The notes under the pieces: model-generated | What the model was told of the DNA's origin: nothing | What the model saw: only the letters and a program-made list of their open reading frames with translations | Databases searched by the model: none | Position numbers and translations under genes: made by a program | Source of the DNA: Escherichia phage DT571/2 | DNA: 64,000 nt | Strand: one strand, 5' to 3' | Sequence record: NC_047749.1 | In this document: piece after piece, positions 1 to 64,000 of the stretch | How the letters are laid out: every line of letters begins with the position of its first letter | Position numbering within the stretch: position 1 is the first letter of the stretch

Positions 1-96
1 ATTTTTAGCAATGCAATCTATTTCTTTTGCATCGTGCGATGCTTGACTACTAAAGCTGAAGGTAAGGGCAGCTACTAAAAGCAAAGCTGCCTTCAT
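1..96 (-). CDS. Partial CDS (N-terminus only; continues beyond window start): predicted secreted/lipoprotein-like protein with signal peptide MKAALLLVAALTFSFSSQA
   Basis: ATG at ~96 (minus) preceded by GGAG RBS; hydrophobic h-region followed by A-x-A-like cleavage site; ORF runs off the window edge. Confidence 0.35.
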   Translation of the reverse strand, partial: MKAALLLVAALTFSFSSQASHDAKEIDCIAKN

Positions 97-102
97 TCTT
101 TT

Positions 103-420
103 TTACTCCTGCCAATCGTATTCAATACGATTGGGGTTTTCTTTGTATCCCAAGTCAAGCAAATCATTACGCATAGTTTGCTTAGCTACGGGATTCGAGG
201 TTACTAGTACCACTTTCTTTGGTCTCTGCCCAAATTCTAAGAGTAAACGAAGAATTTGATAACCTTCCATACCATCTACAGCCAAATCGTTGTCGAAATA
301 AACAAAATGGCCAGTGGTATCAGTCTTATTCAGAAACTCAACAGCGGCTTCTGGGGTTCGAATGATAATGTCCATTCCGTGAAGATTACGCACATCATCA
401 ATCAAAATATGAAAAGTCAT
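103..420 (-). CDS. Stand-alone CheY-like receiver (REC) domain protein (105 aa)
   Basis: Motif order ILIDD ... TPEAAVEFL ... VYFDNDLAVDGMEGYQILRLL ... VVLVTSN ... K matches REC acidic pocket, phospho-acceptor Asp, conserved T/S and Lys; own sigma70-like promoter upstream. Confidence 0.55.
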   Translation of the reverse strand: MTFHILIDDVRNLHGMDIIIRTPEAAVEFLNKTDTTGHFVYFDNDLAVDGMEGYQILRLLLEFGQRPKKVVLVTSNPVAKQTMRNDLLDLGYKENPNRIEYDWQE

Positions 421-450
421 AATAGCCTCGTTTCATCAATTTAAAAATAT

Positions 451-479
451 ATTATACAGAGAACTTAATAAATTAGCAA
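451..479 (-). promoter_or_regulatory. Sigma70-type promoter (TTGCTA-17-TATAAT) for REC-like gene
   Basis: Consensus-like hexamers with 17-nt spacer, A/T-rich upstream tract. Confidence 0.6.
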
Positions 480-862
480 ATACATTTTTAAATTGTGAAA
501 CTAGTAAACCGATAAACAGCCTAGGGGCGCCACAGGCCATATCTTACGAGCCATGTACCTTTGATCTAGGGTTTGAATCATCAACGAATACTTTGCATCT
601 TTTAGCTTTAGAAGTTTAGAAGTTTGAGTTCTTTAAACTTTTCAGCTTTCATACTTAAATGTTGATCTTTGAAGTTGTGTCGGTAATATCAACGACTCTT
701 TGTTTTTACGTGTCAGATTAAATGTCCGATGTAATAAACATAATCTCCAATAGATTATACTTTATAGTATGGTCAGCGGTCTTATTTAACCTCGTATTTC
801 AACCGCTGCTGCGAGGTAAGATGCTTGGGCTTTCGTCTACCGATTTACTAGCTTTTAAATTA

Positions 863-1501
863 TTACTCTACTTCAATGAAAGTAGAGGCGTTAGACTCGG
901 ACAGAACAAAGTCAACATTAGTTGCAAAGTCCTGATATTCCTCGTCATGTTGTTTAATCAGCTTCTCCAGTTCCAGCGGATCAATCAAGAATGGGGTATT
1001 CTTGAGTTCCAACAGGTTGAGCTGCATTTTAACTTCATCTTCGGAAGTTTTCTTATCGCGGGTAGCCATGCTATCCTGCAAACGCTCATATTTAGCATCA
1101 AACTGTGCTTTCTGCGTATTAAACTTAACCGTAGCGGCATGGAACTGCTTACGCATATTAGCCAGCAACTGAGCTTTAAGCTCCATAGAACGCTTAGCTT
1201 CAATTGCTTCTGCAACAGTCATTTTACGAGAGCCAATCTCAACGATTGTTTCCGCATTGCTCTTAATCAATGCTGCTTTGATACGATCACGCTGGGACAT
1301 CATATCCAGCAGAGACTGGAAATCTGTCTTAATACGATTAGACAGATCTTCTACTTCGATTGCAGCGCCAACTACAACCTTATTTTTATCCTTACCTTCA
1401 CCAACAGCGATCAGAAGCTGTTGTTCAGTAGCTTTACGGATTTTAGCTTCCAGAGATTTGATGGTTGCCAGAGCACGAGTTTTAGAGATACGAGCGGGCA
1501 T
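863..1501 (-). CDS. Hypothetical protein (212 aa), predicted coiled-coil
   Basis: Long ORF, AAGGAA RBS 7 nt upstream of ATG; no recognisable catalytic motif. Confidence 0.7.
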   Translation of the reverse strand: MPARISKTRALATIKSLEAKIRKATEQQLLIAVGEGKDKNKVVVGAAIEVEDLSNRIKTDFQSLLDMMSQRDRIKAALIKSNAETIVEIGSRKMTVAEAIEAKRSMELKAQLLANMRKQFHAATVKFNTQKAQFDAKYERLQDSMATRDKKTSEDEVKMQLNLLELKNTPFLIDPLELEKLIKQHDEEYQDFATNVDFVLSESNASTFIEVE

Positions 1502-1553
1502 TGTTTATTCCTTACATGAAGTTTAAGATTTGAATTTGTTTAAAGTTGGTCTA

Positions 1554-1736
1554 TTACAGACCCATTGCCAGTAAGGTACGCAGAACAGTATCTTTACTGT
1601 TATCAATTTTAGGATTAACACGATTTAGCAGATCAAAGATTTTCTGGACACCTGATTGACGTTCAGCCATACGACGGATACCCAGATTACGAGTAGCTTT
1701 CTTACCATTTTTACGGACATTTTTAGATACTGGCAT
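1554..1736 (-). CDS. Small basic hypothetical protein (60 aa)
   Basis: AAAGGAAAAC RBS; directly downstream of tandem promoter. Confidence 0.55.
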   Translation of the reverse strand: MPVSKNVRKNGKKATRNLGIRRMAERQSGVQKIFDLLNRVNPKIDNSKDTVLRTLLAMGL

Positions 1737-1768
1737 ATTTGTTTTCCTTTTGTTGTTTTCTCAAATTT

Positions 1769-1812
1769 ATGAATATATTATACAGAATTTATGAATATAT
1801 TATACAGAATTT
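1769..1812. repeat. Perfect tandem direct repeat, 2 x 22 bp (ATGAATATATTATACAGAATTT on plus strand)
   Basis: Read directly; duplicates the -10 hexamer and initial transcribed region of a minus-strand promoter. Confidence 0.85.
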
Positions 1813-1827
1813 TGGAGCCGGAAGCAA
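1777..1827 (-). promoter_or_regulatory. Sigma70-type promoter TTGCTT-17-TATAAT with tandemly duplicated -10/initial transcribed module
   Basis: -35 at ~1822-1827, -10 copies at ~1799-1804 and ~1777-1782. Confidence 0.6.
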
Positions 1828-1828
1828 A

Positions 1829-2530
1829 TCAAATTTTCATTTTTTCGATCATAGCTGCAACACAATAGCTCTCAACTAAGGCATCGAATGCTGGGTCGTG
1901 CTTAACCGGATATATCCCGTAACGAATGGTGTCCATCTTCTCCATCTTGGCTTTTGCCCAGCTAATACCTTCGGTCTCTAGAGCCTTATAACTGTATCCA
2001 GCTTGCATCCAGAGATTACGAAGAGATCGAACATTACCCAAATTCCAGAATTTCCACGGAACTATTTCTTCATTGGTTCCAGCATGGAAAGTGTTTGCAG
2101 AGTAGATAGTCATATCAAACTCTGGGCCATTGCCGTAATATAAAGCATTTTCGCCTAGAGCCAACTCCATAATATTTTGGGTCATAGAGAAGGCAGCATG
2201 GTTAGAGCCGAGCTTATTAGTACAGTGATGTTTACCATCTCGAAAAGCAATCAGCTTTGGATTATGCTCATTCATAGCTTCCATAATGTGGAGAGCAGAC
2301 GGACTATTTTTAGCTTGATCCATCCAGAATGCTAGAGTAGATGCCGTAACTTTAGCTCCAGAATTAAGCTGGTCTTGCACATCCAAAGTAACAAACACTA
2401 GATCAGGGTCTTTATCAATTCCATGCATAGCCACAAAAGCGAAGGAAGGCATTGCGATATGAGTAGTACCACAATCTCCTGGAGTTCCTAGAGATTCAAT
2501 ATCTAACATACCAAATGGTTTTACTTTCAT
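1829..2530 (-). CDS. Putative DEDDh-type 3'-5' exonuclease (233 aa)
   Basis: N-terminal LDIESLG (Exo I D-x-E) and C-terminal H-D-P-A-F-D-A (Exo III H-x-A-x-x-D) motifs; AAAGGA RBS. Confidence 0.55.
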   Translation of the reverse strand: MKVKPFGMLDIESLGTPGDCGTTHIAMPSFAFVAMHGIDKDPDLVFVTLDVQDQLNSGAKVTASTLAFWMDQAKNSPSALHIMEAMNEHNPKLIAFRDGKHHCTNKLGSNHAAFSMTQNIMELALGENALYYGNGPEFDMTIYSANTFHAGTNEEIVPWKFWNLGNVRSLRNLWMQAGYSYKALETEGISWAKAKMEKMDTIRYGIYPVKHDPAFDALVESYCVAAMIEKMKI

Positions 2531-2558
2531 AACTTATCCTTTATTGTGTAGAAAACTA

Positions 2559-2795
2559 TTAAAGAGCTGTCTCTTTAATAGACTCCCACTTCTTGGGGTC
2601 TTTAAAACCAGGAAGCATATCTTCACTAACATCCCAGTTTTCTTCCGTAGAAAAGTCTGGCCATTCATTCCAGTTACCTTCCAGCTCTTCATACCAGGTA
2701 TCCATTACCTCGCGATTAGAAAGTCGTGTATAGTCTCTAGCGGACTTATGAGTGCTAGCACGGTTAAAATCATTCTTTGCTACAAAATTACGCAT
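2559..2795 (-). CDS. Hypothetical acidic Trp-rich protein (78 aa)
   Basis: ORF with GGAGAAA RBS; start lies immediately after terminator hairpin. Confidence 0.5.
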   Translation of the reverse strand: MRNFVAKNDFNRASTHKSARDYTRLSNREVMDTWYEELEGNWNEWPDFSTEENWDVSEDMLPGFKDPKKWESIKETAL

Positions 2796-2803
2796 AGTTT
2801 CTC

Positions 2804-2830
2804 CAAAAATATGAGGGGCTTTCGCCCCTC
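2804..2830 (-). terminator. Intrinsic terminator (GAGGGGC-GAAA-GCCCCTC + U-run)
   Basis: GC-rich hairpin followed by T-run on minus strand. Confidence 0.7.
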
Positions 2831-2837
2831 TTATCTA

Positions 2838-3353
2838 TTACTTCGCTTTACGTTTACGAGCTGGTTTAGCAGATTTACGAGCAGAATCACCCGTAAATTT
2901 AATACCCACACCATAGCACAGAGCACGAACGTTATCTTTGCTATATTCTACGCCGAAGATATTTGGCTTAACAGAACCAAACTGGCCACGAGTATCACGC
3001 AGTACATCTGCCGTTGGTTTACGCTTCTGGTTAACTGCTTTTTCGTAATCTTTCATGGCCATGCCATTACGAGGGAACAATTCAGCTCCAGCATTGAAAC
3101 TCAGTGTTACTGGAACAGATTTGTGACCGTAACCCTGTACATAGGTTACGAGGCGGACTACAGAACGAGTAGCATTCTTAGCCTTCGGCTTTTGACGAAT
3201 CGGAGCCGGACGATTCAGTGCCTGTGCAGCTTGAGCATCAGTAGGATGCTTGCGCAGGTGGCGTTCCAGACGAGCTTTGCGGTTAGCCTCAGTCTGTGGG
3301 AAAGTTTTAACTGCCGGAGCTGCTTGAGTTTTTGCGTTTTTCTGCTTAGCCAT
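2838..3353 (-). CDS. Hypothetical basic protein (171 aa), possible nucleic-acid binding
   Basis: Lys/Arg-rich N- and C-termini; own sigma70 promoter 3392-3420; terminator downstream. Confidence 0.6.
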   Translation of the reverse strand: MAKQKNAKTQAAPAVKTFPQTEANRKARLERHLRKHPTDAQAAQALNRPAPIRQKPKAKNATRSVVRLVTYVQGYGHKSVPVTLSFNAGAELFPRNGMAMKDYEKAVNQKRKPTADVLRDTRGQFGSVKPNIFGVEYSKDNVRALCYGVGIKFTGDSARKSAKPARKRKAK

Positions 3354-3391
3354 TATTTGTTTTCCTTTTTGTTTATCAATTTATGAAGTAT

Positions 3392-3420
3392 ATTATACGA
3401 GAATTTGAAGCGTTCAGCAA
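3392..3420 (-). promoter_or_regulatory. Sigma70-type promoter TTGCTG-17-TATAAT
   Basis: Hexamers and spacing; 38 nt upstream of ATG of 171-aa gene. Confidence 0.6.
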
Positions 3421-3436
3421 ATGAATTTTTTAAAAA

Positions 3437-3715
3437 TTATCTGCCAACCATCTTAGCTTGTTCGGCATCTGAGACATATTGATACGCTCCTTTATTATAC
3501 GCTGGAGCAGTACACATTTTCTTACGCTCAATCTCTTCTTGAGCTTTTCTTTCGCGTTCAGCTAATTCTTCATCCAGATAAACTAAACGTTGTTCTGGAG
3601 GAGGTGGAAGACGTGTTTCTGGCTCACCAATATTAGCCTTTCTTATTTGACGAGGTGATTGTGCACGTTTTCTCAACGGTTTAAATCCTAATGAATTTGA
3701 GTTATAAATTCGCAT
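3437..3715 (-). CDS. Hypothetical protein (92 aa)
   Basis: GAGGAGGG RBS; own promoter 3743-3771. Confidence 0.5.
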   Translation of the reverse strand: MRIYNSNSLGFKPLRKRAQSPRQIRKANIGEPETRLPPPPEQRLVYLDEELAERERKAQEEIERKKMCTAPAYNKGAYQYVSDAEQAKMVGR

Positions 3716-3742
3716 AAAGCCCTCCTCACTTTCAATACGAAT

Positions 3743-3771
3743 ATTATACTAAATTAGAGGGCTTTAAGCAA
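3743..3771 (-). promoter_or_regulatory. Sigma70-type promoter TTGCTT-17-TATAAT
   Basis: Preceded by AAAAATT A-tract; 27 nt upstream of ATG of 92-aa gene. Confidence 0.6.
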
Positions 3772-3791
3772 CTGAATTTTTAAATTATTTA

Positions 3792-4268
3792 TTACATCTC
3801 CGCAAGTTCTTGCTCAGTAATAACTGTATTACACAGTGCATCTACAGCTTCATTACCACTAATACCAGAATGTCCTTTAACCTTAATAAAGGTAGGATTA
3901 GTATTGTGAAAGTTGATATACTGCTGTGTTAATTTAAATGCTTCCTGCCAAAGTTCTAGATTAAGAGGAACCTCACCATCTGCTTTCTTCCAGCCTTTCC
4001 TTTGCCAAGAAAACATCCAGCTTTCCATGCCATTTTTGCAATAAGCAGAGTCAGTATAGATAACAATTGGTCTATTATCCTTTTTAACGGACCAACGTAG
4101 AGCTTCTACAATAGCTGTGAGTTCCATCTCATTATTTGTAGTTTTAGGACTATAGCCAGATTTAGAGCCTAGACGATCGTCATTATCATCATAGACAATA
4201 AAACCCCAAGCACCGGGACCTGGGTTGGACTTACAAGCACCATCTGTGTAAATGTGGAAAACCGACAT
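3792..4268 (-). CDS. rnh: Ribonuclease H (RNase HI family)
   Basis: N-terminal VFHIYTDGAC...NPGPGAWG RNase H motif; ATG at 4268 with GGAG RBS preferred over track TTG at 4280. Confidence 0.85.
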   Translation of the reverse strand: MSVFHIYTDGACKSNPGPGAWGFIVYDDNDDRLGSKSGYSPKTTNNEMELTAIVEALRWSVKKDNRPIVIYTDSAYCKNGMESWMFSWQRKGWKKADGEVPLNLELWQEAFKLTQQYINFHNTNPTFIKVKGHSGISGNEAVDALCNTVITEQELAEM

Positions 4269-4329
4269 TATTTGCTCCAATTAATAGTTACCCAATAGCC
4301 TTCACGCTAATTACGATCAAGTAAAATAT

Positions 4330-4371
4330 ATTATATTTGAAATTATACCTAATAAGCAAGTATAATTTCAA
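4330..4371 (-). promoter_or_regulatory. Overlapping sigma70-type promoters upstream of rnh (TTGAAA-18-TATAAT and TTGCTT-18-TATAAT)
   Basis: Two possible hexamer pairings in A/T-rich palindromic region directly after thyA terminator hairpin. Confidence 0.5.
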
Positions 4372-4377
4372 ATATAA

Positions 4378-4393
4378 TAGCCCCGAAGGGCTA
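4378..4393 (-). terminator. Hairpin TAGCCC-TTCG-GGGCTA after thyA (terminator/attenuator)
   Basis: Stable tetraloop hairpin; followed by A/T-rich promoter region. Confidence 0.5.
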
Positions 4394-4399
4394 TTTAAG

Positions 4400-5239
4400 T
4401 TAAGAGGACATTTTAGCTTTAAGAGCTGGATGAGGATCGTACCCCTCTAAGTGGAATGACCAGGCTGCTGTATTATTTTCTAATAAGTCGTAAAGATCTA
4501 CAAATTCTGGCATTACTAGAGTTGGTAAAGAACGAGGTTTACGTTTTACCTGTTCTTCTACCTGTTCCATGTGGTCATTATAGATATGAGTATCACCGCC
4601 ACTAAAGATAAGATAACGAGGTTTTAATCCTGTCAGTTTTGCTAATATATGCGTTAATAAAGCATAACTAGCGATATTGAAAGGTAAACCGAGGAAACAA
4701 TCCACAGAGCGTTGTGTCCATTTAAGATCTAAGTACCCATCATTACTTACATAGCACTGGAAGCCGTAGTGACAGGGTGGTAATGCCATTTTATCAAGTT
4801 CAGCTACGTTCCATGCAGAAACTAGATGTCTGCGGCCATGTGGATTATTCTTGAGTCCTTCAATAAGTTCTAGAATCTGATCTCGCCCACCAAAGTTACG
4901 CCACTGTTTACCATATACTGGTCCTAGATTACCATTATCATATCCCATACTTATAGCTTGGTCTTCATAATTTGGAGTCCAGATGGTCCACTGTCCTTCG
5001 TCACGACCAAATGTGAATACACGTAGATCATGAAGATTTGTGGAACCAGACAAGAACCATAAAAGTTCTCCAACTACCGATTTCCAAGCTAGACGTTTAG
5101 TAGTTACAGCCGGGAACCCGTCACGTAGATCGAACTTAGCATAGGAATCAAAAATTGAAACTGTGCCTGTTCCTGTACGGTCATTACGGGGTTCACCTAG
5201 TAAAATTACATCTGTCAAAATTTTTAAGTATTGTTGCAT
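4400..5239 (-). CDS. thyA: Thymidylate synthase
   Basis: Active-site LPPCH motif, 279 aa typical length. Confidence 0.95.
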   Translation of the reverse strand: MQQYLKILTDVILLGEPRNDRTGTGTVSIFDSYAKFDLRDGFPAVTTKRLAWKSVVGELLWFLSGSTNLHDLRVFTFGRDEGQWTIWTPNYEDQAISMGYDNGNLGPVYGKQWRNFGGRDQILELIEGLKNNPHGRRHLVSAWNVAELDKMALPPCHYGFQCYVSNDGYLDLKWTQRSVDCFLGLPFNIASYALLTHILAKLTGLKPRYLIFSGGDTHIYNDHMEQVEEQVKRKPRSLPTLVMPEFVDLYDLLENNTAAWSFHLEGYDPHPALKAKMSS

Positions 5240-5772
5240 TAATAAGTAACCAATTCCTGTACAAATCGCAGGCTGTTATCACTGTTTGCGCCAGTTGCGT
5301 AAACTAATCGAGTAGATTCATAGTTGTAATCTAGAATCGTATTATCCAGATGTACATCTGCCTCTAGCTTCTGTTCGCTAAAGATTGTAGATACAAAAGC
5401 ACTTTCTATATGCCCATGTTGGTACATCTCTAGAAGAAGATTAGCTCCGCCTAGAACTACTGTTTGCTGATCTTTTAAGAACGTGGGCAATGTATCCCCA
5501 ATCTTAGAAATTGGGGTGTAAATATCATGTGTAATATCGTCTGGCAATGGACGATCAGCACGAATAAATAGGTCAGAAGTTCCAATCATACGTTCCCTAA
5601 CGGCGTATGGAAGAGCTAAATAAGTACCAGCACCAATAATAATATTATTAGGATTTAGTACATCTAATTGTGAATAAAAAGCACCTAGTTCTTCTTTAAA
5701 AGAACCCCAGGGAAGCTTACCTCGGAGGCCGAACTCCCCATTCGGCCCAACTGCATACATTGCTGTAATCAC
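5239..5772 (-). CDS. frd: Dihydrofolate reductase
   Basis: 177 aa, LPW motif near N-terminus; start/stop overlap with thyA and nrdB (operon coupling). Confidence 0.75.
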   Translation of the reverse strand: MITAMYAVGPNGEFGLRGKLPWGSFKEELGAFYSQLDVLNPNNIIIGAGTYLALPYAVRERMIGTSDLFIRADRPLPDDITHDIYTPISKIGDTLPTFLKDQQTVVLGGANLLLEMYQHGHIESAFVSTIFSEQKLEADVHLDNTILDYNYESTRLVYATGANSDNSLRFVQELVTY

Positions 5773-6914
5773 AGGAAATCTCCAAATTCATTGCCCAGAT
5801 CTTTCAGAGTATCAGTAGAAGTCTCAGTTACCTGACCTACACGATAGGCTGCACCAATCTGGATTTCTTGTGGAGCAGGCTGTAGAGAAGTAGTATCCAA
5901 CCAGTTCATGATCCACGGAATAGGGTTTTTAGTGATTACTGGTAAGTGACTAGGCCATTCTACGCCAATGTGCATAAACGCGTTGCGTCCTACAAAGTAC
6001 AGGTACTCTTCTAACAGTTCTGCATTCAAACCAATCAGGCTACGACCGTTGAAAATGAAATGACCCCATTCAATTTCAGTTTTCAGAGTTTTCAGGAGCT
6101 GTGCTGGTGCTTTAGCCACTGCTTCATCTACCAGATCTTTGTCAAACTGCTGGAACATAATCTGGATGATTGTTTTAGACATCTGAGTATGTAAGGCTTC
6201 ATCTTTAGCAATCAATTGCAGATTTTTAGCAATACCTTGCAGAATATCGTTCTCTGCTAACGCAAAGGTACATGCAAAGGATGCGTAAAACTGCATTGCT
6301 TCCAGACCGTAGATTGCAAAATAAGCATCTAACAGTTTAGCCTGAGTTTCACGCTTAACTTCAGGGAACTCAGTTTCTGGATACGTATTGTCACCACGAT
6401 GATCACGTACTGCGATGAAATACTGACCTAACTGGTACAGTTCATCAAACAGTTCAACAGAATCTGCGATACGTGCGAATGCTTCTTGGTTTTTGGTTAC
6501 AGAATCAATAAATTCTGCTGGATCAGTCAGCACATTACGAATAATATTACTATATGCACGGCTATGCAGATCTTCGAAGTAGCTCCACTGCTTGAGCATA
6601 CCTTCCAATTCTGGACGGCTTACCAGCGGCATAATAGCTGCTTCAGGCGCTCGACTGATAAAGGAATCAGTTTGAGTCTGCCATGCTAAGTTCAGGAGTG
6701 TGATTTCCTGAATTTCACGTGGGAGATTGGGCCATTGTTTCTTATCGGCTTCTAAACTGATTTCTGTCTCAGTCCAAAATTGAGAGCGAGCTAATAACGC
6801 CAGCCTTTCCAGCTCTGGATGGGCTACTCGTACATAATCTGCGATACCTAGAGAATCACCGAGAAATAGATCTTTATTGGTATGATCCCAGTTTAAGTTA
6901 AGTAAAGTTGTCAT
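5769..6914 (-). CDS. nrdB: Ribonucleotide reductase class Ia beta subunit
   Basis: Ferritin-like di-iron/tyrosyl radical protein layout, 381 aa; adjacent to nrdA. Confidence 0.9.
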   Translation of the reverse strand: MTTLLNLNWDHTNKDLFLGDSLGIADYVRVAHPELERLALLARSQFWTETEISLEADKKQWPNLPREIQEITLLNLAWQTQTDSFISRAPEAAIMPLVSRPELEGMLKQWSYFEDLHSRAYSNIIRNVLTDPAEFIDSVTKNQEAFARIADSVELFDELYQLGQYFIAVRDHRGDNTYPETEFPEVKRETQAKLLDAYFAIYGLEAMQFYASFACTFALAENDILQGIAKNLQLIAKDEALHTQMSKTIIQIMFQQFDKDLVDEAVAKAPAQLLKTLKTEIEWGHFIFNGRSLIGLNAELLEEYLYFVGRNAFMHIGVEWPSHLPVITKNPIPWIMNWLDTTSLQPAPQEIQIGAAYRVGQVTETSTDTLKDLGNEFGDFL

Positions 6915-6922
6915 TAGTTCTC

Positions 6923-7438
6923 CTATTTATCTGTGTTTCTAAGTAGTGTTGGATCTTTGGTTATAGAGAGGATTAAAGAATCTCGATACTCTATCGCCTC
7001 TTCTAGAGTTGGAAGAGTTTTCACGTATTCTTTTCCGTTAATGGATTTTCTAACTTGAAATCCAGACCCTTTCTTCCGAATATTCTTAGTACCCAATATA
7101 TTGTTTTTACTGGTTTTTCTATTTTGACTATTTAACTGCCAGTCTGCTTCTCTTAGATTAGTCCACTTATAGTTTAGTGGATCTCCATCTATATGGTCAA
7201 CCATAACTTTGGGTAAGTTTCCTGTCATGTACAGAAAAGCAATATTTTGTGCAGGGTACTTCTTACCCTTGATTTGTATTACTAAGTCTTTTCGGTTAGG
7301 ATCTACTGAGTGTGGTTTTAAACAACCAGCAGGTAGTCCTCTTACTTTATTGTGTACTTCTTGGTTATTTAACCAAGTAAATGTTCCTTCATCTGGATTA
7401 TACTCCAGAATCCTTTTTAATTCATCTTGTGTTATCAA
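6923..7438 (-). CDS. HNH homing endonuclease (HNH motif plus AP2-like DNA-binding domain)
   Basis: DHIDGDPLNYKWTNLREA HNH_3-like motif, C-terminal GSGFQVRKSINGKEYV AP2-like segment; TTG start with AAGGAGA RBS; own promoter 7465-7493. Confidence 0.75.
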   Translation of the reverse strand: MITQDELKRILEYNPDEGTFTWLNNQEVHNKVRGLPAGCLKPHSVDPNRKDLVIQIKGKKYPAQNIAFLYMTGNLPKVMVDHIDGDPLNYKWTNLREADWQLNSQNRKTSKNNILGTKNIRKKGSGFQVRKSINGKEYVKTLPTLEEAIEYRDSLILSITKDPTLLRNTDK

Positions 7439-7464
7439 AACTAATCTCCTTAACTAATAGAGAT

Positions 7465-7493
7465 ATTATAGCAAATCAGATAGCGATTAGCAA
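7465..7493 (-). promoter_or_regulatory. Sigma70-type promoter TTGCTA-17-TATAAT upstream of HNH endonuclease/nrdB operon
   Basis: Hexamers and spacing. Confidence 0.6.
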
Positions 7494-7503
7494 GTAAAAT
7501 TTC

Positions 7504-7530
7504 AAAGAAAAAGGAGACCCGAAGATCTCC
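7504..7530 (-). terminator. Intrinsic terminator after nrdA
   Basis: GGAGA-loop-TCTCC hairpin followed by TTTTTCTTT. Confidence 0.55.
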
Positions 7531-7539
7531 TTGTTTTTA

Positions 7540-9870
7540 TTAAATAGTACAACCGCCTGATGCACAACCGGCTGCTTCTTCACCAGCCCCACCACCATTT
7601 GCAGTGTTGAAGTTAGCATAATACCAAGTTTTCCACCCGTATTTAACAGCAGTCATGAAATCACGAACTACTACTGGGCCAGGAATAATTTCATTCTCAA
7701 ACTTGGTGTAGTCATAGTACATATTCGTACTGATAGACTGACTGAAGAATTTCTGCATAGTTGCTACCCATTTGATCCATTCAATACGATCCACATCGTA
7801 AGCCAGTTTATAGCTCATGAGAGTATCCCAATCAGTTGCACCTGGAGCGATTGCAATTACTTTATTCACTGCACTACCCTTAATAGATACAATCTTACGG
7901 GGTGGTTCAATAGAGTTAGTAACCCCTAACAGAACGGAAGAACTTTCTCCTGGCATCTGAGCAGTCAGAACAGAGTTACGCATACCGTATTTCAGAATAT
8001 CTGCACGCAGAGATTCCCAATCCATTTCTAGACCTACTGATACCAGCTCATCAACAGTTTTCTTGTACGTGTCGATTACCAGAGTTCCTTTGGATGGTTT
8101 AGTACGATTAAACCATTCACATGCACCTTGCTCTTTGGCTAGACGTACAGAGGCTTTATGCAGGAAGTAAGACAGTTTTTCAGCTTCACGATGAATCCAG
8201 TTACGTGCTTCAACGCCTTCATAAGCCAAACCTTCCGCCGCCATTGCACCTGCTGCGTTCATCAGACCAATACCAACGTTACGACGTTTCTTAGCTGTAT
8301 ATTCCATAGTTGGGAACGGATAATCCTGAATTTCAATAATTGTATCAACGAATTTCAGGAGGATGTAGCAAGTTTTTTCCCACTCAGCCAGAGATTCCAT
8401 GCGTCCAAGTACAACACCACCTAAGTTACACAGAGATACTTCACCAATATCCTCCGGCTTCATTTGATCAAGTTGTTCTTTTGTTTTATACAGCTCTGTA
8501 ATGTGGTGGAATGGGCGTGTAGGCTGATTAATTTCAAGGCATAAATTACTCATACGGATTGGATCAAGGAAGTTACCGTGACGATTAGATTCCCCGATGT
8601 GGTGCGCATACATACGTCCTGTTTCCATTCTGATACGTAGCCAAGTATCTAGGATTTCTTTTGCAGAGACTTTAGGAGCTGCTGGAACTGTTTTTCCTTC
8701 ATGGTCGATCTTTGTAAGAGATGCCACACGTTTCTCCGCTGCCACATAGATTTCTTCAAATTTAGCCTCGTCATCACTATAAAACGCTTCATGAACTTCT
8801 GGAGCATAGAAGTATGACATTAGCGTAATATCTTCATTTTTCAGATAACGTTTTAACAAAAGATTATTAAAGTTCAGAGAATAATCCATCTTATCGATTT
8901 TATTCTCGTCTGTAGCACGTTGCTGCTTAACCTGCATCAATTGGATGATTTCAGGGTCAAAGTAAGGATAGGATACAGTAGCAGAACCACCACGAGTTTG
9001 CTGAGTATTAGCCTTTACTGATCGGTCAATGTGTCGATAATATGGCAGTTTTCCGGAATGCGGGAATGCCCCGTTTCGCACCGGATCAGCAATTGATCGG
9101 CTTTCAAGATGATACCCGATTCCCGCTCTGGCTGCAACCATTTTGAAGACGATGTGTTCGGCTGTGTCGATTGAATCCAATGTGTCAGTGGAATCAACGA
9201 GGCAACAACTAGCAAATCCACGGTCACTAGAGCGCAAGCCAACCAATGGCGGCGTAGGAACGTTGATCTTGTGGAGCGACATTGCATTGTAGAGATCGAT
9301 TGCATCTAGAATTGTCCAATTAGGTTGAGATAACATCGCCATTGCCATACCCATATAGGCAAATTGCGGGGTTTCGTAAATTTCGCCAGTTGCGATATTA
9401 CGACGGGAATACTTATCAAAGAATTGTTTCAGTCCTCCACTAGTGAAAAGACGGTCGCGATCATGGTCGATAACCTGATTCAGAGCTTCAAATTGCTCAT
9501 CGGTAATCCATGCACTCATGTCTTCCCATGCACCTACACTAACCATATGATCGTGGAAGAAGCGTAGGGAAGGTGGTTCGAAGGAATCATAAAGACGTTT
9601 ACGCATCTGCGCAAGACGTAATTCCTTTGCGGGCACGTCGTATGCTGGGTTATCTTTGATAAGACTTTCAGCAGCTTTAATTAACGCATCCATCAGAGTA
9701 TCGGAATCTACAACCCCTTTAGGTAGAGTTTTTTGAGCAGCCATAGTAATGGCTGACCAACTTACATCAACTGTTTTGCAACCATACTCTGCCCAACCAT
9801 TGAGTTTTTCAGGAGCAAAGTCTTCTACAGTACCGTCACGTTTAATTACTTTTTCAATGCGATGGCTCAT
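7540..9870 (-). CDS. nrdA: Ribonucleotide reductase class Ia alpha subunit
   Basis: ATP-cone N-terminus (MSHRIEKVIKRDG), catalytic core; start moved to ATG at 9870 with AAAGGA RBS rather than track start 9975. Confidence 0.93.
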   Translation of the reverse strand: MSHRIEKVIKRDGTVEDFAPEKLNGWAEYGCKTVDVSWSAITMAAQKTLPKGVVDSDTLMDALIKAAESLIKDNPAYDVPAKELRLAQMRKRLYDSFEPPSLRFFHDHMVSVGAWEDMSAWITDEQFEALNQVIDHDRDRLFTSGGLKQFFDKYSRRNIATGEIYETPQFAYMGMAMAMLSQPNWTILDAIDLYNAMSLHKINVPTPPLVGLRSSDRGFASCCLVDSTDTLDSIDTAEHIVFKMVAARAGIGYHLESRSIADPVRNGAFPHSGKLPYYRHIDRSVKANTQQTRGGSATVSYPYFDPEIIQLMQVKQQRATDENKIDKMDYSLNFNNLLLKRYLKNEDITLMSYFYAPEVHEAFYSDDEAKFEEIYVAAEKRVASLTKIDHEGKTVPAAPKVSAKEILDTWLRIRMETGRMYAHHIGESNRHGNFLDPIRMSNLCLEINQPTRPFHHITELYKTKEQLDQMKPEDIGEVSLCNLGGVVLGRMESLAEWEKTCYILLKFVDTIIEIQDYPFPTMEYTAKKRRNVGIGLMNAAGAMAAEGLAYEGVEARNWIHREAEKLSYFLHKASVRLAKEQGACEWFNRTKPSKGTLVIDTYKKTVDELVSVGLEMDWESLRADILKYGMRNSVLTAQMPGESSSVLLGVTNSIEPPRKIVSIKGSAVNKVIAIAPGATDWDTLMSYKLAYDVDRIEWIKWVATMQKFFSQSISTNMYYDYTKFENEIIPGPVVVRDFMTAVKYGWKTWYYANFNTANGGGAGEEAAGCASGGCTI

Positions 9871-9908
9871 TTGGTTTTCCTTTTTATGGTTATCAGGATT
9901 TAGGAAAT

Positions 9909-9937
9909 AGTTTACTTTATTCTCAGTCATTTGGCAA
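9909..9937 (-). promoter_or_regulatory. Candidate promoter TTGCCA-17-TAAACT upstream of nrdA
   Basis: Weaker -10; A-tract upstream. Confidence 0.4.
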
Positions 9938-10014
9938 ATAAAATTTTCTGATAGAAAAGGCCCGAGTATTTTCATACCCAGGCCTTCTGTGTTGTCAGTC
10001 TAGTTTTTGGCCAC

Positions 10015-10212
10015 TTAAGTTCTCAGCAGAATATCTATTGAGGTACTTAGTTCATTATAATTGAAGGGCCGATTTGGATTTGAGGTTACAATTTTCCACG
10101 CTAGGGTAGTCTTAGGACTATCTTCCCCTTCCTTACGTGTAATCATATTAGCAGCACTCAATGAGGTATGATGAATTTTAGTTTTTCGGCGTAGATGTAC
10201 AACGTTTCCCAT
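10015..10212 (-). CDS. Small hypothetical protein (65 aa)
   Basis: ATG immediately after phoH stop with GGAAGG RBS; track ORF 10015-10281 overlaps phoH so internal start preferred. Confidence 0.35.
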   Translation of the reverse strand: MGNVVHLRRKTKIHHTSLSAANMITRKEGEDSPKTTLAWKIVTSNPNRPFNYNELSTSIDILLRT

Positions 10213-10213
10213 A

Positions 10214-10966
10214 CTACACCTTCCCCATGTCTTTAAAAATATCGTAGAATGCTTTAGACTCAGCAGAACGAACGTTATCAATCAATTCGATCATTGAGAA
10301 TGGGGCATTTTCATACTTCTCATAAACTTCCATAAGAAGTGCTAGACCTGAGTCACCTTTAATGTCTTTTTGGGCTATATCTCCGCAGATAATTAAACGG
10401 CAGTCTTGTCCTACACGAGTTAGGAGACAAACCATTGCCTCAACGGAAATATTCTGAGCTTCATCGACAATTACATAGGAGTTGTTGAAAGTTCTGCCAC
10501 GAGCATGTTCTATAGCCAAAAATTTAATTTTCTGACGTTCGACATATCCCTTATAGGCGTGATCACCGATGGCCCATTTCATACCATCAGCTATTGGCTC
10601 CAACCAAGGCTCTAGCTTTTCTGCTAGATCACCAGGAAGCATACCAAGAGACTTACCTAGAGGTTCATTAGGACGGACGAGAATCACTTGCTCAATATCT
10701 GAGTGAATGTCTACGAGTTCCTGAGCTGCAAGAACGGACGGAATAAAGGTTTTGCCAGTACCTGGCTCACCGATACCCACAGTCACTGTGTTGTTCTTGA
10801 TCATATTGATATATGATTTTTGCTCGCGGTTTTTACCTACTAGGGATTTAGCAACTGGGTTGACGTAATCATTAGAAAAATCAGCCTGAATTACGTTACT
10901 CTCATATTTGTTGCCACGCTTTCTTGAACCATTGCGGTTCTCTCTTTTTTGACGTGCTTTTCCCAT
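10214..10966 (-). CDS. phoH: PhoH-like ATPase
   Basis: Walker A GEPGTGKT, PhoH family length; ATG at 10966 with AGGAG RBS. Confidence 0.9.
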   Translation of the reverse strand: MGKARQKRENRNGSRKRGNKYESNVIQADFSNDYVNPVAKSLVGKNREQKSYINMIKNNTVTVGIGEPGTGKTFIPSVLAAQELVDIHSDIEQVILVRPNEPLGKSLGMLPGDLAEKLEPWLEPIADGMKWAIGDHAYKGYVERQKIKFLAIEHARGRTFNNSYVIVDEAQNISVEAMVCLLTRVGQDCRLIICGDIAQKDIKGDSGLALLMEVYEKYENAPFSMIELIDNVRSAESKAFYDIFKDMGKV

Positions 10967-11041
10967 AAATAACACTCCTATAGTGTACTTTGCTTCTAAC
11001 AGAGGATCAACAAAAGATCTTGTTTATCAACTTACAAATAT

Positions 11042-11070
11042 ATTATACCAGTATATACAGTAAAAAGCAA
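11042..11070 (-). promoter_or_regulatory. Sigma70-type promoter TTGCTT-17-TATAAT for phoH (divergent region)
   Basis: Hexamers and spacing. Confidence 0.6.
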
Positions 11071-11115
11071 CTACAATTTTAAATAAGCCTATGATATTGC
11101 ATTTAAATAAAAAAT

Positions 11116-11144
11116 TTGCTTGCTTATAAAGGTAAAAGTATGAT
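11116..11144 (+). promoter_or_regulatory. Candidate promoter TTGCTT-17-TATGAT (upstream of nrdD)
   Basis: Hexamers and spacing; AAAAAATT A-tract. Confidence 0.4.
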
Positions 11145-11207
11145 ACTAGATAATCATTTATTTATACGCGAAATACTACAGTATTAGATGGCGAAAGAAA
11201 AATTTAA

Positions 11208-11236
11208 TTGACATAGTGGGTAATATTTAGTATAAT
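11208..11236 (+). promoter_or_regulatory. Perfect-consensus sigma70 promoter TTGACA-17-TATAAT upstream of nrdD
   Basis: Exact consensus hexamers; ~130-nt leader before nrdD ATG. Confidence 0.7.
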
Positions 11237-11370
11237 AAGTGTAAAAATTCTGAGGAGAAAACTAACCCACAGTAACTACTGTAAAGAGTAGAACTGTCAG
11301 TACAGAAGTTTTAACGGGGGTATAGAGGTCCTCGGTACTGTAGCTACAAAATTTATAGAGGAAATAATTA

Positions 11371-13197
11371 ATGACAGAGAATGAATTAATTGAGAATTGC
11401 AAAGGTCTGCTCACTCTAACTGCGGATAAAGACTTACAACATAATAATGCTAATAAGCCTAGTGAGATGTTCCATACTCAAAGAGACTTATTGGCCGGAG
11501 AAATCAACAAGTATCTAGTATCGCAGGAATTACCCAAACATCTATTAGACGCCCATAATCTAGGTAAGATACACATTCATGATATGGATTACAGAGCACA
11601 GGGGTACACTAACTGTTGCTTAGTAGACCTTGGTGGCATGCTGAAGAATGGTACTAAAATTGGTAATGCAAATATTGAAACTCCTAAATCCATAACTACT
11701 GCATGTGCAATCACTGCTCAGATTATTGCACAAGTATCTGGTGCTCAGTATGGTGGCACCTCTATTGATCGTATCGACGAGGTTCTAGCCCCGTATGTCA
11801 GAAAGTCTTACAATAAACATCTGGGTCGTGGTCTACGTTGGCTCAAGGATGAAAGAAAAGCTGCCGTGTACGCTACTGAGCTTACTGAAAAAGAGTGTTA
11901 TGATGCATTCCAAGCCCTAGAGTATGAAACTAATTCATTATTTAACTCTAACGGACAGACTCCTTTTGTTACGCTTGGCTTTGGGCTAGGACAGGGGTGG
12001 GAGGAAAGGATGATTCAGAAAGCCATCCTCCAAAATCGTATTAAAGGTTTAGGTGCTGCTGAGTCAACCCCTATCTTCCCTAAACTAGTATTCTCAGTTA
12101 AAGAAGGATTAAATAAAAATCCAGGCGATCCTAACTACGATATAAAACAGCTAGCACTTGAGTGTTCTGCTACCCGTATGTACCCGGACTATTTAAGTTA
12201 CGAGAAAGTTGTAGCTGTTACTGGTGATTTTAAAGCTCCTATGGGTTGTCGTAGTTTTTTATCTGCTATCCCCTCTGGAGAAATTGCAGGGCGTAATAAT
12301 TTAGGTGTAGTGTCTATCAATCTACCTATGGTTGCTGCTGAGGCAGATGGAGTTTTTGAAGATTTCTGGGATATTCTAGACAAATATGTGGATGAGGCTT
12401 TTGAAGCACATGACTTCTTCTTAAACAGACTGAAGAAAGTTAAGGCTAAACAAGCCCCTATTCTTTATATGCACGGTGGTTTTGGTGTACGTTTAGATGG
12501 GGAAGAGTATGTATGGCCTATTTTTGAAGGTAGATCCTCTGTATCTCTTGGGTATATTGGGGTCTATGAGATGTGTCAAATAATGTTTAGTTTACCACAG
12601 ACTCATAGGGACTGTATTGAATTTACAGAGGAGGTTCTCACTCACCTAAAAAATCGTTGCGAAGTTAAAGCTAATGAGACTAATCTTGGGTTTAGCTTGT
12701 ATGCAACTCCTAGTGAGTCTCTATGTAATCGCTTTAATAAACTACTGGAACGTAGGTTCCCTGAGTATTCTTGGCTAACAGATAAAGGTTATCTCACTAA
12801 TAGTCATCATTTGGACGTAAGGGAGAAGGTAGCTCCAGATACTAAATTTGAGTATGAAGCTCATTTCACCAAAATAGCTAATGGTGGTAATATATCATTT
12901 GTGGAACTACCACAAATGAAAAAGTTCCATAAAGCTCTTGAATACGTAGTAGATAAGGGACTAGAATGTAGCCATTATATTGGTGTTAATATACCGATTG
13001 ATGAGTGCTTCAACTGTGGGTATATGGGTGAATCTGTTGCCTCTGAACGTGGGTTTGTATGTCCGAGTTGTGGATCTGAAGAAATAGAGGTTACACGTAG
13101 GGTTTGCGGGTACCTGGGGTCCCCGGGCAGTAGGCCTTTCAATTCTGGGAAACAAAAAGAAGTGCTTGGTAGAGTAAAACACTTAAATCTTAAGTAA
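11371..13197 (+). CDS. nrdD: Anaerobic ribonucleoside-triphosphate reductase (class III)
   Basis: C-terminal glycyl-radical motif RVCGYLG, Cys-rich Zn site CPSCG; 608 aa. Confidence 0.93.
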   Translation: MTENELIENCKGLLTLTADKDLQHNNANKPSEMFHTQRDLLAGEINKYLVSQELPKHLLDAHNLGKIHIHDMDYRAQGYTNCCLVDLGGMLKNGTKIGNANIETPKSITTACAITAQIIAQVSGAQYGGTSIDRIDEVLAPYVRKSYNKHLGRGLRWLKDERKAAVYATELTEKECYDAFQALEYETNSLFNSNGQTPFVTLGFGLGQGWEERMIQKAILQNRIKGLGAAESTPIFPKLVFSVKEGLNKNPGDPNYDIKQLALECSATRMYPDYLSYEKVVAVTGDFKAPMGCRSFLSAIPSGEIAGRNNLGVVSINLPMVAAEADGVFEDFWDILDKYVDEAFEAHDFFLNRLKKVKAKQAPILYMHGGFGVRLDGEEYVWPIFEGRSSVSLGYIGVYEMCQIMFSLPQTHRDCIEFTEEVLTHLKNRCEVKANETNLGFSLYATPSESLCNRFNKLLERRFPEYSWLTDKGYLTNSHHLDVREKVAPDTKFEYEAHFTKIANGGNISFVELPQMKKFHKALEYVVDKGLECSHYIGVNIPIDECFNCGYMGESVASERGFVCPSCGSEEIEVTRRVCGYLGSPGSRPFNSGKQKEVLGRVKHLNLK

Positions 13198-13204
13198 GCT
13201 AATC

Positions 13205-13240
13205 AGCCAGGTTGCTAGTCGACCTGGCTTTTATTTTATT
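13205..13240 (+). terminator. Intrinsic terminator after nrdD
   Basis: AGCCAGGT-loop-ACCTGGCT followed by TTTTATTTTATT. Confidence 0.75.
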
Positions 13241-13268
13241 TGCTTTCAGCCAAAAATTTATATATAAT
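13240..13268 (+). promoter_or_regulatory. Sigma70-type promoter TTGCTT-17-TATAAT for Sir2-like operon
   Basis: Hexamers/spacing; conserved downstream AAATTTGAGAGGAG element. Confidence 0.65.
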
Positions 13269-13296
13269 AGATTTGTAAATTTGAGAGGAGAAAGCT

Positions 13297-13509
13297 ATGA
13301 GGATTCATAAGGTAGATAAAGATCGTATCTATTTTGTTATGGACTCCGGAGCATATGGATCTATTCTAAGAGAAGATGTTACTAAATTTTGCTTAATAAA
13401 TACTTGGATGGATAAGGAGAAGATTGACCCTAGATCAGGCATATGCTTATCGGAACCAGCTCTTTTAATTGCAAATGCAGAAATTGAATTGTTTGAGGAC
13501 ATAGAATGA
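13297..13509 (+). CDS. Hypothetical protein (70 aa), first gene of Sir2-like operon
   Basis: GAGAGGAGAAAG RBS; promoter 13240-13268. Confidence 0.5.
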   Translation: MRIHKVDKDRIYFVMDSGAYGSILREDVTKFCLINTWMDKEKIDPRSGICLSEPALLIANAEIELFEDIE

Positions 13510-13736
13510 AAAACGTAAAACACCTTAAATATCGCTTAATTTATAACGGACGTATGGAAACAGAAGAGCTAGCTCAATTAGCTATTAACTCTAATGAGGT
13601 TATGGTGCGTGCGCTAGCAATTGAAAAGTTGCGTGCTTCTTATGAAAGCCGTATTATGCGGCTGGAGGAAACCCTTTATGGACTTCTTGAATCAGAAGCT
13701 AGAAGCAACCCAGAGGACAGGCCTACTAAGCAATAG
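13506..13736 (+). CDS. Hypothetical protein (76 aa)
   Basis: ATGA start/stop overlap with upstream ORF (translational coupling). Confidence 0.5.
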   Translation: MKNVKHLKYRLIYNGRMETEELAQLAINSNEVMVRALAIEKLRASYESRIMRLEETLYGLLESEARSNPEDRPTKQ

Positions 13737-13789
13737 AAGGTATGTATATAGGGAGTAATTTTACCTCAAAACATTATCGAAGGATTTAA

Positions 13790-14629
13790 GTGAGGAATTG
13801 TACAGTGCGTAGATTAATTATTATTAGCGGTGCAGGTTTGAGTGTTGAAAGTGGTGTACGAGCCTTCCGTACTGATACTGCTAGTGGTAAAGCATTGTGG
13901 GATGATTATGATCTAGAAGAAGTATGTAATATTCATGCCTTTCGGGGTAATTTTTACCATAAAACCCACACGTTTTACAACAAACGTCGTGAAGAGTTAG
14001 AAACTGTTGAACCCAATCTTGCACACTTGCGTATTGGTGAATGGTATAAGAAATACCCAGGTCAAGTAGTAAACTTGACTACTAACGTTGATGATCTTAT
14101 TGAGCGTGCTGGCGTTCCACATAGTGACATTCTGCACATTCATGGATACTTAAAGGAGGTTGTTGTAGCTGATAGCTACAACAGTAGTAATAAACGAATT
14201 ATTGATGTTGGGTATAACTCTATTGACCCAGATGATTATAAATGGGTTAAACCTAATGTAGTCTTCTTTGGTGAGCATGCTCCAGCGTACGCAGAAATGT
14301 ATAATATTTTTGATGGTATTACCAGTCAAGATATGATCATTATGGTTGGTTGCTCTAACCAAGTAATTAACTTCTACTGGGAATTATTCCCTGTTCTTAA
14401 TCTGACTGCTGCAAAACTTATGGTGGTTAACTACTACGATAGTGCTCTAGCGGTGGGACCAGGCTATCAAGGTATGACTCGTAGTGAGATGTACCAACTG
14501 GAAGAACGGGGTATTCCTTACTGGGGTAAAGGTGCGGTAGATGCTTTCAGTGACCCTGATTTTATTGCTCGTGTGGAAGCCCATCTAGAGGGTAGACCTT
14601 ATATGCCGGGAAAACAGATATGTCCATAG
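13790..14629 (+). CDS. Sir2-family (sirtuin-like) NAD-dependent protein
   Basis: GAGLSVESGVRAFR (NAD-binding), TTNVDDL, catalytic HG in HIHGYL, VVFFGE; no Zn Cys4 module seen; GTG start (alternative GTG at ~13805). Confidence 0.8.
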   Translation: MRNCTVRRLIIISGAGLSVESGVRAFRTDTASGKALWDDYDLEEVCNIHAFRGNFYHKTHTFYNKRREELETVEPNLAHLRIGEWYKKYPGQVVNLTTNVDDLIERAGVPHSDILHIHGYLKEVVVADSYNSSNKRIIDVGYNSIDPDDYKWVKPNVVFFGEHAPAYAEMYNIFDGITSQDMIIMVGCSNQVINFYWELFPVLNLTAAKLMVVNYYDSALAVGPGYQGMTRSEMYQLEERGIPYWGKGAVDAFSDPDFIARVEAHLEGRPYMPGKQICP

Positions 14630-14802
14630 TTAAATCTGTGTATACACATCCCGATGATATATTTGTATGGGCGGATGGTAGTTGGTGTTATCGATGTGAG
14701 TTATGGGAAATGGACTATAAATCCGATGACTATGGTGTCATATATGTTGATACGGTTGAGTATGATATGTTCTTAGAAAGGAACAAAAATGGAAATAAGT
14801 AA
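14620..14802 (+). CDS. Small hypothetical protein (60 aa)
   Basis: Overlaps end of Sir2-like gene and start of HAD-like gene. Confidence 0.4.
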   Translation: MSIVKSVYTHPDDIFVWADGSWCYRCELWEMDYKSDDYGVIYVDTVEYDMFLERNKNGNK

Positions 14803-15295
14803 TACTCCAATTATTTTTCTAGACATTGATGGGGTGCTCAACTCGAGCATCTCCCATCACCATGCACCTGATGATGAAAAGATTTTCTTTGGAAGTGACT
14901 GGGTTTTTAAACCGCTTCTCAAGGCTTTTCAGGACTTTATTCGTCCTTCTCCAATAATGATTGTTGGGGTATCTTCATGGTTCTCTGTCAGGAATGAGGT
15001 GGAGAACGTTCAGATTATGACCAGATTAGATCTTATCGATCGTTTTCTTGGTATAACGGATTTTACTGGTGGTGGGCTATCTAGGGGTAATTCTGTTCTT
15101 CGCTTCGTCGAAAAGCATAAGCTCAAACATTGGTGTGTGCTGGATGATGCTGGTGCTATGATGTATCAGTATCCAACAGTTATAGTCAACGGTAGAACTG
15201 GAATAAATCTTCAAGACTTAAGAGCTGTTAGCTATATGTTAGAATTTAGTCCAGATCTTGAAATGTGTAAAGCCCTACAACAATTTAAGGTGTAA
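14789..15295 (+). CDS. HAD-superfamily phosphatase-like protein
   Basis: Motif I FLDIDGVLN (DxDG), motif IV VLDDAG; AGGAAC RBS. Confidence 0.65.
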   Translation: MEISNTPIIFLDIDGVLNSSISHHHAPDDEKIFFGSDWVFKPLLKAFQDFIRPSPIMIVGVSSWFSVRNEVENVQIMTRLDLIDRFLGITDFTGGGLSRGNSVLRFVEKHKLKHWCVLDDAGAMMYQYPTVIVNGRTGINLQDLRAVSYMLEFSPDLEMCKALQQFKV

Positions 15296-15297
15296 AT

Positions 15298-15726
15298 ATG
15301 TTCAATAATGTATTCTCTAAAGAAGCTAACCCAATATTGGTTAATTTTTGGCGTACTCTTCCAGCCAACCTGTACAATGAGGCTATTAATGCTCTGAAAA
15401 TATGGTGTGAGAATAATGAAATCTCCTTTGCTTTTAAGGATGAGATTGAAGAAGCTCCCTGTATTGGTTTAATTGTGCAGGTAGAGGATGGCTTTGAAGA
15501 GATTATCGGATGGAAAGAGCTGGATGAAATGGGATTGGTTTTTGCATTAAACTATAAGCTATTTATGCCCAATAAACACCGTATTGTTGTTAATTATAAA
15601 ACCAGTGAATCTCCGGGCTTTCAAGTTAATGAACATTACGGTTGGTCTTACTCACCGGAAGAAGTAAATGATGGTATCCAAAGACTTCGTCGTTTTGGTT
15701 ATCAAATTCCGGGTTTAACCGCCTAA
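15298..15726 (+). CDS. Hypothetical protein, paralogue A of tandem pair
   Basis: Shares W-x-EL-x-x-MGL-x-x-ALN-x-x-LF-x-P ... PGL core with next ORF. Confidence 0.7.
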   Translation: MFNNVFSKEANPILVNFWRTLPANLYNEAINALKIWCENNEISFAFKDEIEEAPCIGLIVQVEDGFEEIIGWKELDEMGLVFALNYKLFMPNKHRIVVNYKTSESPGFQVNEHYGWSYSPEEVNDGIQRLRRFGYQIPGLTA

Positions 15727-15735
15727 GGGGACACA

Positions 15736-16128
15736 ATGGAACAAGTATATTGGCGTCAGATTGATCCTAGTTTGGTGAAGAGTGCGGAGAAGCTGCTACA
15801 ACGTTGGTTGGGGGTAAGACAAGCCTCCTTCACTTTTCCGGAGCAGCAAATAGACGATCCCTGTGTTGGTGTTTTCCTATCAGGCTACGCTAGGGAAGTG
15901 GAATTGGATTGGAATGAATTGTCTGCTATGGGTTTAATTGTTGCACTAAATTTCTCTTTGTTCCATCCACGTGGGTTGGCAATATGTCGTGTGCCTGATG
16001 ACGGTTGTTCGCCCCATCTTTTACAGGTGGAAGATGATATTTGGGAGTACCCTCCAGATATTCTCAAAGAAGCTAAAGAACAATTAAATCGTGTTGGGAT
16101 TTATGTTCCAGGCCTGAATGATGAATGA
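15736..16128 (+). CDS. Hypothetical protein, paralogue B of tandem pair
   Basis: Homologous to 15298-15726 product; AAGGGGA RBS; followed by terminator. Confidence 0.7.
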   Translation: MEQVYWRQIDPSLVKSAEKLLQRWLGVRQASFTFPEQQIDDPCVGVFLSGYAREVELDWNELSAMGLIVALNFSLFHPRGLAICRVPDDGCSPHLLQVEDDIWEYPPDILKEAKEQLNRVGIYVPGLNDE

Positions 16129-16151
16129 TTTTTATTAGCTGAACTCTGATT

Positions 16152-16176
16152 ACCGAGTCATTTTGGCTCGGTTTTC
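16152..16176 (+). terminator. Intrinsic terminator after Sir2-like operon
   Basis: ACCGAG-loop-CTCGGT followed by TTTTCTCT. Confidence 0.55.
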
Positions 16177-16219
16177 TCTATGCTCAAAGACACTGGTAGC
16201 AGCCCCTGGAAAAATTTAC

Positions 16220-16248
16220 TTGCTTGATGCTCAAAATCTTGATATAAT
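16220..16248 (+). promoter_or_regulatory. Sigma70-type promoter TTGCTT-17-TATAAT preceding ~600-nt non-coding region
   Basis: Hexamers/spacing, AAAAATTT A-tract. Confidence 0.65.
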
Positions 16249-16842
16249 ATTTATATTGAATTGAGAGACATTAGTAAAAATTGATTTTGCTAATTTTTCT
16301 TAGTGAAGCTGACAAGGGATTTACGGCGAGAGGAATCGATGACCCGTAAATAGCTGCATAAGGTACGTTGCTAGAGCTTTACGAAAAAGTTTTTTCTTGT
16401 TTACAATCCGCGATACGGAACAGTTAGGCTGCCCCATTAAGGGTTGTTTTAACTATTACTAGTGTTTATATTGCATTAGTTAACCTTCAATTAAGTGATC
16501 TGTGTACCCTGAATTCGGAAAGGTAAATCCAAACCGTGCATATTTAGCTCGTTATATAGGCAGAGCTTTATATGGGGGTGCGAACGAAAAGAGCAGCGAA
16601 TGGCGGCACGTACAGTAGTCACCTACCAATAGGATAGTGAGGACAAGTAGAATCGGCTTAGCGGCCAATGACCTAGGTTCTATTCTGTATAAGAGCGAAG
16701 AGAGCACAGCACTGAGATATGATAACTTATTCATATTGTTTGATGATAATTGATGTTTACGTAAATAGTAGTAATAGTTGTTCTATTCTTTCTGAATAGT
16801 CCTAAAGAAAAGATTTCGATTAACCAACACAGGAGTATTATT

Positions 16843-19632
16843 GTGTTTTCTATCCTCCAAGGTCACGCCGGGTTTTCTCGTGATTTAGCAACAGGTATTT
16901 GGCGAGAAATCAAAGCGGGAGATTATACCTTTGCCAAGCGATTCTCGAAAGAGCATCCAGAAGGTAAACCAGCTTCTATGCCCTTCAAATTTGATGTAAT
17001 AGAAGAGCACGACCCACAAAGCCTTGCAGAAATGTTACCACTTATGAGACGTTTAACGTCTGACCCTCATATCGTTGCGGTACGAGGTCGATGTCTTGCA
17101 CCTAAAAATAATGTGCGACGTAAGAAAGATAACTTTAATGTATCTAATCCTAGTAATATTATTGCTATGGACGTGGATGGTATCCTAGATACCGGTGGGT
17201 ACGACAAATTTAATCTTGTTGGTATGGCCCGCCACATTATTAAGATGTTGAATAGTATTAGTGAGGATATGTTTCCTCTTGATGCAGGCTTTATAGCTCA
17301 TGCATCATCTTCGGCTGGGCTAAAACCAGGTATCCGAATGCACTTAATACTAGAATCTAACGTCAAGGTAACTCAGGGTCAGCTAAAGTTCTTATTTACA
17401 TCTATCAATGATAGTAGTAAGCAAAAATTTGGTTTTGATATTGCCGACCTAGCTTATTACTCATCTGTCCAGCTCCACTATTTTGCCGACCCCTTATTTA
17501 GCGATGGTATTGTTGATCCGTTTAAAGCGGAGAGTAAGCCACGTCTGGTGTATGTTAAAGGCTCAAAAGTAAACTTACCTAATAATCTAGTTGACTATGA
17601 AACAACTAGAGGAGAGTTTAAAGAGGAATTCTACTCTTTACTCGATCAAATTAAAGGCAAAAAGATTGCTTCTGATAAAGTAGAAGAAACCATCAGCGAG
17701 TTAGAAGAGGCTGATGATGGAGTGTACTTGCGTATTATCCCCAAACTATACCATAGAGCATTAGAGGATGGTGTTGATTTTGAATGGCTAGAACGTGAGA
17801 TTAAACCAGCTTTATCTGAATATATTGCAACTAAAGATAACAGTCGTAATATTCAAGATTACTTTAATAACGGTCGCAAGCAGGCTCTCAAAGCGTTTGT
17901 TAATAATTCTAAACGTGAGATTCCACCAAATCTGAAAGGTGTTCCACTTAAGAAATTAGAAGTGGATTCTCCACCAGAAGTTCCGTACCTGAAGATTAAC
18001 ATTGTGCCCCCAAAAGGTCATATAACATTTGTTAAGGCAAGTCTTGGTACGGGTAAAACTACGGCAGTAACTAAATGGCTGGACGCAGGTGTTCTTCCGG
18101 GCAACTTTTTAGCAGTTACAAATACTAGAGCACTGGTATCTTCAAATGCCAAGAAATTTAGTGCAGGACAATACGATAAGTCTGTAGATATGCTCAACTT
18201 TAAACGTGGGGCTATTGATCGTATGTCCACAACTATTCACTCTTTGCATAAGTTCAAAAGTTTTATTGGGCAAATAGACACCATTTTTATTGATGAATGT
18301 GACGCTGTAATGAATGACCTATTATTCGCCCCTGTTGTTAAACAACGTCGCGAGTGTATTCAAGTTCTACGTGACATCCTCATGACAGCTAAGACTGTAA
18401 TCTTATCCGATGGTGATATTAGTGCGGAAACAATTGAAGCATATGGTTCTTTGATTGAGTTCGATAAACCAGTTGCATTTTACAATCACCACCGTAAAAT
18501 GTTATCAAAGGCTCATGCTTATGAATTCCCTGATGAATCCAGTATTTGGGTTGCACTTCAGACTTCTCTAGAGATGGGTGAGAAATCTATTCTAGTATCT
18601 GATTGTGGTCCTGATGAGCTGAATGAGAAGGGTATGGCACTACGTCGTAATACTGGTGCATTAGTTAAAGAAATCCATTCAAACTCCACTTCAGATGTGG
18701 ATATTCGACGTATTCTGGATTATACAACTAATGAGCTAATTGATCAACAAATTGATTGCTTATTATGTAGTCCATCCGTAACGAGTGGAGTTGACTTTAA
18801 CTATTTTGATAACGTATTTGTTATTACTAGAACCAGTAATCAGGCGCCAAACATGCGTTTTCAAGCAATCAGGCGCGACCGTGGTGCTCAGAATATCTAT
18901 TATTTTATTGATAAATCCACTAGTGGATTCTCTGCGGGTTCTGAACAATATAATATCGATGAAGGTTGGCTGGAGTTAGCACAGCAATTATATGCACGTC
19001 GCAGGGAGCTGGAGTCTAGGAACTATACTAGTACTTTACGTTATTACTTGCTTGATCAGGGTGCAACTATTGATATTTTCAGTGAAAGCTGGGGAACTAT
19101 TGAAGGTGCTGGTAAAGAATACACAGAAGAGCGAATCAAAGCTATTCTACATTCAACTCCTGATTATTGTGCTCCACGTCATGCGGATGCGTATGAGGCT
19201 AAACTACTTATTGTTCGCTATTATCATCTTGAGTCTATTAAAGATGTAACAGTTGAGCATGTTGAACAATATATCAAAGATAAGCCGAATGATCGAGCTG
19301 CATTCTTCCATAAGATGCACGAGATGTTCTGGGAAGATATTAAGAAGTGTTCAAATGTGACCATTAAACCATTCATAGAAGCTCTGAAAGGTAAGAAGAA
19401 AGATTTCTTCCTTAAAACAGGTCAGAGTGCTAACCCAAAATATGCTAGAATGTATCTTGGTATGATGGGTATTGGTAAAGATATGAACACGGAGAATATC
19501 GTAGACTGGTATAGAACCTACTGCAAAATCGAATGTATGCCAATCCCTCTCAAATTCATGACTGAAGAAGAGAAGGCTATGGCAGAAGAAGCAATGTCAG
19601 AACTAGGTGCTAGAAATGACAGTGAAGAATAA
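16843..19632 (+). CDS. Large ATPase/helicase-like protein (929 aa; Walker A GTGKTT, Walker B IFIDECD); possible replication initiation/origin-binding helicase
   Basis: GTG start with AGGAG RBS; P-loop and DExD motifs in central region; ~390-aa N-terminal domain of unknown function. Confidence 0.85.
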   Translation: MFSILQGHAGFSRDLATGIWREIKAGDYTFAKRFSKEHPEGKPASMPFKFDVIEEHDPQSLAEMLPLMRRLTSDPHIVAVRGRCLAPKNNVRRKKDNFNVSNPSNIIAMDVDGILDTGGYDKFNLVGMARHIIKMLNSISEDMFPLDAGFIAHASSSAGLKPGIRMHLILESNVKVTQGQLKFLFTSINDSSKQKFGFDIADLAYYSSVQLHYFADPLFSDGIVDPFKAESKPRLVYVKGSKVNLPNNLVDYETTRGEFKEEFYSLLDQIKGKKIASDKVEETISELEEADDGVYLRIIPKLYHRALEDGVDFEWLEREIKPALSEYIATKDNSRNIQDYFNNGRKQALKAFVNNSKREIPPNLKGVPLKKLEVDSPPEVPYLKINIVPPKGHITFVKASLGTGKTTAVTKWLDAGVLPGNFLAVTNTRALVSSNAKKFSAGQYDKSVDMLNFKRGAIDRMSTTIHSLHKFKSFIGQIDTIFIDECDAVMNDLLFAPVVKQRRECIQVLRDILMTAKTVILSDGDISAETIEAYGSLIEFDKPVAFYNHHRKMLSKAHAYEFPDESSIWVALQTSLEMGEKSILVSDCGPDELNEKGMALRRNTGALVKEIHSNSTSDVDIRRILDYTTNELIDQQIDCLLCSPSVTSGVDFNYFDNVFVITRTSNQAPNMRFQAIRRDRGAQNIYYFIDKSTSGFSAGSEQYNIDEGWLELAQQLYARRRELESRNYTSTLRYYLLDQGATIDIFSESWGTIEGAGKEYTEERIKAILHSTPDYCAPRHADAYEAKLLIVRYYHLESIKDVTVEHVEQYIKDKPNDRAAFFHKMHEMFWEDIKKCSNVTIKPFIEALKGKKKDFFLKTGQSANPKYARMYLGMMGIGKDMNTENIVDWYRTYCKIECMPIPLKFMTEEEKAMAEEAMSELGARNDSEE

Positions 19633-19849
19633 AAAATGGGAAACAAGGAAGTTTCCAGTAAAAGAACGTAAAGTTCCTGTTTATGATACTTCGGAGAAGC
19701 TATGTAGGGTGGTTCCTGCTAGACTAGCAGGTATCCCTAACATATCCGAGTGGTTACTTAAACAACGGAGGACTAGCGTATCCCTTCGCATAGGGTTTGA
19801 GTTGGATAAAGTATATGCTGAACTTTCTTCTTTGCTCAAGGAATCATAA
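19616..19849 (+). CDS. Small hypothetical protein (~77 aa)
   Basis: ATG overlapping end of upstream gene; weak RBS. Confidence 0.35.
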   Translation: MTVKNKKWETRKFPVKERKVPVYDTSEKLCRVVPARLAGIPNISEWLLKQRRTSVSLRIGFELDKVYAELSSLLKES

Positions 19850-19858
19850 AAAATTTAC

Positions 19859-19887
19859 TTGCATAGTTCAAAAAATTTCTGTATAAT
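19859..19887 (+). promoter_or_regulatory. Sigma70-type promoter TTGCAT-17-TATAAT
   Basis: Hexamers/spacing; conserved downstream CATAAATTTGAGAGAGGAG. Confidence 0.65.
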
Positions 19888-19918
19888 AGATTCATAAATT
19901 TGAGAGAGGAGTTTAAAT

Positions 19919-20623
19919 ATGGCTGGTTCTCGCAGAAAGAAACATATCCATGAAATCCCGGATGAAGTCTTTAAAAAAGTTATAGAGCATCTGGAGAACG
20001 GTGGTACTAAGAAAGCAGCATGTGAGATGCTCGGCGTATCATCCAATCCGACTATGGAAAGGATGATAGAAGAGTGGCAAGATCGCCAAATTCAAGTTGC
20101 CGAGATGAAGAAAAAGAAACGTGGTACACTCATTGAAGGCATCGAGTTAGCTAACGTTATTGAACAGTATTTATCCGGTGATTCTTTTGAAGAGATTGCC
20201 GATCGTAATTATCGCTCTGTAGCAATGGTTAAATCTGTTCTGGAACGATATGGTGCTCTACTTCGTTTGAACGATATTGTAGACCCGTTGAATCCACCAA
20301 TTATTCCTGATGATGCTGTAGCAGAAGAATTTGAAGTAGGTGAGCTAGTTTGGGTTCCTGGATACCAGTGTATCGGTGAAATCAAAAAAGCAATGGATAA
20401 CCCTGTTGGTTGTTACCGTGTATGGCTTCTATCAGAAGGCAAACAACAGAATGTTCATTATATGAATTATGAATTAGCTTCTGTAAAGCATTTAGAAAAG
20501 CTAGGGGTTGACGTAAAATCTCTGGGGTATAAATGGTCCCGGGAAGAAGTTATCACACTGATTAACGAAGCTGTTAAGGCTGCCTTGAAACTTGATAAAG
20601 AAAAAGGAAAACGCCGTGAGTAA
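19919..20623 (+). CDS. Putative DNA-binding protein (N-terminal HTH-like segment)
   Basis: GGTKKAACEMLGVSSNPTMERM resembles HTH; strong promoter and GAGAGGAG RBS upstream. Confidence 0.7.
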   Translation: MAGSRRKKHIHEIPDEVFKKVIEHLENGGTKKAACEMLGVSSNPTMERMIEEWQDRQIQVAEMKKKKRGTLIEGIELANVIEQYLSGDSFEEIADRNYRSVAMVKSVLERYGALLRLNDIVDPLNPPIIPDDAVAEEFEVGELVWVPGYQCIGEIKKAMDNPVGCYRVWLLSEGKQQNVHYMNYELASVKHLEKLGVDVKSLGYKWSREEVITLINEAVKAALKLDKEKGKRRE

Positions 20624-20867
20624 ACTAACTGATTTGCTTAAAGATGGGGAAGTAAAAACACTATATCGTAGAAGCTGGGATAACGATAATAACGGCTTAG
20701 TGTTACTAACTTTAGATGCTGACTCGGATGTAGCTACTCAACATACCTGGGTAGCGGGCAACTATCCATATAGCGAAGTTGTTTCATTAACAGTATGCGA
20801 AGCTGTTGCAGACGATTGGGAGATTGCCAGCATTGATGATATGCTCGCTGTTGGCCTGGTGGAGTAA
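20616..20867 (+). CDS. Hypothetical protein (~83 aa)
   Basis: GTG start 5 nt after AAAAAGGAAAA; overlaps stop of upstream gene. Confidence 0.45.
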   Translation: MSKLTDLLKDGEVKTLYRRSWDNDNNGLVLLTLDADSDVATQHTWVAGNYPYSEVVSLTVCEAVADDWEIASIDDMLAVGLVE

Positions 20868-20884
20868 CTACTTAAAAATTTCAG

Positions 20885-20913
20885 TTGCTTAATCCTACAA
20901 TTCTTGATATAAT
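20885..20913 (+). promoter_or_regulatory. Sigma70-type promoter TTGCTT-17-TATAAT
   Basis: Hexamers/spacing, A-tract. Confidence 0.65.
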
Positions 20914-20970
20914 ATTCTCATAGTTTGAAAGAACTATTCTGTTTAATTCTTAATTAAGGAAATATAAAAT

Positions 20971-21381
20971 ATGACTACTCCAACTCAGTGGACTGATGAA
21001 CTGTTCGAAAAAATGTCTTCCGAATACGTTGCTCGTATGGAGCAATTCCCAGAGGATGAACGTCCGAGTGTTAGCATGGAAATTGTTAGTGAAATTGCCC
21101 AGGAAAATGGTGTAACTCCGAACGGTTTTCGTATGAAGCTGACTAAAGCAGGTTTGTATATTAAGAAAGCTGCTGGCTCTGCTTCTAAATCTAGTGCATC
21201 TACTGGAGAAAAAGCTTCCGGTGGTTCTCGTACCTCCAAAGCCCAGGCTCATGCCGACCTTCGTTCAGCGTTCTCTGATGCTGGCTTAGCACCAGATTTT
21301 CTGGATGATGCAATTATCGACAAACTGACCGGTAAAGCGGCTGCTCATCTGGCAGAAGCAATCCGAGCTATCACTAAGTAA
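20971..21381 (+). CDS. Hypothetical protein (136 aa), codon usage suggests high expression
   Basis: Own promoter 20885-20913; AAGGAAAT RBS. Confidence 0.65.
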   Translation: MTTPTQWTDELFEKMSSEYVARMEQFPEDERPSVSMEIVSEIAQENGVTPNGFRMKLTKAGLYIKKAAGSASKSSASTGEKASGGSRTSKAQAHADLRSAFSDAGLAPDFLDDAIIDKLTGKAAAHLAEAIRAITK

Positions 21382-21395
21382 TAGGGAGATTATAC

Positions 21396-21683
21396 ATGAA
21401 TAAACAAGAAATTATCTCCGCATGTGAAGCCCATAATGAGTTCTACCTTCATTATGAGAAACTACGCCAAAAGGGTACTACATACCTTCAGGGTACTATG
21501 GATTTTTCTGATAAGTACCTAAGTAAACGTTTTGCTCAGGAGCGTATCCGTCAACCAAAAGATGACGAAATTCTAGTGTTTAGTCGCACTAATGACAGCT
21601 TCCGATTTATTCCTGTTGCGAAAGTTCGTCGCATTACGAGCCTTCAGTCAGAGTTAGATCGTGCTTCTCCAGTAGGCCGATAA
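21396..21683 (+). CDS. Hypothetical protein (95 aa)
   Basis: GGGAGA RBS; compact spacing. Confidence 0.6.
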   Translation: MNKQEIISACEAHNEFYLHYEKLRQKGTTYLQGTMDFSDKYLSKRFAQERIRQPKDDEILVFSRTNDSFRFIPVAKVRRITSLQSELDRASPVGR

Positions 21684-21733
21684 GAAACCAATTAGCCCCT
21701 ATATGGGGCTTTTTGTGTATTTGAGAAACGTAA

Positions 21734-22042
21734 ATGAGCGATCAGGTAAACCAAAACTATGAAGGACACGTTGATGATCAGTCAATCCTTCTATGGGAAA
21801 GAGAAGGGGAACAAATAAGATTGACAGTATCTGAATTTCGTGGGAATCTATACATGGGAATTAGGTATTGGCTCCAGGATATTACTGGAGAATGGTTTCC
21901 AACGAAATCCGGCTTCTCTTTTCCGTACACTCTAGAAACTACTTCACAGCTATTCTATGCTTTTACGCAAATCCTTAGTGAATCTGAGGTTTTACATGAA
22001 GTACAGAAACGAGCTGAAGAACTCAAAGCCAAGAATGCCTAG
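21734..22042 (+). CDS. Hypothetical protein (102 aa)
   Basis: ORF ends inside terminator stem. Confidence 0.6.
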   Translation: MSDQVNQNYEGHVDDQSILLWEREGEQIRLTVSEFRGNLYMGIRYWLQDITGEWFPTKSGFSFPYTLETTSQLFYAFTQILSESEVLHEVQKRAEELKAKNA

Positions 22043-22059
22043 TTCTTGGCTTTTTCTTT
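22028..22059 (+). terminator. Intrinsic terminator
   Basis: GCCAAGAA-loop-TTCTTGGC followed by TTTTTCTTT; overlaps stop codon. Confidence 0.75.
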
Positions 22060-22069
22060 ATAAATGTAT

Positions 22070-22098
22070 TTGCTTTCAACTCAGTTTTGTTATATAAT
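22070..22098 (+). promoter_or_regulatory. Sigma70-type promoter TTGCTT-17-TATAAT
   Basis: Hexamers/spacing; directly after terminator. Confidence 0.65.
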
Positions 22099-22127
22099 AT
22101 TTATATAAATTAATGAGAGGATCAATC

Positions 22128-22328
22128 ATGGCAATGACAATAACACTTCCCAAGATTCAAGCAAAACTTAATCTACTTTCCACAGCACGCATTAATTATC
22201 AAGATAACATAGGCACAGTAAATCAAAAGGCGTACAAAGATGCGTTTCTGAAAGAATCTGCTGATTTGATGGATATGGTTACACAATATAATAAAGAACT
22301 CAAGATGGAAATCGCCGATGATGACTAA
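22128..22328 (+). CDS. Small hypothetical protein (66 aa)
   Basis: ATG 7 nt after GAGAGGA; downstream of promoter 22070-22098. Confidence 0.5.
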   Translation: MAMTITLPKIQAKLNLLSTARINYQDNIGTVNQKAYKDAFLKESADLMDMVTQYNKELKMEIADDD

Positions 22329-23292
22329 TGTAAAAGAATTTATTAAACGCTGTCAAGAAGCATATTATCAAGGCATGTCTTTAATCTCTGATGAAGAATA
22401 TGATCGCCTGGTAAAACGCTTCCCGTTAGAGGAAGAGATCGGGCCTAAGGGTGATATTCCACATCTATACCGTATGTATTCTTTACAGAAAGTTTATTAT
22501 AATCGTGGAGATAAACCCCCATTTAACCCGTTAGGTCAAGTAGAAACTGATAAGTTAGATGGTTGTGCAATTTCCCTGCTATATATTAATGGCGAATTTG
22601 TTCAAGCACTAACTCGTGGTAATGGTATTCTGGGAAATGATGTCACAAGCAACGTAAGATTGCTGAACATCCCTAAAAAGATTTCTCAAAAAGTACCTAC
22701 TCAAATCACTGGTGAAGTTCTAATTACAAAAGAAGTAGAAAATAAACGTAACTTTGCCTCTGGTGCTATTAACCTCAAAGATAGTGATGATTTCGTACAG
22801 CGTATCGGGGAAGGTGGTTTAATCTTCGTTGCATACGGTATCCAGTGTTCTGCTGAATCTGTAGGTATTACAGAAGCGTATTTAAAAGATATGCTTTGGC
22901 TAGAGAATGAGAACTTCTTAACAGTTGTTAATGTACGTTCCTTCTTTAAATGGATTCCAACGGACGGTAAAGTTGTTCGTATTAATGATAACAACAAATT
23001 CTTCCGTGAAGGCTGGACTAATAAATTTCCTCGCGGTGCATTTGCTATTAAAGAGGATGAAGAAGGTGAGACTACAACTCTTACTAAAGTTGAATGGAAT
23101 GTAGGGGCTTCTGGTAAAGTAACTCCAGTCGGTTATTTTGAACCAGTAATTATTGATGATGCTACAATTGTTAAAGCGACTCTTAATAACGTTGATTATA
23201 TTAACTCTCTCGATCTAGAGATCGGTTGCCAGATTCGAGTGATTCGTGCTGGTGGTGTAATCCCGTGCATAGTAGAACGAGTATACGATTAA
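22318..23292 (+). CDS. ligA: NAD-dependent DNA ligase, N-terminal part (adenylation + OB domains)
   Basis: Adenylation KxDG motif in TDKLDGCAISLLY; 324 aa; separate downstream ORF carries Zn-finger/HhH/BRCT part. Confidence 0.88.
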   Translation: MMTNVKEFIKRCQEAYYQGMSLISDEEYDRLVKRFPLEEEIGPKGDIPHLYRMYSLQKVYYNRGDKPPFNPLGQVETDKLDGCAISLLYINGEFVQALTRGNGILGNDVTSNVRLLNIPKKISQKVPTQITGEVLITKEVENKRNFASGAINLKDSDDFVQRIGEGGLIFVAYGIQCSAESVGITEAYLKDMLWLENENFLTVVNVRSFFKWIPTDGKVVRINDNNKFFREGWTNKFPRGAFAIKEDEEGETTTLTKVEWNVGASGKVTPVGYFEPVIIDDATIVKATLNNVDYINSLDLEIGCQIRVIRAGGVIPCIVERVYD

Positions 23293-23342
23293 TACATAAC
23301 CCTTTGCTACCCATTTACCATATCGGAATTATAAAGTGGTTA

Positions 23343-23371
23343 TTGACATTTTCGCCGCTTAGGTATATACT
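23343..23371 (+). promoter_or_regulatory. Near-consensus sigma70 promoter TTGACA-17-TATACT between ligA and ligB
   Basis: Hexamers/spacing. Confidence 0.6.
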
Positions 23372-23435
23372 ATTATCATTCAGTTGAGGGATAGAAAGTT
23401 ATGGCGAGGGTAAGCAAAGTTAGTTAAAATTGTAG

Positions 23436-23464
23436 TTGCTAAATGCTTAAATACTTGCTATAAT
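23436..23464 (+). promoter_or_regulatory. Sigma70-type promoter TTGCTA-17-TATAAT upstream of ligB
   Basis: Hexamers/spacing. Confidence 0.65.
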
Positions 23465-23494
23465 ATTTATATAAATTGATAAGGAAGAAATTTG

Positions 23495-24274
23495 ATGAAA
23501 ATCGAAATTCCAACACAATGTCCCTCTTGTGGTTCTAAGCTAGATCTTGTCAACGGACAATTATTCTGTCGTAATAAGTCCAACTGTCCAGCGCAATCAA
23601 GTAAGTTAATTGAGAACTTCTGTACAAAAATGAAGTTAAAGGGCTTTGGCCCGAAAACTATTGAGAAGCTGGAGCTGACGAAGATTTCAGAACTATTTTA
23701 CCTAACCGAAGAAGATTTGGTTAGAGCCGTGGGTAGCAAGGTTGCCGCTAAGTTAATTAGCGAATTAAATACTAAAGTTCGCGGAGACATTGACTTTGGT
23801 TCAGTTCTCGGTTCTTTAGGAATCCCTCTAATTGGAGAGGTTGCAGCAAAGAAATTATCCCAAAATTGCACTAGCTTCCACGATGTGAAGGCTGACGGCA
23901 AGGCTGGAGAAAACTATAAAGCCTGGCTAAATTCCCCACAAGGCAAGGATGTTATCGAATTACCGTGGAAATTCTCAAATGGTATTAAAGGTGCTAAAGC
24001 TGACATCATCATTACAGATGAATTAGTTGCCCCGCCAAATGGAATCACGGTGTGTATTACCGGATCTTTGCAAGATTTTGCAAATCGAACGGATGCAACA
24101 AACTATCTAGAAGGTCTAGGGTATACTGTTAAAAAATCAGTTACCAAAGACGTTAAATACCTCATCTGTGAGGATGAATCTAAGCGTTCTTCCTCATCTT
24201 ATAAGAAAGCCGAAACGAATGGGATAGAAATCCTGTCGATTAAAGAACTATTGGAGAAAAATAATAATGTCTAA
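23495..24274 (+). CDS. ligB: NAD-dependent DNA ligase, C-terminal part (Zn finger, HhH, BRCT)
   Basis: CPSCGSKLDL...CRNKSNCPAQ Zn ribbon; BRCT-like C-terminus; ATG with AAGGAAG RBS. Confidence 0.88.
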   Translation: MKIEIPTQCPSCGSKLDLVNGQLFCRNKSNCPAQSSKLIENFCTKMKLKGFGPKTIEKLELTKISELFYLTEEDLVRAVGSKVAAKLISELNTKVRGDIDFGSVLGSLGIPLIGEVAAKKLSQNCTSFHDVKADGKAGENYKAWLNSPQGKDVIELPWKFSNGIKGAKADIIITDELVAPPNGITVCITGSLQDFANRTDATNYLEGLGYTVKKSVTKDVKYLICEDESKRSSSSYKKAETNGIEILSIKELLEKNNNV

Positions 24275-25034
24275 ACTGAACTGGAACGTAGAAGGTGTAA
24301 CCGAGTCTCTGAAAGCAAAAGCCACTGCTCTGGGTGTTGCTGTAATCTCTCAAGAACAAGTAGCTGCTATCGCTGCTGAACTGGCTGCTGAAACTGGCAA
24401 AGACGTTACCGCTCGCTCTGTTGGCTCTAAGCTGCGTAAAGAAGGTTTCGAAGTACAGAAAGCTAACGAAGTACAGAAATCCCCGTGGACTCCTGAGCAG
24501 GAAGCTGAACTGGTTGATTTCCTGAACTCTCATGCTGGTCAGTATACTTATGCTGAAATCGCTGCTGCTGTAGCTGGTGGTCAGTTCGGTGCTAAACAGG
24601 TACAGGGTAAGATCCTGAGTCTGGAAATGACCGCTTCTGTTAAACCAACTGAAAAAGCTGCTGCTGTTCGTTCCTTCACTCCGGATGAAGAAACTGATTT
24701 TGTTAATCAGGTTGTTGCTGGTGCTACTATTGAAGCTATCGCTGCCCACTTCGGTCGCAATATTAAGCAGATCCGTGGTAAAGCTCTGAGTCTGCTTCGT
24801 GAAGGTCGTATCGCTGCTATGCCGGTACAGGAAACTTCAAGTGCTAAAACTCGTGAAGATCTGCTAGAAGGTCTGGATCTGGCTAACATGACTGTTGCTG
24901 AGATCGCTGAGAAAACTGGTAAGTCTGAGCGCGGTGTTAAATCTATGCTGTCTCGTCGTGGTCTGGTTGCTAAGGACTATGATGGTGCCGCTAAGCGTGC
25001 TAAACTGGATGCAAAAGCTGCGGCTGCTGAATAA
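24267..25034 (+). CDS. Protein with four tandem ~45-aa HTH-like repeats, likely abundant DNA-binding protein
   Basis: Repeats of T-x-E-x-E ... EIAA-x-x-G ... GK-x-LSL; codon usage rich in ctg/cgt/ggt/gct; followed by strong terminator. Confidence 0.75.
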   Translation: MSKLNWNVEGVTESLKAKATALGVAVISQEQVAAIAAELAAETGKDVTARSVGSKLRKEGFEVQKANEVQKSPWTPEQEAELVDFLNSHAGQYTYAEIAAAVAGGQFGAKQVQGKILSLEMTASVKPTEKAAAVRSFTPDEETDFVNQVVAGATIEAIAAHFGRNIKQIRGKALSLLREGRIAAMPVQETSSAKTREDLLEGLDLANMTVAEIAEKTGKSERGVKSMLSRRGLVAKDYDGAAKRAKLDAKAAAAE

Positions 25035-25051
25035 TCTGGTAAATTAAACCT

Positions 25052-25085
25052 AAGGGGAGGGGGCTATGCTCCTTCCCCTTTTTGC
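25052..25085 (+). terminator. Intrinsic terminator after HTH-repeat protein gene
   Basis: ~12-bp G/C-rich stem (AAGGGGAGGGGG ... CTCCTTCCCCTT) followed by TTTTTG. Confidence 0.75.
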
Positions 25086-25116
25086 ATTTAGAAGGCACGA
25101 AAGCGTGCAAAGGAGA

Positions 25117-26589
25117 ATGACCTTGTTTAACGTGCAAGCTGTAGTGTTGAAGATGCTTCTAGCTTCAGAACAGAAGCAAATAGCATTGGAAACATTCTCA
25201 AAACTGCATAAAGATCATTTTAATGACGCTTTCTCCTCAATTTACCAAGCCGTCCAGAATTATTATAAAAAGTATAACACAATGCCGTCCATTGACGCAC
25301 TGATGCTTGAGGCTAATAGGAACGCCCGCCTTTCTCAAGCTCTAGTCGTTTTAGCTAACACTCAAATTCCAGAAGTTAGCATGGAACAGGCACTTGAAGT
25401 CCTAGAGGCCGAGTATACACAGGATTTATTCCTGAAGCTTCTAGAAACAGACGTGCTTCAAGATTTAACAATGCTGGATCAGGGAGAAATTCTTAACCGA
25501 GTTGCCTCCCTTCACTTAAAATTAGAAGAGAAAGTAACGAATACTGGAAAAGTATTCAACGCAGATAACATGCGTATTTTCCAGAGAGAAGAAGATACCA
25601 AACTGAACTTAATCGCTCTTGGTATTTGTAATGAGTTCGACGCTCAAATTGGTTTAGCTCGCACAGAAACGTTACTGCTTGGTGGTTGGCGTGGTACTGG
25701 TAAATCCATTATCTGTTCAAACATACAGGTTCAGCAATATTTGAATGGAGATATTGCTCCATACTTCTCAATTGAGATGAAAGAACATGAAGTATTTAGA
25801 CGTAATCTAGCTATGTTAGCTGGTGTATCAGCACTAGCAATGCGTAATAATACTCTAGAAGGTGCAGCTCTGTTGAGATTAGCCAGAACTAGAGCTAGGA
25901 TGTTTAACGGTGGTGAAGAGCTTTTCGATAACTTCGTTAAACAGTATACAATGGCTAAGATGTGTGATTTCTACGATATGGAAAGTAAGCTAATAGAAGG
26001 GTATGAGCTACATACTCCTATGATTATTGTTTATGATCCTGAGCTGTCTATTACAACAGTTGACGTAGAATTAAATAAATTAGTTGCTAGATACGGGGAT
26101 AAAGTTACAGTAGCTTTACTAGACTATATTAACCAAACCCGACTTCCAGACTCTAAAACCATTGATATGTATGACTGGAAAGAACAGATGGTTGTTAGCT
26201 CGTCTTTCAAATCTATCTGCCAGAAACATAACGTGGCTGGTGTAGCTCCTTACCAGATCGATCAAGATGGTAGAACACGTATGTCGAAGGGGATTCTTGA
26301 TTCCGCAGACATGGCTGCTAATCTTAATGCTGCAAAAGCTGATAATGGTCAAGGTGCTATTATGTTTGACTTCGTTAAGACTCGGTCTTCTGATAGCGTG
26401 AAGTTTATGCCTAAAATGAACTGGGAAACCCTGCGGATGGATAACACTACCAACCTAGCAATGGAAGATATATCTCAAATGGAAGCTGAGTTCGTTATCC
26501 CTATTGAGAAGGATAAGCCGGCTCAATCCAAACGTGCTAAGAAAGACAAAGCTGAAAATTCAACAGGTGAACAGGCCAGCGATATATGA
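25117..26589 (+). CDS. DnaB-like replicative helicase (RecA-fold ATPase)
   Basis: Walker A LLLGGWRGTGKS; track start 25066 lies inside terminator hairpin so internal ATG 25117 (or TTG 25123) preferred. Confidence 0.8.
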   Translation: MTLFNVQAVVLKMLLASEQKQIALETFSKLHKDHFNDAFSSIYQAVQNYYKKYNTMPSIDALMLEANRNARLSQALVVLANTQIPEVSMEQALEVLEAEYTQDLFLKLLETDVLQDLTMLDQGEILNRVASLHLKLEEKVTNTGKVFNADNMRIFQREEDTKLNLIALGICNEFDAQIGLARTETLLLGGWRGTGKSIICSNIQVQQYLNGDIAPYFSIEMKEHEVFRRNLAMLAGVSALAMRNNTLEGAALLRLARTRARMFNGGEELFDNFVKQYTMAKMCDFYDMESKLIEGYELHTPMIIVYDPELSITTVDVELNKLVARYGDKVTVALLDYINQTRLPDSKTIDMYDWKEQMVVSSSFKSICQKHNVAGVAPYQIDQDGRTRMSKGILDSADMAANLNAAKADNGQGAIMFDFVKTRSSDSVKFMPKMNWETLRMDNTTNLAMEDISQMEAEFVIPIEKDKPAQSKRAKKDKAENSTGEQASDI

Positions 26590-27476
26590 GTAGAATAACA
26601 GAACTACTTGATCTGAAAGGCATTGAGTATAAAGACACAGGTGGGGACATCCTCATCTGTTGTCTCAACCCAGATCATGATGATAAACACCCAAGTTTGC
26701 GTATTGACCCTGAAACAGGTATTATGCACTGCTTGAGTTGTGGCTTCGGTAAAGGTATACCGAGCATTTACCATTATTTTAATGAGACTCAGTACCGACA
26801 GTCCCCAAGACTATCCCAAGTACGTAAAAAGATTTCAGAGATTAGAAATGGATCTACAAATCTTGCAATCCCAGAATCTGCTTTTCTTTTTGAAGGTGAT
26901 TTCCGGGGTATCAGTTCTAAGACCTTAAAGAAATATTTTGCTTTCCAACACCAAGAGGACTGGGAGGGCAGAATTGTATTCCCAATCACAGATGCTGTTG
27001 GACGCAATATCCTATTTTTGGGTCGTTCTATAAACAGTTCTGCCCCTCCTAAATACTTAGTAAAACCAAAACAAGTTTCACCACCAATTTTCCCTGTACG
27101 ATATAATACTCCAGTTCTTATTCTAGTTGAAGGCATCTTTGATATGCTGAAGCTAGAGGATAATGGTATAGACTATGCTTCCTGCTGCTTTGGTACACAT
27201 CAGTTTACTTCTGATAACATTGCAGATAAGTTCAGTCCTTATATTATTGCCGGCGTAAAAGTTGTTGTTATCTTACTAGATAATGATGCTTCTGGTAATA
27301 AAGCTGCACAAGCACTGGCCAAGCTAATTCGTACAAAAACGCGTTTAACACCTGTAGTTGCTAACTTTCTTCTGCCTGAAGGTAAAGACCCTGGTGATTT
27401 AAATAAAGAAGAAGTCGATACGTTAGCAAAACGTATTGAAATTTTAGTTGCTGAATCACTTAAAGATTTGGTATAA
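26586..27476 (+). CDS. DnaG-type DNA primase (zinc ribbon + TOPRIM)
   Basis: CCLNPDHDDKHPSLRID...CLSCGFGKG zinc ribbon; TOPRIM acidic motifs LVEGIFDM and LLDNDASG. Confidence 0.85.
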   Translation: MSRITELLDLKGIEYKDTGGDILICCLNPDHDDKHPSLRIDPETGIMHCLSCGFGKGIPSIYHYFNETQYRQSPRLSQVRKKISEIRNGSTNLAIPESAFLFEGDFRGISSKTLKKYFAFQHQEDWEGRIVFPITDAVGRNILFLGRSINSSAPPKYLVKPKQVSPPIFPVRYNTPVLILVEGIFDMLKLEDNGIDYASCCFGTHQFTSDNIADKFSPYIIAGVKVVVILLDNDASGNKAAQALAKLIRTKTRLTPVVANFLLPEGKDPGDLNKEEVDTLAKRIEILVAESLKDLV

Positions 27477-27538
27477 TATATTGGTAAGTTAGAGAAGAAA
27501 CACTGAAGTTATACTTACTTACCAAGAGGAGATTAAAT

Positions 27539-30106
27539 TTGAAAATCGCAGTAGTTGATAAAGCTCTAAACAACACTCGTTACGATAAACATTTCCAGCT
27601 ATACGGCGAGGAAGTTGATGTATTCCATATGTGTAACGAGAAGTTGTCCGGTCGTTTGCTCAAAAAGCATATTACTATCGGGACCCCGGAAAACCCATTT
27701 GACCCGAATGATTATGATTTTGTTATACTGGTAGGTGCCGAACCTTTCCTGTACTTTGCGGGTAAGAAAGGTATTGGTGATTATACTGGTAAACGTGTAG
27801 AGTATAATGGATATGCTAACTGGATTGCTAGTATCAGCCCAGCCCAGCTACACTTTAAACCTGAAATGAAACCAGTTTTTGATGCAACAGTAGAGAATAT
27901 CCACGATATTATCAATGGTCGTGAGAAGATTGCAAAAGCTGGTGATTACCGTCCTATTACTGACCCCGACAAGGCAGAAGAATATATCAAGATGGTGTAT
28001 AATATGGTTATCGGACCTGTCGCATTCGACTCCGAAACCTCAGCACTATACTGTCGAGATGGTTATCTGCTTGGTGTTTCTATGTCTCACCAAGAGTATC
28101 AGGGTGTATATATCGATTCTGATTGTCTTACAGAAGTTGCAGTATATTATCTCCAGAAAATTCTGGATAGTGAAAACCATACTATTGTTTTTCACAACTT
28201 GAAGTTTGATATGCACTTTTATAAGTACCATCTGGGACTTACTTTTGATAAAGCACATAAAGAACACAGGCTCCATGATACCATGTTGCAGCATTATGTT
28301 CTAGATGAACGTCGTGGTACTCATGGCTTGAAATCTCTAGCAATGAAGTATACCGATATGGGTGACTATGACTTCGAACTAGATAAGTTCAAAGATGATT
28401 ACTGCAAAGCACATAAAATCAAGAAAGAAGATTTCACCTATGATTTGATTCCATTTGATATTATGTGGCCTTACGCTGCAAAAGATACAGATGCTACCCT
28501 ACGTTTACACAACTTCTTTTTACCAAAAATTGAGAAGAATGAAAAACTTTGCAGTCTGTATTACGATGTTCTAATGCCTGGTTGTGTATTCCTACAGCGT
28601 GTCGAAGATCGTGGCGTACCTATCTCTATTGATCGTTTGAAAGAAGCTCAGTATCAATTGACTCATAATTTGAATAAAGCCCGTGAGAAACTGTACACTT
28701 ATCCAGAAGTTAAACAGCTAGAACAAGATCAGAATGTAGCATTTAACCCGAACTCTGTTAAACAACTTCGTGTTCTTCTATTCGATTATGTTGGTTTGAC
28801 TCCAACTGGTAAGTTAACGGATACTGGTGCAGATTCTACAAACGCAGAAGCTCTGAATGAACTGGCAACCCAGCATCCGATTGCTAAAACTCTTCTAGAG
28901 ATTCGTAAGCTGACTAAGCTGATCTCTACTTACGTTGAGAAGATTCTACTGAGTATTGATGCAGATGGTTGCATTCGTACTGGTTTCCATGAACATATGA
29001 CTACTTCTGGTCGTCTGAGTTCTTCTGGTAAACTGAACCTGCAACAGCTACCTCGTGATGAATCTATCATTAAGGGTTGTGTAGTTGCACCACCTGGATA
29101 CCGTGTAATCGCATGGGACTTAACAACTGCGGAAGTTTATTATGCTGCTGTTCTATCTGGTGATAGAAATATGCAACAAGTATTTATTAACATGAGAAAT
29201 GAACCTGATAAATACCCTGACTTCCACTCTAACATCGCCCACATGGTATTTAAATTGCAATGTGAACCTCGTGATGTTAAAAAGTTATTCCCAGCTCTGC
29301 GTCAAGCAGCTAAGGCAATTACCTTTGGTATTTTGTACGGTTCTGGCCCGGCTAAAGTAGCACATTCTGTTAACGAAGCATTGCTAGAACAAGCAGCCAA
29401 AACTGGGGAACCATTTGTTGAATGTACTGTTGCAGATGCTAAAGAGTACATTGAGACTTACTTTGGTCAATTCCCACAGCTTAAGCGTTGGATTGATAAG
29501 TGCCACGATCAGATCAAGAATCATGGATTTATCTATAGTCACTTTGGTCGTAAACGTCGTCTGCATAATATCCACTCCGAAGACCGTGGTGTTCAGGGTG
29601 AAGAAATCCGTTCTGGATTTAACGCAATCATTCAGTCTGCTTCTTCTGATAGTCTCCTTTTAGGTGCTGTAGATGCAGATAATGAGATCATTTCTCTTGG
29701 CCTAGAACAAGAGATGAAGATTGTTATGCTGGTTCATGACTCCGTAGTTGCTATTGTTCGTGAAGACTTGATTGATCAATACAATGAGATCCTGATTCGT
29801 AATATTCAGAAAGACCGTGGTATCAGTATTCCTGGCTGTCCAATTGGTATTGATTCAGATTCTGAAGCTGGAGGTTCTCGTGACTATTCTTGTGGTAAGA
29901 TGAAGAAACAGCACCCATCAATCGCTTGTATTGATGATGACGAATATACTCGTTACGTTAAAGAAATGCTTCTTGATTCTGAATTCGAGTATAAGAAATT
30001 AGCTGCAATGGATAAAGAGCATCCAGACCACAGCAAGTACAAGGATGATAAGTTTATTGCTGTATGTAAAGATCTGGATAACGTGAAAAGGGTTCTCGGT
30101 GCTTAA
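27539..30106 (+). CDS. Family A DNA polymerase (T5-type, with 3'-5' exonuclease domain)
   Basis: 855 aa as in T5 polymerase; exonuclease and polymerase motifs; TTG start with AAGAGGAGA RBS. Confidence 0.93.
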   Translation: MKIAVVDKALNNTRYDKHFQLYGEEVDVFHMCNEKLSGRLLKKHITIGTPENPFDPNDYDFVILVGAEPFLYFAGKKGIGDYTGKRVEYNGYANWIASISPAQLHFKPEMKPVFDATVENIHDIINGREKIAKAGDYRPITDPDKAEEYIKMVYNMVIGPVAFDSETSALYCRDGYLLGVSMSHQEYQGVYIDSDCLTEVAVYYLQKILDSENHTIVFHNLKFDMHFYKYHLGLTFDKAHKEHRLHDTMLQHYVLDERRGTHGLKSLAMKYTDMGDYDFELDKFKDDYCKAHKIKKEDFTYDLIPFDIMWPYAAKDTDATLRLHNFFLPKIEKNEKLCSLYYDVLMPGCVFLQRVEDRGVPISIDRLKEAQYQLTHNLNKAREKLYTYPEVKQLEQDQNVAFNPNSVKQLRVLLFDYVGLTPTGKLTDTGADSTNAEALNELATQHPIAKTLLEIRKLTKLISTYVEKILLSIDADGCIRTGFHEHMTTSGRLSSSGKLNLQQLPRDESIIKGCVVAPPGYRVIAWDLTTAEVYYAAVLSGDRNMQQVFINMRNEPDKYPDFHSNIAHMVFKLQCEPRDVKKLFPALRQAAKAITFGILYGSGPAKVAHSVNEALLEQAAKTGEPFVECTVADAKEYIETYFGQFPQLKRWIDKCHDQIKNHGFIYSHFGRKRRLHNIHSEDRGVQGEEIRSGFNAIIQSASSDSLLLGAVDADNEIISLGLEQEMKIVMLVHDSVVAIVREDLIDQYNEILIRNIQKDRGISIPGCPIGIDSDSEAGGSRDYSCGKMKKQHPSIACIDDDEYTRYVKEMLLDSEFEYKKLAAMDKEHPDHSKYKDDKFIAVCKDLDNVKRVLGA

Positions 30107-30596
30107 TTTCAAATTGCCCGTCTATGCGTTACGGGCGTTTGTATCAATTGAGCAAGAAGGTGATTATTCCGTAATTACAACAAGATATAATAAATATGTG
30201 CTAGATAACAGGAAGTTGCCTGGCACGTTTTCTCAACGTAGGCTTATTCTATTTGAGAAACGGAAAGAATTACCATATAAGCTCTATCCTATTAGAGGTA
30301 GAATATCAATGTTGTCTCAATTAGTTGGGTCAAAGCGTAACCAATTTGTAGATTCTGATGGAAATCTTATTAATTGGAAGAAAACTACGTTCTATGATGT
30401 TGTCACCTCTAAAGTTTTGCATTCAGCTAGAATTTACAATGGAAAATACCAATGCTATGTGGCTAAAGTCCCTTATCCATTTGTATTATCCTATGTTCCA
30501 GCTTATATAAGCTATATTCTGGTAAATAATAGCCCTGTTATTTATCAAGTCCATCAAGAGGAGCCTGAAATTCCTAGACTTAGAATAAAATTATGA
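30099..30596 (+). CDS. Hypothetical protein (165 aa)
   Basis: GTG start overlapping polymerase stop. Confidence 0.5.
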   Translation: MLNFKLPVYALRAFVSIEQEGDYSVITTRYNKYVLDNRKLPGTFSQRRLILFEKRKELPYKLYPIRGRISMLSQLVGSKRNQFVDSDGNLINWKKTTFYDVVTSKVLHSARIYNGKYQCYVAKVPYPFVLSYVPAYISYILVNNSPVIYQVHQEEPEIPRLRIKL

Positions 30597-31945
30597 AGGT
30601 TGTTATATCTAATAAAGCCTATTTCAAGCCCGATGATGAACTTTGGGATTATTGTAGTAAGCAAACCACTTACCACATAGAGACAATGACTAGTAAATAC
30701 CCTATTATGTATAAGAATAGTGGTGTTGTTGCCAAAGAGATTAAGTGGATTCCTATTACACGTCTGGATTTACTAGATGCTAAAGGAATAAAATACGAAT
30801 TAGTTGATAAACGCACGTTAGCTCCGGTAGATATACCAAAACCGTCGTTTAAACTGCGTGAAGAAGATCAGCTTCCAATATATGAAGAATGCGATGATAC
30901 CTGCATTATTAATGGTAAGCCTGGGTTTGGTAAAACTATCCTAGCCCTTGCACTTGCGTATAAATTTGGCCAGAAAACTTTGGTAATCTGTACGAATACA
31001 TCCATTCGTGAAATGTGGGCAGCAGAAGTTCGTAAATGGTTTGGGTTTGAACCGGGCATCATAGGTTCTGGGAAATACAATATCGATCCACCAATTGTAG
31101 TCAGTAATATTCAAACAGTGAATAAACATGCGAATAATCTTTCTAAAGTATTCGGTACTGTTATAGTTGATGAAGTTCACCATTGTGTGGCTACAACTTT
31201 CACTAACTTCCTAGAAATATCATGTGCTCGCTATAAAATTGGACTATCTGGTACGTTAAAACGTAAGGATGGCTTGCAAGTTATGTTCAAAGATTTCTTT
31301 GGATATAAAATATTTAGCCCGCCGGTTAATAATACTGTTGCACCTACAATCCATAGGTACTCCGTACCAGTTGAATTGTCTGGAAACCAAAACGTACCGT
31401 GGGCATTACGTGCTAACGATGTGTATAACCACCCTGAATATCGAGGAGCTATTATAAACCTAGCACATTTATATGTGAATATGGGACATAAAGTACTCAT
31501 TGTAAGTGATAGAACAGAGTTAATCCAAACAGTACTAGAAGCTCTTACGCAGCGGGGTGTCACAACATATGAAATTATAGGGGCAACCCACTTAGATGAC
31601 CGATTAAAAATTCAGGAAGATATAGCAAAAGGTGGGCCTTGTGTACTTGCAGCAGCTCAAAGTATCTTCTCTGAGGGTATTTCCCTTAATGAGCTATCTT
31701 GTTTAATAATGGGAAGCCTCATTAATAATGAATCTCTCATTGAACAGCTTGCAGGCCGTGTTCAACGTATTGTCGATGGTAAACTCGACCCTATTGTTGT
31801 AGATCTAATTATGAAGGGGGGCACTGGACTAAGACAGGCTTCTGGACGTATGGCAGTATATCGTAACAACGGGTGGAAAACTATTACTATGACTCCAGAG
31901 AAAGCAGTTCAATTAGCTAAAATTGCATTTGGCAACAGCTCATAA
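30593..31945 (+). CDS. SF2 DNA helicase (DEAH-box type)
   Basis: Walker A GKPGFGKT, DEVHH, motif VI QRxGR-like LAGRVQR. Confidence 0.85.
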   Translation: MKVVISNKAYFKPDDELWDYCSKQTTYHIETMTSKYPIMYKNSGVVAKEIKWIPITRLDLLDAKGIKYELVDKRTLAPVDIPKPSFKLREEDQLPIYEECDDTCIINGKPGFGKTILALALAYKFGQKTLVICTNTSIREMWAAEVRKWFGFEPGIIGSGKYNIDPPIVVSNIQTVNKHANNLSKVFGTVIVDEVHHCVATTFTNFLEISCARYKIGLSGTLKRKDGLQVMFKDFFGYKIFSPPVNNTVAPTIHRYSVPVELSGNQNVPWALRANDVYNHPEYRGAIINLAHLYVNMGHKVLIVSDRTELIQTVLEALTQRGVTTYEIIGATHLDDRLKIQEDIAKGGPCVLAAAQSIFSEGISLNELSCLIMGSLINNESLIEQLAGRVQRIVDGKLDPIVVDLIMKGGTGLRQASGRMAVYRNNGWKTITMTPEKAVQLAKIAFGNSS

Positions 31946-31958
31946 ATGATGTATAATA
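31929..31958 (+). promoter_or_regulatory. Candidate promoter TTGGCA-18-TATAAT overlapping helicase stop
   Basis: Hexamers/spacing; conserved downstream CATAAATTTGAGAGAG. Confidence 0.5.
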
Positions 31959-32028
31959 TATACATAAATTTGAGAGAGAAAGTTTCGGATTGATAAGAAA
32001 GTCCGAAGCAGAAAAATAAAAATTTTAG

Positions 32029-32058
32029 TTGCTAAATTCTCTCGAAATCTAGTATAAT
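32029..32058 (+). promoter_or_regulatory. Sigma70-type promoter TTGCTA-18-TATAAT
   Basis: Hexamers/spacing; conserved downstream CATAAATTCGAGGAG. Confidence 0.6.
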
Positions 32059-32166
32059 ATATACATAAATTCGAGGAGAAAACAAAAAATTAAATTCTTC
32101 GATTATGAAAAGCTATACTTACTAGCTAGAGGAAATTCCGACCTAATTATTAAGCTATTCAAAAGA

Positions 32167-32451
32167 ATGCTTACAGAGCCTGATGCTCACCAATTATTGG
32201 TCGGTTCCTCGTTCATTTTGAACGAATCAACGATAGTTGATAATCCAAATAAATTGTCTAATAGACAACTGGCAGAATATCTAGGAATTTTAAGTCTACG
32301 AAATTATGCCGAATACAAGTTTACAAACGATCCTAGTTTGGACATACAATATGTCCCAGTATGGATACCACGTTTAGTAATCGACACTAACCCACTAATC
32401 GCAATTAACAAATCGAAATTAATCTTTAAAGAGGAAATAAAATATGGCTAA
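32167..32451 (+). CDS. Hypothetical protein (94 aa), weak call
   Basis: No clear RBS; overlaps start of next gene. Confidence 0.3.
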   Translation: MLTEPDAHQLLVGSSFILNESTIVDNPNKLSNRQLAEYLGILSLRNYAEYKFTNDPSLDIQYVPVWIPRLVIDTNPLIAINKSKLIFKEEIKYG

Positions 32452-33217
32452 GTCTTGGGGCGAAACTACTGGCGGTTCTAACGATAAAATCGAATTCCTG
32501 AAGTTCAACAACGGTATCACTCGTGTTCGTATCGTTTCTGGTGTTCTTCCACGTTATGTCTATTGGCTGACTAATAAAGAGGGTAGCGTAGCTCCTTTCG
32601 AATGTCTCCGTTTTAATCGTGACAAAGAGAGCTTTGTTCGTGGTAAAGCTGATCCGGTTCATGAGATGGGCTTCTTTGAGAAAGAGCTGGATAAAGATGG
32701 TAACCGCGTTCCGCTGAAACCGAAGAAAAACTATATCGCTTTTGTTATCGACCGTTCTGATAACAAACTGAAAGTAATGGAAGTCAAAGCTACTATTCTG
32801 AAAGGCATCCAGTCTATCATGAAGCAGTTGAGTCTGGCAACCCCGTTTGATATTGATATTTCTATCGAGAAAAAAGGCAAAGGTTTCGATACTGAGTATG
32901 ATGTACAGCAGATTGCTGCTATGCAGTTCCAGATTAAGCTGCAAGATCCTAACAGTGCAGAATCTAAGCAATATGCTGCGGATGTAGATCTGATTGGTGA
33001 AGCTATGTGTGATGAAGATGGCGACATCATTAAGTTCGAAAAAGTTCCTTCCCTGGAACAAACCTATCCGGTTCCTACCTATGAAGAGCAGAAAGAAGCA
33101 ATTCAAGCCTTCATGGAAGGTCGTGAGAATAAAGATGATGATGCCAAATCTGGTAACAGCAATGCTGGTTCCCAGAAAGGTATTGACCAAGAAGCTGCAA
33201 GCGATCTGGACGACTAA
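32444..33217 (+). CDS. Highly expressed protein with acidic C-terminal tail; candidate ssDNA-binding protein
   Basis: AAAGAGGAAAT RBS, strongly biased codon usage, C-terminal ...DQEAASDLDD tail; strong terminator follows. Confidence 0.7.
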   Translation: MAKSWGETTGGSNDKIEFLKFNNGITRVRIVSGVLPRYVYWLTNKEGSVAPFECLRFNRDKESFVRGKADPVHEMGFFEKELDKDGNRVPLKPKKNYIAFVIDRSDNKLKVMEVKATILKGIQSIMKQLSLATPFDIDISIEKKGKGFDTEYDVQQIAAMQFQIKLQDPNSAESKQYAADVDLIGEAMCDEDGDIIKFEKVPSLEQTYPVPTYEEQKEAIQAFMEGRENKDDDAKSGNSNAGSQKGIDQEAASDLDD

Positions 33218-33223
33218 TAAATA

Positions 33224-33248
33224 GAGGGGCTTCGGCCCCTTTCTTTTT
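33224..33248 (+). terminator. Intrinsic terminator
   Basis: AGGGGC-TTCG-GCCCCT followed by TTCTTTTT. Confidence 0.8.
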
Positions 33249-33253
33249 AACTT

Positions 33254-34231
33254 ATGAGAATATTATTTAGTGCTGATCATCATATCAAACTAGGGCAAGA
33301 TAAAATCCCCAAAGAATGGCAGAAGCGTCGCTTCCTGATGCTAGGAGAACGGTTAAATGATATATTCCATAATCATAACTGTGATTTGCATATTATTGGT
33401 GGTGATTTATTTGATCATTCCGACCCGTCGTCAGAAGAAATAGAACTGCTTGAACAGTTTATGTCAAGACTTGACCATCCCGGCAAAATCTTTACTGGAA
33501 ATCATGAAATGTTAACTAAAACCATTTCGTGTCTATATCATTATGCGGGAGTTATTAATAAAGTAACTAGTGGGAAGTGGGAAGTAATTACCAAACCATA
33601 TCGTTCCCATGAATTTGATATTGTTCCGTATGATGAGATTCATAAACCAAAGTGGAAACCTGCTGAATCAAAACTATGTTTCACGCATGTTCGTGGTGAA
33701 ATCCCTCCACATGTAAAACCAGAAATTGATCTAACTAAGTACAACTGTTATGATACTGTAATTGCTGGCGATTTACACTCTTATACTAATAGCCAGACTA
33801 TCGGGTCTACTAGACTCCTCTACCCAGGGTCTCCATTAACTACATCGTTCCATAGAGAACGCACAAAAGGTACAAACGGTTGCTTTATCATTGATACCGA
33901 CACATTAAAAGTAGAATGGATTGAACTAGGTGATTTACCACAACTGATTCGTAAAACAATCGGAGCTGGTGAAGAGATGGAACCTAGTGATTACGATCGT
34001 GTAGTCTACGAAGTTACTGGTGACGTTGTTCAATTAAAGTCTATCAAAGACTCTGATTTATTAGATAAGAAGATTAACCATCGAGTTACTAAAGACGCTA
34101 AGTTAAATCTTGTTGATCTTGATATGTTAGGTGAACTTGAACTTTACTTCCGTGAAGTCGAGAAGCTACCTCAAGGCGACATTGATAGAATCTTGGCTAG
34201 AGCTGCGAAATATGTCAAAGATTACAATTAA
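33254..34231 (+). CDS. sbcD: SbcD/Mre11-like nuclease subunit
   Basis: Phosphoesterase motifs DHH, GDLFD, GNHE. Confidence 0.88.
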   Translation: MRILFSADHHIKLGQDKIPKEWQKRRFLMLGERLNDIFHNHNCDLHIIGGDLFDHSDPSSEEIELLEQFMSRLDHPGKIFTGNHEMLTKTISCLYHYAGVINKVTSGKWEVITKPYRSHEFDIVPYDEIHKPKWKPAESKLCFTHVRGEIPPHVKPEIDLTKYNCYDTVIAGDLHSYTNSQTIGSTRLLYPGSPLTTSFHRERTKGTNGCFIIDTDTLKVEWIELGDLPQLIRKTIGAGEEMEPSDYDRVVYEVTGDVVQLKSIKDSDLLDKKINHRVTKDAKLNLVDLDMLGELELYFREVEKLPQGDIDRILARAAKYVKDYN

Positions 34232-36050
34232 GACACTAAAATTTAGTAACGTTATGTCTTACGGTAAAGACATCGTAATTCATTTCGATAAGAATCCAGT
34301 TACTCAACTAATTGGCGGCAATGGACTAGGGAAATCCACCATCGCTACGGTTATAGAAGAGCTATTCTATAATAAAAATTCTCGAGGTATCAAGAAGGAT
34401 GCATTGTTCTCTTGGAATGCCCCTAAGAAAGAATACGATATGCACGCTTATTTCTCGAAAGATGATGATGAGTATGAGCTGCATAAAGTAGTTAAGTCAA
34501 CTGCTAAAGTAACGTTGATTAAGAATGGGGAAGATATTAGTGGGCATACGGCAACCCAAACATACAAGATGATCGAAGAGATTATGGGTGGTGACTTTCA
34601 AACATTCACCAAACTGATTTATCAATCAGTGGGTTCCAACCTAGACTTTCTAAAAGCAACGGATGCAACACGTAAGGCTTTTCTTGTTAATTTGTTCAAT
34701 CAAGAGCAATACAAAGAAATGTCGGAAACTATTAAGGCTGACCGTAAAGAAATAGCAAATACCTTAAATAATTTGCAGGGCCAAATGGCTGTAATTACGA
34801 AAATCCTTAATGGAAAAAATAATCTAGGAACTTTGCAGGAACCCGTAGAAGTGCCGGAGTTTGATGAAGAGCCATTAGCACAAGAACTTACTGAATCGAA
34901 AATTAAGGCGGCATTAGCCAAGTCACAAGAGGCTAATATTACTAAGTTGCGTAATTTGGACAAAGCTGTACAAGTTGCCGAACAATCTTTCGAACCTTTC
35001 AAAAATTTGCCCGCGCCCACCGACCAAAATGAAGAGATCTCGAGTGTTACGCGTGACCTAACGATTGTGACCTCACGTGCGAGCGAAGTTAAGAAACGTT
35101 ATCAGAAGTTCAAGCAAGAGGCTTCAAATACTGAATGCCCTACTTGCGGTACTCATCTGGATACAACTGCTGCTCAAAAAGCAATGGATATGGCTAGAAC
35201 AGAATATGATCCTCTGTTCAAAGAGAAGCAATCTCTTGAAGCTAAGCTAGAACAGTTGAAGAAAGAACAACTTGAGTACGTTGCGTATACTAGAGCAAAG
35301 GATGCTTTGGATAAAGCAGTGGTAGCTAGAGACGAGTTCAAAAATTCAATGAGTGATGCTTCTTTTGAAGAACTCAATGTGCAAATCCTACAGGTGCAAA
35401 TCCGACAATTAGAACAGGAAATCGCTGATGGCCGCTCTAAGGTTGCAATTGCCAAAGAGCATAATGCAAATGTCGAATTAGCCAATGCAAAATATAAAGC
35501 AAAGCTAGAACAGATTGAGAAAGCTGAAGCAGAAATGTCTGAGATTACTTCCAAACTTGATGGAGTAGCCGAAGCTGTAGCTGATCTCGATATTCTAATT
35601 GCTGCATTGAAAAATCTGGTGGGATATAAACTAGAACATAGTGTGAAAGTATTTGAAGAACTAATTAATAAATACCTTTCCATTATGACTGGCGGTAAAT
35701 TCGCACTTGGATTTGAACTTGATGAAACAAAATTACAAGTAGTAATCTTCAATGATGGAAACCGTACCAGTATGGAGAACTGCTCTACTGGTCAGCAAAG
35801 TCGAATTAATCTAGCAACCCTGCTAGCTATTCGGATGCTGTTAACCTCTATTAGTAAAGTTAATATTAATCTTCTATTCCTTGATGAAGTAATTAGCTTT
35901 ATTGATACGAAAGGACTTGATACTCTCGTTGAACTATTAAATGAGGAAGAAAGTCTAAATTCTATCATTGTTTCTCACGGGCATACGCATCCATTGGCTC
36001 ATAAGATTACTGTCAAGAAAGATGCAGAAGGATTTTCCTACTTAGAATAA
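34212..36050 (+). CDS. sbcC: SbcC/Rad50-like ATPase subunit
   Basis: Walker A GGNGLGKST, long coiled-coil, C-terminal signature/D-loop region; start at internal ATG MSKITIK overlapping sbcD by ~20 nt. Confidence 0.85.
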   Translation: MSKITIKTLKFSNVMSYGKDIVIHFDKNPVTQLIGGNGLGKSTIATVIEELFYNKNSRGIKKDALFSWNAPKKEYDMHAYFSKDDDEYELHKVVKSTAKVTLIKNGEDISGHTATQTYKMIEEIMGGDFQTFTKLIYQSVGSNLDFLKATDATRKAFLVNLFNQEQYKEMSETIKADRKEIANTLNNLQGQMAVITKILNGKNNLGTLQEPVEVPEFDEEPLAQELTESKIKAALAKSQEANITKLRNLDKAVQVAEQSFEPFKNLPAPTDQNEEISSVTRDLTIVTSRASEVKKRYQKFKQEASNTECPTCGTHLDTTAAQKAMDMARTEYDPLFKEKQSLEAKLEQLKKEQLEYVAYTRAKDALDKAVVARDEFKNSMSDASFEELNVQILQVQIRQLEQEIADGRSKVAIAKEHNANVELANAKYKAKLEQIEKAEAEMSEITSKLDGVAEAVADLDILIAALKNLVGYKLEHSVKVFEELINKYLSIMTGGKFALGFELDETKLQVVIFNDGNRTSMENCSTGQQSRINLATLLAIRMLLTSISKVNINLLFLDEVISFIDTKGLDTLVELLNEEESLNSIIVSHGHTHPLAHKITVKKDAEGFSYLE

Positions 36051-36053
36051 AAC

Positions 36054-36536
36054 ATGGCCGTAGATAGTAGAGAGAAAGGCAAACGTGGTGAATATCAGGT
36101 AAGAGATATTCTACGTGAGCGTACTGGTCTTGAGTGGGAACGTGTTCCAGGCTCTGGTGCTTTTGGCCAGAGCCACGGACTGAAAGGTGACATTTACCTT
36201 CCCCCACAAAGTGGACATATTAGTAAATACTGCTTCGAAGTTAAGTGGTATAAAGACGACGCATTATCAAGTAATTTATTTAATGTTGGTGAATCCACTC
36301 TAGAGAAGTGGTGGCAGCAGTGCTCACGTGAAGGTGAGCAGATGAACTCCAAGCCCGCATTAATATTCAAAAAAGACAGAGGACAGTGGTTAATAGCTTT
36401 GGATAGCTCGGACCCGATGGTTGACAACTTAATGAGTCGTACCCATATGGTGTTAAATAAGAAAGATATGGAAATTGTAATAGGGTTGTTTGAACCGTGG
36501 CTACATCATGCATCTGTTGAGGACTTAATTAAATAA
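36054..36536 (+). CDS. Putative PD-(D/E)xK nuclease (Holliday-junction-resolvase-like)
   Basis: KGKRGE ... D-IYL ... FEVK arrangement consistent with D-x(n)-E-x-K. Confidence 0.55.
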   Translation: MAVDSREKGKRGEYQVRDILRERTGLEWERVPGSGAFGQSHGLKGDIYLPPQSGHISKYCFEVKWYKDDALSSNLFNVGESTLEKWWQQCSREGEQMNSKPALIFKKDRGQWLIALDSSDPMVDNLMSRTHMVLNKKDMEIVIGLFEPWLHHASVEDLIK

Positions 36537-37411
36537 TGAGTAAATCCTGGGGAAAATTTATTGAAGAAGAGGAAGCTGAAATGGCTTCCCGTCGTAACCT
36601 AATGATTGTCGATGGAACTAACTTAGGCTTTCGCTTCAAACATAATAATAGTAAGAAACCATTTGCCTCAAGTTATGTTTCCACTATTCAGTCTCTGGCA
36701 AAGTCTTATTCTGCTAGAACTACAATAGTTTTAGGGGATAAGGGGAAATCTGTATTTCGTCTAGAACATCTACCAGAGTATAAAGGTAATCGTGATGAAA
36801 AGTACGCACAACGTACAGAAGAAGAGAAAGCGCTAGATGAGCAGTTCTTTGAATATTTGAAAGATGCTTTCGAGTTGTGTGAAACTACATTCCCAACCTT
36901 CACTATTCGTGGTGTAGAAGCTGATGATATGGCAGCTTATATTGTTAAGCTCATCGGGCATCTTTATGATCACGTTTGGTTGATTTCTACCGATGGTGAC
37001 TGGGACACTTTATTAACAGATAAAGTTTCTCGTTTTTCTTTCACAACACGTCGTGAATATCATCTTCGTGATATGTATGAGCATCATAATGTTGACGATG
37101 TAGAGCAGTTTATTTCCCTGAAAGCAATTATGGGAGATCTAGGGGATAATATCCGGGGTGTTGAAGGTATTGGGGCAAAACGCGGGTATAACATTATTCG
37201 TGAATTCGGTAATGTTCTGGATATTATTGATCAGCTTCCACTACCTGGAAAACAGAAATATATACAGAATTTAAATGCTTCGGAAGAATTGCTCTACCGA
37301 AACCTAATTCTAGTTGATTTACCTACCTACTGTGTGGATGCTATTGCTGCTGTGGGTCAAGACGTATTAGATAAGTTTACAAAAGATATTTTGGAGATTG
37401 CAGAACAATGA
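36536..37411 (+). CDS. 5'-3' flap endonuclease (T5 D15-type FEN)
   Basis: 291 aa, N-terminal MIVDGTNLGFRFKH and helix-3-turn-helix region typical of T5 exonuclease. Confidence 0.9.
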   Translation: MSKSWGKFIEEEEAEMASRRNLMIVDGTNLGFRFKHNNSKKPFASSYVSTIQSLAKSYSARTTIVLGDKGKSVFRLEHLPEYKGNRDEKYAQRTEEEKALDEQFFEYLKDAFELCETTFPTFTIRGVEADDMAAYIVKLIGHLYDHVWLISTDGDWDTLLTDKVSRFSFTTRREYHLRDMYEHHNVDDVEQFISLKAIMGDLGDNIRGVEGIGAKRGYNIIREFGNVLDIIDQLPLPGKQKYIQNLNASEELLYRNLILVDLPTYCVDAIAAVGQDVLDKFTKDILEIAEQ

Positions 37412-37854
37412 TTAAAATTAAGTTAACTCATCCAGATTGTATGCCTAAGATTGGCTCTGAAGATGCCGCAGGCATGGATCTGCGAGCATTCTTTGGTACT
37501 AACCCTGCTGCAGATTTACGTGCTATTGCACCAGGCAAATCCTTAATGATTGACACCGGTGTCGCGGTAGAAATTCCGCGAGGTTGGTTCGGTTTGGTGG
37601 TTCCGCGTAGTTCTTTAGGAAAGCGTCATCTGATGATTGCAAATACCGCGGGGGTGATTGATTCAGACTATCGTGGTACTATTAAGATGAACCTTTATAA
37701 CTACGGTTCTGAAATTCAAACTCTGGAGAATTTTGAAAGACTTTGCCAGTTAGTGGTACTACCGCACTACTCAACCCATAATTTTAAAATCGTTGACAAA
37801 CTAGAGGAGACTGATCGTGGAGAAGGTGGATTTGGAAGCTCAGGAAGTAAGTAA
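37408..37854 (+). CDS. dut: dUTP pyrophosphatase
   Basis: dUTPase motifs AGMDLRA and GVIDSDYRG. Confidence 0.9.
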   Translation: MIKIKLTHPDCMPKIGSEDAAGMDLRAFFGTNPAADLRAIAPGKSLMIDTGVAVEIPRGWFGLVVPRSSLGKRHLMIANTAGVIDSDYRGTIKMNLYNYGSEIQTLENFERLCQLVVLPHYSTHNFKIVDKLEETDRGEGGFGSSGSK

Positions 37855-38089
37855 TTTTACTGATCCTAATGGGGTAGACTTAGACTTAGCTGAACCTACT
37901 AATTTCTATCATGTGGCTGTTGCTCAGCCTGATCTTAACAAAATTGTACTTAAAGTCGATATGTTTGGTAATGTGGAACATTGGGATGAGGAAGGATTCT
38001 TGAACTTATGTAATGAGTCTCAAGACCCAACTCTCAAAGCCCTGTTAGCCGTATACAATTTAGGTATTATCAAAGGAAGTAAAGATTAA
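37817..38089 (+). CDS. Hypothetical protein (90 aa)
   Basis: GTG start with GAGGAG RBS; followed by bidirectional terminator. Confidence 0.4.
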   Translation: MEKVDLEAQEVSNFTDPNGVDLDLAEPTNFYHVAVAQPDLNKIVLKVDMFGNVEHWDEEGFLNLCNESQDPTLKALLAVYNLGIIKGSKD

Positions 38090-38090
38090 T

Positions 38091-38127
38091 AAAAAACCCC
38101 CAGTGGACAATCCACTGGGGGTTTTTT
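38091..38127. terminator. Bidirectional intrinsic terminator at convergence of early (plus) and late (minus) transcription
   Basis: AAAAAA-CCCCCAGTGGA-CAA-TCCACTGGGGG-TTTTTT symmetric hairpin. Confidence 0.85.
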
Positions 38128-38311
38128 ATTTATTTACCTACCTTTAACTCAGCAATCTCGGCTTACGTTGCCTAGATATTCGGTATCAACGTTTACACAG
38201 TGTGCGTCGTATTCCACAGCATGAGATGTGTATAGAGTTCCTTCTGCTCCAGTAAGTACCACCTGGCTAACACCCGCATACTTACCGGAGCCTTTCAGCG
38301 CCTTGAGTGAA

Positions 38312-40615
38312 TTATTTCGCTGCCTTCAGCGCGGCTATCTCTGCCTTCAAATCCTCGATTTGCTTATTGAGATACTGCACACAACCCATCAAATCCATAA
38401 CGATCGGGTTTACATCCACCGACGGCCTGTCGCGGGTCTTACCACCGATAATAGCGTTAGTCTCTGGGTCCACCTCCACATCGTACGTCTCTTCTCGATG
38501 TTTGATGTATTGAGGTGCAATCGCTTCAGCCTCCTCGGCAATTATGCCGAAGCGGACGCGCTCCTGCACATCGTCCTTATACACGTAGTTCACCATGCGC
38601 ATTTGTTCAATACGTGCAACCGCTTCTGTAACGTCTGCATTGACAATATCTTTCTTAAAGTCCCGCCCCGATGTGCCTTGCAAGGCAAGAACACCACCAG
38701 ATGAAGGCCAGTTGATTGTAATGCCAGTGCCGTTTCCCTTCTCAAAATATTTATAGATCTGGTTACTATTGATATTAACCGAATCCCACATCGTGCGGAA
38801 ATTACCAGCCGGGACTGAATCTTTTGCGTTGTGTAGAACGAAAGACTTCACCGGACCGTCGGTAGTCGGGCGAATGGTTATATCACGGGCCCACACTACT
38901 CCGCCTGTTCCCGCTCCGGGGATCTCCACGACGGTATCTCGGTACGCGCCCGACGCGTCATATGATTGCAACTTAAAATTGCCCGAAGCGTCGTTAATCC
39001 CCATACGCCAGCGTACTTTATCGGCGGAATCCGCCCAACATACACCGTCAAAATCGGAGTTCACCGAGTTCACAACTATACTATTCGGTATAGTTAGTTT
39101 ACCTGTTTCGTCAAAATCCAGATTCGCGCTTCTTTGTGTGGTACTGTTCGTTACGGAAATACGAGCAGAATAGTTACCGCCGATATCGGCACGGGCACAG
39201 AAACTAGCTTCAGCCTCATTGGCGCCACTAATCTTGTACAATGAGAATATGTTACCACCTTGAGCAATTGTGCCGTCAGCTGGACGTGTCGCATCACCAT
39301 TGATCACACTCCAAGACGTATTCGCCGCCACGAACCCGCCTGACGCTCGAATAACCCACACACCCATGAAGTTATTTGGACGCAACTCCGTTACGGTCCG
39401 ACCATAGATCGCGCTGACCCTCGAGGCGTCCAGGTTAATGATGCCGTAGGAGACCGCGCCGTTACTAACAGTTAGGTTGCTTGGCGTCCGATATTGCGAA
39501 TCCGCGCCACCAGACCCATGGAACGCGCCACTTTCACCGTTGATAATACTTGCGGACCCGCCGCCGTGTAATTCGACGCGGCCTGTGATGTTAGGTGCTC
39601 CTGATTCGTAGATATACCCATCGTTGCCACTTTGCCCGCCGTCCCCCCGGCAGAACAAGCCGAATATTGACCCAGGCTGAACACCATTACGGTCTGGCAC
39701 TCGGAAGGTCGTTGTGCCGTCACCAGTAGAATACTTGCCGCGCTGATTTGGGTTAGCCAGCCAGGTAGCGTCACTAATTGGCGATAGCATTTGCGCATAC
39801 GCCCAGAGTTCGGGCCAGTCAGCACGATTCAACAACTGACCATCACTCACCACCTCGTACGGCTGAATGTATGCGCGACTATCCCGCAGGTGAAAGTCAC
39901 CTACCCCATAGTTCATAACGCCATTCATGGTAGGTCCAACTGTACCAGTGTTAATCTTATTCTCTACCCAACGTTTGGTTACAGCATCGTAGTCCCCCAC
40001 AGGGTCCCCAGCAAGAGGGGTGGACCCTTGTGGTCTTACAACGTCCCATAAAGCTTCTCTATTATTTACCCCGGTACCCCCTTGTTCAACCGGGAGTGCT
40101 AACCACTCATTCTCTGTATCACTATAAACTCCCCAAGTACCATTATTTTGAATAGTTAATCTAGAATTCTTATCACCACTGTAGATTATGGTTTCTGTTT
40201 CGGACTCCTGACTAAATCTATCGAGTTCCAGTGCGGTTTTAGCCCCCTCTAGTGTAGAAGAACCAGTACCACCTTGAGCAATCGTAATAGCCTTAGTAAG
40301 CGCATTTAATTCTGTAATATCATTATTAGCACCTTTAGCAGCTTTACTATCTATGGTGATATTCATACTACCAAGAGCAGTATTGATATTCCCAATAGCC
40401 TCTACATTGTTCTGAATGGAACTATCAATACCAGTTAAACGAGTATTTAATTCTTCTTTATCTATAGTGTAGTTAGAGATTTGTAGGTATTTAGAAGTTA
40501 GTGCAACAGCACCAGCTTCTCCATCAACAGAGAAAACGCCTGCAACCGCAGCATCTCTGTTAACTACAACGTATGGCGCCATTGCGCCGGATTTAGGCAT
40601 TAAATTACGTGACAT
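38312..40615 (-). CDS. ltfB: L-shaped tail fibre protein, second copy (LtfB-like) with C-terminal intramolecular chaperone domain
   Basis: 767 aa; internal ~120-aa module near-identical to upstream fibre; C-terminal ...LKAEIAALKAAK chaperone-like end; AAGGAAA RBS. Confidence 0.8.
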   Translation of the reverse strand: MSRNLMPKSGAMAPYVVVNRDAAVAGVFSVDGEAGAVALTSKYLQISNYTIDKEELNTRLTGIDSSIQNNVEAIGNINTALGSMNITIDSKAAKGANNDITELNALTKAITIAQGGTGSSTLEGAKTALELDRFSQESETETIIYSGDKNSRLTIQNNGTWGVYSDTENEWLALPVEQGGTGVNNREALWDVVRPQGSTPLAGDPVGDYDAVTKRWVENKINTGTVGPTMNGVMNYGVGDFHLRDSRAYIQPYEVVSDGQLLNRADWPELWAYAQMLSPISDATWLANPNQRGKYSTGDGTTTFRVPDRNGVQPGSIFGLFCRGDGGQSGNDGYIYESGAPNITGRVELHGGGSASIINGESGAFHGSGGADSQYRTPSNLTVSNGAVSYGIINLDASRVSAIYGRTVTELRPNNFMGVWVIRASGGFVAANTSWSVINGDATRPADGTIAQGGNIFSLYKISGANEAEASFCARADIGGNYSARISVTNSTTQRSANLDFDETGKLTIPNSIVVNSVNSDFDGVCWADSADKVRWRMGINDASGNFKLQSYDASGAYRDTVVEIPGAGTGGVVWARDITIRPTTDGPVKSFVLHNAKDSVPAGNFRTMWDSVNINSNQIYKYFEKGNGTGITINWPSSGGVLALQGTSGRDFKKDIVNADVTEAVARIEQMRMVNYVYKDDVQERVRFGIIAEEAEAIAPQYIKHREETYDVEVDPETNAIIGGKTRDRPSVDVNPIVMDLMGCVQYLNKQIEDLKAEIAALKAAK

Positions 40616-40633
40616 AGTATTTCCTTAGTAAAT

Positions 40634-40649
40634 AGGGGCCGAAGCCCCT
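40634..40649 (-). terminator. Hairpin between ltfA and ltfB (AGGGGC-TTCG-GCCCCT), weak terminator/attenuator
   Basis: GC hairpin with short U-run, overlaps ltfB RBS region. Confidence 0.4.
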
Positions 40650-40654
40650 TTGAA

Positions 40655-43600
40655 TTATTTAGCTTCGAGTTCAGTAATCTTGGCTTCCAGAGCCTCAACC
40701 TTATCCATCAAAGCGAGGATAGCTTCGTGGTGGAGGGCTGCTGCAACACCGTAGGTGTCTACACCTTTAACGTCCGGGACTACCTCACCATCACGTAGAT
40801 TCATGGAACCTGCATTGAATATAGCATCCGGGAAGCGGTTCTCCACATCCTGAGCGATGAACCCGTAGTTCCTCTTAGAGTTATCCTGCTTGACACGCCA
40901 CGATACACCCTTGATGGTACGCATAGCGCCGAGAGGGTCCGGGATGCGTACAACATCTTCCTTGATGCGCTCGTCAGAAGTAGTGCTCCACCCACCCGGA
41001 CATACCGCATTACCAGCCTGCATGAACTGGAAATACCTCGGAGTACTACCACTCACACTGGTCATTATGGTCATATCGCCATTACGTTCGGAGTATACTC
41101 GCCCGTACATGGCACCACTTGGTGATACGAAGTCCAAAAATCCGGAGGTGTAACTACCACTACCTGTGATACGCACAATATTGCCTTTGGCAATCATATT
41201 GCCCGGTGTGACTAAGTCCCCGCTACTATTAAAGTCAAAGCTCCGAGTAACACCCAGAGTAGAGTTGTACACGGATATACGGGCAGCATACGTACCACCT
41301 ATCGTGCCTACCATACGGAAATCTGCGGAACCTTCCAGCTGACCACCAACACGGTACTCACTAGTAACACGACCGCCAGTAACAGACGTTGTTGCAGGTG
41401 GCAGTGTGGCATCACCGTTAATCACAGACCACGACGTATTCGCAGCAACAAATCCGCCCGATGCACGAATCACCCAAACGCCTACGAATGAGTTAGGTCT
41501 TACCTCGGAAGCACGCCCATAAGCCGCATTGACTCTAGATGCCCTGAATGTGTATGTGTTATATCTTGCGTTACTCCCCTCTGCGTTGCTAAGACTAATT
41601 GCAGAAGTTCCGTTATTAGAAGATGCAAATGCACCTGACGGAGCTCCTGCGAGATAACTATAAGAAGTAAAATCCCCTGAGATATCAGGGAGGCCGTTTT
41701 CAAGAATACCGCCATAATTGCCGCCCGCATCACCACGCCCGAACAACCCCTTGATTGAACCTGTTTGAGTACCGTTACGGTCTGGCACGCGGAAAGTAGT
41801 AGAGCCATCACCTGTTGAATACTGGTGTCTGTTCCAAGGGTCAGCAAGCCAATCAGCATCAGAAATAGGGGAAAGCATTTGAGCATAAGCCCACAACTCG
41901 GGCCAGTCAGCCCTATTAAGAAGTTGTCCATCAGAAACGACTTCATATGGTTGAATATACGCACGACTATCACGAAGGTGGAAATCACCTACACCATAGT
42001 TCATGACACCATTCATTGTTGGCCCTACTGTACCGGTGTTAATCTTATTCTCTACCCAACGCTTAGTAACAGCATCGTAGTCGCCAACAGGATCACCAGC
42101 CAGCGGCGTTGAACCAACGGGTCGCACGTTAAGCCATGCGGCAGCACGGTCTGCCAAATCCGAAAGGTTATTAGCTTTTAATAAGTAATCAGTATCTGAC
42201 TGAGTTTTAGCGTCTGCTAAAGCAGAATCAACCTCCATCTTAGTATACGTGGTAGCAATATCAGCCTTATCTGCTAAAGCAGAATCAACCTCCATCTTAG
42301 TATACGTGGTAGCAATATCAGCCTTATCTGCTAAAGCAGAATCAACCTCCGTAGTACTATATAACTCGAGGGCTATACGGGCGTCTTCTTTAGTTGTTGC
42401 ACCAGTACCGCCTTGATTAATACTAACAGTACCTTGTAGTGAGGTATCAATTTCAACGTTACCAGTTATATCATCTGGAGAGATACCATTAACTGTCACA
42501 ACATAAGGAATCTGATCTTTAATAACGCCAGCATCTTCTTCGCCTTTAGTTGGTGCACGGAATGCCTGTCCTTGCATCATATCTGGTAGACGGAAGGTTG
42601 TAGAGCCATCACCCGTAGAGAAGTAAAGAGACGCACCGGCTTGCCATTCAGCTTCTGGTACAGAAGGAATTAAGCCAGCCTCAATAGCCTCCCAAGTATC
42701 TGGATAGTCTGCACGAAGAACTTCACGACCATCAGCAGGAAGAACACCAGGGTAGCCAACACCTGAATCTTTATCATAAGGGAACCAAGTAACTTCACCC
42801 AGCCATAAAGAGGGGTTACCACCAGGAAGGGTGATCTGTACGTTACCCCCATCATCTGCACGAACGTTATTAACAGAAACTAACTTTTGCTCTGTTTCTA
42901 CTAACTCTAATACTGGAGTCTCAGCAGTTCCAGCTACTTTGTACCACCCATATTTTGAGTTAGTTTGGTTCCAGACTAGAACCTTTTCGTCTAGCACACG
43001 GTTTACAACATCGGCATCAGCTTCTGCTTTAGTCTTATAAACTTTGATAAAACCAGAAATATCTACTTTATCAAGTTTACTATCAACAATCTGAGTTGCA
43101 CGATCTGCCTCAGCTTTAGCACGATCTGCCTCAGTAGTAGCATCGATAGCTTTATCACCGGCTTCAGTAGCAGAACCAGCAGCATTAGTTTCAGAAATCT
43201 TAGCGTTTAGTTCTGATTGCCTTGCAGCAGCAGCATGTTCGCCAGCAGTGGTAGCAGCAGCATCAGCTCCATCTTTAGCTGTTTCAGCACCAGTCTTAGC
43301 AGCTTCTGCGGCTATTTGAGCTTGTTGCGCAGCTGTTTTAGCTTGTTCAGCTAGTAAACGACTTTGTTCAGCATTCTGCGCTGCCAATTCTGCAGAGTCT
43401 CTAAATCCCTCTGATTCTTGCGCAGAAGCTGCAGAATTATCTGCACTGCTTTGGGCTAAACCCGCCTGTCTTTCTGACTCAGTAGCAGAGGCAGCAGATT
43501 GAGTTGCTGAAGCTTCGGAAGCACCAGCATGAATACCCGCCTGAATCTCTGAATCTTTAGCGTTATTTTCAGAGTCCTTAGCTGCTATTTCAGAACCTCT

Positions 43601-43774
43601 AGCAGCAGCAGCGGATCCTGCAGAGGCCTCTACAGCAGCAGTTAATTCACCAGCAGTAATAGAACTAATAGAATTACCTAAAACTACTGTATATTTAGGA
43701 TACTTACTAGCAGTAGTTGTAGTGTCATCTATGTTCAGAATCTGCTGTACAATAATTTTAGTTTTAAGTGCCAT
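40655..43774 (-). CDS. ltfA: L-shaped tail fibre protein (pb1/LtfA-like) with C-terminal intramolecular chaperone domain
   Basis: N-terminus [32 protein letters not shown] typical of T5 pb1; Ala/Ser-rich coiled region; 57-bp tandem repeat; C-terminal chaperone-like domain. Confidence 0.85.
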   Translation of the reverse strand: MALKTKIIVQQILNIDDTTTTASKYPKYTVVLGNSISSITAGELTAAVEASAGSAAAARGSEIAAKDSENNAKDSEIQAGIHAGASEASATQSAASATESERQAGLAQSSADNSAASAQESEGFRDSAELAAQNAEQSRLLAEQAKTAAQQAQIAAEAAKTGAETAKDGADAAATTAGEHAAAARQSELNAKISETNAAGSATEAGDKAIDATTEADRAKAEADRATQIVDSKLDKVDISGFIKVYKTKAEADADVVNRVLDEKVLVWNQTNSKYGWYKVAGTAETPVLELVETEQKLVSVNNVRADDGGNVQITLPGGNPSLWLGEVTWFPYDKDSGVGYPGVLPADGREVLRADYPDTWEAIEAGLIPSVPEAEWQAGASLYFSTGDGSTTFRLPDMMQGQAFRAPTKGEEDAGVIKDQIPYVVTVNGISPDDITGNVEIDTSLQGTVSINQGGTGATTKEDARIALELYSTTEVDSALADKADIATTYTKMEVDSALADKADIATTYTKMEVDSALADAKTQSDTDYLLKANNLSDLADRAAAWLNVRPVGSTPLAGDPVGDYDAVTKRWVENKINTGTVGPTMNGVMNYGVGDFHLRDSRAYIQPYEVVSDGQLLNRADWPELWAYAQMLSPISDADWLADPWNRHQYSTGDGSTTFRVPDRNGTQTGSIKGLFGRGDAGGNYGGILENGLPDISGDFTSYSYLAGAPSGAFASSNNGTSAISLSNAEGSNARYNTYTFRASRVNAAYGRASEVRPNSFVGVWVIRASGGFVAANTSWSVINGDATLPPATTSVTGGRVTSEYRVGGQLEGSADFRMVGTIGGTYAARISVYNSTLGVTRSFDFNSSGDLVTPGNMIAKGNIVRITGSGSYTSGFLDFVSPSGAMYGRVYSERNGDMTIMTSVSGSTPRYFQFMQAGNAVCPGGWSTTSDERIKEDVVRIPDPLGAMRTIKGVSWRVKQDNSKRNYGFIAQDVENRFPDAIFNAGSMNLRDGEVVPDVKGVDTYGVAAALHHEAILALMDKVEALEAKITELEAK
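42212..42349. repeat. Perfect 57-bp tandem repeat (~2.4 copies) inside ltfA, encoding EVDSALADKADIATTYTKM repeats
   Basis: Identical nucleotide units and identical 19-aa peptide units in the translated ORF. Confidence 0.85.
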
Positions 43775-44196
43775 TATTGAGTTACTCCATCGCTGATGTA
43801 TACTTTACCTTCCATAATACGGAAAGAACTGACTTCAGAGCCAATTACATCACGAGTCATTAGGATATCATAATAACCCGCAAAGCGTTGTCTAGGGTTA
43901 TACTTATCACGTTCTTTAGATGCTTTTTCACCAATATTAGTAACGTCTGCAACGGAAAGACTAATTGCAGCAGCACCTTGAGCAGCATCAATAATACTAG
44001 TAGTAAAAGATGCCAAAGTTTCCGCGTTCTCGTCTAAGCTAGACTTAATAGTTCCACGAAGTGAATAACCTGCTAGATTAACAGGTGTTTCAGAAGGAGG
44101 GTATACACTATCATCAACATCCATAAATTGCATGATAAGACCATAAGGCACTTTCTCATCAACAACAATATCAATTACTCTATTTTCAGTACTCAT
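43774..44196 (-). CDS. Tail collar protein (T5 p132-like)
   Basis: 140 aa, same size and position as T5 p132 between pb4 and ltf. Confidence 0.7.
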
Positions 44197-44200
44197 TATT

Positions 44201-46273
44201 TTACCTTATATGAATATATCCGTTTACTAGATCTATTTTCATCTTATATTGAGCTTCAGGATTTCCTGATAGTGCGGCAGCCCTATCATATATAGTATTA
44301 ACACCTATTTGTGATAGAAAAGCATTCCCAGCTACTATTTTATCCGCTGTAATAGTACCATTAACTATCATATTACCATGAAGTACCATAGCTGGGTTAA
44401 CCCAACCAGAACCGTTCCATTGTCTAGTAAATGCAGTTTGAGGTGAATTACTATTAAATTCAGTTAATACATCATATTTAACTGGGGGAGAACCGAAGTT
44501 ACTTTGAAAGAAAGAATTAGCTTGTCCATCGTCCCAACCACTTAAACCTGCTATACCTACAGAATACATCCCAGGACCACGTTGTCCATCATGCCCTATA
44601 GTACCTTCAGTACCGCTCCACTGAACTACATCCGACCAACTAGTACCCTCTAATAACCTATTAGTAACTGGATCAAGTGTACCCGTAGTCGCATAGATAT
44701 TTTGTGTCATATCTGTGCGGTTAGGTGGAGTTTTTGACCAACCCGGAGGCGGATAATCCTGCTCTAGTGGTTTAGCAGGTAGAGATGTTGCTAACTTATA
44801 AACAAATACTGTTTGCTTACCTTGCATACCAGTACCCAGATCTACATCGCCATTAGGAGTTCCAATAACTACTCCACTAGAAATACGTAGCACATCACCA
44901 TCATAACGAATCCACTGTGTGGCATTACCAATGTCTAATTTAGCTTTGGCAGAGGTATTATCCATACCCATCCAAATACCTGAGTTATTATCCCCCCAAG
45001 ATTTACCCTGAGTGTAAATTGCCGGATTATCCTCACCAGATAAGTTAGTCATGATAAAGTTCGCAGCATTAATATCTCTAGTAATTACTTTACCATCAAC
45101 GTTAACAACACGGTTTATAGGGTCAAAAGAAATGGGTGCTTTTCCTTCTTCATCTAGCAGACCAATGTTAATAGCACCAGTAGCTGCGTCGATTAAGAAT
45201 GTCTGTTTCCAGATTTCTCCCTCTTTCATGCTGCCCTTAATAAAGGCATAATTAACATCAATACCCGTCTCATTGACAAAACTGTTGTCTAGAGGAGTAT
45301 CTTCATTCAATATAAATGTTGCAGGAGCTGATTCTGTTATATCTTGCCTATTTGGTCCCCAGGCAATTGATGATACCTTAAAAGTATGCTCAACTTTCCA
45401 TGGGAATGATATAATCGTTGCAGCCCTAGCAGCCCCAACGTTTATCTTTTGAGCTTTAGCCCAACCAGTCCTAGCATATTCTTCAGAGTTTATATAAGTA
45501 ACCAGAAATTCACGGACGTTAGCACCCGCCCCACGTTCCCAGTCCCATTCTATTCTAACATCATAACGTTCCTTACCATCTGCAATTCGTGCAGCTTTAA
45601 AGGCAATGTTAGTAGGTGCAGTAGGCGGTACGAAATTATAAGCTACAGTGAAAACGCTAGGATATTCATAATAACCAGATGAGTCAACTGTAACACCATC
45701 TGGCATCGTAACTTGGCCAGATATTCTGATCTTATAGTCACCAACAGGAACACCACCAAATTTGATAGTAGGTCCCAGTGCGCCTATATAATATTTAACC
45801 CATTCACTATCTTCTGATGCAGTACTTTTTAATTCAATAGTGCAGTAACTAGCTTCACCAGTTGTCTCTACAACAACTATGGGAGCACCAACACCAACGT
45901 CAACGGGTTCTGATTCAGATCTTGCTGCAACAATTATTGGCTTTTCCTTTGTTCTAAAGTTAGTTTCATTAGAGAGGTTGATACCAATCTTAGCTTCCAG
46001 TAACTCTGAGTCAATAATTGAGTCATAGAAAGCCCCCTGAATCTCATAGGAGGTAGAGGGGGTTAGATTATTAATCATTACGAAGAAAGTATCTACACCG
46101 GTGTAATCACGTCTATCTATACTTTCTTCTACTTTTAACCAAAAAGATCTACCAATAACATCATAATCAGTATAAATGGAGTGCTGGACATAAGCCAAAG
46201 TATATCCAGTCATTATACTATTTAAGACCATTTTGGCTGGTGCATTATTTGAAATCATTAAATGGATGCCCAC
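44201..46273 (-). CDS. Central straight fibre protein (T5 pb4-like)
   Basis: 690 aa, position between pb3 and collar as in T5. Confidence 0.75.
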
Positions 46274-49107
46274 TCCACAGACTGTTCTCCATCATCCCCT
46301 TCAGCTCTAATACGAAAATACAATTTTCTATTTATACCTAGAGCATCACTGTTCTGGAGAGCAAAGTCTGCCTTATTATATGTTAATAAATAGTCATAAG
46401 TATACTGATTTTCAATACGTACACTTCTTAACATCCTATTTTGTGGATCGTGTATTTCAAGGGTATAAAATATACTCTCTATTATATCTTCTTCAGGTAT
46501 TCTATCCCAGGCTAGTTTCACATCTGGGCCAACAAACTCAGTTACATCTCCAGAGGCAGTATTAGTTACCCTAAAATTAGATACTACACTAAGGTTTTTA
46601 GCGGAGTTAAGTTCTATGGACAGAGTCACCGGAGAACTTCTTCTACCGTTAATATCTACTGCCCTTATCTCAAATATAGCCAGACCTGCTGGTTCCCCAA
46701 TTATTTCTTGGATCATACGTTCGTTAGGGTTGGTCTCTAACTGTTGTACTATGTAAGGTTCGGCATGGCCTGAGTGCACAATAGAGTAGTAAACTACATT
46801 ATTGGTTAGACTCGGAAGCCAGGATAACTCACCATTTTTACCTATAGAGCCTACTAAACCGCCAGGAGTAGGAGTATATTTAAAGTCTCTAGGAGGAAGG
46901 ACATTATTACTAATATCGGGGATATCATTACCGCTATTATCAACCTGCCCAGAGTTGATGAATACATCTTCTCCATACTCCTGTAAGGTAACATTTATCT
47001 TACCTTCTCTAGAGTTTTCCACTTCGTCTACTAGGAAGTACTTCCTATCCCACCCATAACGGTCATATGTGAATGCAATAGCATCGTTAGGTTCAATACC
47101 AATGAATTGATACGGCAATGAGAAAGAAAGTGTTCTTGAGTATCTGGATTTCTTAAGTTCTCTATCAGCAAAACTTCTTGCAGTATAGTAATTAGTAATA
47201 TTAGCAAAAGATAGTTGTAATTTTTTATCTAGGTTCTTGTCCTGTTCCTTATAATTGGAGTTATAGAATGTAATGGAATTAGTTTTCCAGCTAAGGGCTG
47301 GATCTACTATAGATGCTTGAACTGAGTTGAATTTATTTCTACCAGTAGTATCTGATAGCTCCAAATCGCCATAAGTATCTAGAAAATTAATCTCTAACGG
47401 AGTATTAGAGTATTTTTCTACAGTAACCCTATACTGGCCAGATAAGTTGTTAATAGCCCCACCATAGGACTCTAATAAACCTTGCACATTTTTAAATACT
47501 GATTCAGATGTATCCAGAATAGTATTCATTTGTACTATTTGTCTATTTTCCGCTAATGGATTAGTCCACCCAACGTATCTCCAATATGGCTGCCAAGATA
47601 CCTGATAGGATTCATCTATAATATCTAAAATAGCTGCTTCCTGTATTAATTGCTGAAGGGGGAACTGATCAATGGTAATATTAGCGCCGTATCTATCAGA
47701 GGTTAAGTAATCAAGTGTTTGCCAAATACCATTTAAACTAGTACTATTAGCAGTTACTCTACCATCAGAATGATAGACTTTTACTTTTTTACCTTGAATT
47801 TCAGCACTAACTTCTGGAATCTCAGTTCTGTTTTCATTAATAGTAAAACGCACTACGGCATAAGCAGTATCTAGTAGCTTATATCTAGCATCCCAGTATT
47901 CAGGCCCATTGCCATTCATATTTTGAAGATAGAACCCGCGGTTTCTAGCGATGTTCACTAGCACATCAGAGGCTGTTTGATTAGACTTTCCGTGGTAAGT
48001 CCAGATCCTTATATCACCATTTCCATCATTATACCTATACTCTTGACCATGAACGGATGGACTACTAGAGGAAATTCCAGATGCTATCCGCTGCATGGTA
48101 TCTCCTACTATTTTTTTAGTACCGAAGCAGGTTCTAGCGGAGCTATCATTAGCGTCTACACAGATCATAGGATTATCACCGAAGGAGAAATCAAGAAAAC
48201 CATCAATCTCCCCCTCAGCAAAGGCGTATACGACATAAACTATGTTGGGATTGTGTAGTTCTGTATCAGCAAAAATAGGTATCCCCGGTATTTTCTGTAC
48301 ACCATAAACTACTGGTATATATTTAGCAGCAAGGTTAAAATCTATATCTACTTCCTTAGTAACAGTTTCATAGTATTTTTTAAGGCTGTAGCTTCTAGAT
48401 AAACCAAATAATTTTTTCTTTGATTTTAGCTTGTATCTTTCTTCCTGTACTTGGTACTTTGCCAGTATAGATATACTTTTATTAGCATGAAAGAACCCAT
48501 AGTCTTCTTGGTACTCAGGTCTTTTAGCACCGTTAGATGGTACTAGCTGTCCAGCTACAACTTCAAGCCCCCTATGAGAAGCATCATCAGTATATCTGCC
48601 ATTAACCCTATCAAAGTCATAGAATTGGTTAGAACAATTCCAGGTAATTGTAGAAGTTCCTACTCCAGAGGTACTAATGTTATCTTTAATGCCTCCTCCA
48701 GTAATCCTTCCCCTAAAGTACAGTAAAGGACCATTTGTATCTGGGTCTACTGGCAGAATAGAACCATCTTCAGTAATAATTGCTTGATGAATTGATACGG
48801 TTCTATCTAAGAAGGACACGCCATTTTGTACTAGTTTTAGCACTTCATCCTGTGCTGTGCCAGTAATGGTAAAAGATAGACTGCCAATAGATAAATCTCT
48901 GTTTTGTTTGTGTGAGCTAATAGACTTAACTTTACCTGCCTGGTATAGGATGCCATTATATATTACATCCCTAAAATAATCAGTTAAATAAATAAAAGCA
49001 GTACTAGTACCAGTAGAGCCAGGTAACTCTAGGGAAATTAGACTAGCAGTTTTTATTCTGCTATTATTTTTTAAGTAGTTTCTAGCACTATCTAGTATTT
49101 GTTTCAT
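46258..49107 (-). CDS. Baseplate hub protein (T5 pb3-like)
   Basis: 949 aa, identical length to T5 pb3; follows Dit gene. Confidence 0.8.
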   Translation of the reverse strand: MKQILDSARNYLKNNSRIKTASLISLELPGSTGTSTAFIYLTDYFRDVIYNGILYQAGKVKSISSHKQNRDLSIGSLSFTITGTAQDEVLKLVQNGVSFLDRTVSIHQAIITEDGSILPVDPDTNGPLLYFRGRITGGGIKDNISTSGVGTSTITWNCSNQFYDFDRVNGRYTDDASHRGLEVVAGQLVPSNGAKRPEYQEDYGFFHANKSISILAKYQVQEERYKLKSKKKLFGLSRSYSLKKYYETVTKEVDIDFNLAAKYIPVVYGVQKIPGIPIFADTELHNPNIVYVVYAFAEGEIDGFLDFSFGDNPMICVDANDSSARTCFGTKKIVGDTMQRIASGISSSSPSVHGQEYRYNDGNGDIRIWTYHGKSNQTASDVLVNIARNRGFYLQNMNGNGPEYWDARYKLLDTAYAVVRFTINENRTEIPEVSAEIQGKKVKVYHSDGRVTANSTSLNGIWQTLDYLTSDRYGANITIDQFPLQQLIQEAAILDIIDESYQVSWQPYWRYVGWTNPLAENRQIVQMNTILDTSESVFKNVQGLLESYGGAINNLSGQYRVTVEKYSNTPLEINFLDTYGDLELSDTTGRNKFNSVQASIVDPALSWKTNSITFYNSNYKEQDKNLDKKLQLSFANITNYYTARSFADRELKKSRYSRTLSFSLPYQFIGIEPNDAIAFTYDRYGWDRKYFLVDEVENSREGKINVTLQEYGEDVFINSGQVDNSGNDIPDISNNVLPPRDFKYTPTPGGLVGSIGKNGELSWLPSLTNNVVYYSIVHSGHAEPYIVQQLETNPNERMIQEIIGEPAGLAIFEIRAVDINGRRSSPVTLSIELNSAKNLSVVSNFRVTNTASGDVTEFVGPDVKLAWDRIPEEDIIESIFYTLEIHDPQNRMLRSVRIENQYTYDYLLTYNKADFALQNSDALGINRKLYFRIRAEGDDGEQSVEWASI

Positions 49108-49718
49108 AAACTTTCCCGTAAATTTAATGAGATGCCGGAATATGTTCCGTTATTATTTAATGTAGATCCGAAAGCATCACCATTCATGAGTTTTGTTCTA
49201 AATAGTATCCCATTAAATACTGGTTTTTCAGCTCCAGTGGTGGTTATAAATAGGTCAGGGTATATGTTAATAGACCATGAATTGCCAGATCTATTAAATG
49301 ATGTTATTTTATAAACTTTTGGGTGATTGGATAATTTAAATAAATCACCTGGTTTAGGAATACCGGTAAGAACACCTCCTGTATCCATAGTAATATTGGA
49401 ACCTCTTTGTCCTGCTGGTATATTTACTAAGTTAGTATTGCCCCTAACCCTAAAAGCCTCGTACTGGGGTAATATAACATCTATATAACCACCGGTCCTT
49501 TTGTACTCTAGAATAAAAGCATCTAGAACACTATATTCATCTGGAAATAGCTCTGGGTAGGAAATATTTATACCCCAGTATTGAGCAGATACCTTAACTT
49601 CGTTAACTTTACCATTAGGTAACTCATCACGAATTACTGGGTCATTATCAATCAGGTTAACACTTTCGAATCCTAATCCTGAAAGTTCTGGATTCGTGTA
49701 TGGGTCTGGTAATCTCAT
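49104..49718 (-). CDS. Distal tail protein Dit (T5 pb9-like)
   Basis: 204 aa as T5 pb9; immediately downstream of tape measure gene; own promoter and AAGAGGAGA RBS. Confidence 0.75.
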   Translation of the reverse strand: MRLPDPYTNPELSGLGFESVNLIDNDPVIRDELPNGKVNEVKVSAQYWGINISYPELFPDEYSVLDAFILEYKRTGGYIDVILPQYEAFRVRGNTNLVNIPAGQRGSNITMDTGGVLTGIPKPGDLFKLSNHPKVYKITSFNRSGNSWSINIYPDLFITTTGAEKPVFNGILFRTKLMNGDAFGSTLNNNGTYSGISLNLRESL

Positions 49719-49745
49719 AGTTAATTTCTCCTCTTAGATACAATT

Positions 49746-49774
49746 ATTATAATAGTATTAGAAAATTTTATCAA
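49746..49774 (-). promoter_or_regulatory. Sigma70-type promoter TTGATA-17-TATAAT upstream of Dit (pb9) gene in late block
   Basis: Hexamers/spacing, directly after tape-measure terminator. Confidence 0.5.
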
Positions 49775-49790
49775 GAAATTTTTATTTTTC

Positions 49791-49821
49791 CATAAAGAAA
49801 AGGAGGACTCAAAGTCCTCCT
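49791..49821 (-). terminator. Intrinsic terminator after tape measure gene
   Basis: GGAGGACT-TTGA-GTCCTCC followed by TTTTCTTT. Confidence 0.75.
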
Positions 49822-49827
49822 CCAGTT

Positions 49828-52800
49828 TTAAGAATTTCCTAGTGTTTTTAGGCTAGCACCATTCTCATTCAGAGCTAATTCTACTGCATCCCTCAGAGCA
49901 CCGCTATTACTAGAGGCGAACTCTCTAAAACTAGCAGCATCCATAGCACTAATATTCAGGATGATAGGTCTTCCTGAAGTTGAATTAGAGGAATTTTTTA
50001 ACTCATCATTAGGTGTAGCTTTCATAGGAACCATAGGAGTAATTACCTCGGTACCATGTTCTCCCATCTGATAGCTAACCCCTGGGTACATATTACCACC
50101 TTCGGCACGCGGTACAAATGAGTTGGCATTACCAATACCCTTCTCACCACGTACATAAGATAGTTCTCCAGCATTAGCAGACATAGATACATCAATGCTC
50201 TTCTGACGCTCTCCAAGAGTTAAATAACTAGTGGTATTTGCTCCAGAATCCACAGAGGGCATAGAGGATGCATTAGAAGCAGCGGCTAAGGATAGTGCGC
50301 CTGCAGCAGCCGCAGTGGCCATCATCGTTAACCCTAATGGTAAGAACGGTTGGGTAGCTGCAGCGTTCATCATAGCTACGGCTGTAGATATGATTATTTG
50401 CTTTTTAGCTTCTCGCTGCTGTATCTTAGTCTTTTCTGCCTCCAACTTCTTGATTTTAGCTTTAGATTCCTCAGATTTACCATCACGCTTCTGTTCTGCT
50501 GCAATAGCCTGGTCTATTGCACTTATTTGCTGGTTAGCAGAATACGCCATCATCTGTCCCACCATCTGCATACCTGCAGATATGGTTGTTATACTATCCA
50601 AGCTATCTTGTGCATTAGCCACCACTGCTAAGGAGAAATTACCTATGCTGTTAGCCAATGCTGTAGAAGCAGAATCCACTTCTGACATCTTAGCTATAGC
50701 CTGATCATACATAGACATTCTATTCTCAAAATCAGCAAACTCTTTATCAGCACCAGATAATCCATTGGTAGGAGTGAATGTACCCCCTAGTGAGGATACG
50801 ACTGATTTGTACGTTTGATCCTCTCTTTGCTTTTTAAGCTGTTCTAGGGCCGCTGAAGTTTTATAAATCTCATTACGATATTTGATTTCTTCCTCAGTAT
50901 TACCCTTAGATAGTTCCAGCTGTTGCTGCAGAATGGATAGTCTTTCCGTAAGAATTTGGGATTGGCCAGTAACATTTCTTTGTGTTTGACTGACTTCTAG
51001 TGCATCCATGAGGGCTGACACATGTGAGGCAGTTGCCTGATTTTCTGCTTCCCATAGCTCTCTATTTATCTGTGCTTGAGCACGCCTTGACTGTTCTACC
51101 TTAGCTTGACCATCCGCTTGTTTAGAGTATAATTCCGTTTTTTCCTGCTCTAACTGCAGCTCTAGTCTTAACTGCTCCAAACGATACTGAGTACTCGTCA
51201 TAGTGCGGTCATTAAGAAGAGCTATTTCTCTATCAATACCAAGAATCTTATCTGTGTAATCCTTGACCTTCTTCTGAGCTTCCATTCCCTGGTTAGTGAG
51301 TTTAATTTTCTCCAGCTGAATTTTTTCAATTTCCCTCTCAACAGCTTTATTTCCCTGGTTTGTTTGAAGAACACGGCGTAAAGCAGCTTCTTGCTCTTCT
51401 AACTGTTGGAGTTCTAAACGCCTACCAGCTTCCTGTGCCTTTTCTTTATCCTTAGTTTGATTATATACATCAGCTATCTTCTGTTGAACTGCTAACTGAT
51501 TTTTAGTTTCATTACCAGTTAGTTTAACATACTCAGATAGAGCCTGAGATGCAGTTTTCATTTCAGACAGGGTGTTATAACCCAGGTTAAGGTTTTTAAC
51601 ATACTCATCGGCACTCTTACCAGTGCCTAAGGATAGAGATTCTATATTTTTTATAGCATCTGCTAGTGTAGCACTAGTTTTAGCAGCGGTATCTGTATTC
51701 TGAGCAACGTTCTGTATATCATTAGCTAGGTCACTAGCAGTTTTCTTAGTCTGATTATATGCTTTTTGTTGTTCAGTTAGTCCTTTTAATACAGTAGAGT
51801 TAAAATCGTATACAGCACCAGGATCAGTAGCATCCCTCTGTAGATTAATCTGTTTTTGGAATTCTGGATTAGCTTTTGCAGCAGCAGCACCTGCAGCTTG
51901 ATAAGCTGACTTCCAAGCATTAAGGTTCTCGGTAGAATCAGTAACTTCTTTATCCAAGCGTGCTACTTGTAGTCCCATAGCGGCAGTTTCTTCTACAAAC
52001 TTTTTATTGGCTTCAGAAGCACCCGCGGTTGCAAGACCAGCAGGAATACCCTCACCAACTTGACGTATAGCTAGTTTTGTATAGAAATCTGCTTGCTCCA
52101 TTCGTTTATCAAATTCGGATTTTAGCTTATTACGCTTATCAAGAGATTCCTTATACATATCTAAGGCTTTATTGTACCCCTCTTCAGAGGCAGATAGACT
52201 TAAAGCAACAGCACCAACGTTGGTGGGATCTATCTGTTTATTAGTTTGTTCTTGCGCCCTAGCTGCTTCAGCAGATATAGAAGCCTGAGAAGTATAAAAT
52301 ACTGTGTTGATAGCATCAATTACTGGCCCTAAGTACTTAGCAGCAGCTTGTTGTATTGTTCTTAGTGCAGCATCTGCGTTAGCAGCAAACTGCTCCCACG
52401 GAGTAGCGCGCAGAACTTCATCTAGATACCCAAAACGTTTAGTAGACTCTGCTATAACAGCATTAGCATACGCTTGCTGTTTCTGGAAGGTAGTAAGGCT
52501 ATTAATATTATATGTTATACCTGTGTTTGCAGCATTTAACTGTTTAACGTAATCAGCATAAGCATCATTAAGACGGATAGTAACACCAAGTTCATCCAGA
52601 AGTTCGATTTCCTGTTTAGATACACCCTTAATTACACGGTTAAGTGCATCAGTCATATCAACGCCAAGAACAGCAGCAGCACGACGAGCTACTAGACCAA
52701 ACTTATTAAGTTGTTCAGCATCAAAACCGTATGCAGAAGCAGAGGATGCTTGTCTCATAGCTTCTTCAAAGGAAATAGCGTACCCGGCTGCTTCTTGTAG

Positions 52801-53508
52801 TGATCTAGCAAGGGACTGAACAGGAGTACCTGTCTGAGTACCTACTATAACACCAAATTCTTCTAGACGATTTAGCTGGTCACCTAGTTTAAGTTGTTCG
52901 AATGCAGATTGCAAAACGAAGATGTTAGAAGCAATAGCAGCGTACAGAAGAGGTAAACCACCACCAACTTTAGCCATTGCAGCAAAATCACGAGTTGCAC
53001 CGCGTGCGGAACCAGAAGTATTACCAATGGCTCTAGAAGCCCTGCCAGCAGCACCAGCAGTGTCATTAAAACCTCTAGTTGTACCACCTAAAACTCTATT
53101 GGTGTCATACAATCTATCTTGAACTTTCTCTGTTGCAGCTGCAACATCATTACCCATTACTTTAACAGACCTAGATACTCCATCAAATCCAGCCTCTAGT
53201 TTGTCTGCTACTTCAATCATTGCAATAGATAGATCATCCAGCTTAGCACCTATACTATCAATAGATTTAGTGATACCAGCCATACCCCTACTAGCCTGCA
53301 TTTTAGTAAGACTTTTTGCTGCTCTATCTGCCGCCCTCTCAATGGAGTATAGAGTTTTGGGCATTTTACCTAACTGTTCATTTGTCAGTTCGGAAGCAGC
53401 AGCAGCATTTTCTAATGCATCAGATACGTTTTCAATAGACTTTGCAGTACGGGTTGCCCCCTTCTGTTTAACGTCTATTAGTAATTCTCGTATTAGCTTA
53501 TCAGTCAT
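49828..53508 (-). CDS. Tail tape measure protein (T5 pb2-like)
   Basis: 1226 aa, extended coiled-coil, C-terminal hydrophobic/Gly-rich region. Confidence 0.9.
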   Translation of the reverse strand: MTDKLIRELLIDVKQKGATRTAKSIENVSDALENAAAASELTNEQLGKMPKTLYSIERAADRAAKSLTKMQASRGMAGITKSIDSIGAKLDDLSIAMIEVADKLEAGFDGVSRSVKVMGNDVAAATEKVQDRLYDTNRVLGGTTRGFNDTAGAAGRASRAIGNTSGSARGATRDFAAMAKVGGGLPLLYAAIASNIFVLQSAFEQLKLGDQLNRLEEFGVIVGTQTGTPVQSLARSLQEAAGYAISFEEAMRQASSASAYGFDAEQLNKFGLVARRAAAVLGVDMTDALNRVIKGVSKQEIELLDELGVTIRLNDAYADYVKQLNAANTGITYNINSLTTFQKQQAYANAVIAESTKRFGYLDEVLRATPWEQFAANADAALRTIQQAAAKYLGPVIDAINTVFYTSQASISAEAARAQEQTNKQIDPTNVGAVALSLSASEEGYNKALDMYKESLDKRNKLKSEFDKRMEQADFYTKLAIRQVGEGIPAGLATAGASEANKKFVEETAAMGLQVARLDKEVTDSTENLNAWKSAYQAAGAAAAKANPEFQKQINLQRDATDPGAVYDFNSTVLKGLTEQQKAYNQTKKTASDLANDIQNVAQNTDTAAKTSATLADAIKNIESLSLGTGKSADEYVKNLNLGYNTLSEMKTASQALSEYVKLTGNETKNQLAVQQKIADVYNQTKDKEKAQEAGRRLELQQLEEQEAALRRVLQTNQGNKAVEREIEKIQLEKIKLTNQGMEAQKKVKDYTDKILGIDREIALLNDRTMTSTQYRLEQLRLELQLEQEKTELYSKQADGQAKVEQSRRAQAQINRELWEAENQATASHVSALMDALEVSQTQRNVTGQSQILTERLSILQQQLELSKGNTEEEIKYRNEIYKTSAALEQLKKQREDQTYKSVVSSLGGTFTPTNGLSGADKEFADFENRMSMYDQAIAKMSEVDSASTALANSIGNFSLAVVANAQDSLDSITTISAGMQMVGQMMAYSANQQISAIDQAIAAEQKRDGKSEESKAKIKKLEAEKTKIQQREAKKQIIISTAVAMMNAAATQPFLPLGLTMMATAAAAGALSLAAASNASSMPSVDSGANTTSYLTLGERQKSIDVSMSANAGELSYVRGEKGIGNANSFVPRAEGGNMYPGVSYQMGEHGTEVITPMVPMKATPNDELKNSSNSTSGRPIILNISAMDAASFREFASSNSGALRDAVELALNENGASLKTLGNS

Positions 53509-53523
53509 AATTTATTTTTCCCA

Positions 53524-53556
53524 ATAAAAAAGGCTCTGGGCATATCACCCAGAGCC
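53524..53556 (-). terminator. Intrinsic terminator/attenuator immediately upstream of tape measure gene
   Basis: GGCTCTGGG-loop-CCCAGAGCC followed by TTTTTTATT. Confidence 0.7.
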
Positions 53557-53592
53557 AAGCCTCATCGTGGAACGCCCCATTGGAGGAAACTT

Positions 53593-54084
53593 TTACCGTG
53601 CTCGAGATTTGGCATGTGGCTTAACGTTAGGTATTCTACCGTTTTGCGGTTTATGCTTCTCAGCACGTTTACGTGCAGCGTCTACAGCTTTAGCATCAAA
53701 TATATTGATAATGTGTAGAACAAATTCTTTTTCTATAGGATCGGTAATCCCATAAATATCGAATAAAACACCTAAAGCAGCTTTGTCTTTGCCTATAAAT
53801 ATAGGAAAGTCACCCGGTATGAAACAGTCAACTAGACTGTTATAGATATTCATGCTAATAGCTACAATAGGTGGAAAGTCTTCAAGTTCAACAGGCATAG
53901 CCTTAGGATCAGGTTCTATACCCATTGACTCACAAAGTATTAAATATTGTTGTTTAGTCATTTTAGATGCTGAGCTTTTAATACACTTATCTGCAAAATC
54001 AGCAACAGCATCTAGTAGTTCTTTACGCTTTTGAGCTACGAAAAGTGTCGAGGTGGAACACTGTCTGGTTGATCCAAGAATCAA
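53593..54084 (-). CDS. Putative tail assembly chaperone, downstream overlapping ORF (real start possibly internal ATG ~53961)
   Basis: Located between tail tube and tape measure genes; overlaps upstream ORF by ~60 nt in +1 frame. Confidence 0.5.
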   Translation of the reverse strand: MILGSTRQCSTSTLFVAQKRKELLDAVADFADKCIKSSASKMTKQQYLILCESMGIEPDPKAMPVELEDFPPIVAISMNIYNSLVDCFIPGDFPIFIGKDKAALGVLFDIYGITDPIEKEFVLHIINIFDAKAVDAARKRAEKHKPQNGRIPNVKPHAKSRAR

Positions 54085-54442
54085 ACGCAGCAGAGTTCTG
54101 CATAAGCATTACAGCATTATCACGACTAAAGGGAACTTCAGTAGTAGGATCAGCATCTGTTTCAATCAGCATCAGCTTTTCAACGTCGCCTACAGTCAAA
54201 CCAGTCCAACCTTTAATTGCAGCATCAACGAAAGCTTCAATAAACTTATCGTCATCCTGTACTTGAATTAGGGTACCATTAACCCATTCATCACGTTTGG
54301 CAGAAGAGATAACACGCTTAGAAGTAGCACGAGACATATAGTTAAGCTCTAGCTTAAAGTTTGGCATACCTGGGTATGAAAGAGTAACAGTACGGGTATC
54401 AAGAGTAATATCTTTTAAGTTAATCATTTTTAATTTCTCCAA
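54023..54442 (-). CDS. Putative tail assembly chaperone
   Basis: 139 aa acidic protein directly upstream of tape measure gene region. Confidence 0.55.
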   Translation of the reverse strand: MEKLKMINLKDITLDTRTVTLSYPGMPNFKLELNYMSRATSKRVISSAKRDEWVNGTLIQVQDDDKFIEAFVDAAIKGWTGLTVGDVEKLMLIETDADPTTEVPFSRDNAVMLMQNSAAFDSWINQTVFHLDTFRSSKA

Positions 54443-55322
54443 AGAAATCTATTCTCACAGGGTCTGAAGAAGCAGTAGGTATAATATCCCACTCAACTTT
54501 ATACACATCTGAGAAATTTAGGCGTTTTGAAATACGTGCTAAAGGAAAATCTATAGAAATATTATTATTTCTTATATTTAAAGGTACATCGGTTTCTGGT
54601 TCAATATTGTAAACCATATCTCCAGCAAAACGTTTTAAGTAGTATAGGGAAATGGTTGCTGAAGCATTCATTTCATTTACATAGGCTCTTTTATTATTAT
54701 AGATTTTATTTATATCAAAAACACTCTTATCTTCTCTCCAGGAGCATTGCTGTTGAAAAGATAAAGAAGCGGAAATAAGACCAGGTAAAATGTTACCATT
54801 AGTAGAAACTATTACCGGGCTATAGGACATTGCTTCACCCTGTATAATAGAAGCTGCTTCTCTATATGTAGATACTTCGGAAAATTTCCCTGATTCGATA
54901 CCAACGTTAAGAATTGGTATATTCTTATCCAAAGAAAAATCTACAGTAGATACATAGCAGTTCTCAAAATATACACAGTTATTATCTTTATTTACTATAT
55001 AGATATTAAACATAATAGGTTCAATATTGTTACTATATAGTGGTAGTAAGAAAGTATTACCTTTTCTATCAAAACCTAGCCATTCAAAAAAGTTAGCTTC
55101 AGTAAGTGTATTACTAAAATTTATTGCTAGAGAGATAGAAGAAGGAGTTTGAGCATTTATAACAGAGTCTGCATAGTTAGTTCTACGATGAATAGTCCTA
55201 CGAAGAGTCTTAAATTCTTCGTAGGAGGTTTGTACATCGTAGTTTGATAGGGCATCAAAATGAAATGCCCTACCATCATACTCAACTATAACCTTTGACT
55301 CTCGCATTAGAGAGTAGTACAT
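54420..55322 (-). CDS. Baseplate tube protein (T5 p140-like)
   Basis: 300 aa; position between tail tube and chaperones. Confidence 0.6.
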   Translation of the reverse strand: MYYSLMRESKVIVEYDGRAFHFDALSNYDVQTSYEEFKTLRRTIHRRTNYADSVINAQTPSSISLAINFSNTLTEANFFEWLGFDRKGNTFLLPLYSNNIEPIMFNIYIVNKDNNCVYFENCYVSTVDFSLDKNIPILNVGIESGKFSEVSTYREAASIIQGEAMSYSPVIVSTNGNILPGLISASLSFQQQCSWREDKSVFDINKIYNNKRAYVNEMNASATISLYYLKRFAGDMVYNIEPETDVPLNIRNNNISIDFPLARISKRLNFSDVYKVEWDIIPTASSDPVRIDFFGEIKND

Positions 55323-55326
55323 TTAT

Positions 55327-56733
55327 TTATTCACCAGCACTAACTGTGATAGTTTTAGTACCTTCTACACCAGAACCGTCTTTAGCTACAGCCTTCACAA
55401 TAACTTCGCCCGTTTTAGAAACATCAGCAGTTAATAGTCCAGATTCGGCATCAATCGTAGCGGCATCACCACTAGAAATAGACCAAGTCACAGCCGTATT
55501 AGTAGCTTCTGGAGGGGTTACCTCAACAGACATCTGCAAAGTATCACTATTTGTTACAGAAGTAGCATCAGCAGCAGATTTAACTGTGATTGATTCGACC
55601 AGTATTGGTGGAGTTTCAGCACCATCCCCCGTAGCAATCAGATTAGCCACAGTAGTTTTTGTATACTTGTTAGAAAATCCAAGATAACCTTCGTCACCAG
55701 TATCCAAATCTGTAGGAATAGCCTTAAACTCTACTGAAGTACCAAGTACATCATCAGTCTCAATAGTAGGAATGTTAACGTGCGCCTGTTTAGCAACTAA
55801 CACAGCTGCCGGACGTTCATCATCATATTCACCACCAAGGATAAGTGCAATCTCAAAACGGTTAACTACCTTAAGGGTTCTGACAAGATCTTTGTACAGT
55901 TCCATGGAACCAAGAGACTTATCATTAAGGTATGCTGTCAAAGAACCCGTTAACTCAAACGCACCCGTAAATGAGCCGATTGGAATATTTACACGTGACA
56001 TAATATTCGGGGTTAGGTACGTGATGTTGTTATTAATGGTAAAAGTACCACCAGTAATAGGAATATCATATTCCTTATCAGAATCCATATCCTTAATTTT
56101 TAGGATAGTTAACTTGTTCTTAATGTAAGAACTCTGAATAGTCATATAGGTTTCATCATCAATACCTAGTGCATCTGGATCAAATGGTTGCTCATCCAGT
56201 GGGATTAGCTGATTACCATTACCAGACCAAGTTACACGACCAATATCTTCAATATCAACGTTAACTTCTGCCTGGTTGATCTGGCAAGAGTCGATGTAAC
56301 TCCACGCATTGTCAGTTAGAATGTAAATATGCAGCATAGCCAGTTCGTGATATGCGTTATCTTTGAAGTTAACCATGAAGTTAGTAGCATTATTATGTGC
56401 TCCAGTATCTCCATCAAGGTCAATAGCTTTACCACTAGAAAGTGCATGCCATAACATATAGTCAGGAACAATTTGTTTGCCAGTAGTTGTATCCTCGTAT
56501 GGTAGGATATAGGTGGAAAAGCTCCACTCAGCCGCGTTCAAGGAATCGTTAAAACGTTTAGAACCACGAGTAGGACGCGGACCAGCTTCGTTAACAGTAA
56601 TATCTGTTGAGTTACTGTCCTGACCCCAAGAAATATCATCCTGAACTAGAATCTCTTGCGTGTTGGTCGTATCGTGACCAGTCTTAACCGTAGACACGAA
56701 GATTCGAGTATTACGTAATAGTTGTAAAGACAT
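55327..56733 (-). CDS. Tail tube protein (T5 pb6-like) with C-terminal Ig-like domain
   Basis: 468 aa (T5 pb6 ~464 aa); C-terminal Ig-like beta-rich segment. Confidence 0.85.
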   Translation of the reverse strand: MSLQLLRNTRIFVSTVKTGHDTTNTQEILVQDDISWGQDSNSTDITVNEAGPRPTRGSKRFNDSLNAAEWSFSTYILPYEDTTTGKQIVPDYMLWHALSSGKAIDLDGDTGAHNNATNFMVNFKDNAYHELAMLHIYILTDNAWSYIDSCQINQAEVNVDIEDIGRVTWSGNGNQLIPLDEQPFDPDALGIDDETYMTIQSSYIKNKLTILKIKDMDSDKEYDIPITGGTFTINNNITYLTPNIMSRVNIPIGSFTGAFELTGSLTAYLNDKSLGSMELYKDLVRTLKVVNRFEIALILGGEYDDERPAAVLVAKQAHVNIPTIETDDVLGTSVEFKAIPTDLDTGDEGYLGFSNKYTKTTVANLIATGDGAETPPILVESITVKSAADATSVTNSDTLQMSVEVTPPEATNTAVTWSISSGDAATIDAESGLLTADVSKTGEVIVKAVAKDGSGVEGTKTITVSAGE

Positions 56734-56759
56734 TTAATTATTTTCTCCTAATCTGTAAC

Positions 56760-57245
56760 TTATCTGCGAAGTGACCTACGTGGAGGCTGATACCTCACTG
56801 TTACATTTATTTCTGCTAAACCATATGGGGCCAGTAGACCCTCATCTGTACTAACTGATGTAATGCTCATATCAGTCGCCTCACATGGGAAGGTCGATCC
56901 ATTAGGTTTACTAACAGTATATTCTAAATTTCCACCTGTGTCAATAACGGTTTTTATATCCGCTACGAGTTTTTCAAGCTGCTCTTGAATGTCTGTTTTC
57001 TCTTTATCATAGACCAGAATTGGAAGTTCTAAAAACATCCACTGTTGACCTGAAGGAAGATACTGCCCAGTTTCAGTTCCGATATGAACTGCAACATAAG
57101 GAAACTCTCGTATCTCCTCAAACTTATAAGTTTGACGTGAGACGTTTCCATACAAGTTATTAAAATATTCATCTGGTTGAGAGCCATCCATTTGTTGGGC
57201 TATTCGGTCAACCAGAGCTTGCGCTATACTTGTTCTGTGATCCAT
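56760..57245 (-). CDS. Tail terminator protein (T5 p142-like)
   Basis: 161 aa, same size as T5 p142, directly upstream of tail tube gene. Confidence 0.6.
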   Translation of the reverse strand: MDHRTSIAQALVDRIAQQMDGSQPDEYFNNLYGNVSRQTYKFEEIREFPYVAVHIGTETGQYLPSGQQWMFLELPILVYDKEKTDIQEQLEKLVADIKTVIDTGGNLEYTVSKPNGSTFPCEATDMSITSVSTDEGLLAPYGLAEINVTVRYQPPRRSLRR

Positions 57246-57248
57246 TTA

Positions 57249-58016
57249 TTAGGTCCCTTGATTAACCTTAATTTTGTATCTGGAGTGAATTAAGTCTCTT
57301 GCAGCTTTAGCTATCGCCTCTCCAATTAGTCTTTGAGGGTTTCTAGCACCTGGGTAGGGTCGTAATGACAATCTTCGATATGTAGATACAGCAGGATTAA
57401 ATACTGAATATGGACGTACCATATAATTATATGTAACATTTAATTCAGGAGCACCTTTGCTAGTTCCAGCATCTCTAAGCATAACATCTTTAACTTTTAG
57501 AGAATTTGCAAAACGACCTGTTCTAAATTTAAGTGGAGCTCCTGCTTTTTTCATATCCTTTATTAAGTATTCTTTGGCAACCAACTCCAGAATAACCTTC
57601 ATATTACTATTTGATACAAAACGACCAGAAGCCCCTGATACTGCACCTGAGTATCCATCCTCAACATCACTAGGATCACCAAAGTTTACCTGCACTCTAC
57701 CAGTAGAGCGTTTTTTACCTACAGAAGATTTCTTGCCTGCGGTTGATTGAATAAGGCTTTCTAAAGCCCCTAGATCTCCTGTCAGGTCTAAGCTAGAAGA
57801 AACTGCTTTTAGAATAGAGGCTGTCCTAACACTAAGGAGATCCTGTGATACCGGTTTTGAGAATTTAAAAGATACTTGAGCAACAGTACCATCTCTAGTA
57901 GGATCCTTTAATCCTGTTTCAACAGAATATACAACAGTATTCTTATTGTTCTCGGAACGCCCAACATTATCTAGCTGCTCTTTAATAATTCGTGTAGCTA
58001 AATCAGAAAGAGACAT
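57249..58016 (-). CDS. Tail completion / head-tail joining protein (T5 p143-like)
   Basis: 255 aa; position between head and tail modules. Confidence 0.55.
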   Translation of the reverse strand: MSLSDLATRIIKEQLDNVGRSENNKNTVVYSVETGLKDPTRDGTVAQVSFKFSKPVSQDLLSVRTASILKAVSSSLDLTGDLGALESLIQSTAGKKSSVGKKRSTGRVQVNFGDPSDVEDGYSGAVSGASGRFVSNSNMKVILELVAKEYLIKDMKKAGAPLKFRTGRFANSLKVKDVMLRDAGTSKGAPELNVTYNYMVRPYSVFNPAVSTYRRLSLRPYPGARNPQRLIGEAIAKAARDLIHSRYKIKVNQGT

Positions 58017-58528
58017 TATACTCTCCTGTAAACTTCAATAATAGTACGAATATGCTCTGGAATACCAGACTTAGTATTATTAAAAGTAACTGTTTCTCCG
58101 CCAATTGTTTTAGCTTGACGGTAATCCTGTTTATGCCAGTGATCTACTAACATACATGCTGCAAGTTTGAGATCTTCAGGAATTGGGTTAAATCCACCTT
58201 GTGTGTACTCTACATCCATATAACCTTCTGGGGGACTAAATTTAAGAAGTATAACCCCATCAGAGTATAACTTATACTGTTCGGGATCTATCTCCTTATC
58301 ATTAATAGTCATTTTAGTTACTGAAGTAGCTGAGGGAGAACTTAAAAAGTATTTTTTACGAGTAGGTTTTGTATTGATTAACTGGTCTACCGCATCAGCA
58401 TCATCCATACCTAAAAGGCTAGTAATCAGCGCATTGGCAGCAGTAATCATCATCTCTACTCCAGATTCTAGTTCAGGTCGTTTTAAACCACCGTATAATC
58501 TATAGTCTTCAGCTGTGATGATTTGCAT
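58016..58528 (-). CDS. Head completion/adaptor protein (T5 p144-like)
   Basis: 170 aa; immediately downstream of major capsid gene. Confidence 0.55.
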   Translation of the reverse strand: MQIITAEDYRLYGGLKRPELESGVEMMITAANALITSLLGMDDADAVDQLINTKPTRKKYFLSSPSATSVTKMTINDKEIDPEQYKLYSDGVILLKFSPPEGYMDVEYTQGGFNPIPEDLKLAACMLVDHWHKQDYRQAKTIGGETVTFNNTKSGIPEHIRTIIEVYRRV

Positions 58529-58591
58529 TTATTTTTCCTAATAATAAAAAAAGGAGAGCCGAAGCTCTCCTTATCGGCTGAAAAGCCTGTA

Positions 58592-59968
58592 TTAAGATGC
58601 AGCGTAAGCACCGGATACAACGCCGTTCTCGAAGTAACGTTGCAGGTTAACACGCTGAGTAACGTAGTATGCGTCACGCTGTTTGCCAGCTTGGCGCTCA
58701 CGTTCAACAGTAACAGCACGCTGACGTGGCATCACGAAGTTATCTTTATAAACAATAACTGCGAACTCTTTACCAGCTGCTTTAGCTGGGAAGTACTCAG
58801 AAACTACAACCGGCAGACCATAAATACGACCAACCTGACCCTGCAGTTTAACAGCATCATTACCAACCTGAGCAACATCCTGCCATTCTTCATCTTCCAG
58901 CAGATCGTAGTAAGCATCCATAGATACAATCAGTACCAGTTTGGACAGTTTCAGACCATGACGGCCCAGCTTACGACGCAGTTTAGAGATAGTTTTAGCA
59001 GTTACCAGAACAGAACCATCAGCTTTAGCTTCGGTAGTAACTTTAGCACTATCTTCACTAGCAAGAGTCAGCAGACCTTTCGGCTTACCAGAACCATCAC
59101 CAGTCATGAAGGCTTCTTCAATAGAAACAGCGTGTGCTTCAATTAGACGCTTACGAAGCAGTGGCAGCAGGGAGAAGATTGCATCTTCTTCAGTTTCATC
59201 AGTAATGAAGGATTTAGCAGCCAGTTTGTAAGTACTGAAGTGGATTTCTGTAAGAGCGCCTGTAACTTCGCTACCAGTAGTATTGTCACTACCATAAGCA
59301 GAAGCAGCAACCCAAGTAGCTCTACCAGCATCCGGTTCAACCAACATAGTAAGAATCTTACTGGACATCGGCAGTTCTTCGAACAGTGCGCCAACTACTA
59401 GCTCTTTCTGCAGGTCACGGATAATACGCTGAGAGAAAATAGTTTCATAGCTTTCACTAGAAACTTCTACAGAAGAGGACTGATTCACTGCTTTCAGGTG
59501 TTTTTGACCGTGTTCGGTTTCGAATACGCCTTTTTCCATTACATAGGACAACAGAACCAGTTTTTCTACTTCGTCTTCAAAGGTTTCCTGAGTACCGTAC
59601 AGTGCTTTAGCAACACTATCACCAACGAAGGAACGACCTTCACGAGCTGTTAGCAGAGACTTAATTTCGTCCTGAAGACCAACAATAGTTTCCTGTTGTT
59701 TTTCTACAGTTTGTGCAAACAGTTCTGCACTCTTCTTAGATTTCTCATCCAGAGACTTAACCAGTTCCAGAGCTTGTTCCAGTTTCTGACGATCTTCGCC
59801 AACTGCTTTAGAAACCAGGGCATTCATACGAGCCAGTTCTTTTTCTTCCTGCTCTTTACGCATACGTTCAGCTTCCTGAGCTTTCTGAGCAGCGGTCAGA
59901 CCTTCCAGAGATTTAGCCAGATCACCCAGACCAAGTTCTTCTTTCAGCTTATTAATATCAATAGTCAT
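58592..59968 (-). CDS. Major capsid protein precursor (T5 pb8-like; HK97 fold with N-terminal scaffolding delta domain)
   Basis: 458 aa as T5 pb8; N-terminal ~150-aa coiled-coil scaffold region; highly biased codon usage. Confidence 0.9.
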   Translation of the reverse strand: MTIDINKLKEELGLGDLAKSLEGLTAAQKAQEAERMRKEQEEKELARMNALVSKAVGEDRQKLEQALELVKSLDEKSKKSAELFAQTVEKQQETIVGLQDEIKSLLTAREGRSFVGDSVAKALYGTQETFEDEVEKLVLLSYVMEKGVFETEHGQKHLKAVNQSSSVEVSSESYETIFSQRIIRDLQKELVVGALFEELPMSSKILTMLVEPDAGRATWVAASAYGSDNTTGSEVTGALTEIHFSTYKLAAKSFITDETEEDAIFSLLPLLRKRLIEAHAVSIEEAFMTGDGSGKPKGLLTLASEDSAKVTTEAKADGSVLVTAKTISKLRRKLGRHGLKLSKLVLIVSMDAYYDLLEDEEWQDVAQVGNDAVKLQGQVGRIYGLPVVVSEYFPAKAAGKEFAVIVYKDNFVMPRQRAVTVERERQAGKQRDAYYVTQRVNLQRYFENGVVSGAYAAS

Positions 59969-59985
59969 TTTTAAATAATTCTCCG

Positions 59986-60618
59986 TTATTCTTTAACGTA
60001 GCCTAAAGCTATCGCAAGTTTTTCTAGTTCAGAAAGATTACGTTCTTGAGCTGGGACAGCTTTAGAACTTATTGCAGTAAAAGATTTACGCCATTCAGTA
60101 TAATCATGACCATTCATGCTCTTAGCGAGATTGAATGTTGAGTCCTGATTACAAGGTACAGAAACTACCGAAACTTCGTATAGTTCTAAATCTTTAATAA
60201 TAAATATATCAGTAGCTTCATCCCACTCTGCATCTAGGCAGCGGAATCCGATACTAAAAGTTTTCAGTACACCGTTTTTAATTAGTGAAAAGATAGCTGG
60301 GTCAGAACTTTCATAGATCTCACATTCAATTTCGAGACCCATTTCAGTAGGGTTAAGATCAATACACTTACCGATTGGACGACGATGATCGTGTCCGAAA
60401 AGAATAATCGGGTTTTTCATGTAGTTAGTAAGTGCATTAGACGTTTTCCATGCAGAAGCAGGAATTACATCGCCAGCGCGATCTTTACTAATTGTATTAG
60501 CGAATCCACGGATTTTTACAACGCCCTCTTTGGATTCGCTATCAATAGATTTAATATAAGCATCTAAATGAACGGGTGCTGATTTTAACTTGTTATAGTC
60601 AATAGCAGCTTGTGTCAT
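59986..60618 (-). CDS. Prohead maturation protease (T5 pb11-like, HK97 family)
   Basis: 210 aa; sits between portal/decoration and capsid genes. Confidence 0.85.
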   Translation of the reverse strand: MTQAAIDYNKLKSAPVHLDAYIKSIDSESKEGVVKIRGFANTISKDRAGDVIPASAWKTSNALTNYMKNPIILFGHDHRRPIGKCIDLNPTEMGLEIECEIYESSDPAIFSLIKNGVLKTFSIGFRCLDAEWDEATDIFIIKDLELYEVSVVSVPCNQDSTFNLAKSMNGHDYTEWRKSFTAISSKAVPAQERNLSELEKLAIALGYVKE

Positions 60619-60621
60619 TTA

Positions 60622-61359
60622 TTATTCTCCAGGAACAGTAGGATTAACTGTCACAGCACATGTAGTAGAGTCCTTGCTTACTTGCTTACTATCTGTTACA
60701 GTTACTTTATAAGAGCCGGCATCCTCAGCTGCTGCTGCAGGCTTAGTATAGGTAGCTTCTGAAGCATCCGGAATAGGAGAACCATCTTTAGTCCATGCAT
60801 AAGTATATGGACCAGTACCACCAGTTGCAGTAACAGAAAGTGTTAATGCTGCTCCCTCTTCGACTGACATGCTAGCAGCTAAATCTGTAGAAAGAGTTAA
60901 TGGTGGAATAACCGTAGTCACACACTCAACAGACGTTATACTAGCTTGTTTACTATCAGTAACTACTACTTTATAAGTACCAGCGTCTTCCGCAGCTGCT
61001 GTAGCTTTAGTAAAGTTAGGTCCTGATGCTTCTAGAGGAGAACCATCCTTAGTCCAAGCATACGTATATGGAGCTGTACCGCCACTAACTGTTACGCTTA
61101 GATTAATTGCCGCTCCAGTATCAACTGCCAGAGTGCTATCTAGATCCTTAGTAAAAGCCAGAGGAGGAAATGCTTTATCATAAGCCTCTACAAATTTCTT
61201 CCATACTTTACGGTTAGTATGCGCAGATGAAAGTCCTAGTTCTCTACGCAGAAAAGCATAGCTAGGAACATATTCATGCGCAGCGACCGTAGCAAAGAAG
61301 ATATGAGATTCTGGCAGTTTTTCACCAAAAATGGTCTTTAGACCATTATAATCAATCAT
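60622..61359 (-). CDS. Capsid decoration protein (pb10-like) with two tandem Ig-like domains
   Basis: N-terminal capsid-binding region followed by duplicated VT-x-GGT-x-PYTYAWTKDGSP ... AAAEDAG-x-YKV-x-VTDSKQ modules. Confidence 0.7.
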   Translation of the reverse strand: MIDYNGLKTIFGEKLPESHIFFATVAAHEYVPSYAFLRRELGLSSAHTNRKVWKKFVEAYDKAFPPLAFTKDLDSTLAVDTGAAINLSVTVSGGTAPYTYAWTKDGSPLEASGPNFTKATAAAEDAGTYKVVVTDSKQASITSVECVTTVIPPLTLSTDLAASMSVEEGAALTLSVTATGGTGPYTYAWTKDGSPIPDASEATYTKPAAAAEDAGSYKVTVTDSKQVSKDSTTCAVTVNPTVPGE

Positions 61360-62573
61360 TCTTTATCTCCCTCGGTGGAACCTTGAGGTCTACCACCTTC
61401 TTGACCAGATACACCTGTTGCAGAACCAGCAACGTTAGCAGGAATACGAATCCTATTCATCTGCTCATCATCTAAAGGTTCAAGGTTCAGCTCTAAACGA
61501 GCTTCGTTACCAGTCATAATACCATTATTAACCAATGAGGTTAAATGTTTAGCCTCAGCTTCTTTATCTGGTGTTAATGCAGCTACCTCCTTAGTATTAG
61601 GGGTAATCTTATAACCAAAAAAGAAAGTAAGAGAACTAGTCAGTTTGTTCAGCATAGGAATGATAGTCATATAGTAGAACAATTCGATGTTTGGTCGAAT
61701 ATTCGCATTATTACCACCATCAATCAGTACTTGCGGAACACCAAAGGCTAGACAGATAGATTTATTAAATCCTGCGATGTCTTCCTTAAAGTCTAGATCT
61801 TTAAAAGAGGATATTTGGGAGTACGGTTTAGCTTTCATACCACCATCTAGAATCAGGACAGAAGACTGACCCGTACTAGGATTATAATCGAGTTGTAATT
61901 CTTCTTGTTTACGCTCACGCAATTTCTTGTTCAGGATTTCATCCGTTTCAAGAATAAGACCAATCACGGTTCCGTTATCTAGGAACTTCTCTTTAAAGTT
62001 AAGCATTTTAGAACGCTTCTCAAGAGAGTCAATAACAGTAGCAACACGAGATTGTCCAGAAATTTGAGAATTTGTGCCACACACGTAACTGTTATCCTTT
62101 ATAAAGATAATCTCATCTACGCGATAGTTTATCTGATTATTAAATATAAATTTTTTGATAAACTTATTGGCATCTGCCTCGACCTGCATGAGAGCGGCCG
62201 GGACATGGTAAAGCGATGTGCCATCCCAATAGATGTATGCACAACCCTCAAAAAGTAGGTCAGTGACTACAAGTCTACGGAATGTGCTTATATCCATGAA
62301 TGGATTAGGTCGTACATTTAAGAGAGTGTCTAGAGTCTTTGTTTTGACGCCATTAGCGTACGTAACAATATTATATTTATCTCCGACAGTATAAGAACAC
62401 TCCGCCGCACTATCTATAACCATATTGGCAGTTCGATTGAGAATCTCAATCTTGCTATAGGCTTGTCCAGTGGTAAAAGGCTTACGGTTAGTGCGATGAC
62501 TAACTGGTTCCATGTCTCTTATAATACGTTGACCCGGATTTAGCTTTTCAGTAATCCAGCTTTTAAAACCCAT
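61356..62573 (-). CDS. Portal protein (T5 pb7-like)
   Basis: 405 aa; immediately upstream of protease/decoration genes and downstream of terminase region. Confidence 0.85.
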   Translation of the reverse strand: MGFKSWITEKLNPGQRIIRDMEPVSHRTNRKPFTTGQAYSKIEILNRTANMVIDSAAECSYTVGDKYNIVTYANGVKTKTLDTLLNVRPNPFMDISTFRRLVVTDLLFEGCAYIYWDGTSLYHVPAALMQVEADANKFIKKFIFNNQINYRVDEIIFIKDNSYVCGTNSQISGQSRVATVIDSLEKRSKMLNFKEKFLDNGTVIGLILETDEILNKKLRERKQEELQLDYNPSTGQSSVLILDGGMKAKPYSQISSFKDLDFKEDIAGFNKSICLAFGVPQVLIDGGNNANIRPNIELFYYMTIIPMLNKLTSSLTFFFGYKITPNTKEVAALTPDKEAEAKHLTSLVNNGIMTGNEARLELNLEPLDDEQMNRIRIPANVAGSATGVSGQEGGRPQGSTEGDKE

Positions 62574-63010
62574 TATAAGAACCTTGCGAATCCTGATTTT
62601 GTTTCAGTCTTGACTTGTGTCTTTTCTTGAGGATTCTGTAATTTGTCTTTCTGCTTTTGAACCCATGCTTTCTGTTTATCAGCAGAAAATAATGGAGGTT
62701 CTTTCGTGTAAACCTTATGTAATAGTTGGTGATGGTGCTGGCACAATGTTACCACGTCCCTAACTAACTCATGCTCATATTTCTTGTAGAATGCTTCCCT
62801 ATTTGAAAGGACGATATTCTCATCAGTGAAATCCAGCTGGAGTTCTTTAGCAAATTTTTTTATTAGCTGAGATATAGTATGATAATGGTGAAGTTCTAGG
62901 TCTTCACTACTACCACATATAGCACAGCAACCATCCTTACTATACCTAGATTTTATACCATCCCTCATTATAGAGATGGCATCACGTTTGTACTTAGTAT
63001 TAGTGGCCAT
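62573..63010 (-). CDS. HNH endonuclease associated with terminase/portal
   Basis: CAICGSSEDLELHHYH and LCQHHHQLLH metal-binding/HNH motifs; ATG at 63010 preferred over track TTG 63025. Confidence 0.7.
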   Translation of the reverse strand: MATNTKYKRDAISIMRDGIKSRYSKDGCCAICGSSEDLELHHYHTISQLIKKFAKELQLDFTDENIVLSNREAFYKKYEHELVRDVVTLCQHHHQLLHKVYTKEPPLFSADKQKAWVQKQKDKLQNPQEKTQVKTETKSGFARFL

Positions 63011-63485
63011 AATCCCCCAATCCAAAGCTACTTAGAAAGATTACTATATCCTCTAGGGCAACATTGAGATTCCATCTAATGTGGTATAGCATATATGACC
63101 CTTATTGTGTTATAGATGTAGTTTTTATTATTATAGTTATTTAATAGCACATACTCTATTCTGGGTATTTTGGCTTTAATAGCTACATCTAGTGATATAG
63201 TGTAGAGGTGTAATGTGGTGTTGCTTCCCAAACGTGTGCTCTCTGGCATTTAAATACTGTTTTTGTACGTTGGTTTACATATTCACCGACAATTTGGATT
63301 CCACGATCAGCTAATCTAATATTTATATCTTTTATTGTTAGCTTTTGTCGACCCGTAGAATCTCCTACACCTCATGTAGAGCATTAATTTTTTCTTGTTT
63401 ACGTTCTATTATGGGAGAAGTTCTCCCGATCAATGAATATAGTATACATAATCGTATCGAATTTGTAAAGGGGATTTTAAAATAC

Positions 63486-63520
63486 AGGAATGGGATACCA
63501 ACTGAGTAGTATCCCATCCT
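63486..63520 (-). terminator. Intrinsic terminator after terminase large subunit gene
   Basis: GGGATAC-loop-GTATCCC hairpin followed by T-rich tract. Confidence 0.55.
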
Positions 63521-63528
63521 ATACTTAT

Positions 63529-64000
63529 TTATTTACCACGGGAAATAGAGTAAATTCCATAGCGGAGCGCATCACAAAGGTGAGAGTTAGCATCATGACG
63601 TGGTCTTTCACGTGATAATTTCTCTTCGCCTTCTTGGAAATCCCACTTATAGTTCTGCAATGCATGAATTAAGGAGGAACATGAGGCATCCACAATAATT
63701 TTCCCTTGCTGGAATAACGCTTGCAAACATGCTAGACCATCTAGGACAGATTTTTTAGCCGGAGCCGACGCGATTTCATGCTCATACGCTAAGTCCTGGC
63801 GGAACTGAGCTGCTGCAGAGTCAACAAAAATACGATCAACTTTATAACGATCTATACAGTGCTGAATATAAGCAGCATGCTGAGCTGTAGTTTTCTCCGC
63901 CTGCTGGTACTCTTCTAACACATAGTAAGTATCCGTATCGTAATGATATTTAATAGTAAGAACTGCTGTAGGATCACGATAACCAACGTCAATACCAAGC
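63529..64000 (-). CDS. terL: Terminase large subunit, C-terminal nuclease domain (partial; N-terminus beyond window end)
   Basis: Open reading frame continues to window edge; RNase-H-like nuclease motifs GIDVGY and DANSHLCDALRYG. Confidence 0.8.
   Translation of the reverse strand, partial: LGIDVGYRDPTAVLTIKYHYDTDTYYVLEEYQQAEKTTAQHAAYIQHCIDRYKVDRIFVDSAAAQFRQDLAYEHEIASAPAKKSVLDGLACLQALFQQGKIIVDASCSSLIHALQNYKWDFQEGEEKLSRERPRHDANSHLCDALRYGIYSISRGK

Follow-up and report, generated by a model that had tools for sequence, protein, structure and literature searches.

A short gene near the left end of the stretch of Escherichia phage DT571/2 DNA analysed here (NC_047749.1; 64,000 nucleotides, referred to as the window) raises the question of what a phage does with a stand-alone protein that looks like the receiver domain of a two-component system. 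An earlier note on this DNA had taken the 105-aa product for a CheY-like receiver, which may serve as a phosphate sink or decoy for a host two-component or chemotaxis pathway. Our results revealed that the likeness to receivers had been rightly spotted but the function was wrongly interpreted: the protein belongs to the cREC family and is most likely a small enzyme rather than a signalling module.

The open reading frame was present with all the motifs that had been quoted for it; it belongs to a virulent, T5-like phage and lies on the minus strand (Table 1). The product begins with MTFHILIDDVRNLHG and ends with EYDWQE; ILIDD occupies residues 5-9, YFDNDL 41-46, DGMEG 49-53 and VVLVTSN 70-76. 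Its counterpart DT57C_000062, the orthologue of T5.084/T5p082, carries the label 'hypothetical protein' in the record. As had been claimed, there is no output domain, the protein consisting of a single domain only, and the gene has a consensus-like promoter of its own. The homologous site carries an annotated promoter in the T5 and BF23 records, and cREC is predicted to be driven by this early-type promoter, though in a consensus scan promoter-like sites around the gene were no more numerous than in shuffled sequence. A 17-nt inverted repeat (437-453 and 479-495, 94% complementary, arms 25 nt apart) flanks the promoter, with the -10 hexamer just within one arm and the -35 hexamer starting at the edge of the other. 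This repeat may act as an operator or simply reflect AT-rich promoter architecture. Further upstream, a 27-nt imperfect inverted repeat (491-517 and 835-861, 74% complementary) encloses 317 nt and falls in the non-coding gap of about 440 nt between T5.085 and cREC, where no feature is annotated. An Rfam search over positions 1-1600 of the window returned nothing credible, the best match being snoR83 at E = 0.46.

Downstream of cREC lies a gene for a SleB-like cell-wall hydrolase (Pfam Hydrolase_2, E = 2e-25), whose ATG is at 96-94, 6 nt away from the cREC stop. Because the spacer is short, the putative ribosome-binding site sits in the last two codons of cREC and a hairpin precedes it, the two genes are probably co-transcribed, and they may also be translationally coupled. 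The spacer (97-102) measures 6 nt here and 5 nt in the DT57C record KM979354.1, and this extra A/T is the only difference between the window and KM979354.1 in the first 3 kb.

Table 1. Features of the cREC locus and its possible partners in the window
Feature	Position	Strand	Description
cREC gene	103..420	minus	ATG-to-TAA ORF, 105 aa; T5.084 / DT57C_000062 orthologue, single minimal receiver-fold domain
Sigma-70-type promoter	479..451	minus	TTGCTA (-35), 17-nt spacer, TATAAT (-10); 10/12 consensus matches, prediction only
Shine-Dalgarno GAGG	426..429	minus	5 nt before the cREC ATG; read from the sequence
10-bp hairpin	112..134	minus	Inverted repeat within the final codons of cREC; RNA fold -12.5 kcal/mol, z = -2.4
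AGGAG	106-110	minus	After the hairpin; codons Q104-E105 (CAG GAG); putative ribosome-binding site of the SleB-like gene
Sir2-family protein	13790..14629	plus	279 aa; Pfam SIR2 E = 1e-24; intact; possible cREC partner
HAD 'Swiss Army Knife' RNA-repair-type phosphatase	14789..15295	plus	168 aa; HAD_SAK_2 E = 2.3e-20; possible partner

The family assignment was clear. The protein matched Pfam PF20274 (cREC_REC, 'cyclic-phosphate processing receiver domain') with 55.5 bits (cutoff 27; E = 9.2e-15), the match spanning profile positions 2-86 of 88, and it matched PHROG 1479 at E = 1e-29. Judged by these profile scores, the resemblance far exceeds chance. However, the Response_reg search that the earlier note had suggested as a check came out negative: the canonical profile (PF00072) gave no match even at E<=10, which rules out canonical membership, and the receiver-type PF20274 was matched instead. 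An NCBIfam search with the protein gave no matches. In a large protein collection all close homologues belonged to PF20274, and some of them were already named 'cyclic-phosphate processing receiver domain-containing protein' (NCBI or UniRef), a name that also appears in a few GenBank records of T5-like phages. Comparative genomics was the source of the family's definition (Iyer, Anantharaman, Krishnan, Burroughs and Aravind, 2021, PMC7824862; Iyer et al., 2022, PMC9503650), and in these studies cREC was predicted to be a phosphoesterase that acts on 2',3'-cyclic RNA ends or on ADP-ribose cyclic phosphate, and was reported never to co-occur with histidine kinases. Its members are described as experimentally uncharacterized (PMC9503650). 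Since the family was defined in 2021, is in Pfam and has given its name to some T5-like records, family, name and predicted role are already published and the occurrence in this phage is no discovery. Our search for literature on T5.084/T5p082, on cREC experiments and on phage receiver domains in anti-defence found only the two comparative-genomics papers; the aRES/Adpp preprint was discarded as a source on cREC, as its subject is Macro-domain phosphatases.

The family is widespread in phages. When its profile was run against 1.84 billion representative proteins, 408 clusters were retrieved at E<=1e-3, and among the best 150 of them nearly all were stand-alone proteins of about 100 aa. Positions 1-3000 of the window are 100% identical to Escherichia phage DT57C (Tequintavirus, Demerecviridae) and 80-97% identical to T5, BF23, Gostya9 and roughly 440 further genomes of T5-like phages; in some of these phages the homologous 3 kb is enlarged by an insertion of about 275 nt or 1.3 kb. 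Matches to cREC were also found in 50 Vibrio phage records, and the branch of the Nudix::cREC protein of Serratia phage BF has relatives in about 165 phage records. A metagenomic protein of 273 aa (P0029) places a T5-clade cREC behind an N-terminal segment that, judged by eye, resembles an HNH-type homing endonuclease; this fusion is probably an artefact of read-through from, or insertion of, a homing-endonuclease gene upstream of cREC. In a Caldisericota MAG (L034:4712-5014), Gly replaces the otherwise invariant first Asp (LLIGDV), and this copy may have lost activity, unless the change stems from a sequencing error. Genuine members of the family (E 1e-29 to 1e-31 with the family HMM) were also present in MAGs of Falkowbacteria (L042), Paceibacterota (L049) and Parcubacteria (L051), and the neighbours in the first and the last of these look like housekeeping genes (Met-tRNA formyltransferase, DHDPS, Y-family DNA polymerase). 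Therefore, given its occurrence in MAGs of the candidate phyla radiation, the family may not be borne solely by phages and prophages.

Structure prediction agreed with the earlier note in part. Two AlphaFold models were concordant (pLDDT 87.5 with 11 sequences; pLDDT 96 and pTM 0.88 with 60 diverse sequences). Both consist of beta1 (4-7), a 10-residue loop, beta2 (18-20), a helix (23-32), beta3 (39-42), a helix (53-62), beta4 (69-72), a helix (77-89) and beta5 (100-102). The topology b1-loop-b2-a-b3-a-b4-a-b5 thus has five strands and three helices. A receiver-like Rossmannoid fold with a conserved Asp pocket was therefore recovered, as proposed, but the full (beta-alpha)5 arrangement was not: in these models the protein is a reduced receiver, from which alpha1 and alpha5, the helices that cover one face of the sheet, are predicted to be absent. 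The alpha1 and beta5-alpha5 region is where histidine kinases and phosphotransferases dock (Spo0F-Spo0B and HK853-RR468 structures), and CheZ and FliM bind CheY at the alpha4-beta5-alpha5 face. In Foldseek searches receivers came top but were weak (best E = 4.7e-3, TM 0.5-0.6), and against viral models the closest neighbours were other cREC proteins. PDB sequence searches gave no solved relative: the family profile reached receiver domains at E 0.3-1 only, and matches to the TAL effector Hax3 were rejected as an artefact in which many weak repeat matches, each with E > 100, had been summed. A profile-profile comparison with five canonical receivers gave a probability of 78.6%; it paired D43 with CheY D57, G53 with G65, T74 with T87 and N76 with E89.

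The conserved residues were examined in 145 representatives sharing at most 50% pairwise identity. D8, D9, D43 and G53 were invariant; D45, R21 and N76 were conserved at 99%, R11 and G47 at 94% and P67 at 93%; position 74 was T or S throughout and position 44 was H or N. Within the T5 clade D8, D9, D43 and D45 do not vary. These residues cluster at the C-terminal ends of the strands. This is the usual location of active sites in such folds. Of the five signature positions of receivers, four of those read from the sequence by the earlier note were borne out: the acidic pair of ILIDD (D8/D9) directly follows beta1 in the manner of receivers, the Asp of YFDNDL is D43, at the phospho-acceptor position in the profile alignment mentioned above, and the Thr/Ser of VVLVTSN is T74. 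However, the distal Lys did not survive. K93 is variable (K 31, T 22, V 21, R 14 among the 145 representatives), and the T5 clade has Q104 at the position after beta5 that is Lys or Arg in about 80% of relatives; in this clade the codons at that place double as the Shine-Dalgarno sequence of the SleB-like neighbour. The alignments thus indicate that the receiver Lys is missing from the T5-type protein. Furthermore, R11, R21, H/N44, D45 and N76 have no equivalent among the signature residues of canonical receivers. D45 comes two residues after the putative nucleophile D43, and from the known chemistry of HAD phosphatases and receivers this spacing would resemble the general acid/base arrangement of the HAD enzymes.

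At the T5-type locus the immediate neighbours of cREC encode the SleB-like hydrolase, DUF7616 and unannotated proteins, and an adjoining gene for RNA repair or NAD metabolism was absent. In the direction in which cREC is transcribed, a cluster of tRNA and stable-RNA genes follows. Just outside the left end of the window and adjoining the RNAX stable-RNA and tRNA cluster, the T5.081 homologue (L001:2974-3408, minus strand) gave a sub-threshold YqeY-like match (GatB/YqeY-type; E = 5e-4, 20.6 bits against a cutoff of 27). Three genes upstream of cREC, the T5.087 homologue (1829-2530, minus strand) matched PF16473, the Rv2179c-like 3'-5' exoribonucleases (E = 3.5e-8; 33.8 bits, cutoff 27). The DT57C and T5 records label it 'putative metallopeptidase', RefSeq 'exonuclease', and on this match the peptidase label is probably wrong. 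T5-type and My1-type phages differ by gene rearrangement, yet in both the T5.087-type gene stays no more than about 2 kb from cREC.

Genes with a possible link to RNA repair and NAD were found about 13 kb from cREC, on the opposite strand: an intact Sir2 and a HAD_SAK phosphatase (Table 1). They match the sirtuin-plus-HAD pairing described for T5-like phages (PMC9503650). HAD_SAK was detected by tblastn at >=80% identity in 437 phage records, and its counts by organism name run close to those of cREC (Salmonella 271 vs 269, Escherichia 128 vs 128); Sir2 of the window's type also occurs in 50 Vibrio phage records. Beyond the first few kb the window is 98-99% identical to the DT57C record, and 13808-15186 differs: in DT57C Sir2 is cut to 90 aa and HAD_SAK is absent while cREC is intact. 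The window thus derives from a close relative or a variant of DT57C. As DT57C keeps cREC without HAD_SAK or a full Sir2, cooperation among the three is at most optional; drawing on the published neighbourhoods (PMC9503650) and on other loci, we regard it as plausible and non-obligatory. Directly after Sir2 and HAD_SAK follow the homologues of T5.106 and T5.107 (15298-15726 and 15736-16128, plus strand). DUF7415 was matched by the T5.106 homologue in the window and by both T5.106 and T5.107 in the DT57C copy, two stretches each; the two are tandem paralogues.

The gene contexts in other phages were more telling. In Ochrobactrum phage OC, cREC (E = 5e-22) stands between genes for a HAD_PNKP phosphatase and a T4-type RNA ligase 1 and overlaps both; a P-loop kinase comes next, and a metallophosphatase and a Macro-domain protein are close by. 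At the IMG/VR locus L016, cREC is directly followed by ORFs that appear to encode a kinase, an RNA ligase and two metallophosphatases (the Pfam counts for the scanned set including this locus hold one RNA ligase and one Metallophos). Serratia phage BF combines NAMPT, a small gene annotated as 'RNA ligase', Sir2 and a 302-aa Nudix protein with a C-terminal cREC, and on a beta-proteobacterial MAG contig (L052) SIR2 is two genes away from cREC. In KVP40-type phages a Ro-like DUF2828 protein is encoded four genes downstream. The link to RNA repair or NAD is thus present for phage OC, L016, Serratia phage BF and L052 and not adjacent at the T5-type locus. The related loci had been collected with a narrower alignment and a degenerate DNA pattern, 13 of whose 21 matches were due to chance, and the IMG/VR neighbour counts cover 13 non-redundant loci with the top 25 of 47 families listed. 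The remaining IMG/VR loci held mainly small unannotatable ORFs and nucleotide-metabolism genes, and at one IMG/VR locus the Thoeris inhibitor Tad3 lies <=3.5 kb from cREC. Neither histidine kinase nor Hpt genes were found in a limited sample, which comprised the T5-type locus, six annotated phage regions, the 13 IMG/VR loci (top 25 of 47 families) and selected neighbours at six of eight genome-contig loci. These neighbourhoods agree with those published (PMC7824862; PMC9503650), and the company of the gene in other phages points towards the healing of RNA ends and NAD/ADP-ribose chemistry. One myovirus-like IMG/VR contig deserves separate mention: in 3300038652_000127 (L024:4483-5228) a SleB-like Hydrolase_2 gene, 32% identical to T5.083, is followed after 7 nt by a cREC gene that seems to be frameshifted in a GTGTGTGTGT run, and SleB-cREC adjacency thus recurs in an unrelated genome, with the gene order reversed relative to T5.

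On this evidence we lean, by no great degree, towards an enzyme that opens a cyclic phosphate, on an RNA end or on an NAD-derived nucleotide, as part of how the phage deals with host attack by RNA cleavage or NAD consumption. In such an enzyme the acidic pocket of D8, D9 and D43 would bind Mg2+ and D43 would attack the phosphate ester; D45, two residues past the nucleophile as in the DxD of HAD enzymes, may act as general acid/base, and T74, N76, R11 and R21 may hold the phosphate and the hydrolytic water. The substrate favoured by context would be a cyclic phosphate. Candidates are the 2',3'-cyclic phosphate on RNA ends produced by host ribonucleases that need no metal, ADP-ribose 1'',2''-cyclic phosphate and related nucleotides derived from NAD. 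Acting with Sir2 and HAD_SAK, cREC might heal blocked RNA 3' ends, for example those of tRNAs, or clear by-products. However, several observations weigh against this reading. The T5-like cREC adjoins no RNA-repair or NAD gene, and no RNA ligase or polynucleotide kinase is annotated in the stretches read within positions 1-75000 of the DT57C record, a phage which retains cREC with a truncated Sir2 and without HAD_SAK. Most of the 13 IMG/VR contexts are unannotatable small ORFs or nucleotide metabolism, and the C-terminal basic residue of most relatives is missing here. A bolder form of the proposal, which we consider unlikely as it stands, is that the core cREC of T5-like phages represents a new kind of phosphodiesterase, a two-layer mini-receiver in which a receiver-type metal site and a HAD-like Asp-x-Asp would open cyclic phosphates and so neutralise the products of RNA-cleaving or NAD-consuming host defences, by healing tRNA ends or by destroying a cyclic ADP-ribose-type signal.

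The same pocket could be used without catalysis. A binder holding an immune second messenger, a 2',3'-cyclic nucleotide or an ADP-ribose derivative, and working as a sponge or small sensor, would suit a stand-alone protein of about 100 aa so abundant in phages (408 representative clusters), the more so as cREC often sits amid small unannotated early genes, a typical place of anti-defence genes, and once within 3.5 kb of Tad3. The phage sponges Tad1, Tad2 and Acb2 are of roughly this size. In addition, the helix-free sheet face in the models may allow sponge-like oligomerisation. We nevertheless find a binder improbable: four Asp conserved at 99-100% and arranged like Mg2+-dependent phosphoryl-transfer sites, together with a T/S and an Asn placed where receivers tune their hydrolysis, better suit catalysis, and the operon-like place between a phosphatase and an RNA ligase, like the Nudix fusion, suggests a step in an enzymatic pathway. 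The bared sheet face could also be an interaction surface, if the loss of alpha1 and alpha5 is modelled correctly, and the protein would then be a pseudo-receiver adaptor that makes protein-protein contacts only, modulating for example a host or phage enzyme such as the SleB-like Hydrolase_2 that adjoins it in T5-like phages and on the unrelated contig L024, with no phosphate chemistry. Pseudo-receivers typically lose the acidic pocket. In cREC, however, this pocket is the most conserved feature family-wide, and adjacency to SleB is missing in My1, in KVP40-like phages and at most other loci, which makes an adaptor more doubtful still.

The proposal of the earlier note, in which a CheY-like protein accepts phosphoryl groups and so drains or titrates a histidine kinase or the chemotaxis pathway of the host, can point to a receiver fold with D8/D9, D43 and T74 in their canonical places, and phosphorylation of D43 by small donors is chemically plausible. 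However, the protein is not CheY-like in function so far as its features tell: it belongs to a divergent family without a Response_reg match, the receiver Lys is absent, and so, according to the models, are the alpha1 and alpha5 docking surfaces. No kinase or Hpt neighbour occurs at the examined loci, nor anywhere according to the published survey (PMC7824862). A passive acceptor would leave the invariant or nearly invariant R11, R21, D45 and N76 unexplained, and the same family is found fused to Nudix and in RNA-ligase cassettes. Because docking helices, Lys and kinase partners are all missing and the family keeps enzymatic company, the sink or decoy reading is unsupported and disfavoured, and we hold it to be very improbable.

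If the preferred reading is correct, a receiver fold turned phosphoesterase would join two-component-type chemistry to RNA repair or counter-defence, and a mini-receiver phosphodiesterase, if true, would give the first demonstration in a virus of a receiver fold that serves an enzyme instead of signalling. About 440 sequenced T5-like phages carry the gene, and the ease with which T5 and its relatives can be manipulated makes them a convenient system for cREC biochemistry. A natural comparison is offered by the window, with cREC and intact Sir2 and HAD_SAK, and the DT57C record, which lacks both in intact form.

Among known systems the closest are the other cREC proteins, such as p109 of Ochrobactrum phage OC and the Nudix::cREC of Serratia phage BF. 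They have the same DD ... D-x-D ... T/S-x-N-P signature as the T5-type protein, and size, phage habitat and the lack of kinase partners are in common. However, the T5-type clade carries N44 and A47 where H44 and G47 are commoner in the family, it is without the C-terminal Lys/Arg of most members, and its RNA-repair/NAD genes are not adjacent, Sir2 and HAD_SAK lying 13 kb off on the other strand. Compared with the canonical receivers of PF00072 (CheY, Spo0F, NtrC receiver), the protein is about 20 residues shorter and lacks alpha1 and alpha5; of the signature quintet, DD, D and T are present at aligned positions and the conserved K is absent. It adds invariant or nearly invariant Arg, Asp and Asn residues, and it is without a kinase partner or an output role.

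The likeness to HAD phosphatases, for example the phosphatase domain of T4 polynucleotide kinase, is likely one of analogy: an Asp nucleophile followed two residues on by another Asp, Mg2+ on further acidic residues, a Thr/Ser contact to the phosphate and contexts of RNA-end healing would be shared. However, the DxD of cREC follows strand 3 of a receiver topology whereas that of HAD enzymes follows strand 1 of a Rossmannoid fold, and the HAD squiggle, flap and cap are missing; with no HAD family match either, membership in that superfamily was rejected. Toprim membership was also rejected, as the family has no invariant Glu and the structure matches listed were mostly receivers, none described as Toprim, and TIR membership was excluded on conserved residues and topology. 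The 2H phosphoesterases (LigT/ThpR, CPDase) come nearest in the proposed reaction, the opening of 2',3'- or 1'',2''-cyclic phosphates; like cREC they occur in phage genomes, in the neighbourhood of genes for Sir2, Nudix and RNA ligases. However, their fold and catalytic residues (two H-x-T/S motifs) are unrelated to those of cREC, and their activity has been demonstrated, whereas that of cREC is predicted.

Follow-up and report, generated by a model that had tools for sequence, protein, structure and literature searches.

The window analysed here, 64,000 nucleotides of the genome of Escherichia phage DT571/2 (NC_047749.1), carries at 13240–16180 an operon of seven genes, coupled or overlapping, that runs from a single conserved promoter to a single conserved terminator (Table 1). 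All seven open reading frames lie where the initial annotation had placed them, with spacings of -4, +53, -10, -14, +2 and +9 nt in gene order, which bears out its description of tightly packed, partly overlapping genes. The phage is T5-like and the operon, one early transcription unit, corresponds to the T5.100–T5.107 cluster that has been annotated since 2004 in the T5 record (AY543070, 55786-58927), and the DNA of the two is about 93% identical across the whole cluster. Promoter, terminator, gene order and the adjacency of the sirtuin and HAD genes are all the same in T5, and the sirtuin plus HAD arrangement is kept in ESCO30, DaisyDussoix and My1 as well. The clusters differ in that the 60-aa gene has one copy in the window and two in T5 (T5.103 and T5.104), and in their first gene, described below. 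In Demerecviridae the cluster always lies directly 3' of nrdD.

Table 1. Features of the operon, its flank and the unlinked cREC gene (positions in the window)
Feature	Position	Strand	Length	Remarks
cREC (cyclic-phosphate-processing receiver) protein	103..420	-	105 aa	ortholog of T5.084; unlinked candidate partner
Rho-independent terminator of upstream nrdD	13205..13229	+		ten-pair stem and T-run; terminator scan
Sigma-70-type early promoter	13240..13268	+		TTGCTT-17 nt-TATAAT; read directly from the sequence
Gene 1, acidic protein	13297..13509	+	70 aa	phrog_20147
Gene 2, helical protein	13506..13736	+	76 aa	phrog_5236; ortholog of T5.101
Sirtuin	13790..14629	+	279 aa	ortholog of T5.102; GTG start, AAGGA ribosome-binding site
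Gene 4, acidic protein	14620..14802	+	60 aa	phrog_5116; overlaps both sirtuin and HAD genes
Capless HAD phosphatase	14789..15295	+	168 aa	HAD_SAK_2 family; ortholog of T5.105
DUF7415 paralog a	15298..15726	+	142 aa	ortholog of T5.106; PF24187, E=7e-33; phrog_2502
DUF7415 paralog b	15736..16128	+	130 aa	ortholog of T5.107; PF24187
Rho-independent terminator closing the operon	16152..16176	+		nine-pair stem (hairpin 16152-16172) and TTTTCT; terminator scan

The promoter is preceded by a T-rich tract, its hexamers are invariant in T5, ESCO30 and DaisyDussoix, and it falls within a promoter feature of the T5 record. A consensus promoter scan did not list it because its -35 element matches at only three of six positions and, given that match, calling it "strong", as was done initially, is inference rather than measurement. 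The closing terminator, which the T5 record also annotates, is unchanged in T5 and DaisyDussoix. The two elements do bracket the operon as had been proposed. The terminator of nrdD is likewise invariant in relatives and annotated as such in T5.

The three smallest products gave only PHROG families without an assigned function and sub-threshold Pfam and NCBIfam noise in profile searches. ESCO30 has an identical gene 1 and Klebsiella phage IME260 one with 52% identity; the position is variable among T5-like phages, and where the window has the 70-aa phrog_20147 gene, T5 has the unrelated 126-aa T5.100 (phrog_11748). The ATGA overlap of genes 1 and 2 suggests translational coupling. Homologs of gene 4 lie directly 3' of the sirtuin gene in DaisyDussoix and IME260.

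The 279-aa product had been read as Sir2-like with no obvious Zn-Cys4 module, and both parts of that reading stand. It matches Pfam SIR2 (PF02146) with 87.9 bits against a cut-off of 24 (E=1e-24; residues 14-192, profile positions 1-178 of 180) and phrog_2162 with E=4e-119, and its best match in the PDB is E. coli CobB (1s5p, E=1e-17). The motifs GAGxS, FR, FYNKRR, TTNVDDL, HIHG and FFGE, together with N214, are conserved across a viral sirtuin clade; GAGLS, TTNVDDL and HIHG, which holds the catalytic His, are all kept in 10 sequences of the clade, the TQNID-type motif having T in place of Q. FYNKRR aligns with FYNARR of CobB, with Y63 invariant and R66 nearly invariant in the clade. This YxxR pair binds acidic acyl groups in SIRT5 and CobB. 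The segment aligned to the zinc cysteines of CobB (residues ~120-160) lacks Cys in all 10 sequences of the clade, and the protein falls below the NCBIfam CobB cut-offs, with 100.3 bits against 243 for the subfamily model NF001753 and 89.3 against 320 for the CobB equivalog NF040867. Judged by its sequence, it is a member of the classical Sir2 family, class-III-like and zinc-less, in a viral clade related to CobB and SIRT5, and is apparently catalytically intact. Like E. coli CobB and human SIRT5, it has the Rossmann NAD-binding motifs, the catalytic His, the FGE loop and the YxxR pair; unlike them, it has no zinc cysteines, carries an extra loop near the C-terminus and has RNA- or nucleotide-processing enzymes as genomic partners. 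With the phage sirtuin as the query, tblastn finds a match in 992 phage genome records. The literature that we found on T5.102–T5.107 or on any phage sirtuin consists of genome papers and two surveys from the Aravind group, with no biochemical work among it.

The initial annotation drew an analogy with the SIR2 NADases of anti-phage defence, which the analysis does not support: the protein falls in the classical CobB/SIRT5-like family, and none of 5027 PADLOC models matches it at E<=0.01. A defence-type SIR2 identity was rejected, since PADLOC matched none of the seven operon proteins. With the defence effectors (ThsA, DSR1/2, SIR2-HerA, pAgo-associated SIR2) the phage protein has in common the sirtuin superfamily and the use of NAD+, but it belongs to a different family, is a gene of a virulent phage and is without sensor or partner domains.

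The HAD phosphatase recognized initially is confirmed by its match to PF18143 (HAD_SAK_2; 73.8 bits, cut-off 27.5), and the four HAD catalytic motifs, DxDGV, SS, RG and DD, are invariant in 15 homologs. Its gene starts 160 nt downstream of the sirtuin gene in the same operon. A sequence search of the PDB gave no match even at E<=10; the fold is closest to capless HADs, and the closest structures include the protein phosphatases MDP-1, Scp1, UBLCP1 and Fcp1. Capless HADs generally act on macromolecules. The 168-aa protein, which has the capless (C0) architecture, is a capless HAD of the "Swiss-army-knife RNA repair" family, the SAK-type HAD being defined in PMC7824862. In T5-like phages of Klebsiella the HAD gene is missing although the sirtuin and both DUF7415 genes are retained, and T4-like Aeromonas and Morganella phages carry HAD homologs whose surroundings, examined to +/-3.5 kb, hold no sirtuin gene. 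Within the family, the sirtuin–DUF7415 link outlasts the sirtuin–HAD link.

The two last genes encode the homologous pair of ~135-aa proteins noticed initially, which are 31% identical (E=6e-20). Each matches PF24187 in two stretches, scoring 113 and 107 bits (cut-off 27). DUF7415 is a phage-only fold without a solved relative, and its proteins may be acidic binding or adaptor proteins. The DUF7415 HMM has no match within 5 kb of the sirtuin gene in rV5, KPP-1 and ESCO5. An "Anti-CBASS Acb1" label on a DUF7415 homolog of Klebsiella phage Roth90 was taken to be annotation noise, as library and fold searches gave it no support.

The cREC protein matches PF20274 with 55.5 bits (cut-off 27, profile positions 2-86 of 88), a domain defined in PMC7824862. 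In T5-like phages its gene lies about 13 kb from the sirtuin operon, and it occurs across phages in the same pattern as the HAD gene. Full RNA repair would also call for a 5' kinase and an RNA ligase, but tblastn (E<=1) with the RNA ligases of rV5, KPP-1 and Roth90 and the kinases of rV5 and KPP-1 found no homolog in the window or in T5 1-45 kb, a search that left out about 5 kb of unique late-region T5 sequence and had no Rnl2-type or RtcB-type ligase among its queries. A MazG homolog was sought alongside them and none was found. Since no homolog of the queried ligases and kinases was found, the repair pathway encoded by the phage is incomplete. T5 has 25 annotated tRNA genes, one of them marked as a pseudogene, and their products could be nuclease targets.

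The initial annotation held that the coupling of these genes could not be assigned, which is out of date given their annotation in T5 and an RNA-repair hypothesis in print. Iyer, Burroughs, Anantharaman and Aravind (2022; PMC9503650) describe the sirtuin with a Swiss-army-knife HAD as the "type 3" neighbourhood of T5-like phages, exemplified by Escherichia phage SP15, and in section 3.7.3 they propose for this group a KptA-like removal of RNA 2'-phosphates in NAD-dependent RNA-end repair. The available portion of that paper makes no mention of the DUF7415 pair, the small ORFs or the unlinked cREC gene. The SP15 sirtuin is 93% identical to that of the window, where the viral-clade sirtuin likewise adjoins an SAK-type HAD in a conserved neighbourhood. 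Orthologous sirtuins, 56-59% identical, sit within RNA-repair gene sets of other phage families. In rV5 the order is RNA ligase 1, cREC, sirtuin and pyrophosphohydrolase (MazG), adjoined by a P-loop kinase and a metallophosphoesterase. The KPP-1 set comprises a metallophosphoesterase, an RNA ligase, cREC, a P-loop kinase and the sirtuin, and in both phages cREC sits between the ligase and the sirtuin. The jumbo phage GAP32 has a nicotinamide phosphoribosyltransferase before the sirtuin and a Nudix protein after it. T5-like phages resemble the rV5/Mydovirus neighbourhoods in having an orthologous sirtuin and a cREC protein in the same genome, but differ in having no homolog of that RNA ligase or P-loop kinase, and the HAD and DUF7415 genes instead.

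The reading that we favor, at a probability of roughly 0.4, follows Iyer et al. (2022) and holds that the sirtuin, the HAD and cREC may together clean RNA ends. The substrate on which the sirtuin spends NAD+ would be an RNA end bearing phosphate and not an acyl-lysine, and the proposed chemistry would be shared with the Tpt1/KptA pathway, in which Tpt1 is followed by a cyclic phosphodiesterase and then a phosphatase. As proposed there, NAD+ attacks at a phosphate oxygen, nicotinamide leaves, and an ADP-ribose cyclic phosphate forms that is then opened and dephosphorylated. ADP-ribose would accordingly be placed on the 2'-phosphate, with release of nicotinamide and ADP-ribose 1''-2'' cyclic phosphate. 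Opening of cyclic phosphates would fall to cREC, which is encoded elsewhere in the genome, and the HAD would take off a terminal phosphate, either that of the RNA or that of the ADP-ribose phosphate by-product. Candidate partners for the later steps are present in the phage. The likeness to KptA would be functional only, since KptA has an ADP-ribosyltransferase fold and the sirtuin a Rossmann fold, and the two are not homologous. The substrates would be tRNA or mRNA ends cut by metal-independent ribonucleases of the host. Because no homolog of the queried ligases or kinases was found, either a host enzyme would do the sealing or the pathway would end at end-healing or by-product detoxification.

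The membership of the HAD partner in PF18143, a family defined from RNA-repair proteins, speaks for RNA-end repair, and so do its capless fold, the gene sets around orthologous sirtuins in rV5, KPP-1 and GAP32, the cREC gene, the tRNA genes of T5 and the dispensability of the cluster. On the other side, the set of repair enzymes is incomplete, all the residues that a protein deacylase should have are present in the sirtuin, the class-III YxxR pair among them, its closest relatives deacylate proteins, and the HAD gene is missing in the Klebsiella T5-like phages while its homologs in Aeromonas and Morganella phages have no sirtuin nearby. To our knowledge no sirtuin has been shown to act on an RNA phosphate. 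A bolder form, which we consider doubtful, is that the sirtuin is not a protein deacylase but would be the first of its kind shown to work on phosphate ends of nucleic acids, its class-III Tyr/Arg pair, a binder of succinyl carboxylates in the usual case, being re-used for the RNA 2'-phosphate. With the capless HAD and cREC it would make up a ligase-less end-healing system guarding tRNAs from host ribonuclease defences, and the DUF7415 pair would be a specificity or inhibitor subunit.

Alternatively, the sirtuin could be a CobB counterpart of the phage that deacylates protein lysines: by taking acetyl or succinyl off proteins of the host or of the phage itself, for example acetyl-CoA synthetase, RNA polymerase or nucleotide-metabolism enzymes, it would retune early metabolism, with the HAD as a parallel phosphoprotein phosphatase. 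CobB and SIRT5 are indeed the best sequence relatives of the sirtuin, the viral clade keeps the catalytic His, the FGE loop and the class-III YxxR, protein phosphatases are among the closest structures of the HAD, and the same has been proposed for Vibrio phage homologs (PMC5107563). However, all NCBIfam CobB equivalog cut-offs are missed widely (100 against 243 and 89 against 320 bits), and the genes conserved next to the sirtuin in four phage groups encode enzymes of RNA or nucleotide processing, not of protein modification. The zinc module, which is present in every characterised deacylase known to us, is also gone. We regard this as a possible but rather doubtful account.

A NAD+ glycohydrolase, or an ADP-ribosyltransferase acting on protein or DNA, would return to the initial annotation: it would serve host takeover or blunt NAD- or ADP-ribose-based defence signalling, with the HAD degrading a phosphorylated NAD-derived product. 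Such sirtuins exist, as is generally known and reviewed in PMC9503650. The genes are transcribed early and are dispensable in the lab host, and GAP32 couples the sirtuin with Nudix and NAD-salvage genes. This is nevertheless unlikely, as no defence-type SIR2 model matched, the family is the classical one and profile searches found no Macro, NADAR or SLOG partner in the operon. Depletion of NAD would, moreover, harm the phage's own NAD-dependent DNA ligase, an enzyme known from T5. The position of the cluster directly after nrdD raises instead a role in nucleotide supply, in which DUF7415 proteins would serve NrdD or other enzymes of dNTP synthesis as adaptors, and the sirtuin and the HAD would act on nucleotides, for instance by CobB-like phosphoribosyl transfer or as a nucleotidase. 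A T4-like Klebsiella phage has a single-domain DUF7415 gene directly after nrdD, metagenomic proteins fuse DUF7415 to thymidylate kinase and to dATP/dGTP pyrophosphohydrolase, and PHROGs places the sirtuin under nucleotide metabolism. However, a terminator and a separate promoter divide nrdD from the cluster, a nucleotide-enzyme domain occurs in only two of the 10 multi-domain DUF7415 proteins scanned, and small substrates poorly suit a capless HAD, going by the fold comparison and the usual preferences of HAD cap types. We consider such a role quite improbable.

The operon is an accessory module and is not essential. A published knockdown screen reports that silencing each of the eight genes T5.100–T5.107 caused no fitness defect in a lab host (PMC11879866), as expected for a conflict or repair module. 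Universal conservation together with a housekeeping role had been named initially as grounds for abandoning the idea of host manipulation or counter-defence; half of this holds, in that Demerecviridae share the cluster, but it has no known housekeeping role and the T5 knockdowns were without fitness defect. A NAD/ADP-ribose-based accessory function is a reasonable reading.

The sequence finding adds nothing beyond the existing annotation and publications, in which the sirtuin–HAD coupling already appears. Added here to the published picture are the cREC gene in the same genome, the lack of homologs of the queried ligases and kinases, the persistence of the sirtuin–DUF7415 link and the dispensability of the genes in T5. 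Because T5 is genetically tractable and the genes are dispensable, the RNA-phosphate and deacylase readings are directly testable. Should the deacylase reading hold, the operon would plainly exemplify how a phage rewrites the acylome of its host. Should RNA phosphate be the substrate, the sirtuin fold would gain a new class of substrate, and a classic model phage would prove to carry an NAD-dependent counter to immunity based on ribonucleases. Sirtuins of virulent phages are found in about a thousand phage genome records.

The stretch 13200-16200 matched 446 phage records by megablast, identifying the window as T5-like, with 93.5% identity to T5 and 90-96% to Escherichia/Salmonella T5-like phages. 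In the T5 record (AY543070) the matched stretch corresponds to T5.100-T5.107, which lies between an annotated promoter and an annotated terminator, directly 3' of nrdD and ahead of the replication-origin-binding protein gene. The initial annotation had described an early operon of seven tightly packed genes, including a Sir2-like protein, a HAD-type phosphatase and two homologous small proteins, bracketed by a strong promoter and a terminator. This cluster is confirmed and its parts were correctly named: the seven ORFs (70, 76, 279, 60, 168, 142 and 130 aa) are borne out, with overlaps of -4, -10 and -14 nt and gaps of +2, +9 and +53 nt. The promoter hexamers and the terminator hairpin are unchanged in T5, ESCO30 and the more distant DaisyDussoix. 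The promoter was skipped by a consensus scanner because its -35 element agrees at 3/6 positions only, so it is presumptively strong. A second promoter-like element with the same hexamers and spacing, directly 3' of the terminator, is unchanged in T5 and DaisyDussoix. It presumably drives the origin-binding/helicase gene, from which it is separated by ~590 untranslated nt.

Features of the cluster and its surroundings in the window
Feature	Position	Strand	Remarks
cREC (cyclic-phosphate-processing receiver) protein, 105 aa	103-420	-	55.5 bits
nrdD	11371-13197		upstream of cluster
Promoter	13240-13268		TTGCTT-17-TATAAT
Operon terminator hairpin	16152-16172		
Second promoter-like element	16217-16250		TTGCTT-17-TATAAT
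929-aa helicase-like (origin-binding/helicase) protein gene	starts 16843		downstream of cluster

The gene order nrdD, small ORFs, sirtuin, 60-aa gene, HAD, DUF7415 and origin-binding protein is found in T5 and ESCO30. It is kept in DaisyDussoix, where sirtuin identity falls to 51%, and in Pectobacterium phage My1, a member of a different subfamily in which one DUF7415 copy is detectable. Klebsiella phage IME260 (Sugarlandvirus) retains gene 1 and, within 3789-5762 of the locus examined, the sirtuin, 60-aa and two DUF7415 genes, and has lost the HAD gene; neither its first DUF7415 copy (4891-5367) nor its 60-aa gene (about 4824-4955) is annotated in the record. In agreement with this loss, HAD matches occur in only 3 Klebsiella phage records and sirtuin matches in 131. 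In Demerecviridae the link of the sirtuin to DUF7415 outlasts its link to HAD. Gene 1 varies: the window and ESCO30 have a 70-aa version, T5 an unrelated gene of 126 aa. The 60-aa gene is duplicated in T5, and ESCO30 has an additional 73-aa ORF between gene 2 and the sirtuin (2479-2700 of its locus), absent from window 13736-13790; the small-ORF content thus turns over fast while the enzymes are fixed.

Section 3.7.3 of Iyer, Burroughs, Anantharaman and Aravind (Viruses 2022; PMC9503650) describes a distinct viral sirtuin clade with three conserved neighbourhoods. The sirtuin of SP15, their exemplar of the sirtuin and HAD neighbourhood, is 93% identical to that of the window, so the cluster is the same system as that section describes. 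There the clade is proposed to be KptA-like, using NAD+ to strip RNA of the 2'-phosphates derived from 2',3'-cyclic ends, with neighbouring enzymes opening the cyclic phosphate or processing the ADP-ribose cyclic phosphate by-product. The T5-like cluster is an annotated, family-wide feature whose sirtuin-HAD coupling has been published together with a specific mechanistic hypothesis; the sequence finding itself is not new. We confirmed the order RNA ligase 1, cREC, sirtuin and pyrophosphohydrolase in rV5, next to a P-loop kinase and a metallophosphoesterase; the set of metallophosphoesterase, RNA ligase, cREC, kinase and sirtuin in KPP-1; and that of nicotinamide phosphoribosyltransferase, sirtuin and Nudix in GAP32. 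In this Cronobacter jumbo phage (413-5685 of its locus) the Nudix protein, of 301 aa, is immediately 3' of the sirtuin, the phosphoribosyltransferase is 2 kb upstream and PhoH is just downstream; in T5-like phages, too, PhoH adjoins nrdD and the sirtuin operon. Escherichia phage ESCO5 encodes, at 960-1229 of its locus, an 89-aa protein with an Acb2/Tad1 hairpin domain (PF24729, E=1e-17), which belongs to a sponge family with anti-CBASS/anti-Thoeris function; its gene is on the same strand as the phi92-like sirtuin gene and about 4 kb upstream of it.

The 168-aa phosphatase belongs to HAD_SAK_2 ('HAD domain in Swiss Army Knife RNA repair proteins', E=2e-20). Its four HAD motifs are invariant among homologs with identities as low as 27%; no sequence relatives were found in the PDB. 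The window also encodes a cREC protein, the ortholog of T5.084 (annotated merely as hypothetical), whose distribution among phage records follows the HAD gene's with nearly matching counts; in rV5-like phages this domain sits between RNA ligase and sirtuin. Searches with the RNA ligases of rV5, KPP-1 and Roth90 and the kinases of rV5 and KPP-1 (tblastn, E<=1) found no homologs in the window or in T5 1-45 kb. RNA sealing would need a host enzyme. Substrates exist, since 25 tRNA genes are annotated in T5 (one marked as a pseudogene); the window has none.

The Pfam SIR2 profile is covered end to end by the 279-aa protein (E=1e-24), whose best match among solved structures is E. coli CobB (E=1e-17), ahead of archaeal Sir2 and human SIRT5. 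GAGLS, the cofactor-loop FR, TTNVDDL, the catalytic HIHG, FFGE and the class-III FYNKRR are kept in alignment, and the segment opposite the zinc-module cysteines of CobB has no Cys. This pattern is common to ten viral-clade sequences from six phage groups, and zinc loss in related Vibrio phage proteins has been remarked before (PMC5107563).

The two downstream proteins, 31% identical to each other, are DUF7415 members. An exhaustive profile search found 162 relatives, the majority of 70-110 aa and bearing the ~55-residue core alone. Two of the ten multi-domain relatives scanned carry a second Pfam domain: in the metagenomic proteins P0083 and P0118 the core is fused to a thymidylate kinase and to a dATP/dGTP pyrophosphohydrolase. 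A small stand-alone DUF7415 gene is directly 3' of nrdD in the T4-like Klebsiella phage KPV15 (3980-4213 of its locus), and in Klebsiella phage Roth90 a single-domain version (3992-4249), labelled 'anti-CBASS acb1' in the record, adjoins a Nudix gene. The core is a mobile phage domain.

Processing of RNA ends or ADP-ribose phosphates is our preferred reading, held tentatively (probability about 0.4). It is favoured by a gene context conserved over four phage groups, by the HAD enzyme's family and cap type and by the presence of cREC. It is disfavoured by the missing ligase and kinase and by an active site that is fully deacylase-like, and such a sirtuin would be without biochemical precedent; we found no experimental work on any phage sirtuin in the searchable literature. 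That active site would suit a CobB-like protein deacylase, the foremost rival and still an unlikely one; the protein scores far under every NCBIfam CobB equivalog cut-off.

Less probable again is the idea of the initial annotation, a sirtuin acting as NADase or ADP-ribosyltransferase in host takeover or counter-defence. Against it stand the family assignment of the protein and the absence of any ADP-ribose-reversing partner. No PADLOC defence model was matched, which, with the similarity to Pfam SIR2 and CobB, indicates a divergent classical sirtuin, and identity with a defence-type SIR2 NADase is rejected. A nucleotide-supply role, suggested by DUF7415 and by the adjacency of nrdD, comes last and is improbable.

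A dCas13d knockdown screen covering the whole T5 genome lists T5.100 to T5.105 all as 'Not Fit' (PMC11879866, supplementary files 8 and 16). These genes are accessory, in a laboratory host at least. The remaining value of the cluster is the tractable biochemical question that its predicted enzymes pose.

Follow-up and report, generated by a model that had tools for sequence, protein, structure and literature searches.

The 64,000-nt stretch of DNA analysed here (the window) derives from a T5-like phage (Tequintavirus), and positions 16220-16842 probably comprise a promoter and a ~590-nt untranslated leader of the replication gene D2, the functional content of which is a large conserved RNA fold and not an attenuator. 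A conserved multi-helix RNA domain of ~400 nt occupies ~16403-16799, downstream of the hairpins singled out in the initial annotation of this region, and comparison among relatives suggests an undescribed RNA whose shape rather than sequence is preserved across many related phages. As to its role, the domain most likely acts in cis from within the D2 leader, a reading favoured over a stand-alone non-coding RNA and over an RNA that primes replication at an origin.

Results

Promoter and genome setting

Over 16220-16842 the sequence shares 97.5% identity with Salmonella phage Kenya-K44 and ~97% with T5. The upstream operon (homologues of T5.105-T5.107) has its intrinsic terminator at 16152..16178 on the plus strand, with the stem ACCGAGTCA/TGGCTCGGT followed by a T-run; the terminator scan gave 9 bp (5 GC) for the stem-loop at 16152-16172, with a loop of 3 and the tail TTTCTC, and the same terminator is annotated in T5 and BF23. 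Adjoining it on its 3' side is a strong early sigma-70 promoter of the T5 type (16209..16248, plus strand), composed of a -35 element TTGCTT at 16220-16225, a 17-nt spacer and a -10 element TATAAT at 16243-16248, together with the TG of an extended -10 at 16240-16241 and an upstream A-tract at 16209-16219. The initial annotation had proposed a TTGCTT-17-TATAAT promoter directly after the operon terminator, and it is present exactly there; the RefSeq T5 record already marks a promoter at this site. A simple sigma-70 scan passed over it for no other reason than its -35 element, in which 3 of 6 positions agree with TTGACA. Sites of the form TTGCnn-17-TATAAT number 27 in the window, compared with 9.7 expected (0 of 100 shuffles reached 27), and the sequence 16209-16268 has the features of a T5-type early promoter, including the initial transcribed motif TTGAGAG. 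By analogy with PN25-type promoters, transcription would start at about A16255. Another promoter of the window, 3.6 kb further downstream, is nearly a copy of PN25.

The gene 3' of the gap, D2 (T5.108; element 16828..19632, plus strand), begins with a GTG at 16843 and, from the list of open reading frames and the annotation of its homologues as replication origin binding protein, encodes a 929-aa SF2 'replication origin binding' helicase; D2 has been described as a bipolar SF2 helicase (PMC3632103). Its Shine-Dalgarno sequence, AGGAG, is at 16831-16835 on the plus strand. The distance from promoter to D2 (594 nt) is exceptional: for the window's other T5-type promoters the corresponding gap is ~30-60 nt. 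The arrangement recurs: 33 IMG/VR loci retain a promoter here, even with sequence replaced or doubled, and in distant family members, too, D2 is preceded by a strong promoter and an unannotated gap of 430-1100 nt.

Coding potential of the gap

The absence of a credible reading frame before the next plus-strand gene at 16843, a further claim of the initial annotation, is borne out. The longest plus-strand ORF between promoter and D2 has 38 aa and is unconserved, and none of the gap's ORFs keeps its position, frame or start codon, not even from one phage to another at 92% identity. A conserved small protein-coding gene in related phages had been named as the finding that would overturn the non-coding reading; small CDSs are annotated within the gap in SpoonbillGilly, PS3-1, Chazly21 and Stubb, but they are not conserved, and the several small 'hypothetical protein' genes annotated here are probably spurious. 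A candidate leader peptide, 'DTEQLGCP', was rejected. Its frame is open through a conserved hairpin, but it has no start codon in DU_PP_V and L048, and the changes in these two phages are compensatory at the RNA level and non-synonymous.

The optional insert

The hairpins of the initial annotation fall within an optional insert of 97 nt (16302..16398, equivalently 16294-16390, plus strand), which is bounded by the direct repeat TTTTTCTT and placed between a 5'-proximal hairpin, P1, and the conserved core. It holds the hairpin 16319-16326/16344-16351, the alternative partner at 16377-16383 and the T-run at 16390-16395. Both pairings can be found as proposed, and ATTTACGG (16319-16326) and CCGTAAAT (16344-16351) are an exact 8-nt inverted repeat; the alternative, CGTAAA/TTTACG, amounts to only 6 bp, is AU-rich with a 27-nt loop, is separated from the T-run by AAAAAG and, like its competitor, is confined to the insert. 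The insert is carried by 49 of ~520 related records (~9%), in one place each and always at the same locus, on both A-type and B-type backgrounds, and is missing from T5, BF23, SpoonbillGilly, PS3-1 and the out-groups. The carriers examined all retain the 8-bp stem, in which one G-C pair has become G-U, and vary in the loop. The idea of a multi-copy mobile element was dropped, there being one locus per genome and, by eye, no terminal inverted repeats. The conserved fold does not need the insert.

These observations bear directly on the attenuator that had been proposed, a riboswitch-like switch in which ATTTACGG/CCGTAAAT would compete with CGTAAA/TTTACG and its T-run to control read-through into D2. 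Although the pairings exist and the 8-bp stem is retained in all insert carriers examined, such a switch is very improbable. The whole arrangement sits in a lineage-specific insert that T5, ~90% of relatives and the out-groups are without, and the terminator scan detected no terminator-like site (hairpin and U-run) on the plus strand across 16173-16843, which leaves the attenuator unsupported; neither a match to an Rfam riboswitch or leader family nor a leader peptide was found. What stands of the suggested non-coding RNA or regulated leader is that the region is strongly promoted, non-coding and structured, and what falls is the attenuation built on the hairpins of the insert.

Architecture of the conserved RNA

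Read 5' to 3', the plus-strand transcript would carry P1, the H2 domain (16403-16447), a stalk domain of ~330 nt (16450-16780) and a 3' hairpin (16783-16799); all helices below are on the plus strand. In fold predictions P1 (16270..16294) pairs AUUAGUAAAA with UUUUGCUAAU around the loop AUUGA, and it may extend through a modelled pairing of UGAGAGA (16262-16268) with a U-rich tract at 16295-16301. Both sides have changed in 8 of its 19 pairs (helix 1 of the alignment), and equivalent hairpins of other sequence occur in DU_PP_V, My1, Sugarland-like phages, L048 and Providencia phages.

The H2 domain is a nearly invariant 5' hairpin (16403..16447) in which ACAAUCC...GGGUUGU encloses GAUACGGAACAGUUAGGCUGCCCCAU and an inner stem CAGU/GCUG. 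A and B types share 96% identity here and ~89-90% in the flanks; 98% of its cells (helix 4) are paired and 5 of its 10 pairs have changed on both sides. Variants include CGGU/GCCG in L048 and, in Sugarland-like phages, AG/CU in place of the GG/CC of T5. A pseudoknot between GGCUGC of this hairpin and GCGGCC of the H14 loop, seen by eye, was dropped because a double change in L048 (A to G and U to C) supports the local CAGU/GCUG hairpin.

Consensus folds and pair counts place the central domain (16450..16780) on a long stalk made of H3 (16450-16469/16761-16780), H4 (16473-16490/16740-16756) and H5 (16494-16505/16704-16713), with the branches H6 (16506-16510/16575-16579), H9 (16539-16550/16563-16574), H12 (16610-16615/16685-16690) and H13 (16618-16627/16632-16644) and the hairpin H16 (16716-16722/16731-16737). 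Compensatory forms of H3 are AACUAUUAC/GUAAUAGUU in the A type, AACUGUUAC/GUAACAGUU in the B type, AUUAUUAUAC/GUAUAAUAAU in DU_PP_V and GGUUAUUAUAU/AUAUAAUAACC in My1, and those of H5 are CUGUG/CACAG, CUGCG/CGCAG, CUACA/UGUAG and CCAUA/UAUGG. The hairpin H14 (16646..16684) combines a stem, AGUAGAAUC/GGUUCUAUU, with a large loop containing the octamer CUUAGCGG (16657-16664). The octamer is invariant in 23 of 23 aligned sequences and also present in the leaders of Proteus and Providencia phages. The stem beneath it has changed on both sides in all 8 of its 8 pairs (97% of cells paired), appearing by lineage as AAUCU/AGGAUU, GGGU/ACCC, GUGGU/ACCAC, CACCU/AGGUG and CCACG/CGUGG. With CUUAGCGG, the motifs GAACAGU and GAGAAGUG are invariant and unpaired.

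The structured region ends ~45 nt ahead of the D2 start with H17 (16783..16799), a hairpin CUAUUC UUUCU GAAUAG that has no U-run behind it and was not flagged as a terminator. Hairpins equivalent to H17, with other sequences, are found in DU_PP_V, L048 and Sugarland-like phages. An outer helix, H1, is predicted between AAGAAAAG (16805..16812) and UUUUUCUU (16391-16398) and would close the whole domain, a role that is tentative. It is invariant within T5-like phages, and as a conserved closing helix it was rejected, its support across lineages being no better than that of shuffled sequence. The 5' GAGAGA is an alternative partner for H1. A local hairpin that includes the D2 start codon, CACAG/UUGUG (16828-16832/16841-16845), appears in the consensus folds; it varies little among T5-like phages, with only one-sided G-U changes, and no equivalent was seen in the distant lineages compared.

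Comparative evidence for the fold

The domain can be aligned across T5-like, Yersinia, Klebsiella, Pectobacterium and metagenomic phages, the D2 proteins of which are only 65-73% identical. Covariation was assessed over 114 pairs in 23 sequences from six lineages. The proportion of paired cells was 91.4%, a figure inflated by the derivation of the structure from the same alignment, compared with 80.8% in shuffles and 37-48% with slid partners. Changes on both sides were seen at 61 of the 114 pairs, compared with 32.7 in shuffled alignments (0 of 500 reached 61) and 25-32 with slid partners, and the covariation score was 0.341 against 0.165. In the block H12-H16, 21 of 24 pairs are compensatory, and within the window's own allele the count is 26 of 139 pairs in 8 sequences. 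At least three sequence 'alleles' exist for the interior of the fold, and the helices are the same in all of them. The structure prediction and conservation in relatives that had been advised for this region yielded a covarying fold at ~16403-16799, beyond the hairpins to which attention had been drawn.

The strand to which the fold belongs can be read from its non-canonical cells. Cells with G·U number 434 and those with A·C 45, a ratio of ~10:1 from which it follows that the fold belongs to a plus-strand RNA; scored by strand, the paired fraction is 91.4% for the plus strand and 76.3% for the minus. The same ratio argues against a DNA-level element such as a cruciform or the hairpins of a single-strand origin, in favour of which stands the relation of D2 to the UL9-type helicases, which recognise origin hairpins in herpesviruses; long-range helices closing ~300 nt are also easier to reconcile with RNA than with duplex DNA. 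The small protein genes that some relatives have in their annotation fare no better, since substitutions are pair-compensatory rather than synonymous and no ORF is conserved. That the region is explained by either of these, small protein genes or a DNA element, is barely credible.

The reach of the fold was followed with models and motif scans. A covariance model of the H12-H16 block (R1), built from B-like sequences, recovered the untrained phiR2-01 allele at full length (27.5 bits, E ~1e-4). Even with filters off it did not find the A type or the deeper lineages, so that deep homology rests only on position, CUUAGCGG and its covarying stem. A sequence-only profile (nhmmer) likewise gave no matches in the leaders of Proteus, Providencia, Serratia and Vibrio phages, which are putative homologues; the alignment of the Providencia pair contains no compensatory information. 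Single-sequence folding energy is unexceptional (z = -1.9 and -1.0). In the IMG/VR motif scan every true match was upstream of D2, and ~22 extra matches, which had none of the other motifs, are consistent with chance. The leader is absent from L050, a phage with a more distant D2 (43% identical).

Known RNA families do not account for the region. The covariance-model scan that the initial annotation had called for matched no Rfam family: for the window at 15500-17500 and 12 related loci, Rfam 15 (E limits of 5 or 10) returned chance-level matches only, each at least 18 bits below the family gathering score. ARAGORN found no tRNA or tmRNA in the region, the leader had no BLASTN match among 5,426 E. 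coli genomes and 72,556 plasmids, and a full-text literature search turned up no description of an RNA element ahead of the T5 replication helicase gene.

Discussion

Sequences of the fold are no longer alignable by BLAST across genera, and a 400-nt fold kept by compensatory evolution over that range must, on comparative grounds, have a function. Transcription from ~16255 would read through into D2, so that the fold would form the 5' portion of the D2 message, where it most likely acts in cis. It may stabilise that message and serve as a protein- or ligand-binding platform that sets the amount of D2 early in infection, with the AU-rich spacer and the Shine-Dalgarno sequence 3' of the fold left accessible. 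No pairing that occludes the D2 ribosome-binding site is conserved across the lineages compared, and hence no regulatory switch is evident.

Some of this evidence would equally suit a stand-alone, trans-acting large RNA that is cut or ends near the 3' hairpin (~16800), accumulates as a stable species and acts on a host or phage partner, for instance as a decoy or scaffold, its linkage to D2 reflecting conserved gene order. The domain is a self-contained set of helices with invariant loops and hairpin bounds at its 5' and 3' ends, its interior alleles keep their helices in the pattern of elements under diversifying pressure, and the ribosome-binding site is not conservedly occluded. Proteus phage Stubb also has a consensus TTGACA-18-TATAAT promoter of its own 3' of the RNA, only 66 nt before D2, which suggests that expression of D2 does not depend on the upstream RNA and favours an autonomous RNA. 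The size, too, fits the class of large ornate RNAs (PMC12286853). Set against this, no terminator follows the fold, no processing is evident from its sequence and the RNA was never found apart from D2 in the IMG/VR motif scan. Given how strongly gene order is conserved in the family, linkage to D2 carries no weight for or against. A stand-alone RNA is a serious possibility, though an unlikely one.

An RNA associated with an origin, in which the structured transcript would form an R-loop or primer for replication initiation beside the initiator-helicase gene, is improbable. It has in its favour that the RNA adjoins a gene annotated as an origin-binding protein and that a strong promoter here feeds a long non-coding structured RNA, as it does in ColE1 RNA II; the T4 oriF/oriG promoters and the T7 primary origin are further analogues. 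The T5 origins have never been mapped at the sequence level (PMC3632103; PMC10055335). However, the leader contains no iterons, its repeats being no more than two-copy matches of 9-19 nt, and it has no pronounced AT-rich or skew feature (GC 0.27-0.48, with no outstanding block or pronounced composition shift). Recombineering data moreover suggest that T5 replication is dominantly unidirectional from one end of the genome and not from its centre (PMC10055335). The replication locus that had been offered as an alternative thus loses ground on repeats and composition, and the G·U strand bias points to RNA.

A cis-acting leader of D2 remains the preferred reading, and a wider one can be put forward more tentatively. 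The RNA could be the first known example of an undescribed class of large structured RNAs, located ahead of the initiator helicase gene in all Demerecviridae and measuring ~0.4 kb in T5 and perhaps as much as 1.1 kb in Vibrio phages. Such an RNA would function autonomously, either activating or priming the T5 replication origin or acting in trans as a host-phage conflict RNA; this is a real but minority prospect. The conflict option is hinted at by the allele-like turnover of the interior around invariant loops. In any case, a fold placed where the T5 replication module begins offers a concrete, mutable handle on D2 expression or on the control of replication initiation.

Comparison with known systems

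The early promoters of T5, a classical model phage, are in everyday laboratory use. The D2 promoter shares with the PN25, P25, P26 and P28 class the TTGCTT, the 17-nt spacer, TATAAT, the A-tract and TTGAGAG; the others drive genes 30-60 nt away, whereas this one heads a non-coding leader of 594 nt. The put RNA of HK022 and the EAR element are likewise folded RNAs just 3' of a strong early promoter, heading a transcription unit. They measure 70-120 nt, compared with ~400 nt for the D2-leader RNA, which has no Rfam match, and, unlike in their setting, no plus-strand terminator to override was found within or just after D2. The operators of T4 gene 32, gene 43 and regA offer another parallel in that D2, too, is a replication-protein mRNA with structured 5' RNA, which by analogy could bind its own or a partner protein. 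The T4 operators span tens of nucleotides and overlap the ribosome-binding site, however, while the D2 fold, at ~400 nt, ends ~30 nt before an apparently open Shine-Dalgarno sequence.

The leaders and preprimers of plasmid initiation systems (ColE1 RNA II, R1 repA/CopT and IncI-alpha repZ) resemble the D2 leader as long folded non-coding RNAs directed towards replication initiation, and long-range helices and loop motifs are essential there. They differ in sequence, with no similarity to them at this level or in Rfam, and in their antisense control, there being no convincing minus-strand antisense promoter or RNA at the D2 leader; the logic of copy number is absent in a lytic phage. The ornate RNAs (GOLLD, ROOL, OLE, raiA and HEARO) resemble it in form, in that they too run to hundreds of nucleotides and combine many covarying helices with loops that are invariant. 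The D2-leader RNA matches none of their Rfam models (E limits of 5 or 10), is smaller than GOLLD and is itself part of the untranslated leader of a helicase gene rather than lying near tRNA arrays. GOLLD and ROOL are, like it, phage-borne, with a function that is similarly not evident from sequence, and the D2-leader RNA adds one more candidate to the few large structured RNAs that phages carry.

Leader locus and promoters

The window is from a T5-like phage, in which the leader interval separates the final gene of the upstream operon (15736–16128, the T5.107 homologue) from a 929-aa ORF (16843–19632) annotated in relatives as "replication origin binding protein", T5.108, the product of which is D2, a bipolar SF2 helicase (PMC3632103). 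Over 16130–16900 the sequence is 97.5% identical to Salmonella phage Kenya-K44 and ~97% identical to T5/BF23, with matches in 522 phage records. The initial annotation described a TTGCTT-17-TATAAT promoter (16220–16248) behind an operon terminator and ahead of a gap lacking a credible plus-strand ORF, all of which was confirmed: the promoter also has an extended -10 (TG), with an A-tract upstream, the terminator is a 9-bp stem (16152–16172), and the longest ORF in the gap is 38 aa. At the homologous positions of RefSeq T5 the terminator and promoter are already annotated and ~470 nt are without annotation. The promoter is strong, and there is no terminator before D2. Sites of the TTGCnn-17-TATAAT class are about three-fold enriched in the window (27 versus 9.7 expected), and because the other promoters of this class lie 30–60 nt from their genes, a leader of 594 nt stands out as exceptional.

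A promoter persists at the leader position in relatives, even when its sequence is exchanged or doubled. Loci L006, L015, and L027 have a promoter of different sequence at an equal position (~-525 relative to D2), while L016 (2047–2503) has two tandem promoters and a mosaic leader joining an A-type core to a B-type 3' spacer (A and B denote versions of the leader interior). T5 has a second promoter-like site at ~-465 relative to D2 (TTGATT-18-TACAAT), across the 5' hairpin P1 and a U-tract, from which transcription would start at the conserved hairpin domain H2; the window counterpart (16378–16407) has TTTACG in place of the -35 at unchanged spacing. Across the window, T5-type promoters occur on the minus strand (e.g., 451, 1799, 3392, 3743, 7465, and 11042) and the plus strand (e.g., 13240, 16220, 19859, 20885, 22070, and 23436), with the change of strand near 11.0–11.2 kb marking out divergent early transcription units. 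Immediately past the D2 unit lies a nearly exact match to the classic T5 promoter PN25 (TCATAAAAAATTTACTTGCATAGTTCAAAAAATTTCTGTATAATAGATTCATAAATTTGAGAGAGGAG, 19850–19918), which stops 7 nt upstream of the ATG at 19920; a search of the plus strand from D2 to this PN25 copy revealed no terminator. The operon upstream of the terminator includes a Sir2-like gene (NAD-dependent deacetylase family, 13790–14629), as it does in T5 and BF23.

An optional insert

The pairings originally read as a possible attenuator are present: ATTTACGG/CCGTAAAT is an inverted repeat of 8 nt without mismatch, and both CTTTACG and the T-run are located as described. Alignment with T5, BF23, SpoonbillGilly, and PS3-1 identified a 97-nt insertion at 16302–16398 (equivalently 16294–16390), bounded by the 8-nt direct repeat TTTTTCTT (16294–16301 and 16391–16398). 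The insert occurs in 49 of ~520 related records, invariably at the D2-leader locus and on both A and B interior backgrounds, and is derived, as the Pectobacterium, Klebsiella, and metagenomic out-groups examined are without it. Carriers retain the 8-bp stem around a variable loop. An attenuator is unsupported because the stems are confined to this optional insert, no terminator was found downstream of it, and the alternative stem reaches just 6 bp. A multi-copy mobile element was also rejected; each carrier has a single copy, and no terminal inverted repeats were seen by eye. TTTTTCTT is also the 5' strand of a tentative outer helix (16391–16398 with 16805–16812), predicted but without support across lineages, and insert-bearing RNAs would therefore have two copies of that strand.

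A conserved fold downstream of the insert

Structure prediction and comparison among related phages bore out the suggestion of a structured RNA, but placed it downstream of the insert and not at the hairpins first noted. On the plus strand, the inferred transcription start (~16255) is followed by P1 (16270–16294), the insert, H2 (16403–16447), and a stalk of H3 (16450–16469/16761–16780), H4 (16473–16490/16740–16756), and H5 (16494–16505/16704–16713), with branches H6, H9, H12, and H13, hairpin H14 (16646–16684; invariant CUUAGCGG in its loop, 16657–16664), and hairpin H16 (16716–16737); past the stalk comes the 3' hairpin H17 (16783–16799). An AU-rich spacer then leads to the Shine-Dalgarno (16831–16835) and the GTG start of D2 (16843).

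The comparison set, collected by D2 homology, comprised 33 IMG/VR loci, 11 metagenome loci, and several GenBank phages. Among T5-like phages the interior (~16467–16769) exists in two versions, type A (including the window and T5) and type B (including fp01, SP3, and PS3-1), which are unalignable yet equal in length and bordered by nearly invariant flanks; Yersinia phage phiR2-01 has a third. Compensatory substitutions keep the fold across lineages, as in H5 (CUGUG/CACAG, CUGCG/CGCAG, CUACA/UGUAG, and CCAUA/UAUGG), H3 (AACUAUUAC/GUAAUAGUU versus AACUGUUAC/GUAACAGUU, with T5 a G·U intermediate), and further pairs (CCCGU/ACGGG versus CCCAU/AUGGG; AAGUGG/CCACUU versus AAGGGG/CCCCUU). Four more lineages (Pectobacterium DU_PP_V and My1, Sugarland-like Klebsiella phages, and a metagenomic contig) share the architecture in other sequences; BLASTN found no similarity between their leaders and that of the window, and their D2 N-terminal regions are 65–73% identical to that of the window.

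In a 23-sequence alignment of six lineage types, the 114 pairs of the RNAalifold consensus, a structure derived from the very alignment tested, were paired in 91.4% of cells, compared to 80.8% after shuffling and 37–48% with partners slid. Both sides had changed in 61 pairs (32.7 shuffled, with 0/500 reaching 61; 25–32 slid), and the covariation score was 0.341 (0.165 shuffled; 0.06–0.10 slid). The window's own allele (8 sequences) has 26 compensatory pairs among 139 predicted, and compensatory changes affect 21 of the 24 pairs in the H12–H16 block of the non-A lineages; a covariance model of this block recovers the untrained phiR2-01 allele at full length (27.5 bits, E ~1e-4). There are 434 G·U cells compared to 45 A·C cells, and the structure is therefore that of the plus-strand transcript. 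Folding energies of single sequences are unremarkable. The fold is maintained by purifying selection on the RNA, and that it is a structured RNA is very probable.

Other identities were considered. When the window and 12 relatives were scanned against Rfam by E-value, no described RNA family matched, and a tRNA scan found nothing. A coding gap was rejected, since conservation of the ORFs breaks down even between phages that are 92% identical. Just one frame stays open across the conserved hairpin; in two lineages it has no start codon, and its changes are non-synonymous and track the RNA pairs. GenBank lists small "hypothetical protein" CDSs in several leaders (L004, 1534–1635 and 1765–1896; L005, 1534–1635 and 1671–1823; L116, 221–520 and 526–660; and that of Proteus phage Stubb). 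They are probably mis-annotations, as they are not conserved in close relatives and overlap covarying helices. An iteron origin was rejected at the leader, and BLASTN of the leader against 5,426 E. coli genomes and 72,556 plasmids found no related host or plasmid DNA.

Leaders beyond the T5-like phages

Leaders of Proteus (Stubb and PM135) and Providencia (PR1 and PSTCR5) phages span 615–763 nt with a P1-like hairpin and contain CUUAGCGG within a hairpin of different stem; profile and covariance-model searches did not reach them. In Serratia phage Kamaji and Vibrio phages (Ermolyevavirinae), a strong promoter precedes a 430–1100-nt unannotated gap and D2. The Vibrio leader is 93–100% conserved across genera, with a few compensatory pairs, and undergoes interior replacement like that of T5-like leaders. 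Vibrio phage Ceto (L114) has a ~93-nt insert just past the 5' hairpins (alignment A8, columns 104–196), analogous in position to the 97-nt insert but unrelated to it. All of these are candidate homologues only, and no such leader precedes a D2 homologue that is more distant (43% identity).

Possible roles of the leader RNA

We favor, with some confidence, a structured RNA with a cis-acting role at the head of the D2 message. The fold would be produced as the 5' portion of that transcript and may influence stability or serve as a protein- or ligand-binding platform setting D2 output, though the cis role taken separately is tentative. Three observations speak against a purely cis role: conserved occlusion of the ribosome-binding site was not found, a consensus promoter lies 66 nt upstream of D2 in Stubb, and the fold is self-contained and allele-swapping. 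They favor a processed, trans-acting RNA, a reading that seems unlikely overall. An RNA that primes an origin is attractive given that T5 origins are unmapped (PMC3632103; PMC10055335), but with no positive support at the leader and recombineering data indicating replication from one genome end (PMC10055335), we regard it as highly improbable.

A motif scan of IMG/VR found no copies of the fold away from D2. It is doubtful that the fold constitutes an autonomous new RNA class. The literature searched contained no description of this leader element. While it matches no tested family, the leader RNA is alike in kind to the large ornate RNAs and to the structured leaders of initiator genes.

Follow-up and report, generated by a model that had tools for sequence, protein, structure and literature searches.

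An AEP-like primase-polymerase domain predicted in the D2-type helicase of Escherichia phage DT571/2

Related systems and the D2-type gene

Phage T5 is a classic model among phages. Its D2 protein is a characterized SF2 helicase that unwinds with both polarities and has been proposed as the replication initiator (Wong, Sayers & Sanders 2013, PMC3632103). In that study the ATPase and bipolar helicase activities of the T5 protein were demonstrated, the protein was found to bind in low-order oligomers and not in the hexameric ring of replicative helicases, and D2 amber mutants were reported to carry out no net DNA replication (PMC3632103). The assays addressed ATPase, helicase and DNA-binding activities only, and the sole features recognized in residues 1-388 were a coiled coil and an HTH (PMC3632103). 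D2 is the only candidate initiator of T5, and it has so far been studied as a helicase only. Database records attach the name D2 to two genes, and the classical 'D2' amber mutants may therefore map to another ORF.

Several described systems resemble D2 in one part or another. The closest structural and sequence match of its helicase half is UL9 of HSV-1, likewise an SF2 helicase for which a part in initiation is indicated. UL9, however, lacks the archaeo-eukaryotic primase (AEP, or prim-pol) domain that we propose for D2, and the herpesvirus AEP, UL52, sits in a separate helicase-primase complex. The cyanobacterial plasmid initiators CyRepA1 and CyRepA2, experimentally shown to be Rep proteins (PMC10079941), possess the same type of helicase as D2, with helical linkers and a domain related to primases on its N-terminal side; their N-terminal module is DUF3854, which is Toprim-related, whereas that of D2 is AEP-like. 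Fusion of an AEP core to a UL9-like SF2 helicase has a precedent in the all3500-like family (Kazlauskas et al. 2018, PMC5862659), which belongs to the PrimPol-PV1 supergroup. As judged from the published description of that supergroup (PMC5862659), the Anabaena all3500-like family retains a His in motif II, as the D2 family does, and has a conserved Arg downstream of motif III for which R234 is the candidate counterpart in D2. Its fusion partners, D5, VirE/VapE and UL9-like SF2, and its phage, plasmid and other mobile-element settings are likewise those of D2 relatives. Poxvirus D5 and the 'P4-family' primase-helicases are arranged as AEP, PriCT-2, D5_N and SF3 helicase, which is exactly the layout seen in distant relatives of the D2 core (P0053); in D2, a UL9-like SF2 helicase takes the place of SF3, and PriCT-2 and D5_N are undetected. 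Finally, ORF904 of pRN1 is composed of an AEP prim-pol, a helix-bundle domain and an SF3 helicase; the D2 helicase belongs to a different superfamily.

The window analyzed here is the whole stretch of 64,000 nucleotides from Escherichia phage DT571/2. By sequence comparison, the product of its D2-type gene is the BF23/T5-type orthologue of T5 D2 ('replication origin binding protein', obp; AAU05245). The gene is 96% identical in nucleotides to those of BF23 and EC122, and residues 1-390 are 98.5% identical to those of T5 D2, a protein of equal length with conserved synteny whose Walker A numbering (K405) is identical to that of the published K405E mutant. In no substantive respect do the two proteins differ; they are set apart by their annotation. 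PHROG 3712 is matched with E=0 over query residues 1-926 and profile positions 1-927 of 927. Since this match begins at residue 1 and residues 1-10 are confidently modelled as a beta-strand (AlphaFold2 pLDDT 97), the GTG start codon is correct. The gene is located in the early replication cluster, and its synteny is conserved in Demerecviridae, the order Sir2-like ... D2 ... D3, ligA/B, D5, DnaB-like, primase, pol recurring in BF23, T5_ev219, DaisyDussoix, My1 and one Klebsiella phage. A leader of 590 nt that is conserved precedes the gene and is one candidate for the origin site.

A preliminary description of this DNA had presented the 929-residue ORF, with its Walker A and Walker B motifs and three acidic clusters, as a fourth replication-type ATPase containing an unknown domain. 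All of these elements are found at the places given there, and a DnaB-like helicase, a DnaG-type primase and the D10 helicase are indeed encoded as well (Table 1). As the orthologue of T5 D2 (PMC3632103), however, the protein is not an unknown fourth ATPase.

Table 1. Positions of the D2-type gene, its predicted domains and motifs, and other replication genes in the window
Feature	Position	Strand	Remarks
D2-type gene	16843..19632	+	GTG start; 929 aa; orthologue of phage T5 D2
Shine-Dalgarno-like AGGAG	16831..16835	+	7 nt 5' of GTG; read from sequence
Predicted AEP-like catalytic core, aa ~20-255	16900..17607	+	
AEP motif I, hhhDhD: I107-A-M-D110-V-D112	17161..17178	+	on strand 104-114 (AlphaFold2 model)
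Candidate AEP motif II region: loop S155-S-S157-A-G159 followed by R165-M-H167	17305..17343	+	His on strand 164-176
AEP motif III, hD: A201-D202	17443..17448	+	D202 in 75/75 relatives
R234, candidate 'motif IV' Arg equivalent (PrimPol-PV1 supergroup)	17542..17544	+	conserved column
Alpha-helical domain, aa ~261-356	17623..17910	+	position is that of PriCT-2 in distant relatives
Core of the UL9-like SF2 helicase (aa ~389-700), with two RecA-like domains	18007..18942	+	Pfam, NCBIfam, Foldseek
Walker A / P-loop (…SLGTGKTT, K405)	18037..18063	+	GTGKTT at aa 402
Walker B (IFIDECD; DE of DExD box)	18283..18303	+	aa 481
C-terminal all-helical domain, aa ~709-929	18967..19629	+	candidate DNA-binding or oligomerisation module
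DnaB-like helicase	25066..26589		
DnaG-type Zn-ribbon/Toprim primase	26586..27476		separate ORF
D10 SF2 helicase	30593..31945		

Fold and conserved residues of the N-terminal module

The N-terminal module was modelled by AlphaFold2 from a 71-sequence alignment with a pLDDT of 94.2 and a pTM of 0.78. In a Foldseek search with this model, the best 50 matches are almost exclusively AEPs. The AEP domains of VACV D5 and MPXV E5 are among the best fold matches, and LigD/NHEJ polymerases and human PrimPol are further structural neighbours. Long matches from two independent methods of structure comparison are to AEPs alone, with no competing fold, and no structures of RCR endonucleases or origin-binding domains occur among the fold matches. 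The AEP core is defined as an N-terminal alpha/beta unit followed by a derived RRM-like unit (PMC4538821). In the AlphaFold2 model the strand order is beta(104-114, with the DxD)-alpha-beta-beta(164-176, with the His)-alpha, followed by D202, and the predicted module agrees with the AEP core definition, including the RRM-like order. The order, spacing and strand placement of the motifs also match the AEP definition (PMC4538821).

The preliminary description had guessed that the clusters IIAMDVDG, GIRMHLILES and FDIADLAYY, which start at residues 106, 163 and 198, could mark a primase-polymerase-like module. This guess is supported, since the clusters coincide with the hhhDhD (I107-D112), His (H167) and hD (A201-D202) motifs of the AEP-like fold, and their acidic and His residues rank with the best-conserved positions in the family alignment. 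We counted residues in 75 relatives at 22-35% identity. D110 and D112 are each present in 74 of the 75, the lone exception being a fragmentary sequence. H167 is His in 69 and Arg in the remaining six; Arg at the motif II His position has also been reported in the DR0530-like AEP family (PMC5862659). Two positions before H167, where the sxH motif expects a small residue, 65 of 75 relatives have Arg or Lys, and motif II thus departs from the canonical form. A loop of small residues, S155-S-S-A-G159, is conserved 8-12 residues upstream of H167 (S155 in 70/75, S157 in 67/75 and G159 in 71/74 relatives).

A conserved motif IV Arg (flange) downstream of motif III is described for the PrimPol-PV1 supergroup (PMC5862659). 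The candidate equivalent in D2, R234, is Arg in 71 of the 75 relatives and in all 39 distant relatives, and it lies 32 residues past D202, a distance comparable to that between positions 179 and 231 of PolpTN2 (PMC5862659). Taken with the model, these data suggest that the predicted metal/nucleotide-binding set of the AEP core, comprising D110, D112, H167, D202 and probably R234, is intact.

The clusters are not chance features, because residues 1-390 are conserved in 904 phage records, at identities down to 25%, and in 80 cluster representatives out of 1.84 billion proteins. The cluster representatives came from an exhaustive HMMER search, from which we built the family because a word-index search had given too few sequences (2 proteins with residues 1-390 and 8 with a 45-sequence core profile, mostly fragments). 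Distant relatives carry the D2 core module upstream of PriCT_2, D5_N, DUF5906, Pox_D5, VapE and the P4-family primase C-terminal domain. In P0053, for example, the core (16-250) is followed by PriCT_2 (246-323), D5_N (414-567), a D5-type helicase (599-711) and Pox_D5 (775-862). To our knowledge, PriCT-2 and D5_N have so far been seen with AEPs. In addition, PHROG 16950, labelled 'DNA primase', matches 29 of 45 cores with a best E of 1.9e-51.

Sequence models gave no comparable signal. Pfam and NCBIfam returned noise only for residues 1-390 (SGIII, DUF445, UspF), the Pfam AEP families matched none of 43 distant relatives even at E<=1, and the core profile found no PDB sequence at E<=10; the full profile found UL9 and other SF2 helicases only. 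In hhalign, the core profile showed no significant similarity to pRN1 ORF904 or S-2L PrimPol, the probability of 0.2% against these single sequences being uninformative. No zinc finger was found in the N-terminal region. Among other assignments considered for residues 1-260, a Toprim primase was ruled out because residues 1-390 give no Toprim or Zn-ribbon match, an HUH/rolling-circle endonuclease was ruled out because neither the HUH motif nor matches to such folds were present, and a pure HTH DNA-binding domain was rejected.

The confident model, the long matches to AEPs alone, the near-invariant catalytic columns and the PriCT-2/D5 partners lead us to read the N-terminal clusters as those of an AEP. 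Residues ~20-255 of D2 very probably constitute an AEP-type primase-polymerase domain with an intact predicted active site. The outcome that the preliminary description had named as speaking against its guess, a non-catalytic DNA-binding fold only, was not encountered.

What is new here is the AEP-like fold for D2 residues ~20-255; the helicase itself and AEP-helicase fusions, including UL9-like ones, were already known. We found no AEP or primase assignment to T5 D2 in the literature, where an earlier mention in the AEP survey of Iyer et al. 2005 is possible. The text of a 2016 viral-replication census contains no mention matching T5- or UL9-related terms, and the 2018 AEP census names no T5-like phages in its text (PMC5862659). 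A 2026 preprint on a 'phage primase-helicase' deals with T7 gp4 and has no bearing on D2.

Helicase half and helical domains

The UL9 likeness raised in the preliminary description for the N-terminal module does not apply there and belongs instead to the helicase half, residues ~389-929, as seen by Pfam, phmmer and Foldseek. PF02399 (Herpes_ori_bp) scores 30.6 bits against a cut-off of 20, covering only profile positions 46-197 of 820, and the D2 sequence matches UL9 PDB chains by phmmer at E 5e-5. The NCBIfam model CyRepA1 (NF042913) aligns over residues 392-708 with E 5e-35; its 121 bits against a family cut-off of 200 imply that D2 is not a CyRepA1 member. With the AlphaFold2 model of residues 391-929 (pLDDT 92), the best Foldseek matches are HSV-1 UL9 structures (PDB 9hgi, 9hgj; E 8e-15 to 4e-13, TM 0.49-0.53), aligned over 523-557 columns at about 14-15% identity, followed by generic SF2 helicases at E 1e-10.

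Among 30 orthologues, the G, K and T of Walker A and the F, D and E of Walker B are invariant. The K405E substitution in T5 D2 kills the ATPase and helicase activities and leaves DNA binding fully retained (PMC3632103), indicating that DNA binding resides outside the ATPase site. The C-terminal domain, residues ~709-929, has no Pfam match, and in the model of residues 391-929 helices run throughout from its residue 319 onward. The TM of 0.52 to UL9 does not establish this domain as the equivalent of the UL9 origin-binding domain.

Between the AEP-like core and the helicase, the helical domain of residues ~261-356 encompasses the previously predicted 'HTH' (308-329) and coiled coil (270-289) (PMC3632103). 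Residues 250-390 show no similarity to the PriCT-2 of relatives, and in view of this lack of sequence or profile similarity we did not adopt a PriCT-2 (Pfam PF08707) identity for it. From its position, the domain may stand in place of the PriCT or helix-bundle accessory domains of other AEPs.

Possible roles in T5-type replication

On balance we favor the view that D2 is a four-part replication initiator, composed of an AEP core, a helical domain, a UL9-like SF2 helicase and a helical C-terminal domain. It is most likely a primase-helicase initiator that acts alongside the separate DnaB/DnaG pair of the phage. We infer enzymatic activity for the AEP domain, and more specifically priming at the initiation step. 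The helicase half would open or unwind DNA, the fused AEP would make the first primer or primers on the exposed single strand, and the DnaB-like helicase and DnaG-type primase, with PolA, would then run the forks. Since the phage already encodes a DnaG-type primase, a second primase is not obviously required. Only tentatively do we entertain the further idea that T5-type phages divide labour between two unrelated primases. D2 would then be a self-contained initiator, recognising or opening the origin through its UL9-like helicase half and making the first primer by means of its AEP domain, and the DnaB-like/DnaG-type pair would prime the lagging strand.

The N-terminal module might instead be AEP-derived and non-catalytic, a DNA/origin-binding or protein-interaction domain that positions the helicase, although we regard this as unlikely. 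Inactivated domains usually lose their catalytic residues, whereas at 22-35% identity D110, D112 and D202 are still found in 74-75 of the 75 relatives. Furthermore, H167 is replaced by Arg alone, as in DR0530-like AEPs (PMC5862659), and the fold matches come without RCR-endonuclease or origin-binding-domain structures. There is precedent for such a domain in the AEP-fold-related origin-binding domains of papovaviruses, which are thought to have been inactivated with the loss of all catalytic activity (PMC4538821). The departure of motif II from sxH, the zinc finger and recognisable PriCT domain that were sought and not found, the full DNA binding by K405E D2 (PMC3632103) and the DnaG-type primase already encoded would also suit a non-catalytic module. 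Far less credible is a fortuitous likeness to AEPs, in which an unrelated alpha/beta fold uses DxD...H...D for other metal-dependent chemistry, such as that of a nuclease or a nucleotidyltransferase of another class. Two independent structure-comparison methods lead to one superfamily with no competing fold in long alignments, and the motif order, spacing and strand placement fit the AEP definition (PMC4538821). The homologous cores directly upstream of PriCT-2 and D5_N, as well as the related PHROG labelled DNA primase, argue against coincidence too.

There is also a slim chance that the AEP is active in another process, namely re-priming or extension at stalled forks, at T5-type nicks or in recombination-dependent replication, similar to PrimPol-like damage tolerance coupled to a bipolar helicase. 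T5-type genomes do have natural single-strand nicks. Many prim-pols serve not in initiation but in repair and re-priming (PMC4538821), the structural neighbours of the module include human PrimPol as well as LigD/NHEJ polymerases, and D2 unwinds with both polarities and binds in low-order oligomers, not as a hexameric ring (PMC3632103). Against such a role, however, the helicase half is nearest to the dedicated initiators UL9, the CyRepA1 plasmid Rep and 'RepA', the gene lies in the early replication cluster, D2 ambers reportedly make no net DNA (PMC3632103), and relatives of the core display the architectures of plasmid and phage replicative primase-helicases.

If the N-terminal domain is inactive, the family has kept an unusual pseudo-primase with a complete catalytic signature. 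If it is active, the published biochemistry of D2 is incomplete, and a second primase is mis- or under-annotated in about 900 sequenced T5-like phages, of which many have been proposed for therapy or biocontrol. A divergent AEP family that escapes Pfam, NCBIfam and searches of PDB sequences would then gain a tractable and already purifiable representative. A tailed phage in which an AEP is joined to a UL9-type helicase would also provide one more link, besides those already known, between the replication modules of phages and herpesviruses. Should the two-primase arrangement hold as well, a single phage polypeptide would join functions that in herpesviruses are shared out between UL9 and UL52, which would point to a tailed-phage origin of the herpesvirus initiation module and give T5 initiation a concrete enzyme.

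The D2 gene and its helicase half

The D2 gene of this T5-like phage (Tequintavirus, near BF23; 96% nucleotide identity in the D2 gene) has the reading frame given in the preliminary description, with AGGAG located 7 nt upstream of the GTG start and with the Walker motifs at GTGKTT (from aa 402; K405) and IFIDECD (from aa 481). The separate primase and the two further helicases claimed beside it are also present, and PolA is encoded separately. The protein is not an unknown ATPase, since it matches PHROG 3712 and the characterised T5 D2 protein. PHROG 3712 ('replication origin binding') covers D2 end to end, and aa 1-390 share 98.5% identity with the T5 protein annotated obp, which is the 'D2' protein AAU05245 studied by Wong, Sayers and Sanders (PMC3632103). 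That study located Walker A (396-406), Walker B (475-489) and motifs V and VI in an ATPase and bipolar helicase (3'-5' and 5'-3'), both activities of which are removed by K405E, and observed a limited ATP-hydrolysis-independent component of unwinding in vitro. A role in replication initiation was proposed; the annotation of residues 1-388 stopped at a coiled-coil prediction (270-289) and an HTH (308-329), and the study contains no priming or polymerase assay (PMC3632103).

By sequence and by structure model, the helicase half holds as a UL9-like SF2 helicase, because the Pfam and PDB sequence matches and the best structural match all point to UL9. PF02399 (Herpes_ori_bp) scores above threshold at aa 389-533, and HSV UL9 chains are the sole PDB sequence matches of D2. 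CyRepA1, a cyanobacterial plasmid initiator family of NCBIfam, aligns with aa 392-708 at E 5e-35, under the family cut-off. The confident AlphaFold2 model of aa 391-929, which rests on 30 orthologues (pLDDT 92, pTM 0.84), has HSV-1 UL9 as its top PDB matches (E 8e-15 to 4e-13; TM 0.49-0.53 by query; 523-671 aligned columns), leading generic DEAD-box and RecQ helicases by four to five orders of magnitude in E-value. Family searches gave no assignment for the helical C-terminal ~220 residues, and at these TM values the match does not suffice to equate them with the UL9 origin-binding domain.

Features in and around the D2 region of the window
Feature	Position	Strand	Remark
Sir2-like protein	13790-14629	+	a few genes 5' of D2
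Tandem paralogue	15298-15726	+	142 aa
Tandem paralogue	15736-16128	+	130 aa
Gap 5' of D2 gene	16129-16842		714 bp
Terminator-like hairpin	16152-16172		
Promoter-like element, strong	16220-16248		TTGCTT-17 nt-TATAAT
D2 gene	16843-19632	+	GTG start, 929 aa
80-aa ORF	19607-19849		
234-aa ORF	19919-20623	+	
ligA	22318-23292	+	
ligB	23492-24274	+	
DnaB-like helicase	25066-26589		separate ORF
DnaG-type Zn-ribbon/Toprim primase	26586-27476		separate ORF
D10 SF2 helicase	30593-31945		separate ORF
Region of raised G+C	38001-42000		G+C 0.47-0.50 vs ~0.39 elsewhere
767-aa ORF	38312-40615	-	

A predicted primase module at the N-terminus

Residues 1-390 match no Pfam or NCBIfam family. By tblastn, this region is kept in 904 phage records, all T5-like (hosts Escherichia, Salmonella, Klebsiella, Pectobacterium, Vibrio and Aeromonas), down to 25% identity and always as part of a 930-1050-aa protein. 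Searched exhaustively with HMMER, 1.84 billion cluster representatives yield 80 relatives, ~35 of them full-length D2-type proteins and ~45 distant ones (230-1400 aa) matching only query residues ~30-255.

The best-kept columns of a 75-sequence alignment are K32, R93, D110, D112, S155, S157, G159, H167, D202, P217, D225-P226 and R234. D110 and D112 each occur in 74 of the 75, one fragmentary sequence being the lone exception to both, while D202 is invariant (75/75), R234 is kept in 71, and position 167 is His in 69 and Arg in 6. These columns can be read as motifs of the archaeo-eukaryotic primases (AEPs): I107-A-M-D-V-D112 as hhhDhD (motif I), R-M-H167 as motif II, with R/K instead of a small residue two positions before the His, and A201-D202 as hD (motif III). 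D110, D112, H167 and D202 fall inside the three acidic clusters of the preliminary description, which start at aa 106, 163 and 198. The defining mark of the PrimPol-PV1 supergroup is 'motif IV', an Arg conserved further downstream, and a His-to-Arg/Lys change at the motif II position is known from another AEP family (PMC5862659). The six distant relatives with Arg at motif II (P0046, P0056, P0058, P0061, P0076 and P0082) retain D110, D112, D202 and R234; the substitution is of the same type as in the DR0530-like AEP family.

An alignment of 71 sequences yielded a structure model of aa 1-390 with very high confidence (pLDDT 94.2, pTM 0.78). It places motif I on strand 104-114; helix 125-139 and strand 150-154 come next, and the SSSAG loop then leads to strand 164-176, which carries H167, before helix 178-196 and D202. 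The arrangement is RRM-like, beta-alpha-beta-beta-alpha, with a beta-rich N-terminal unit ahead of it. The first fold comparison gave the AEP domain of MPXV E5 (6.0), HSV UL52 (5.9), vaccinia D5 (5.9), pRN1 ORF904 (5.7), NHEJ/LigD polymerases (5.3-5.5), HP0184 (5.3) and S-2L PrimPol (5.2), the remaining matches being short helical-repeat alignments with the model's helical tail. Independently, nearly all of the Foldseek top 50 are AEPs (LigD polymerase, ASFV PrimPol, S-2L PrimPol, RepB', human PrimPol, Prim-PolC, D5/E5 and UL52), with scores that are weak here too (best E 2e-3, probability 0.99, TM 0.2-0.4). No competing rolling-circle endonuclease, papovavirus origin-binding domain or other RRM-like fold appeared in these comparisons.

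Among 43 distant relatives, the core is fused to DUF5906 (D5-type helicase) in 10-12, a VapE-like helicase in 9, PriCT_2 in 5-6, the P4-family primase C-terminal domain in 4, D5_N in 2 and Pox_D5 in 1. P0053, one such relative, has the canonical poxvirus-D5/phage-plasmid primase-helicase layout with the D2-type module in the AEP position (core 16-250, PriCT_2 246-323, D5_N 414-567, D5-type helicase 599-711, Pox_D5 775-862). In a PHROG scan, phrog_3712 matches all 45 trimmed cores and phrog_16950, labelled 'DNA primase', matches 29 (best E 1.9e-51), which is probably why a few GenBank records name the T5-type gene 'DNA primase' or 'DNA primase C'; most call it 'replication origin binding protein' or 'hypothetical'.

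Curated sequence models (Pfam on the 43 distant relatives; PDB sequences) link the core to no named AEP family, and HH alignments of the core with single S-2L PrimPol and pRN1 ORF904 sequences are insignificant. Therefore, the AEP assignment rests on fold, motifs, conservation and architecture, with no statistically strong single match. The clusters read as AEP motifs and the AEP-like fold matches uphold the AEP-like module suggested earlier, and we consider that the T5 D2 family probably carries an active AEP domain. Neither the D2 gene nor its helicase activity or likeness to UL9 is new, and AEP-helicase fusions, UL9-like ones included, are also known. What is apparently new is an AEP domain, probably active, in this well-studied family, missed by curated sequence models; our search of the open-access literature found no paper making this assignment for T5 D2. 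It implies two unrelated primases in T5-like phages and is directly testable on an already purifiable model-phage protein.

Possible role in initiation

The evidence best fits D2 as a primase-helicase initiator. The UL9-like SF2 motor would open or unwind DNA, as T5 D2 does in vitro, the fused AEP would next make the first primer(s), and the DnaB-like/DnaG-type pair and PolA would then take over. As precedents, the all3500-like family joins AEP cores to UL9-like SF2 helicases (PMC5862659), and pRN1 ORF904 and D5-type proteins unite an AEP with a helicase and an accessory helical domain. CyRepA plasmid initiators, a further precedent, join the helicase type of D2 to a Toprim-related N-terminal domain.

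If the AEP resemblance were fortuitous, neither the agreement of two fold-comparison methods nor the PriCT-2/D5_N partner domains would be expected. The fold could instead be catalytically dead and serve DNA binding; against this, the catalytic columns are near-invariant at 22-35% identity. Alternatively, an active AEP might act in re-priming or repair rather than initiation. The relatives of the helicase half are, however, initiator-type, and the reported no-DNA-synthesis phenotype also argues against such a role, although the name 'D2' is ambiguous in database records.

Gene names and neighbouring features

The 234-aa ORF is called 'D2 protein', 'D2 helicase', 'helicase' or 'putative helicase' in BF23, T5_ev219, My1, IW18, phi 3, a Klebsiella phage and DaisyDussoix; Pfam detects no helicase motif in it, only a sub-threshold HTH_28. 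Since 'D2' is applied to both this ORF and the biochemically characterised 929-aa helicase, the gene of the classical D2 amber mutants is ambiguous. Directly 3' of its D2 orthologue, Escherichia phage DaisyDussoix has two putative homing-endonuclease ORFs (11774-12871); the window has none there, only the 80-aa ORF.

The gap upstream of D2 is 90-97% identical in nucleotide sequence across hundreds of T5-like phages and unannotated in them. The ~590 nt after the promoter-like element lack both an Rfam match and any + strand ORF >38 aa. The RNA fold z-score is -2.4, with 1 of 100 shuffles folding equally well. The stretch may serve the initiator gene as a long structured leader or as an element that is regulatory or origin-proximal.

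The tandem paralogues (31% identity, E 6e-20) are mostly 'hypothetical', and 'Phage exonuclease (ACLAME 70)' in T5_ev219. By the BF23 annotation, the Sir2-like protein and the split of the NAD-dependent DNA ligase into two ORFs, ligA and ligB, belong to the known traits of the T5 group. In the region of raised G+C, the GC skew changes sign, which marks a switch of coding strand; the 767-aa ORF there lies on the - strand.
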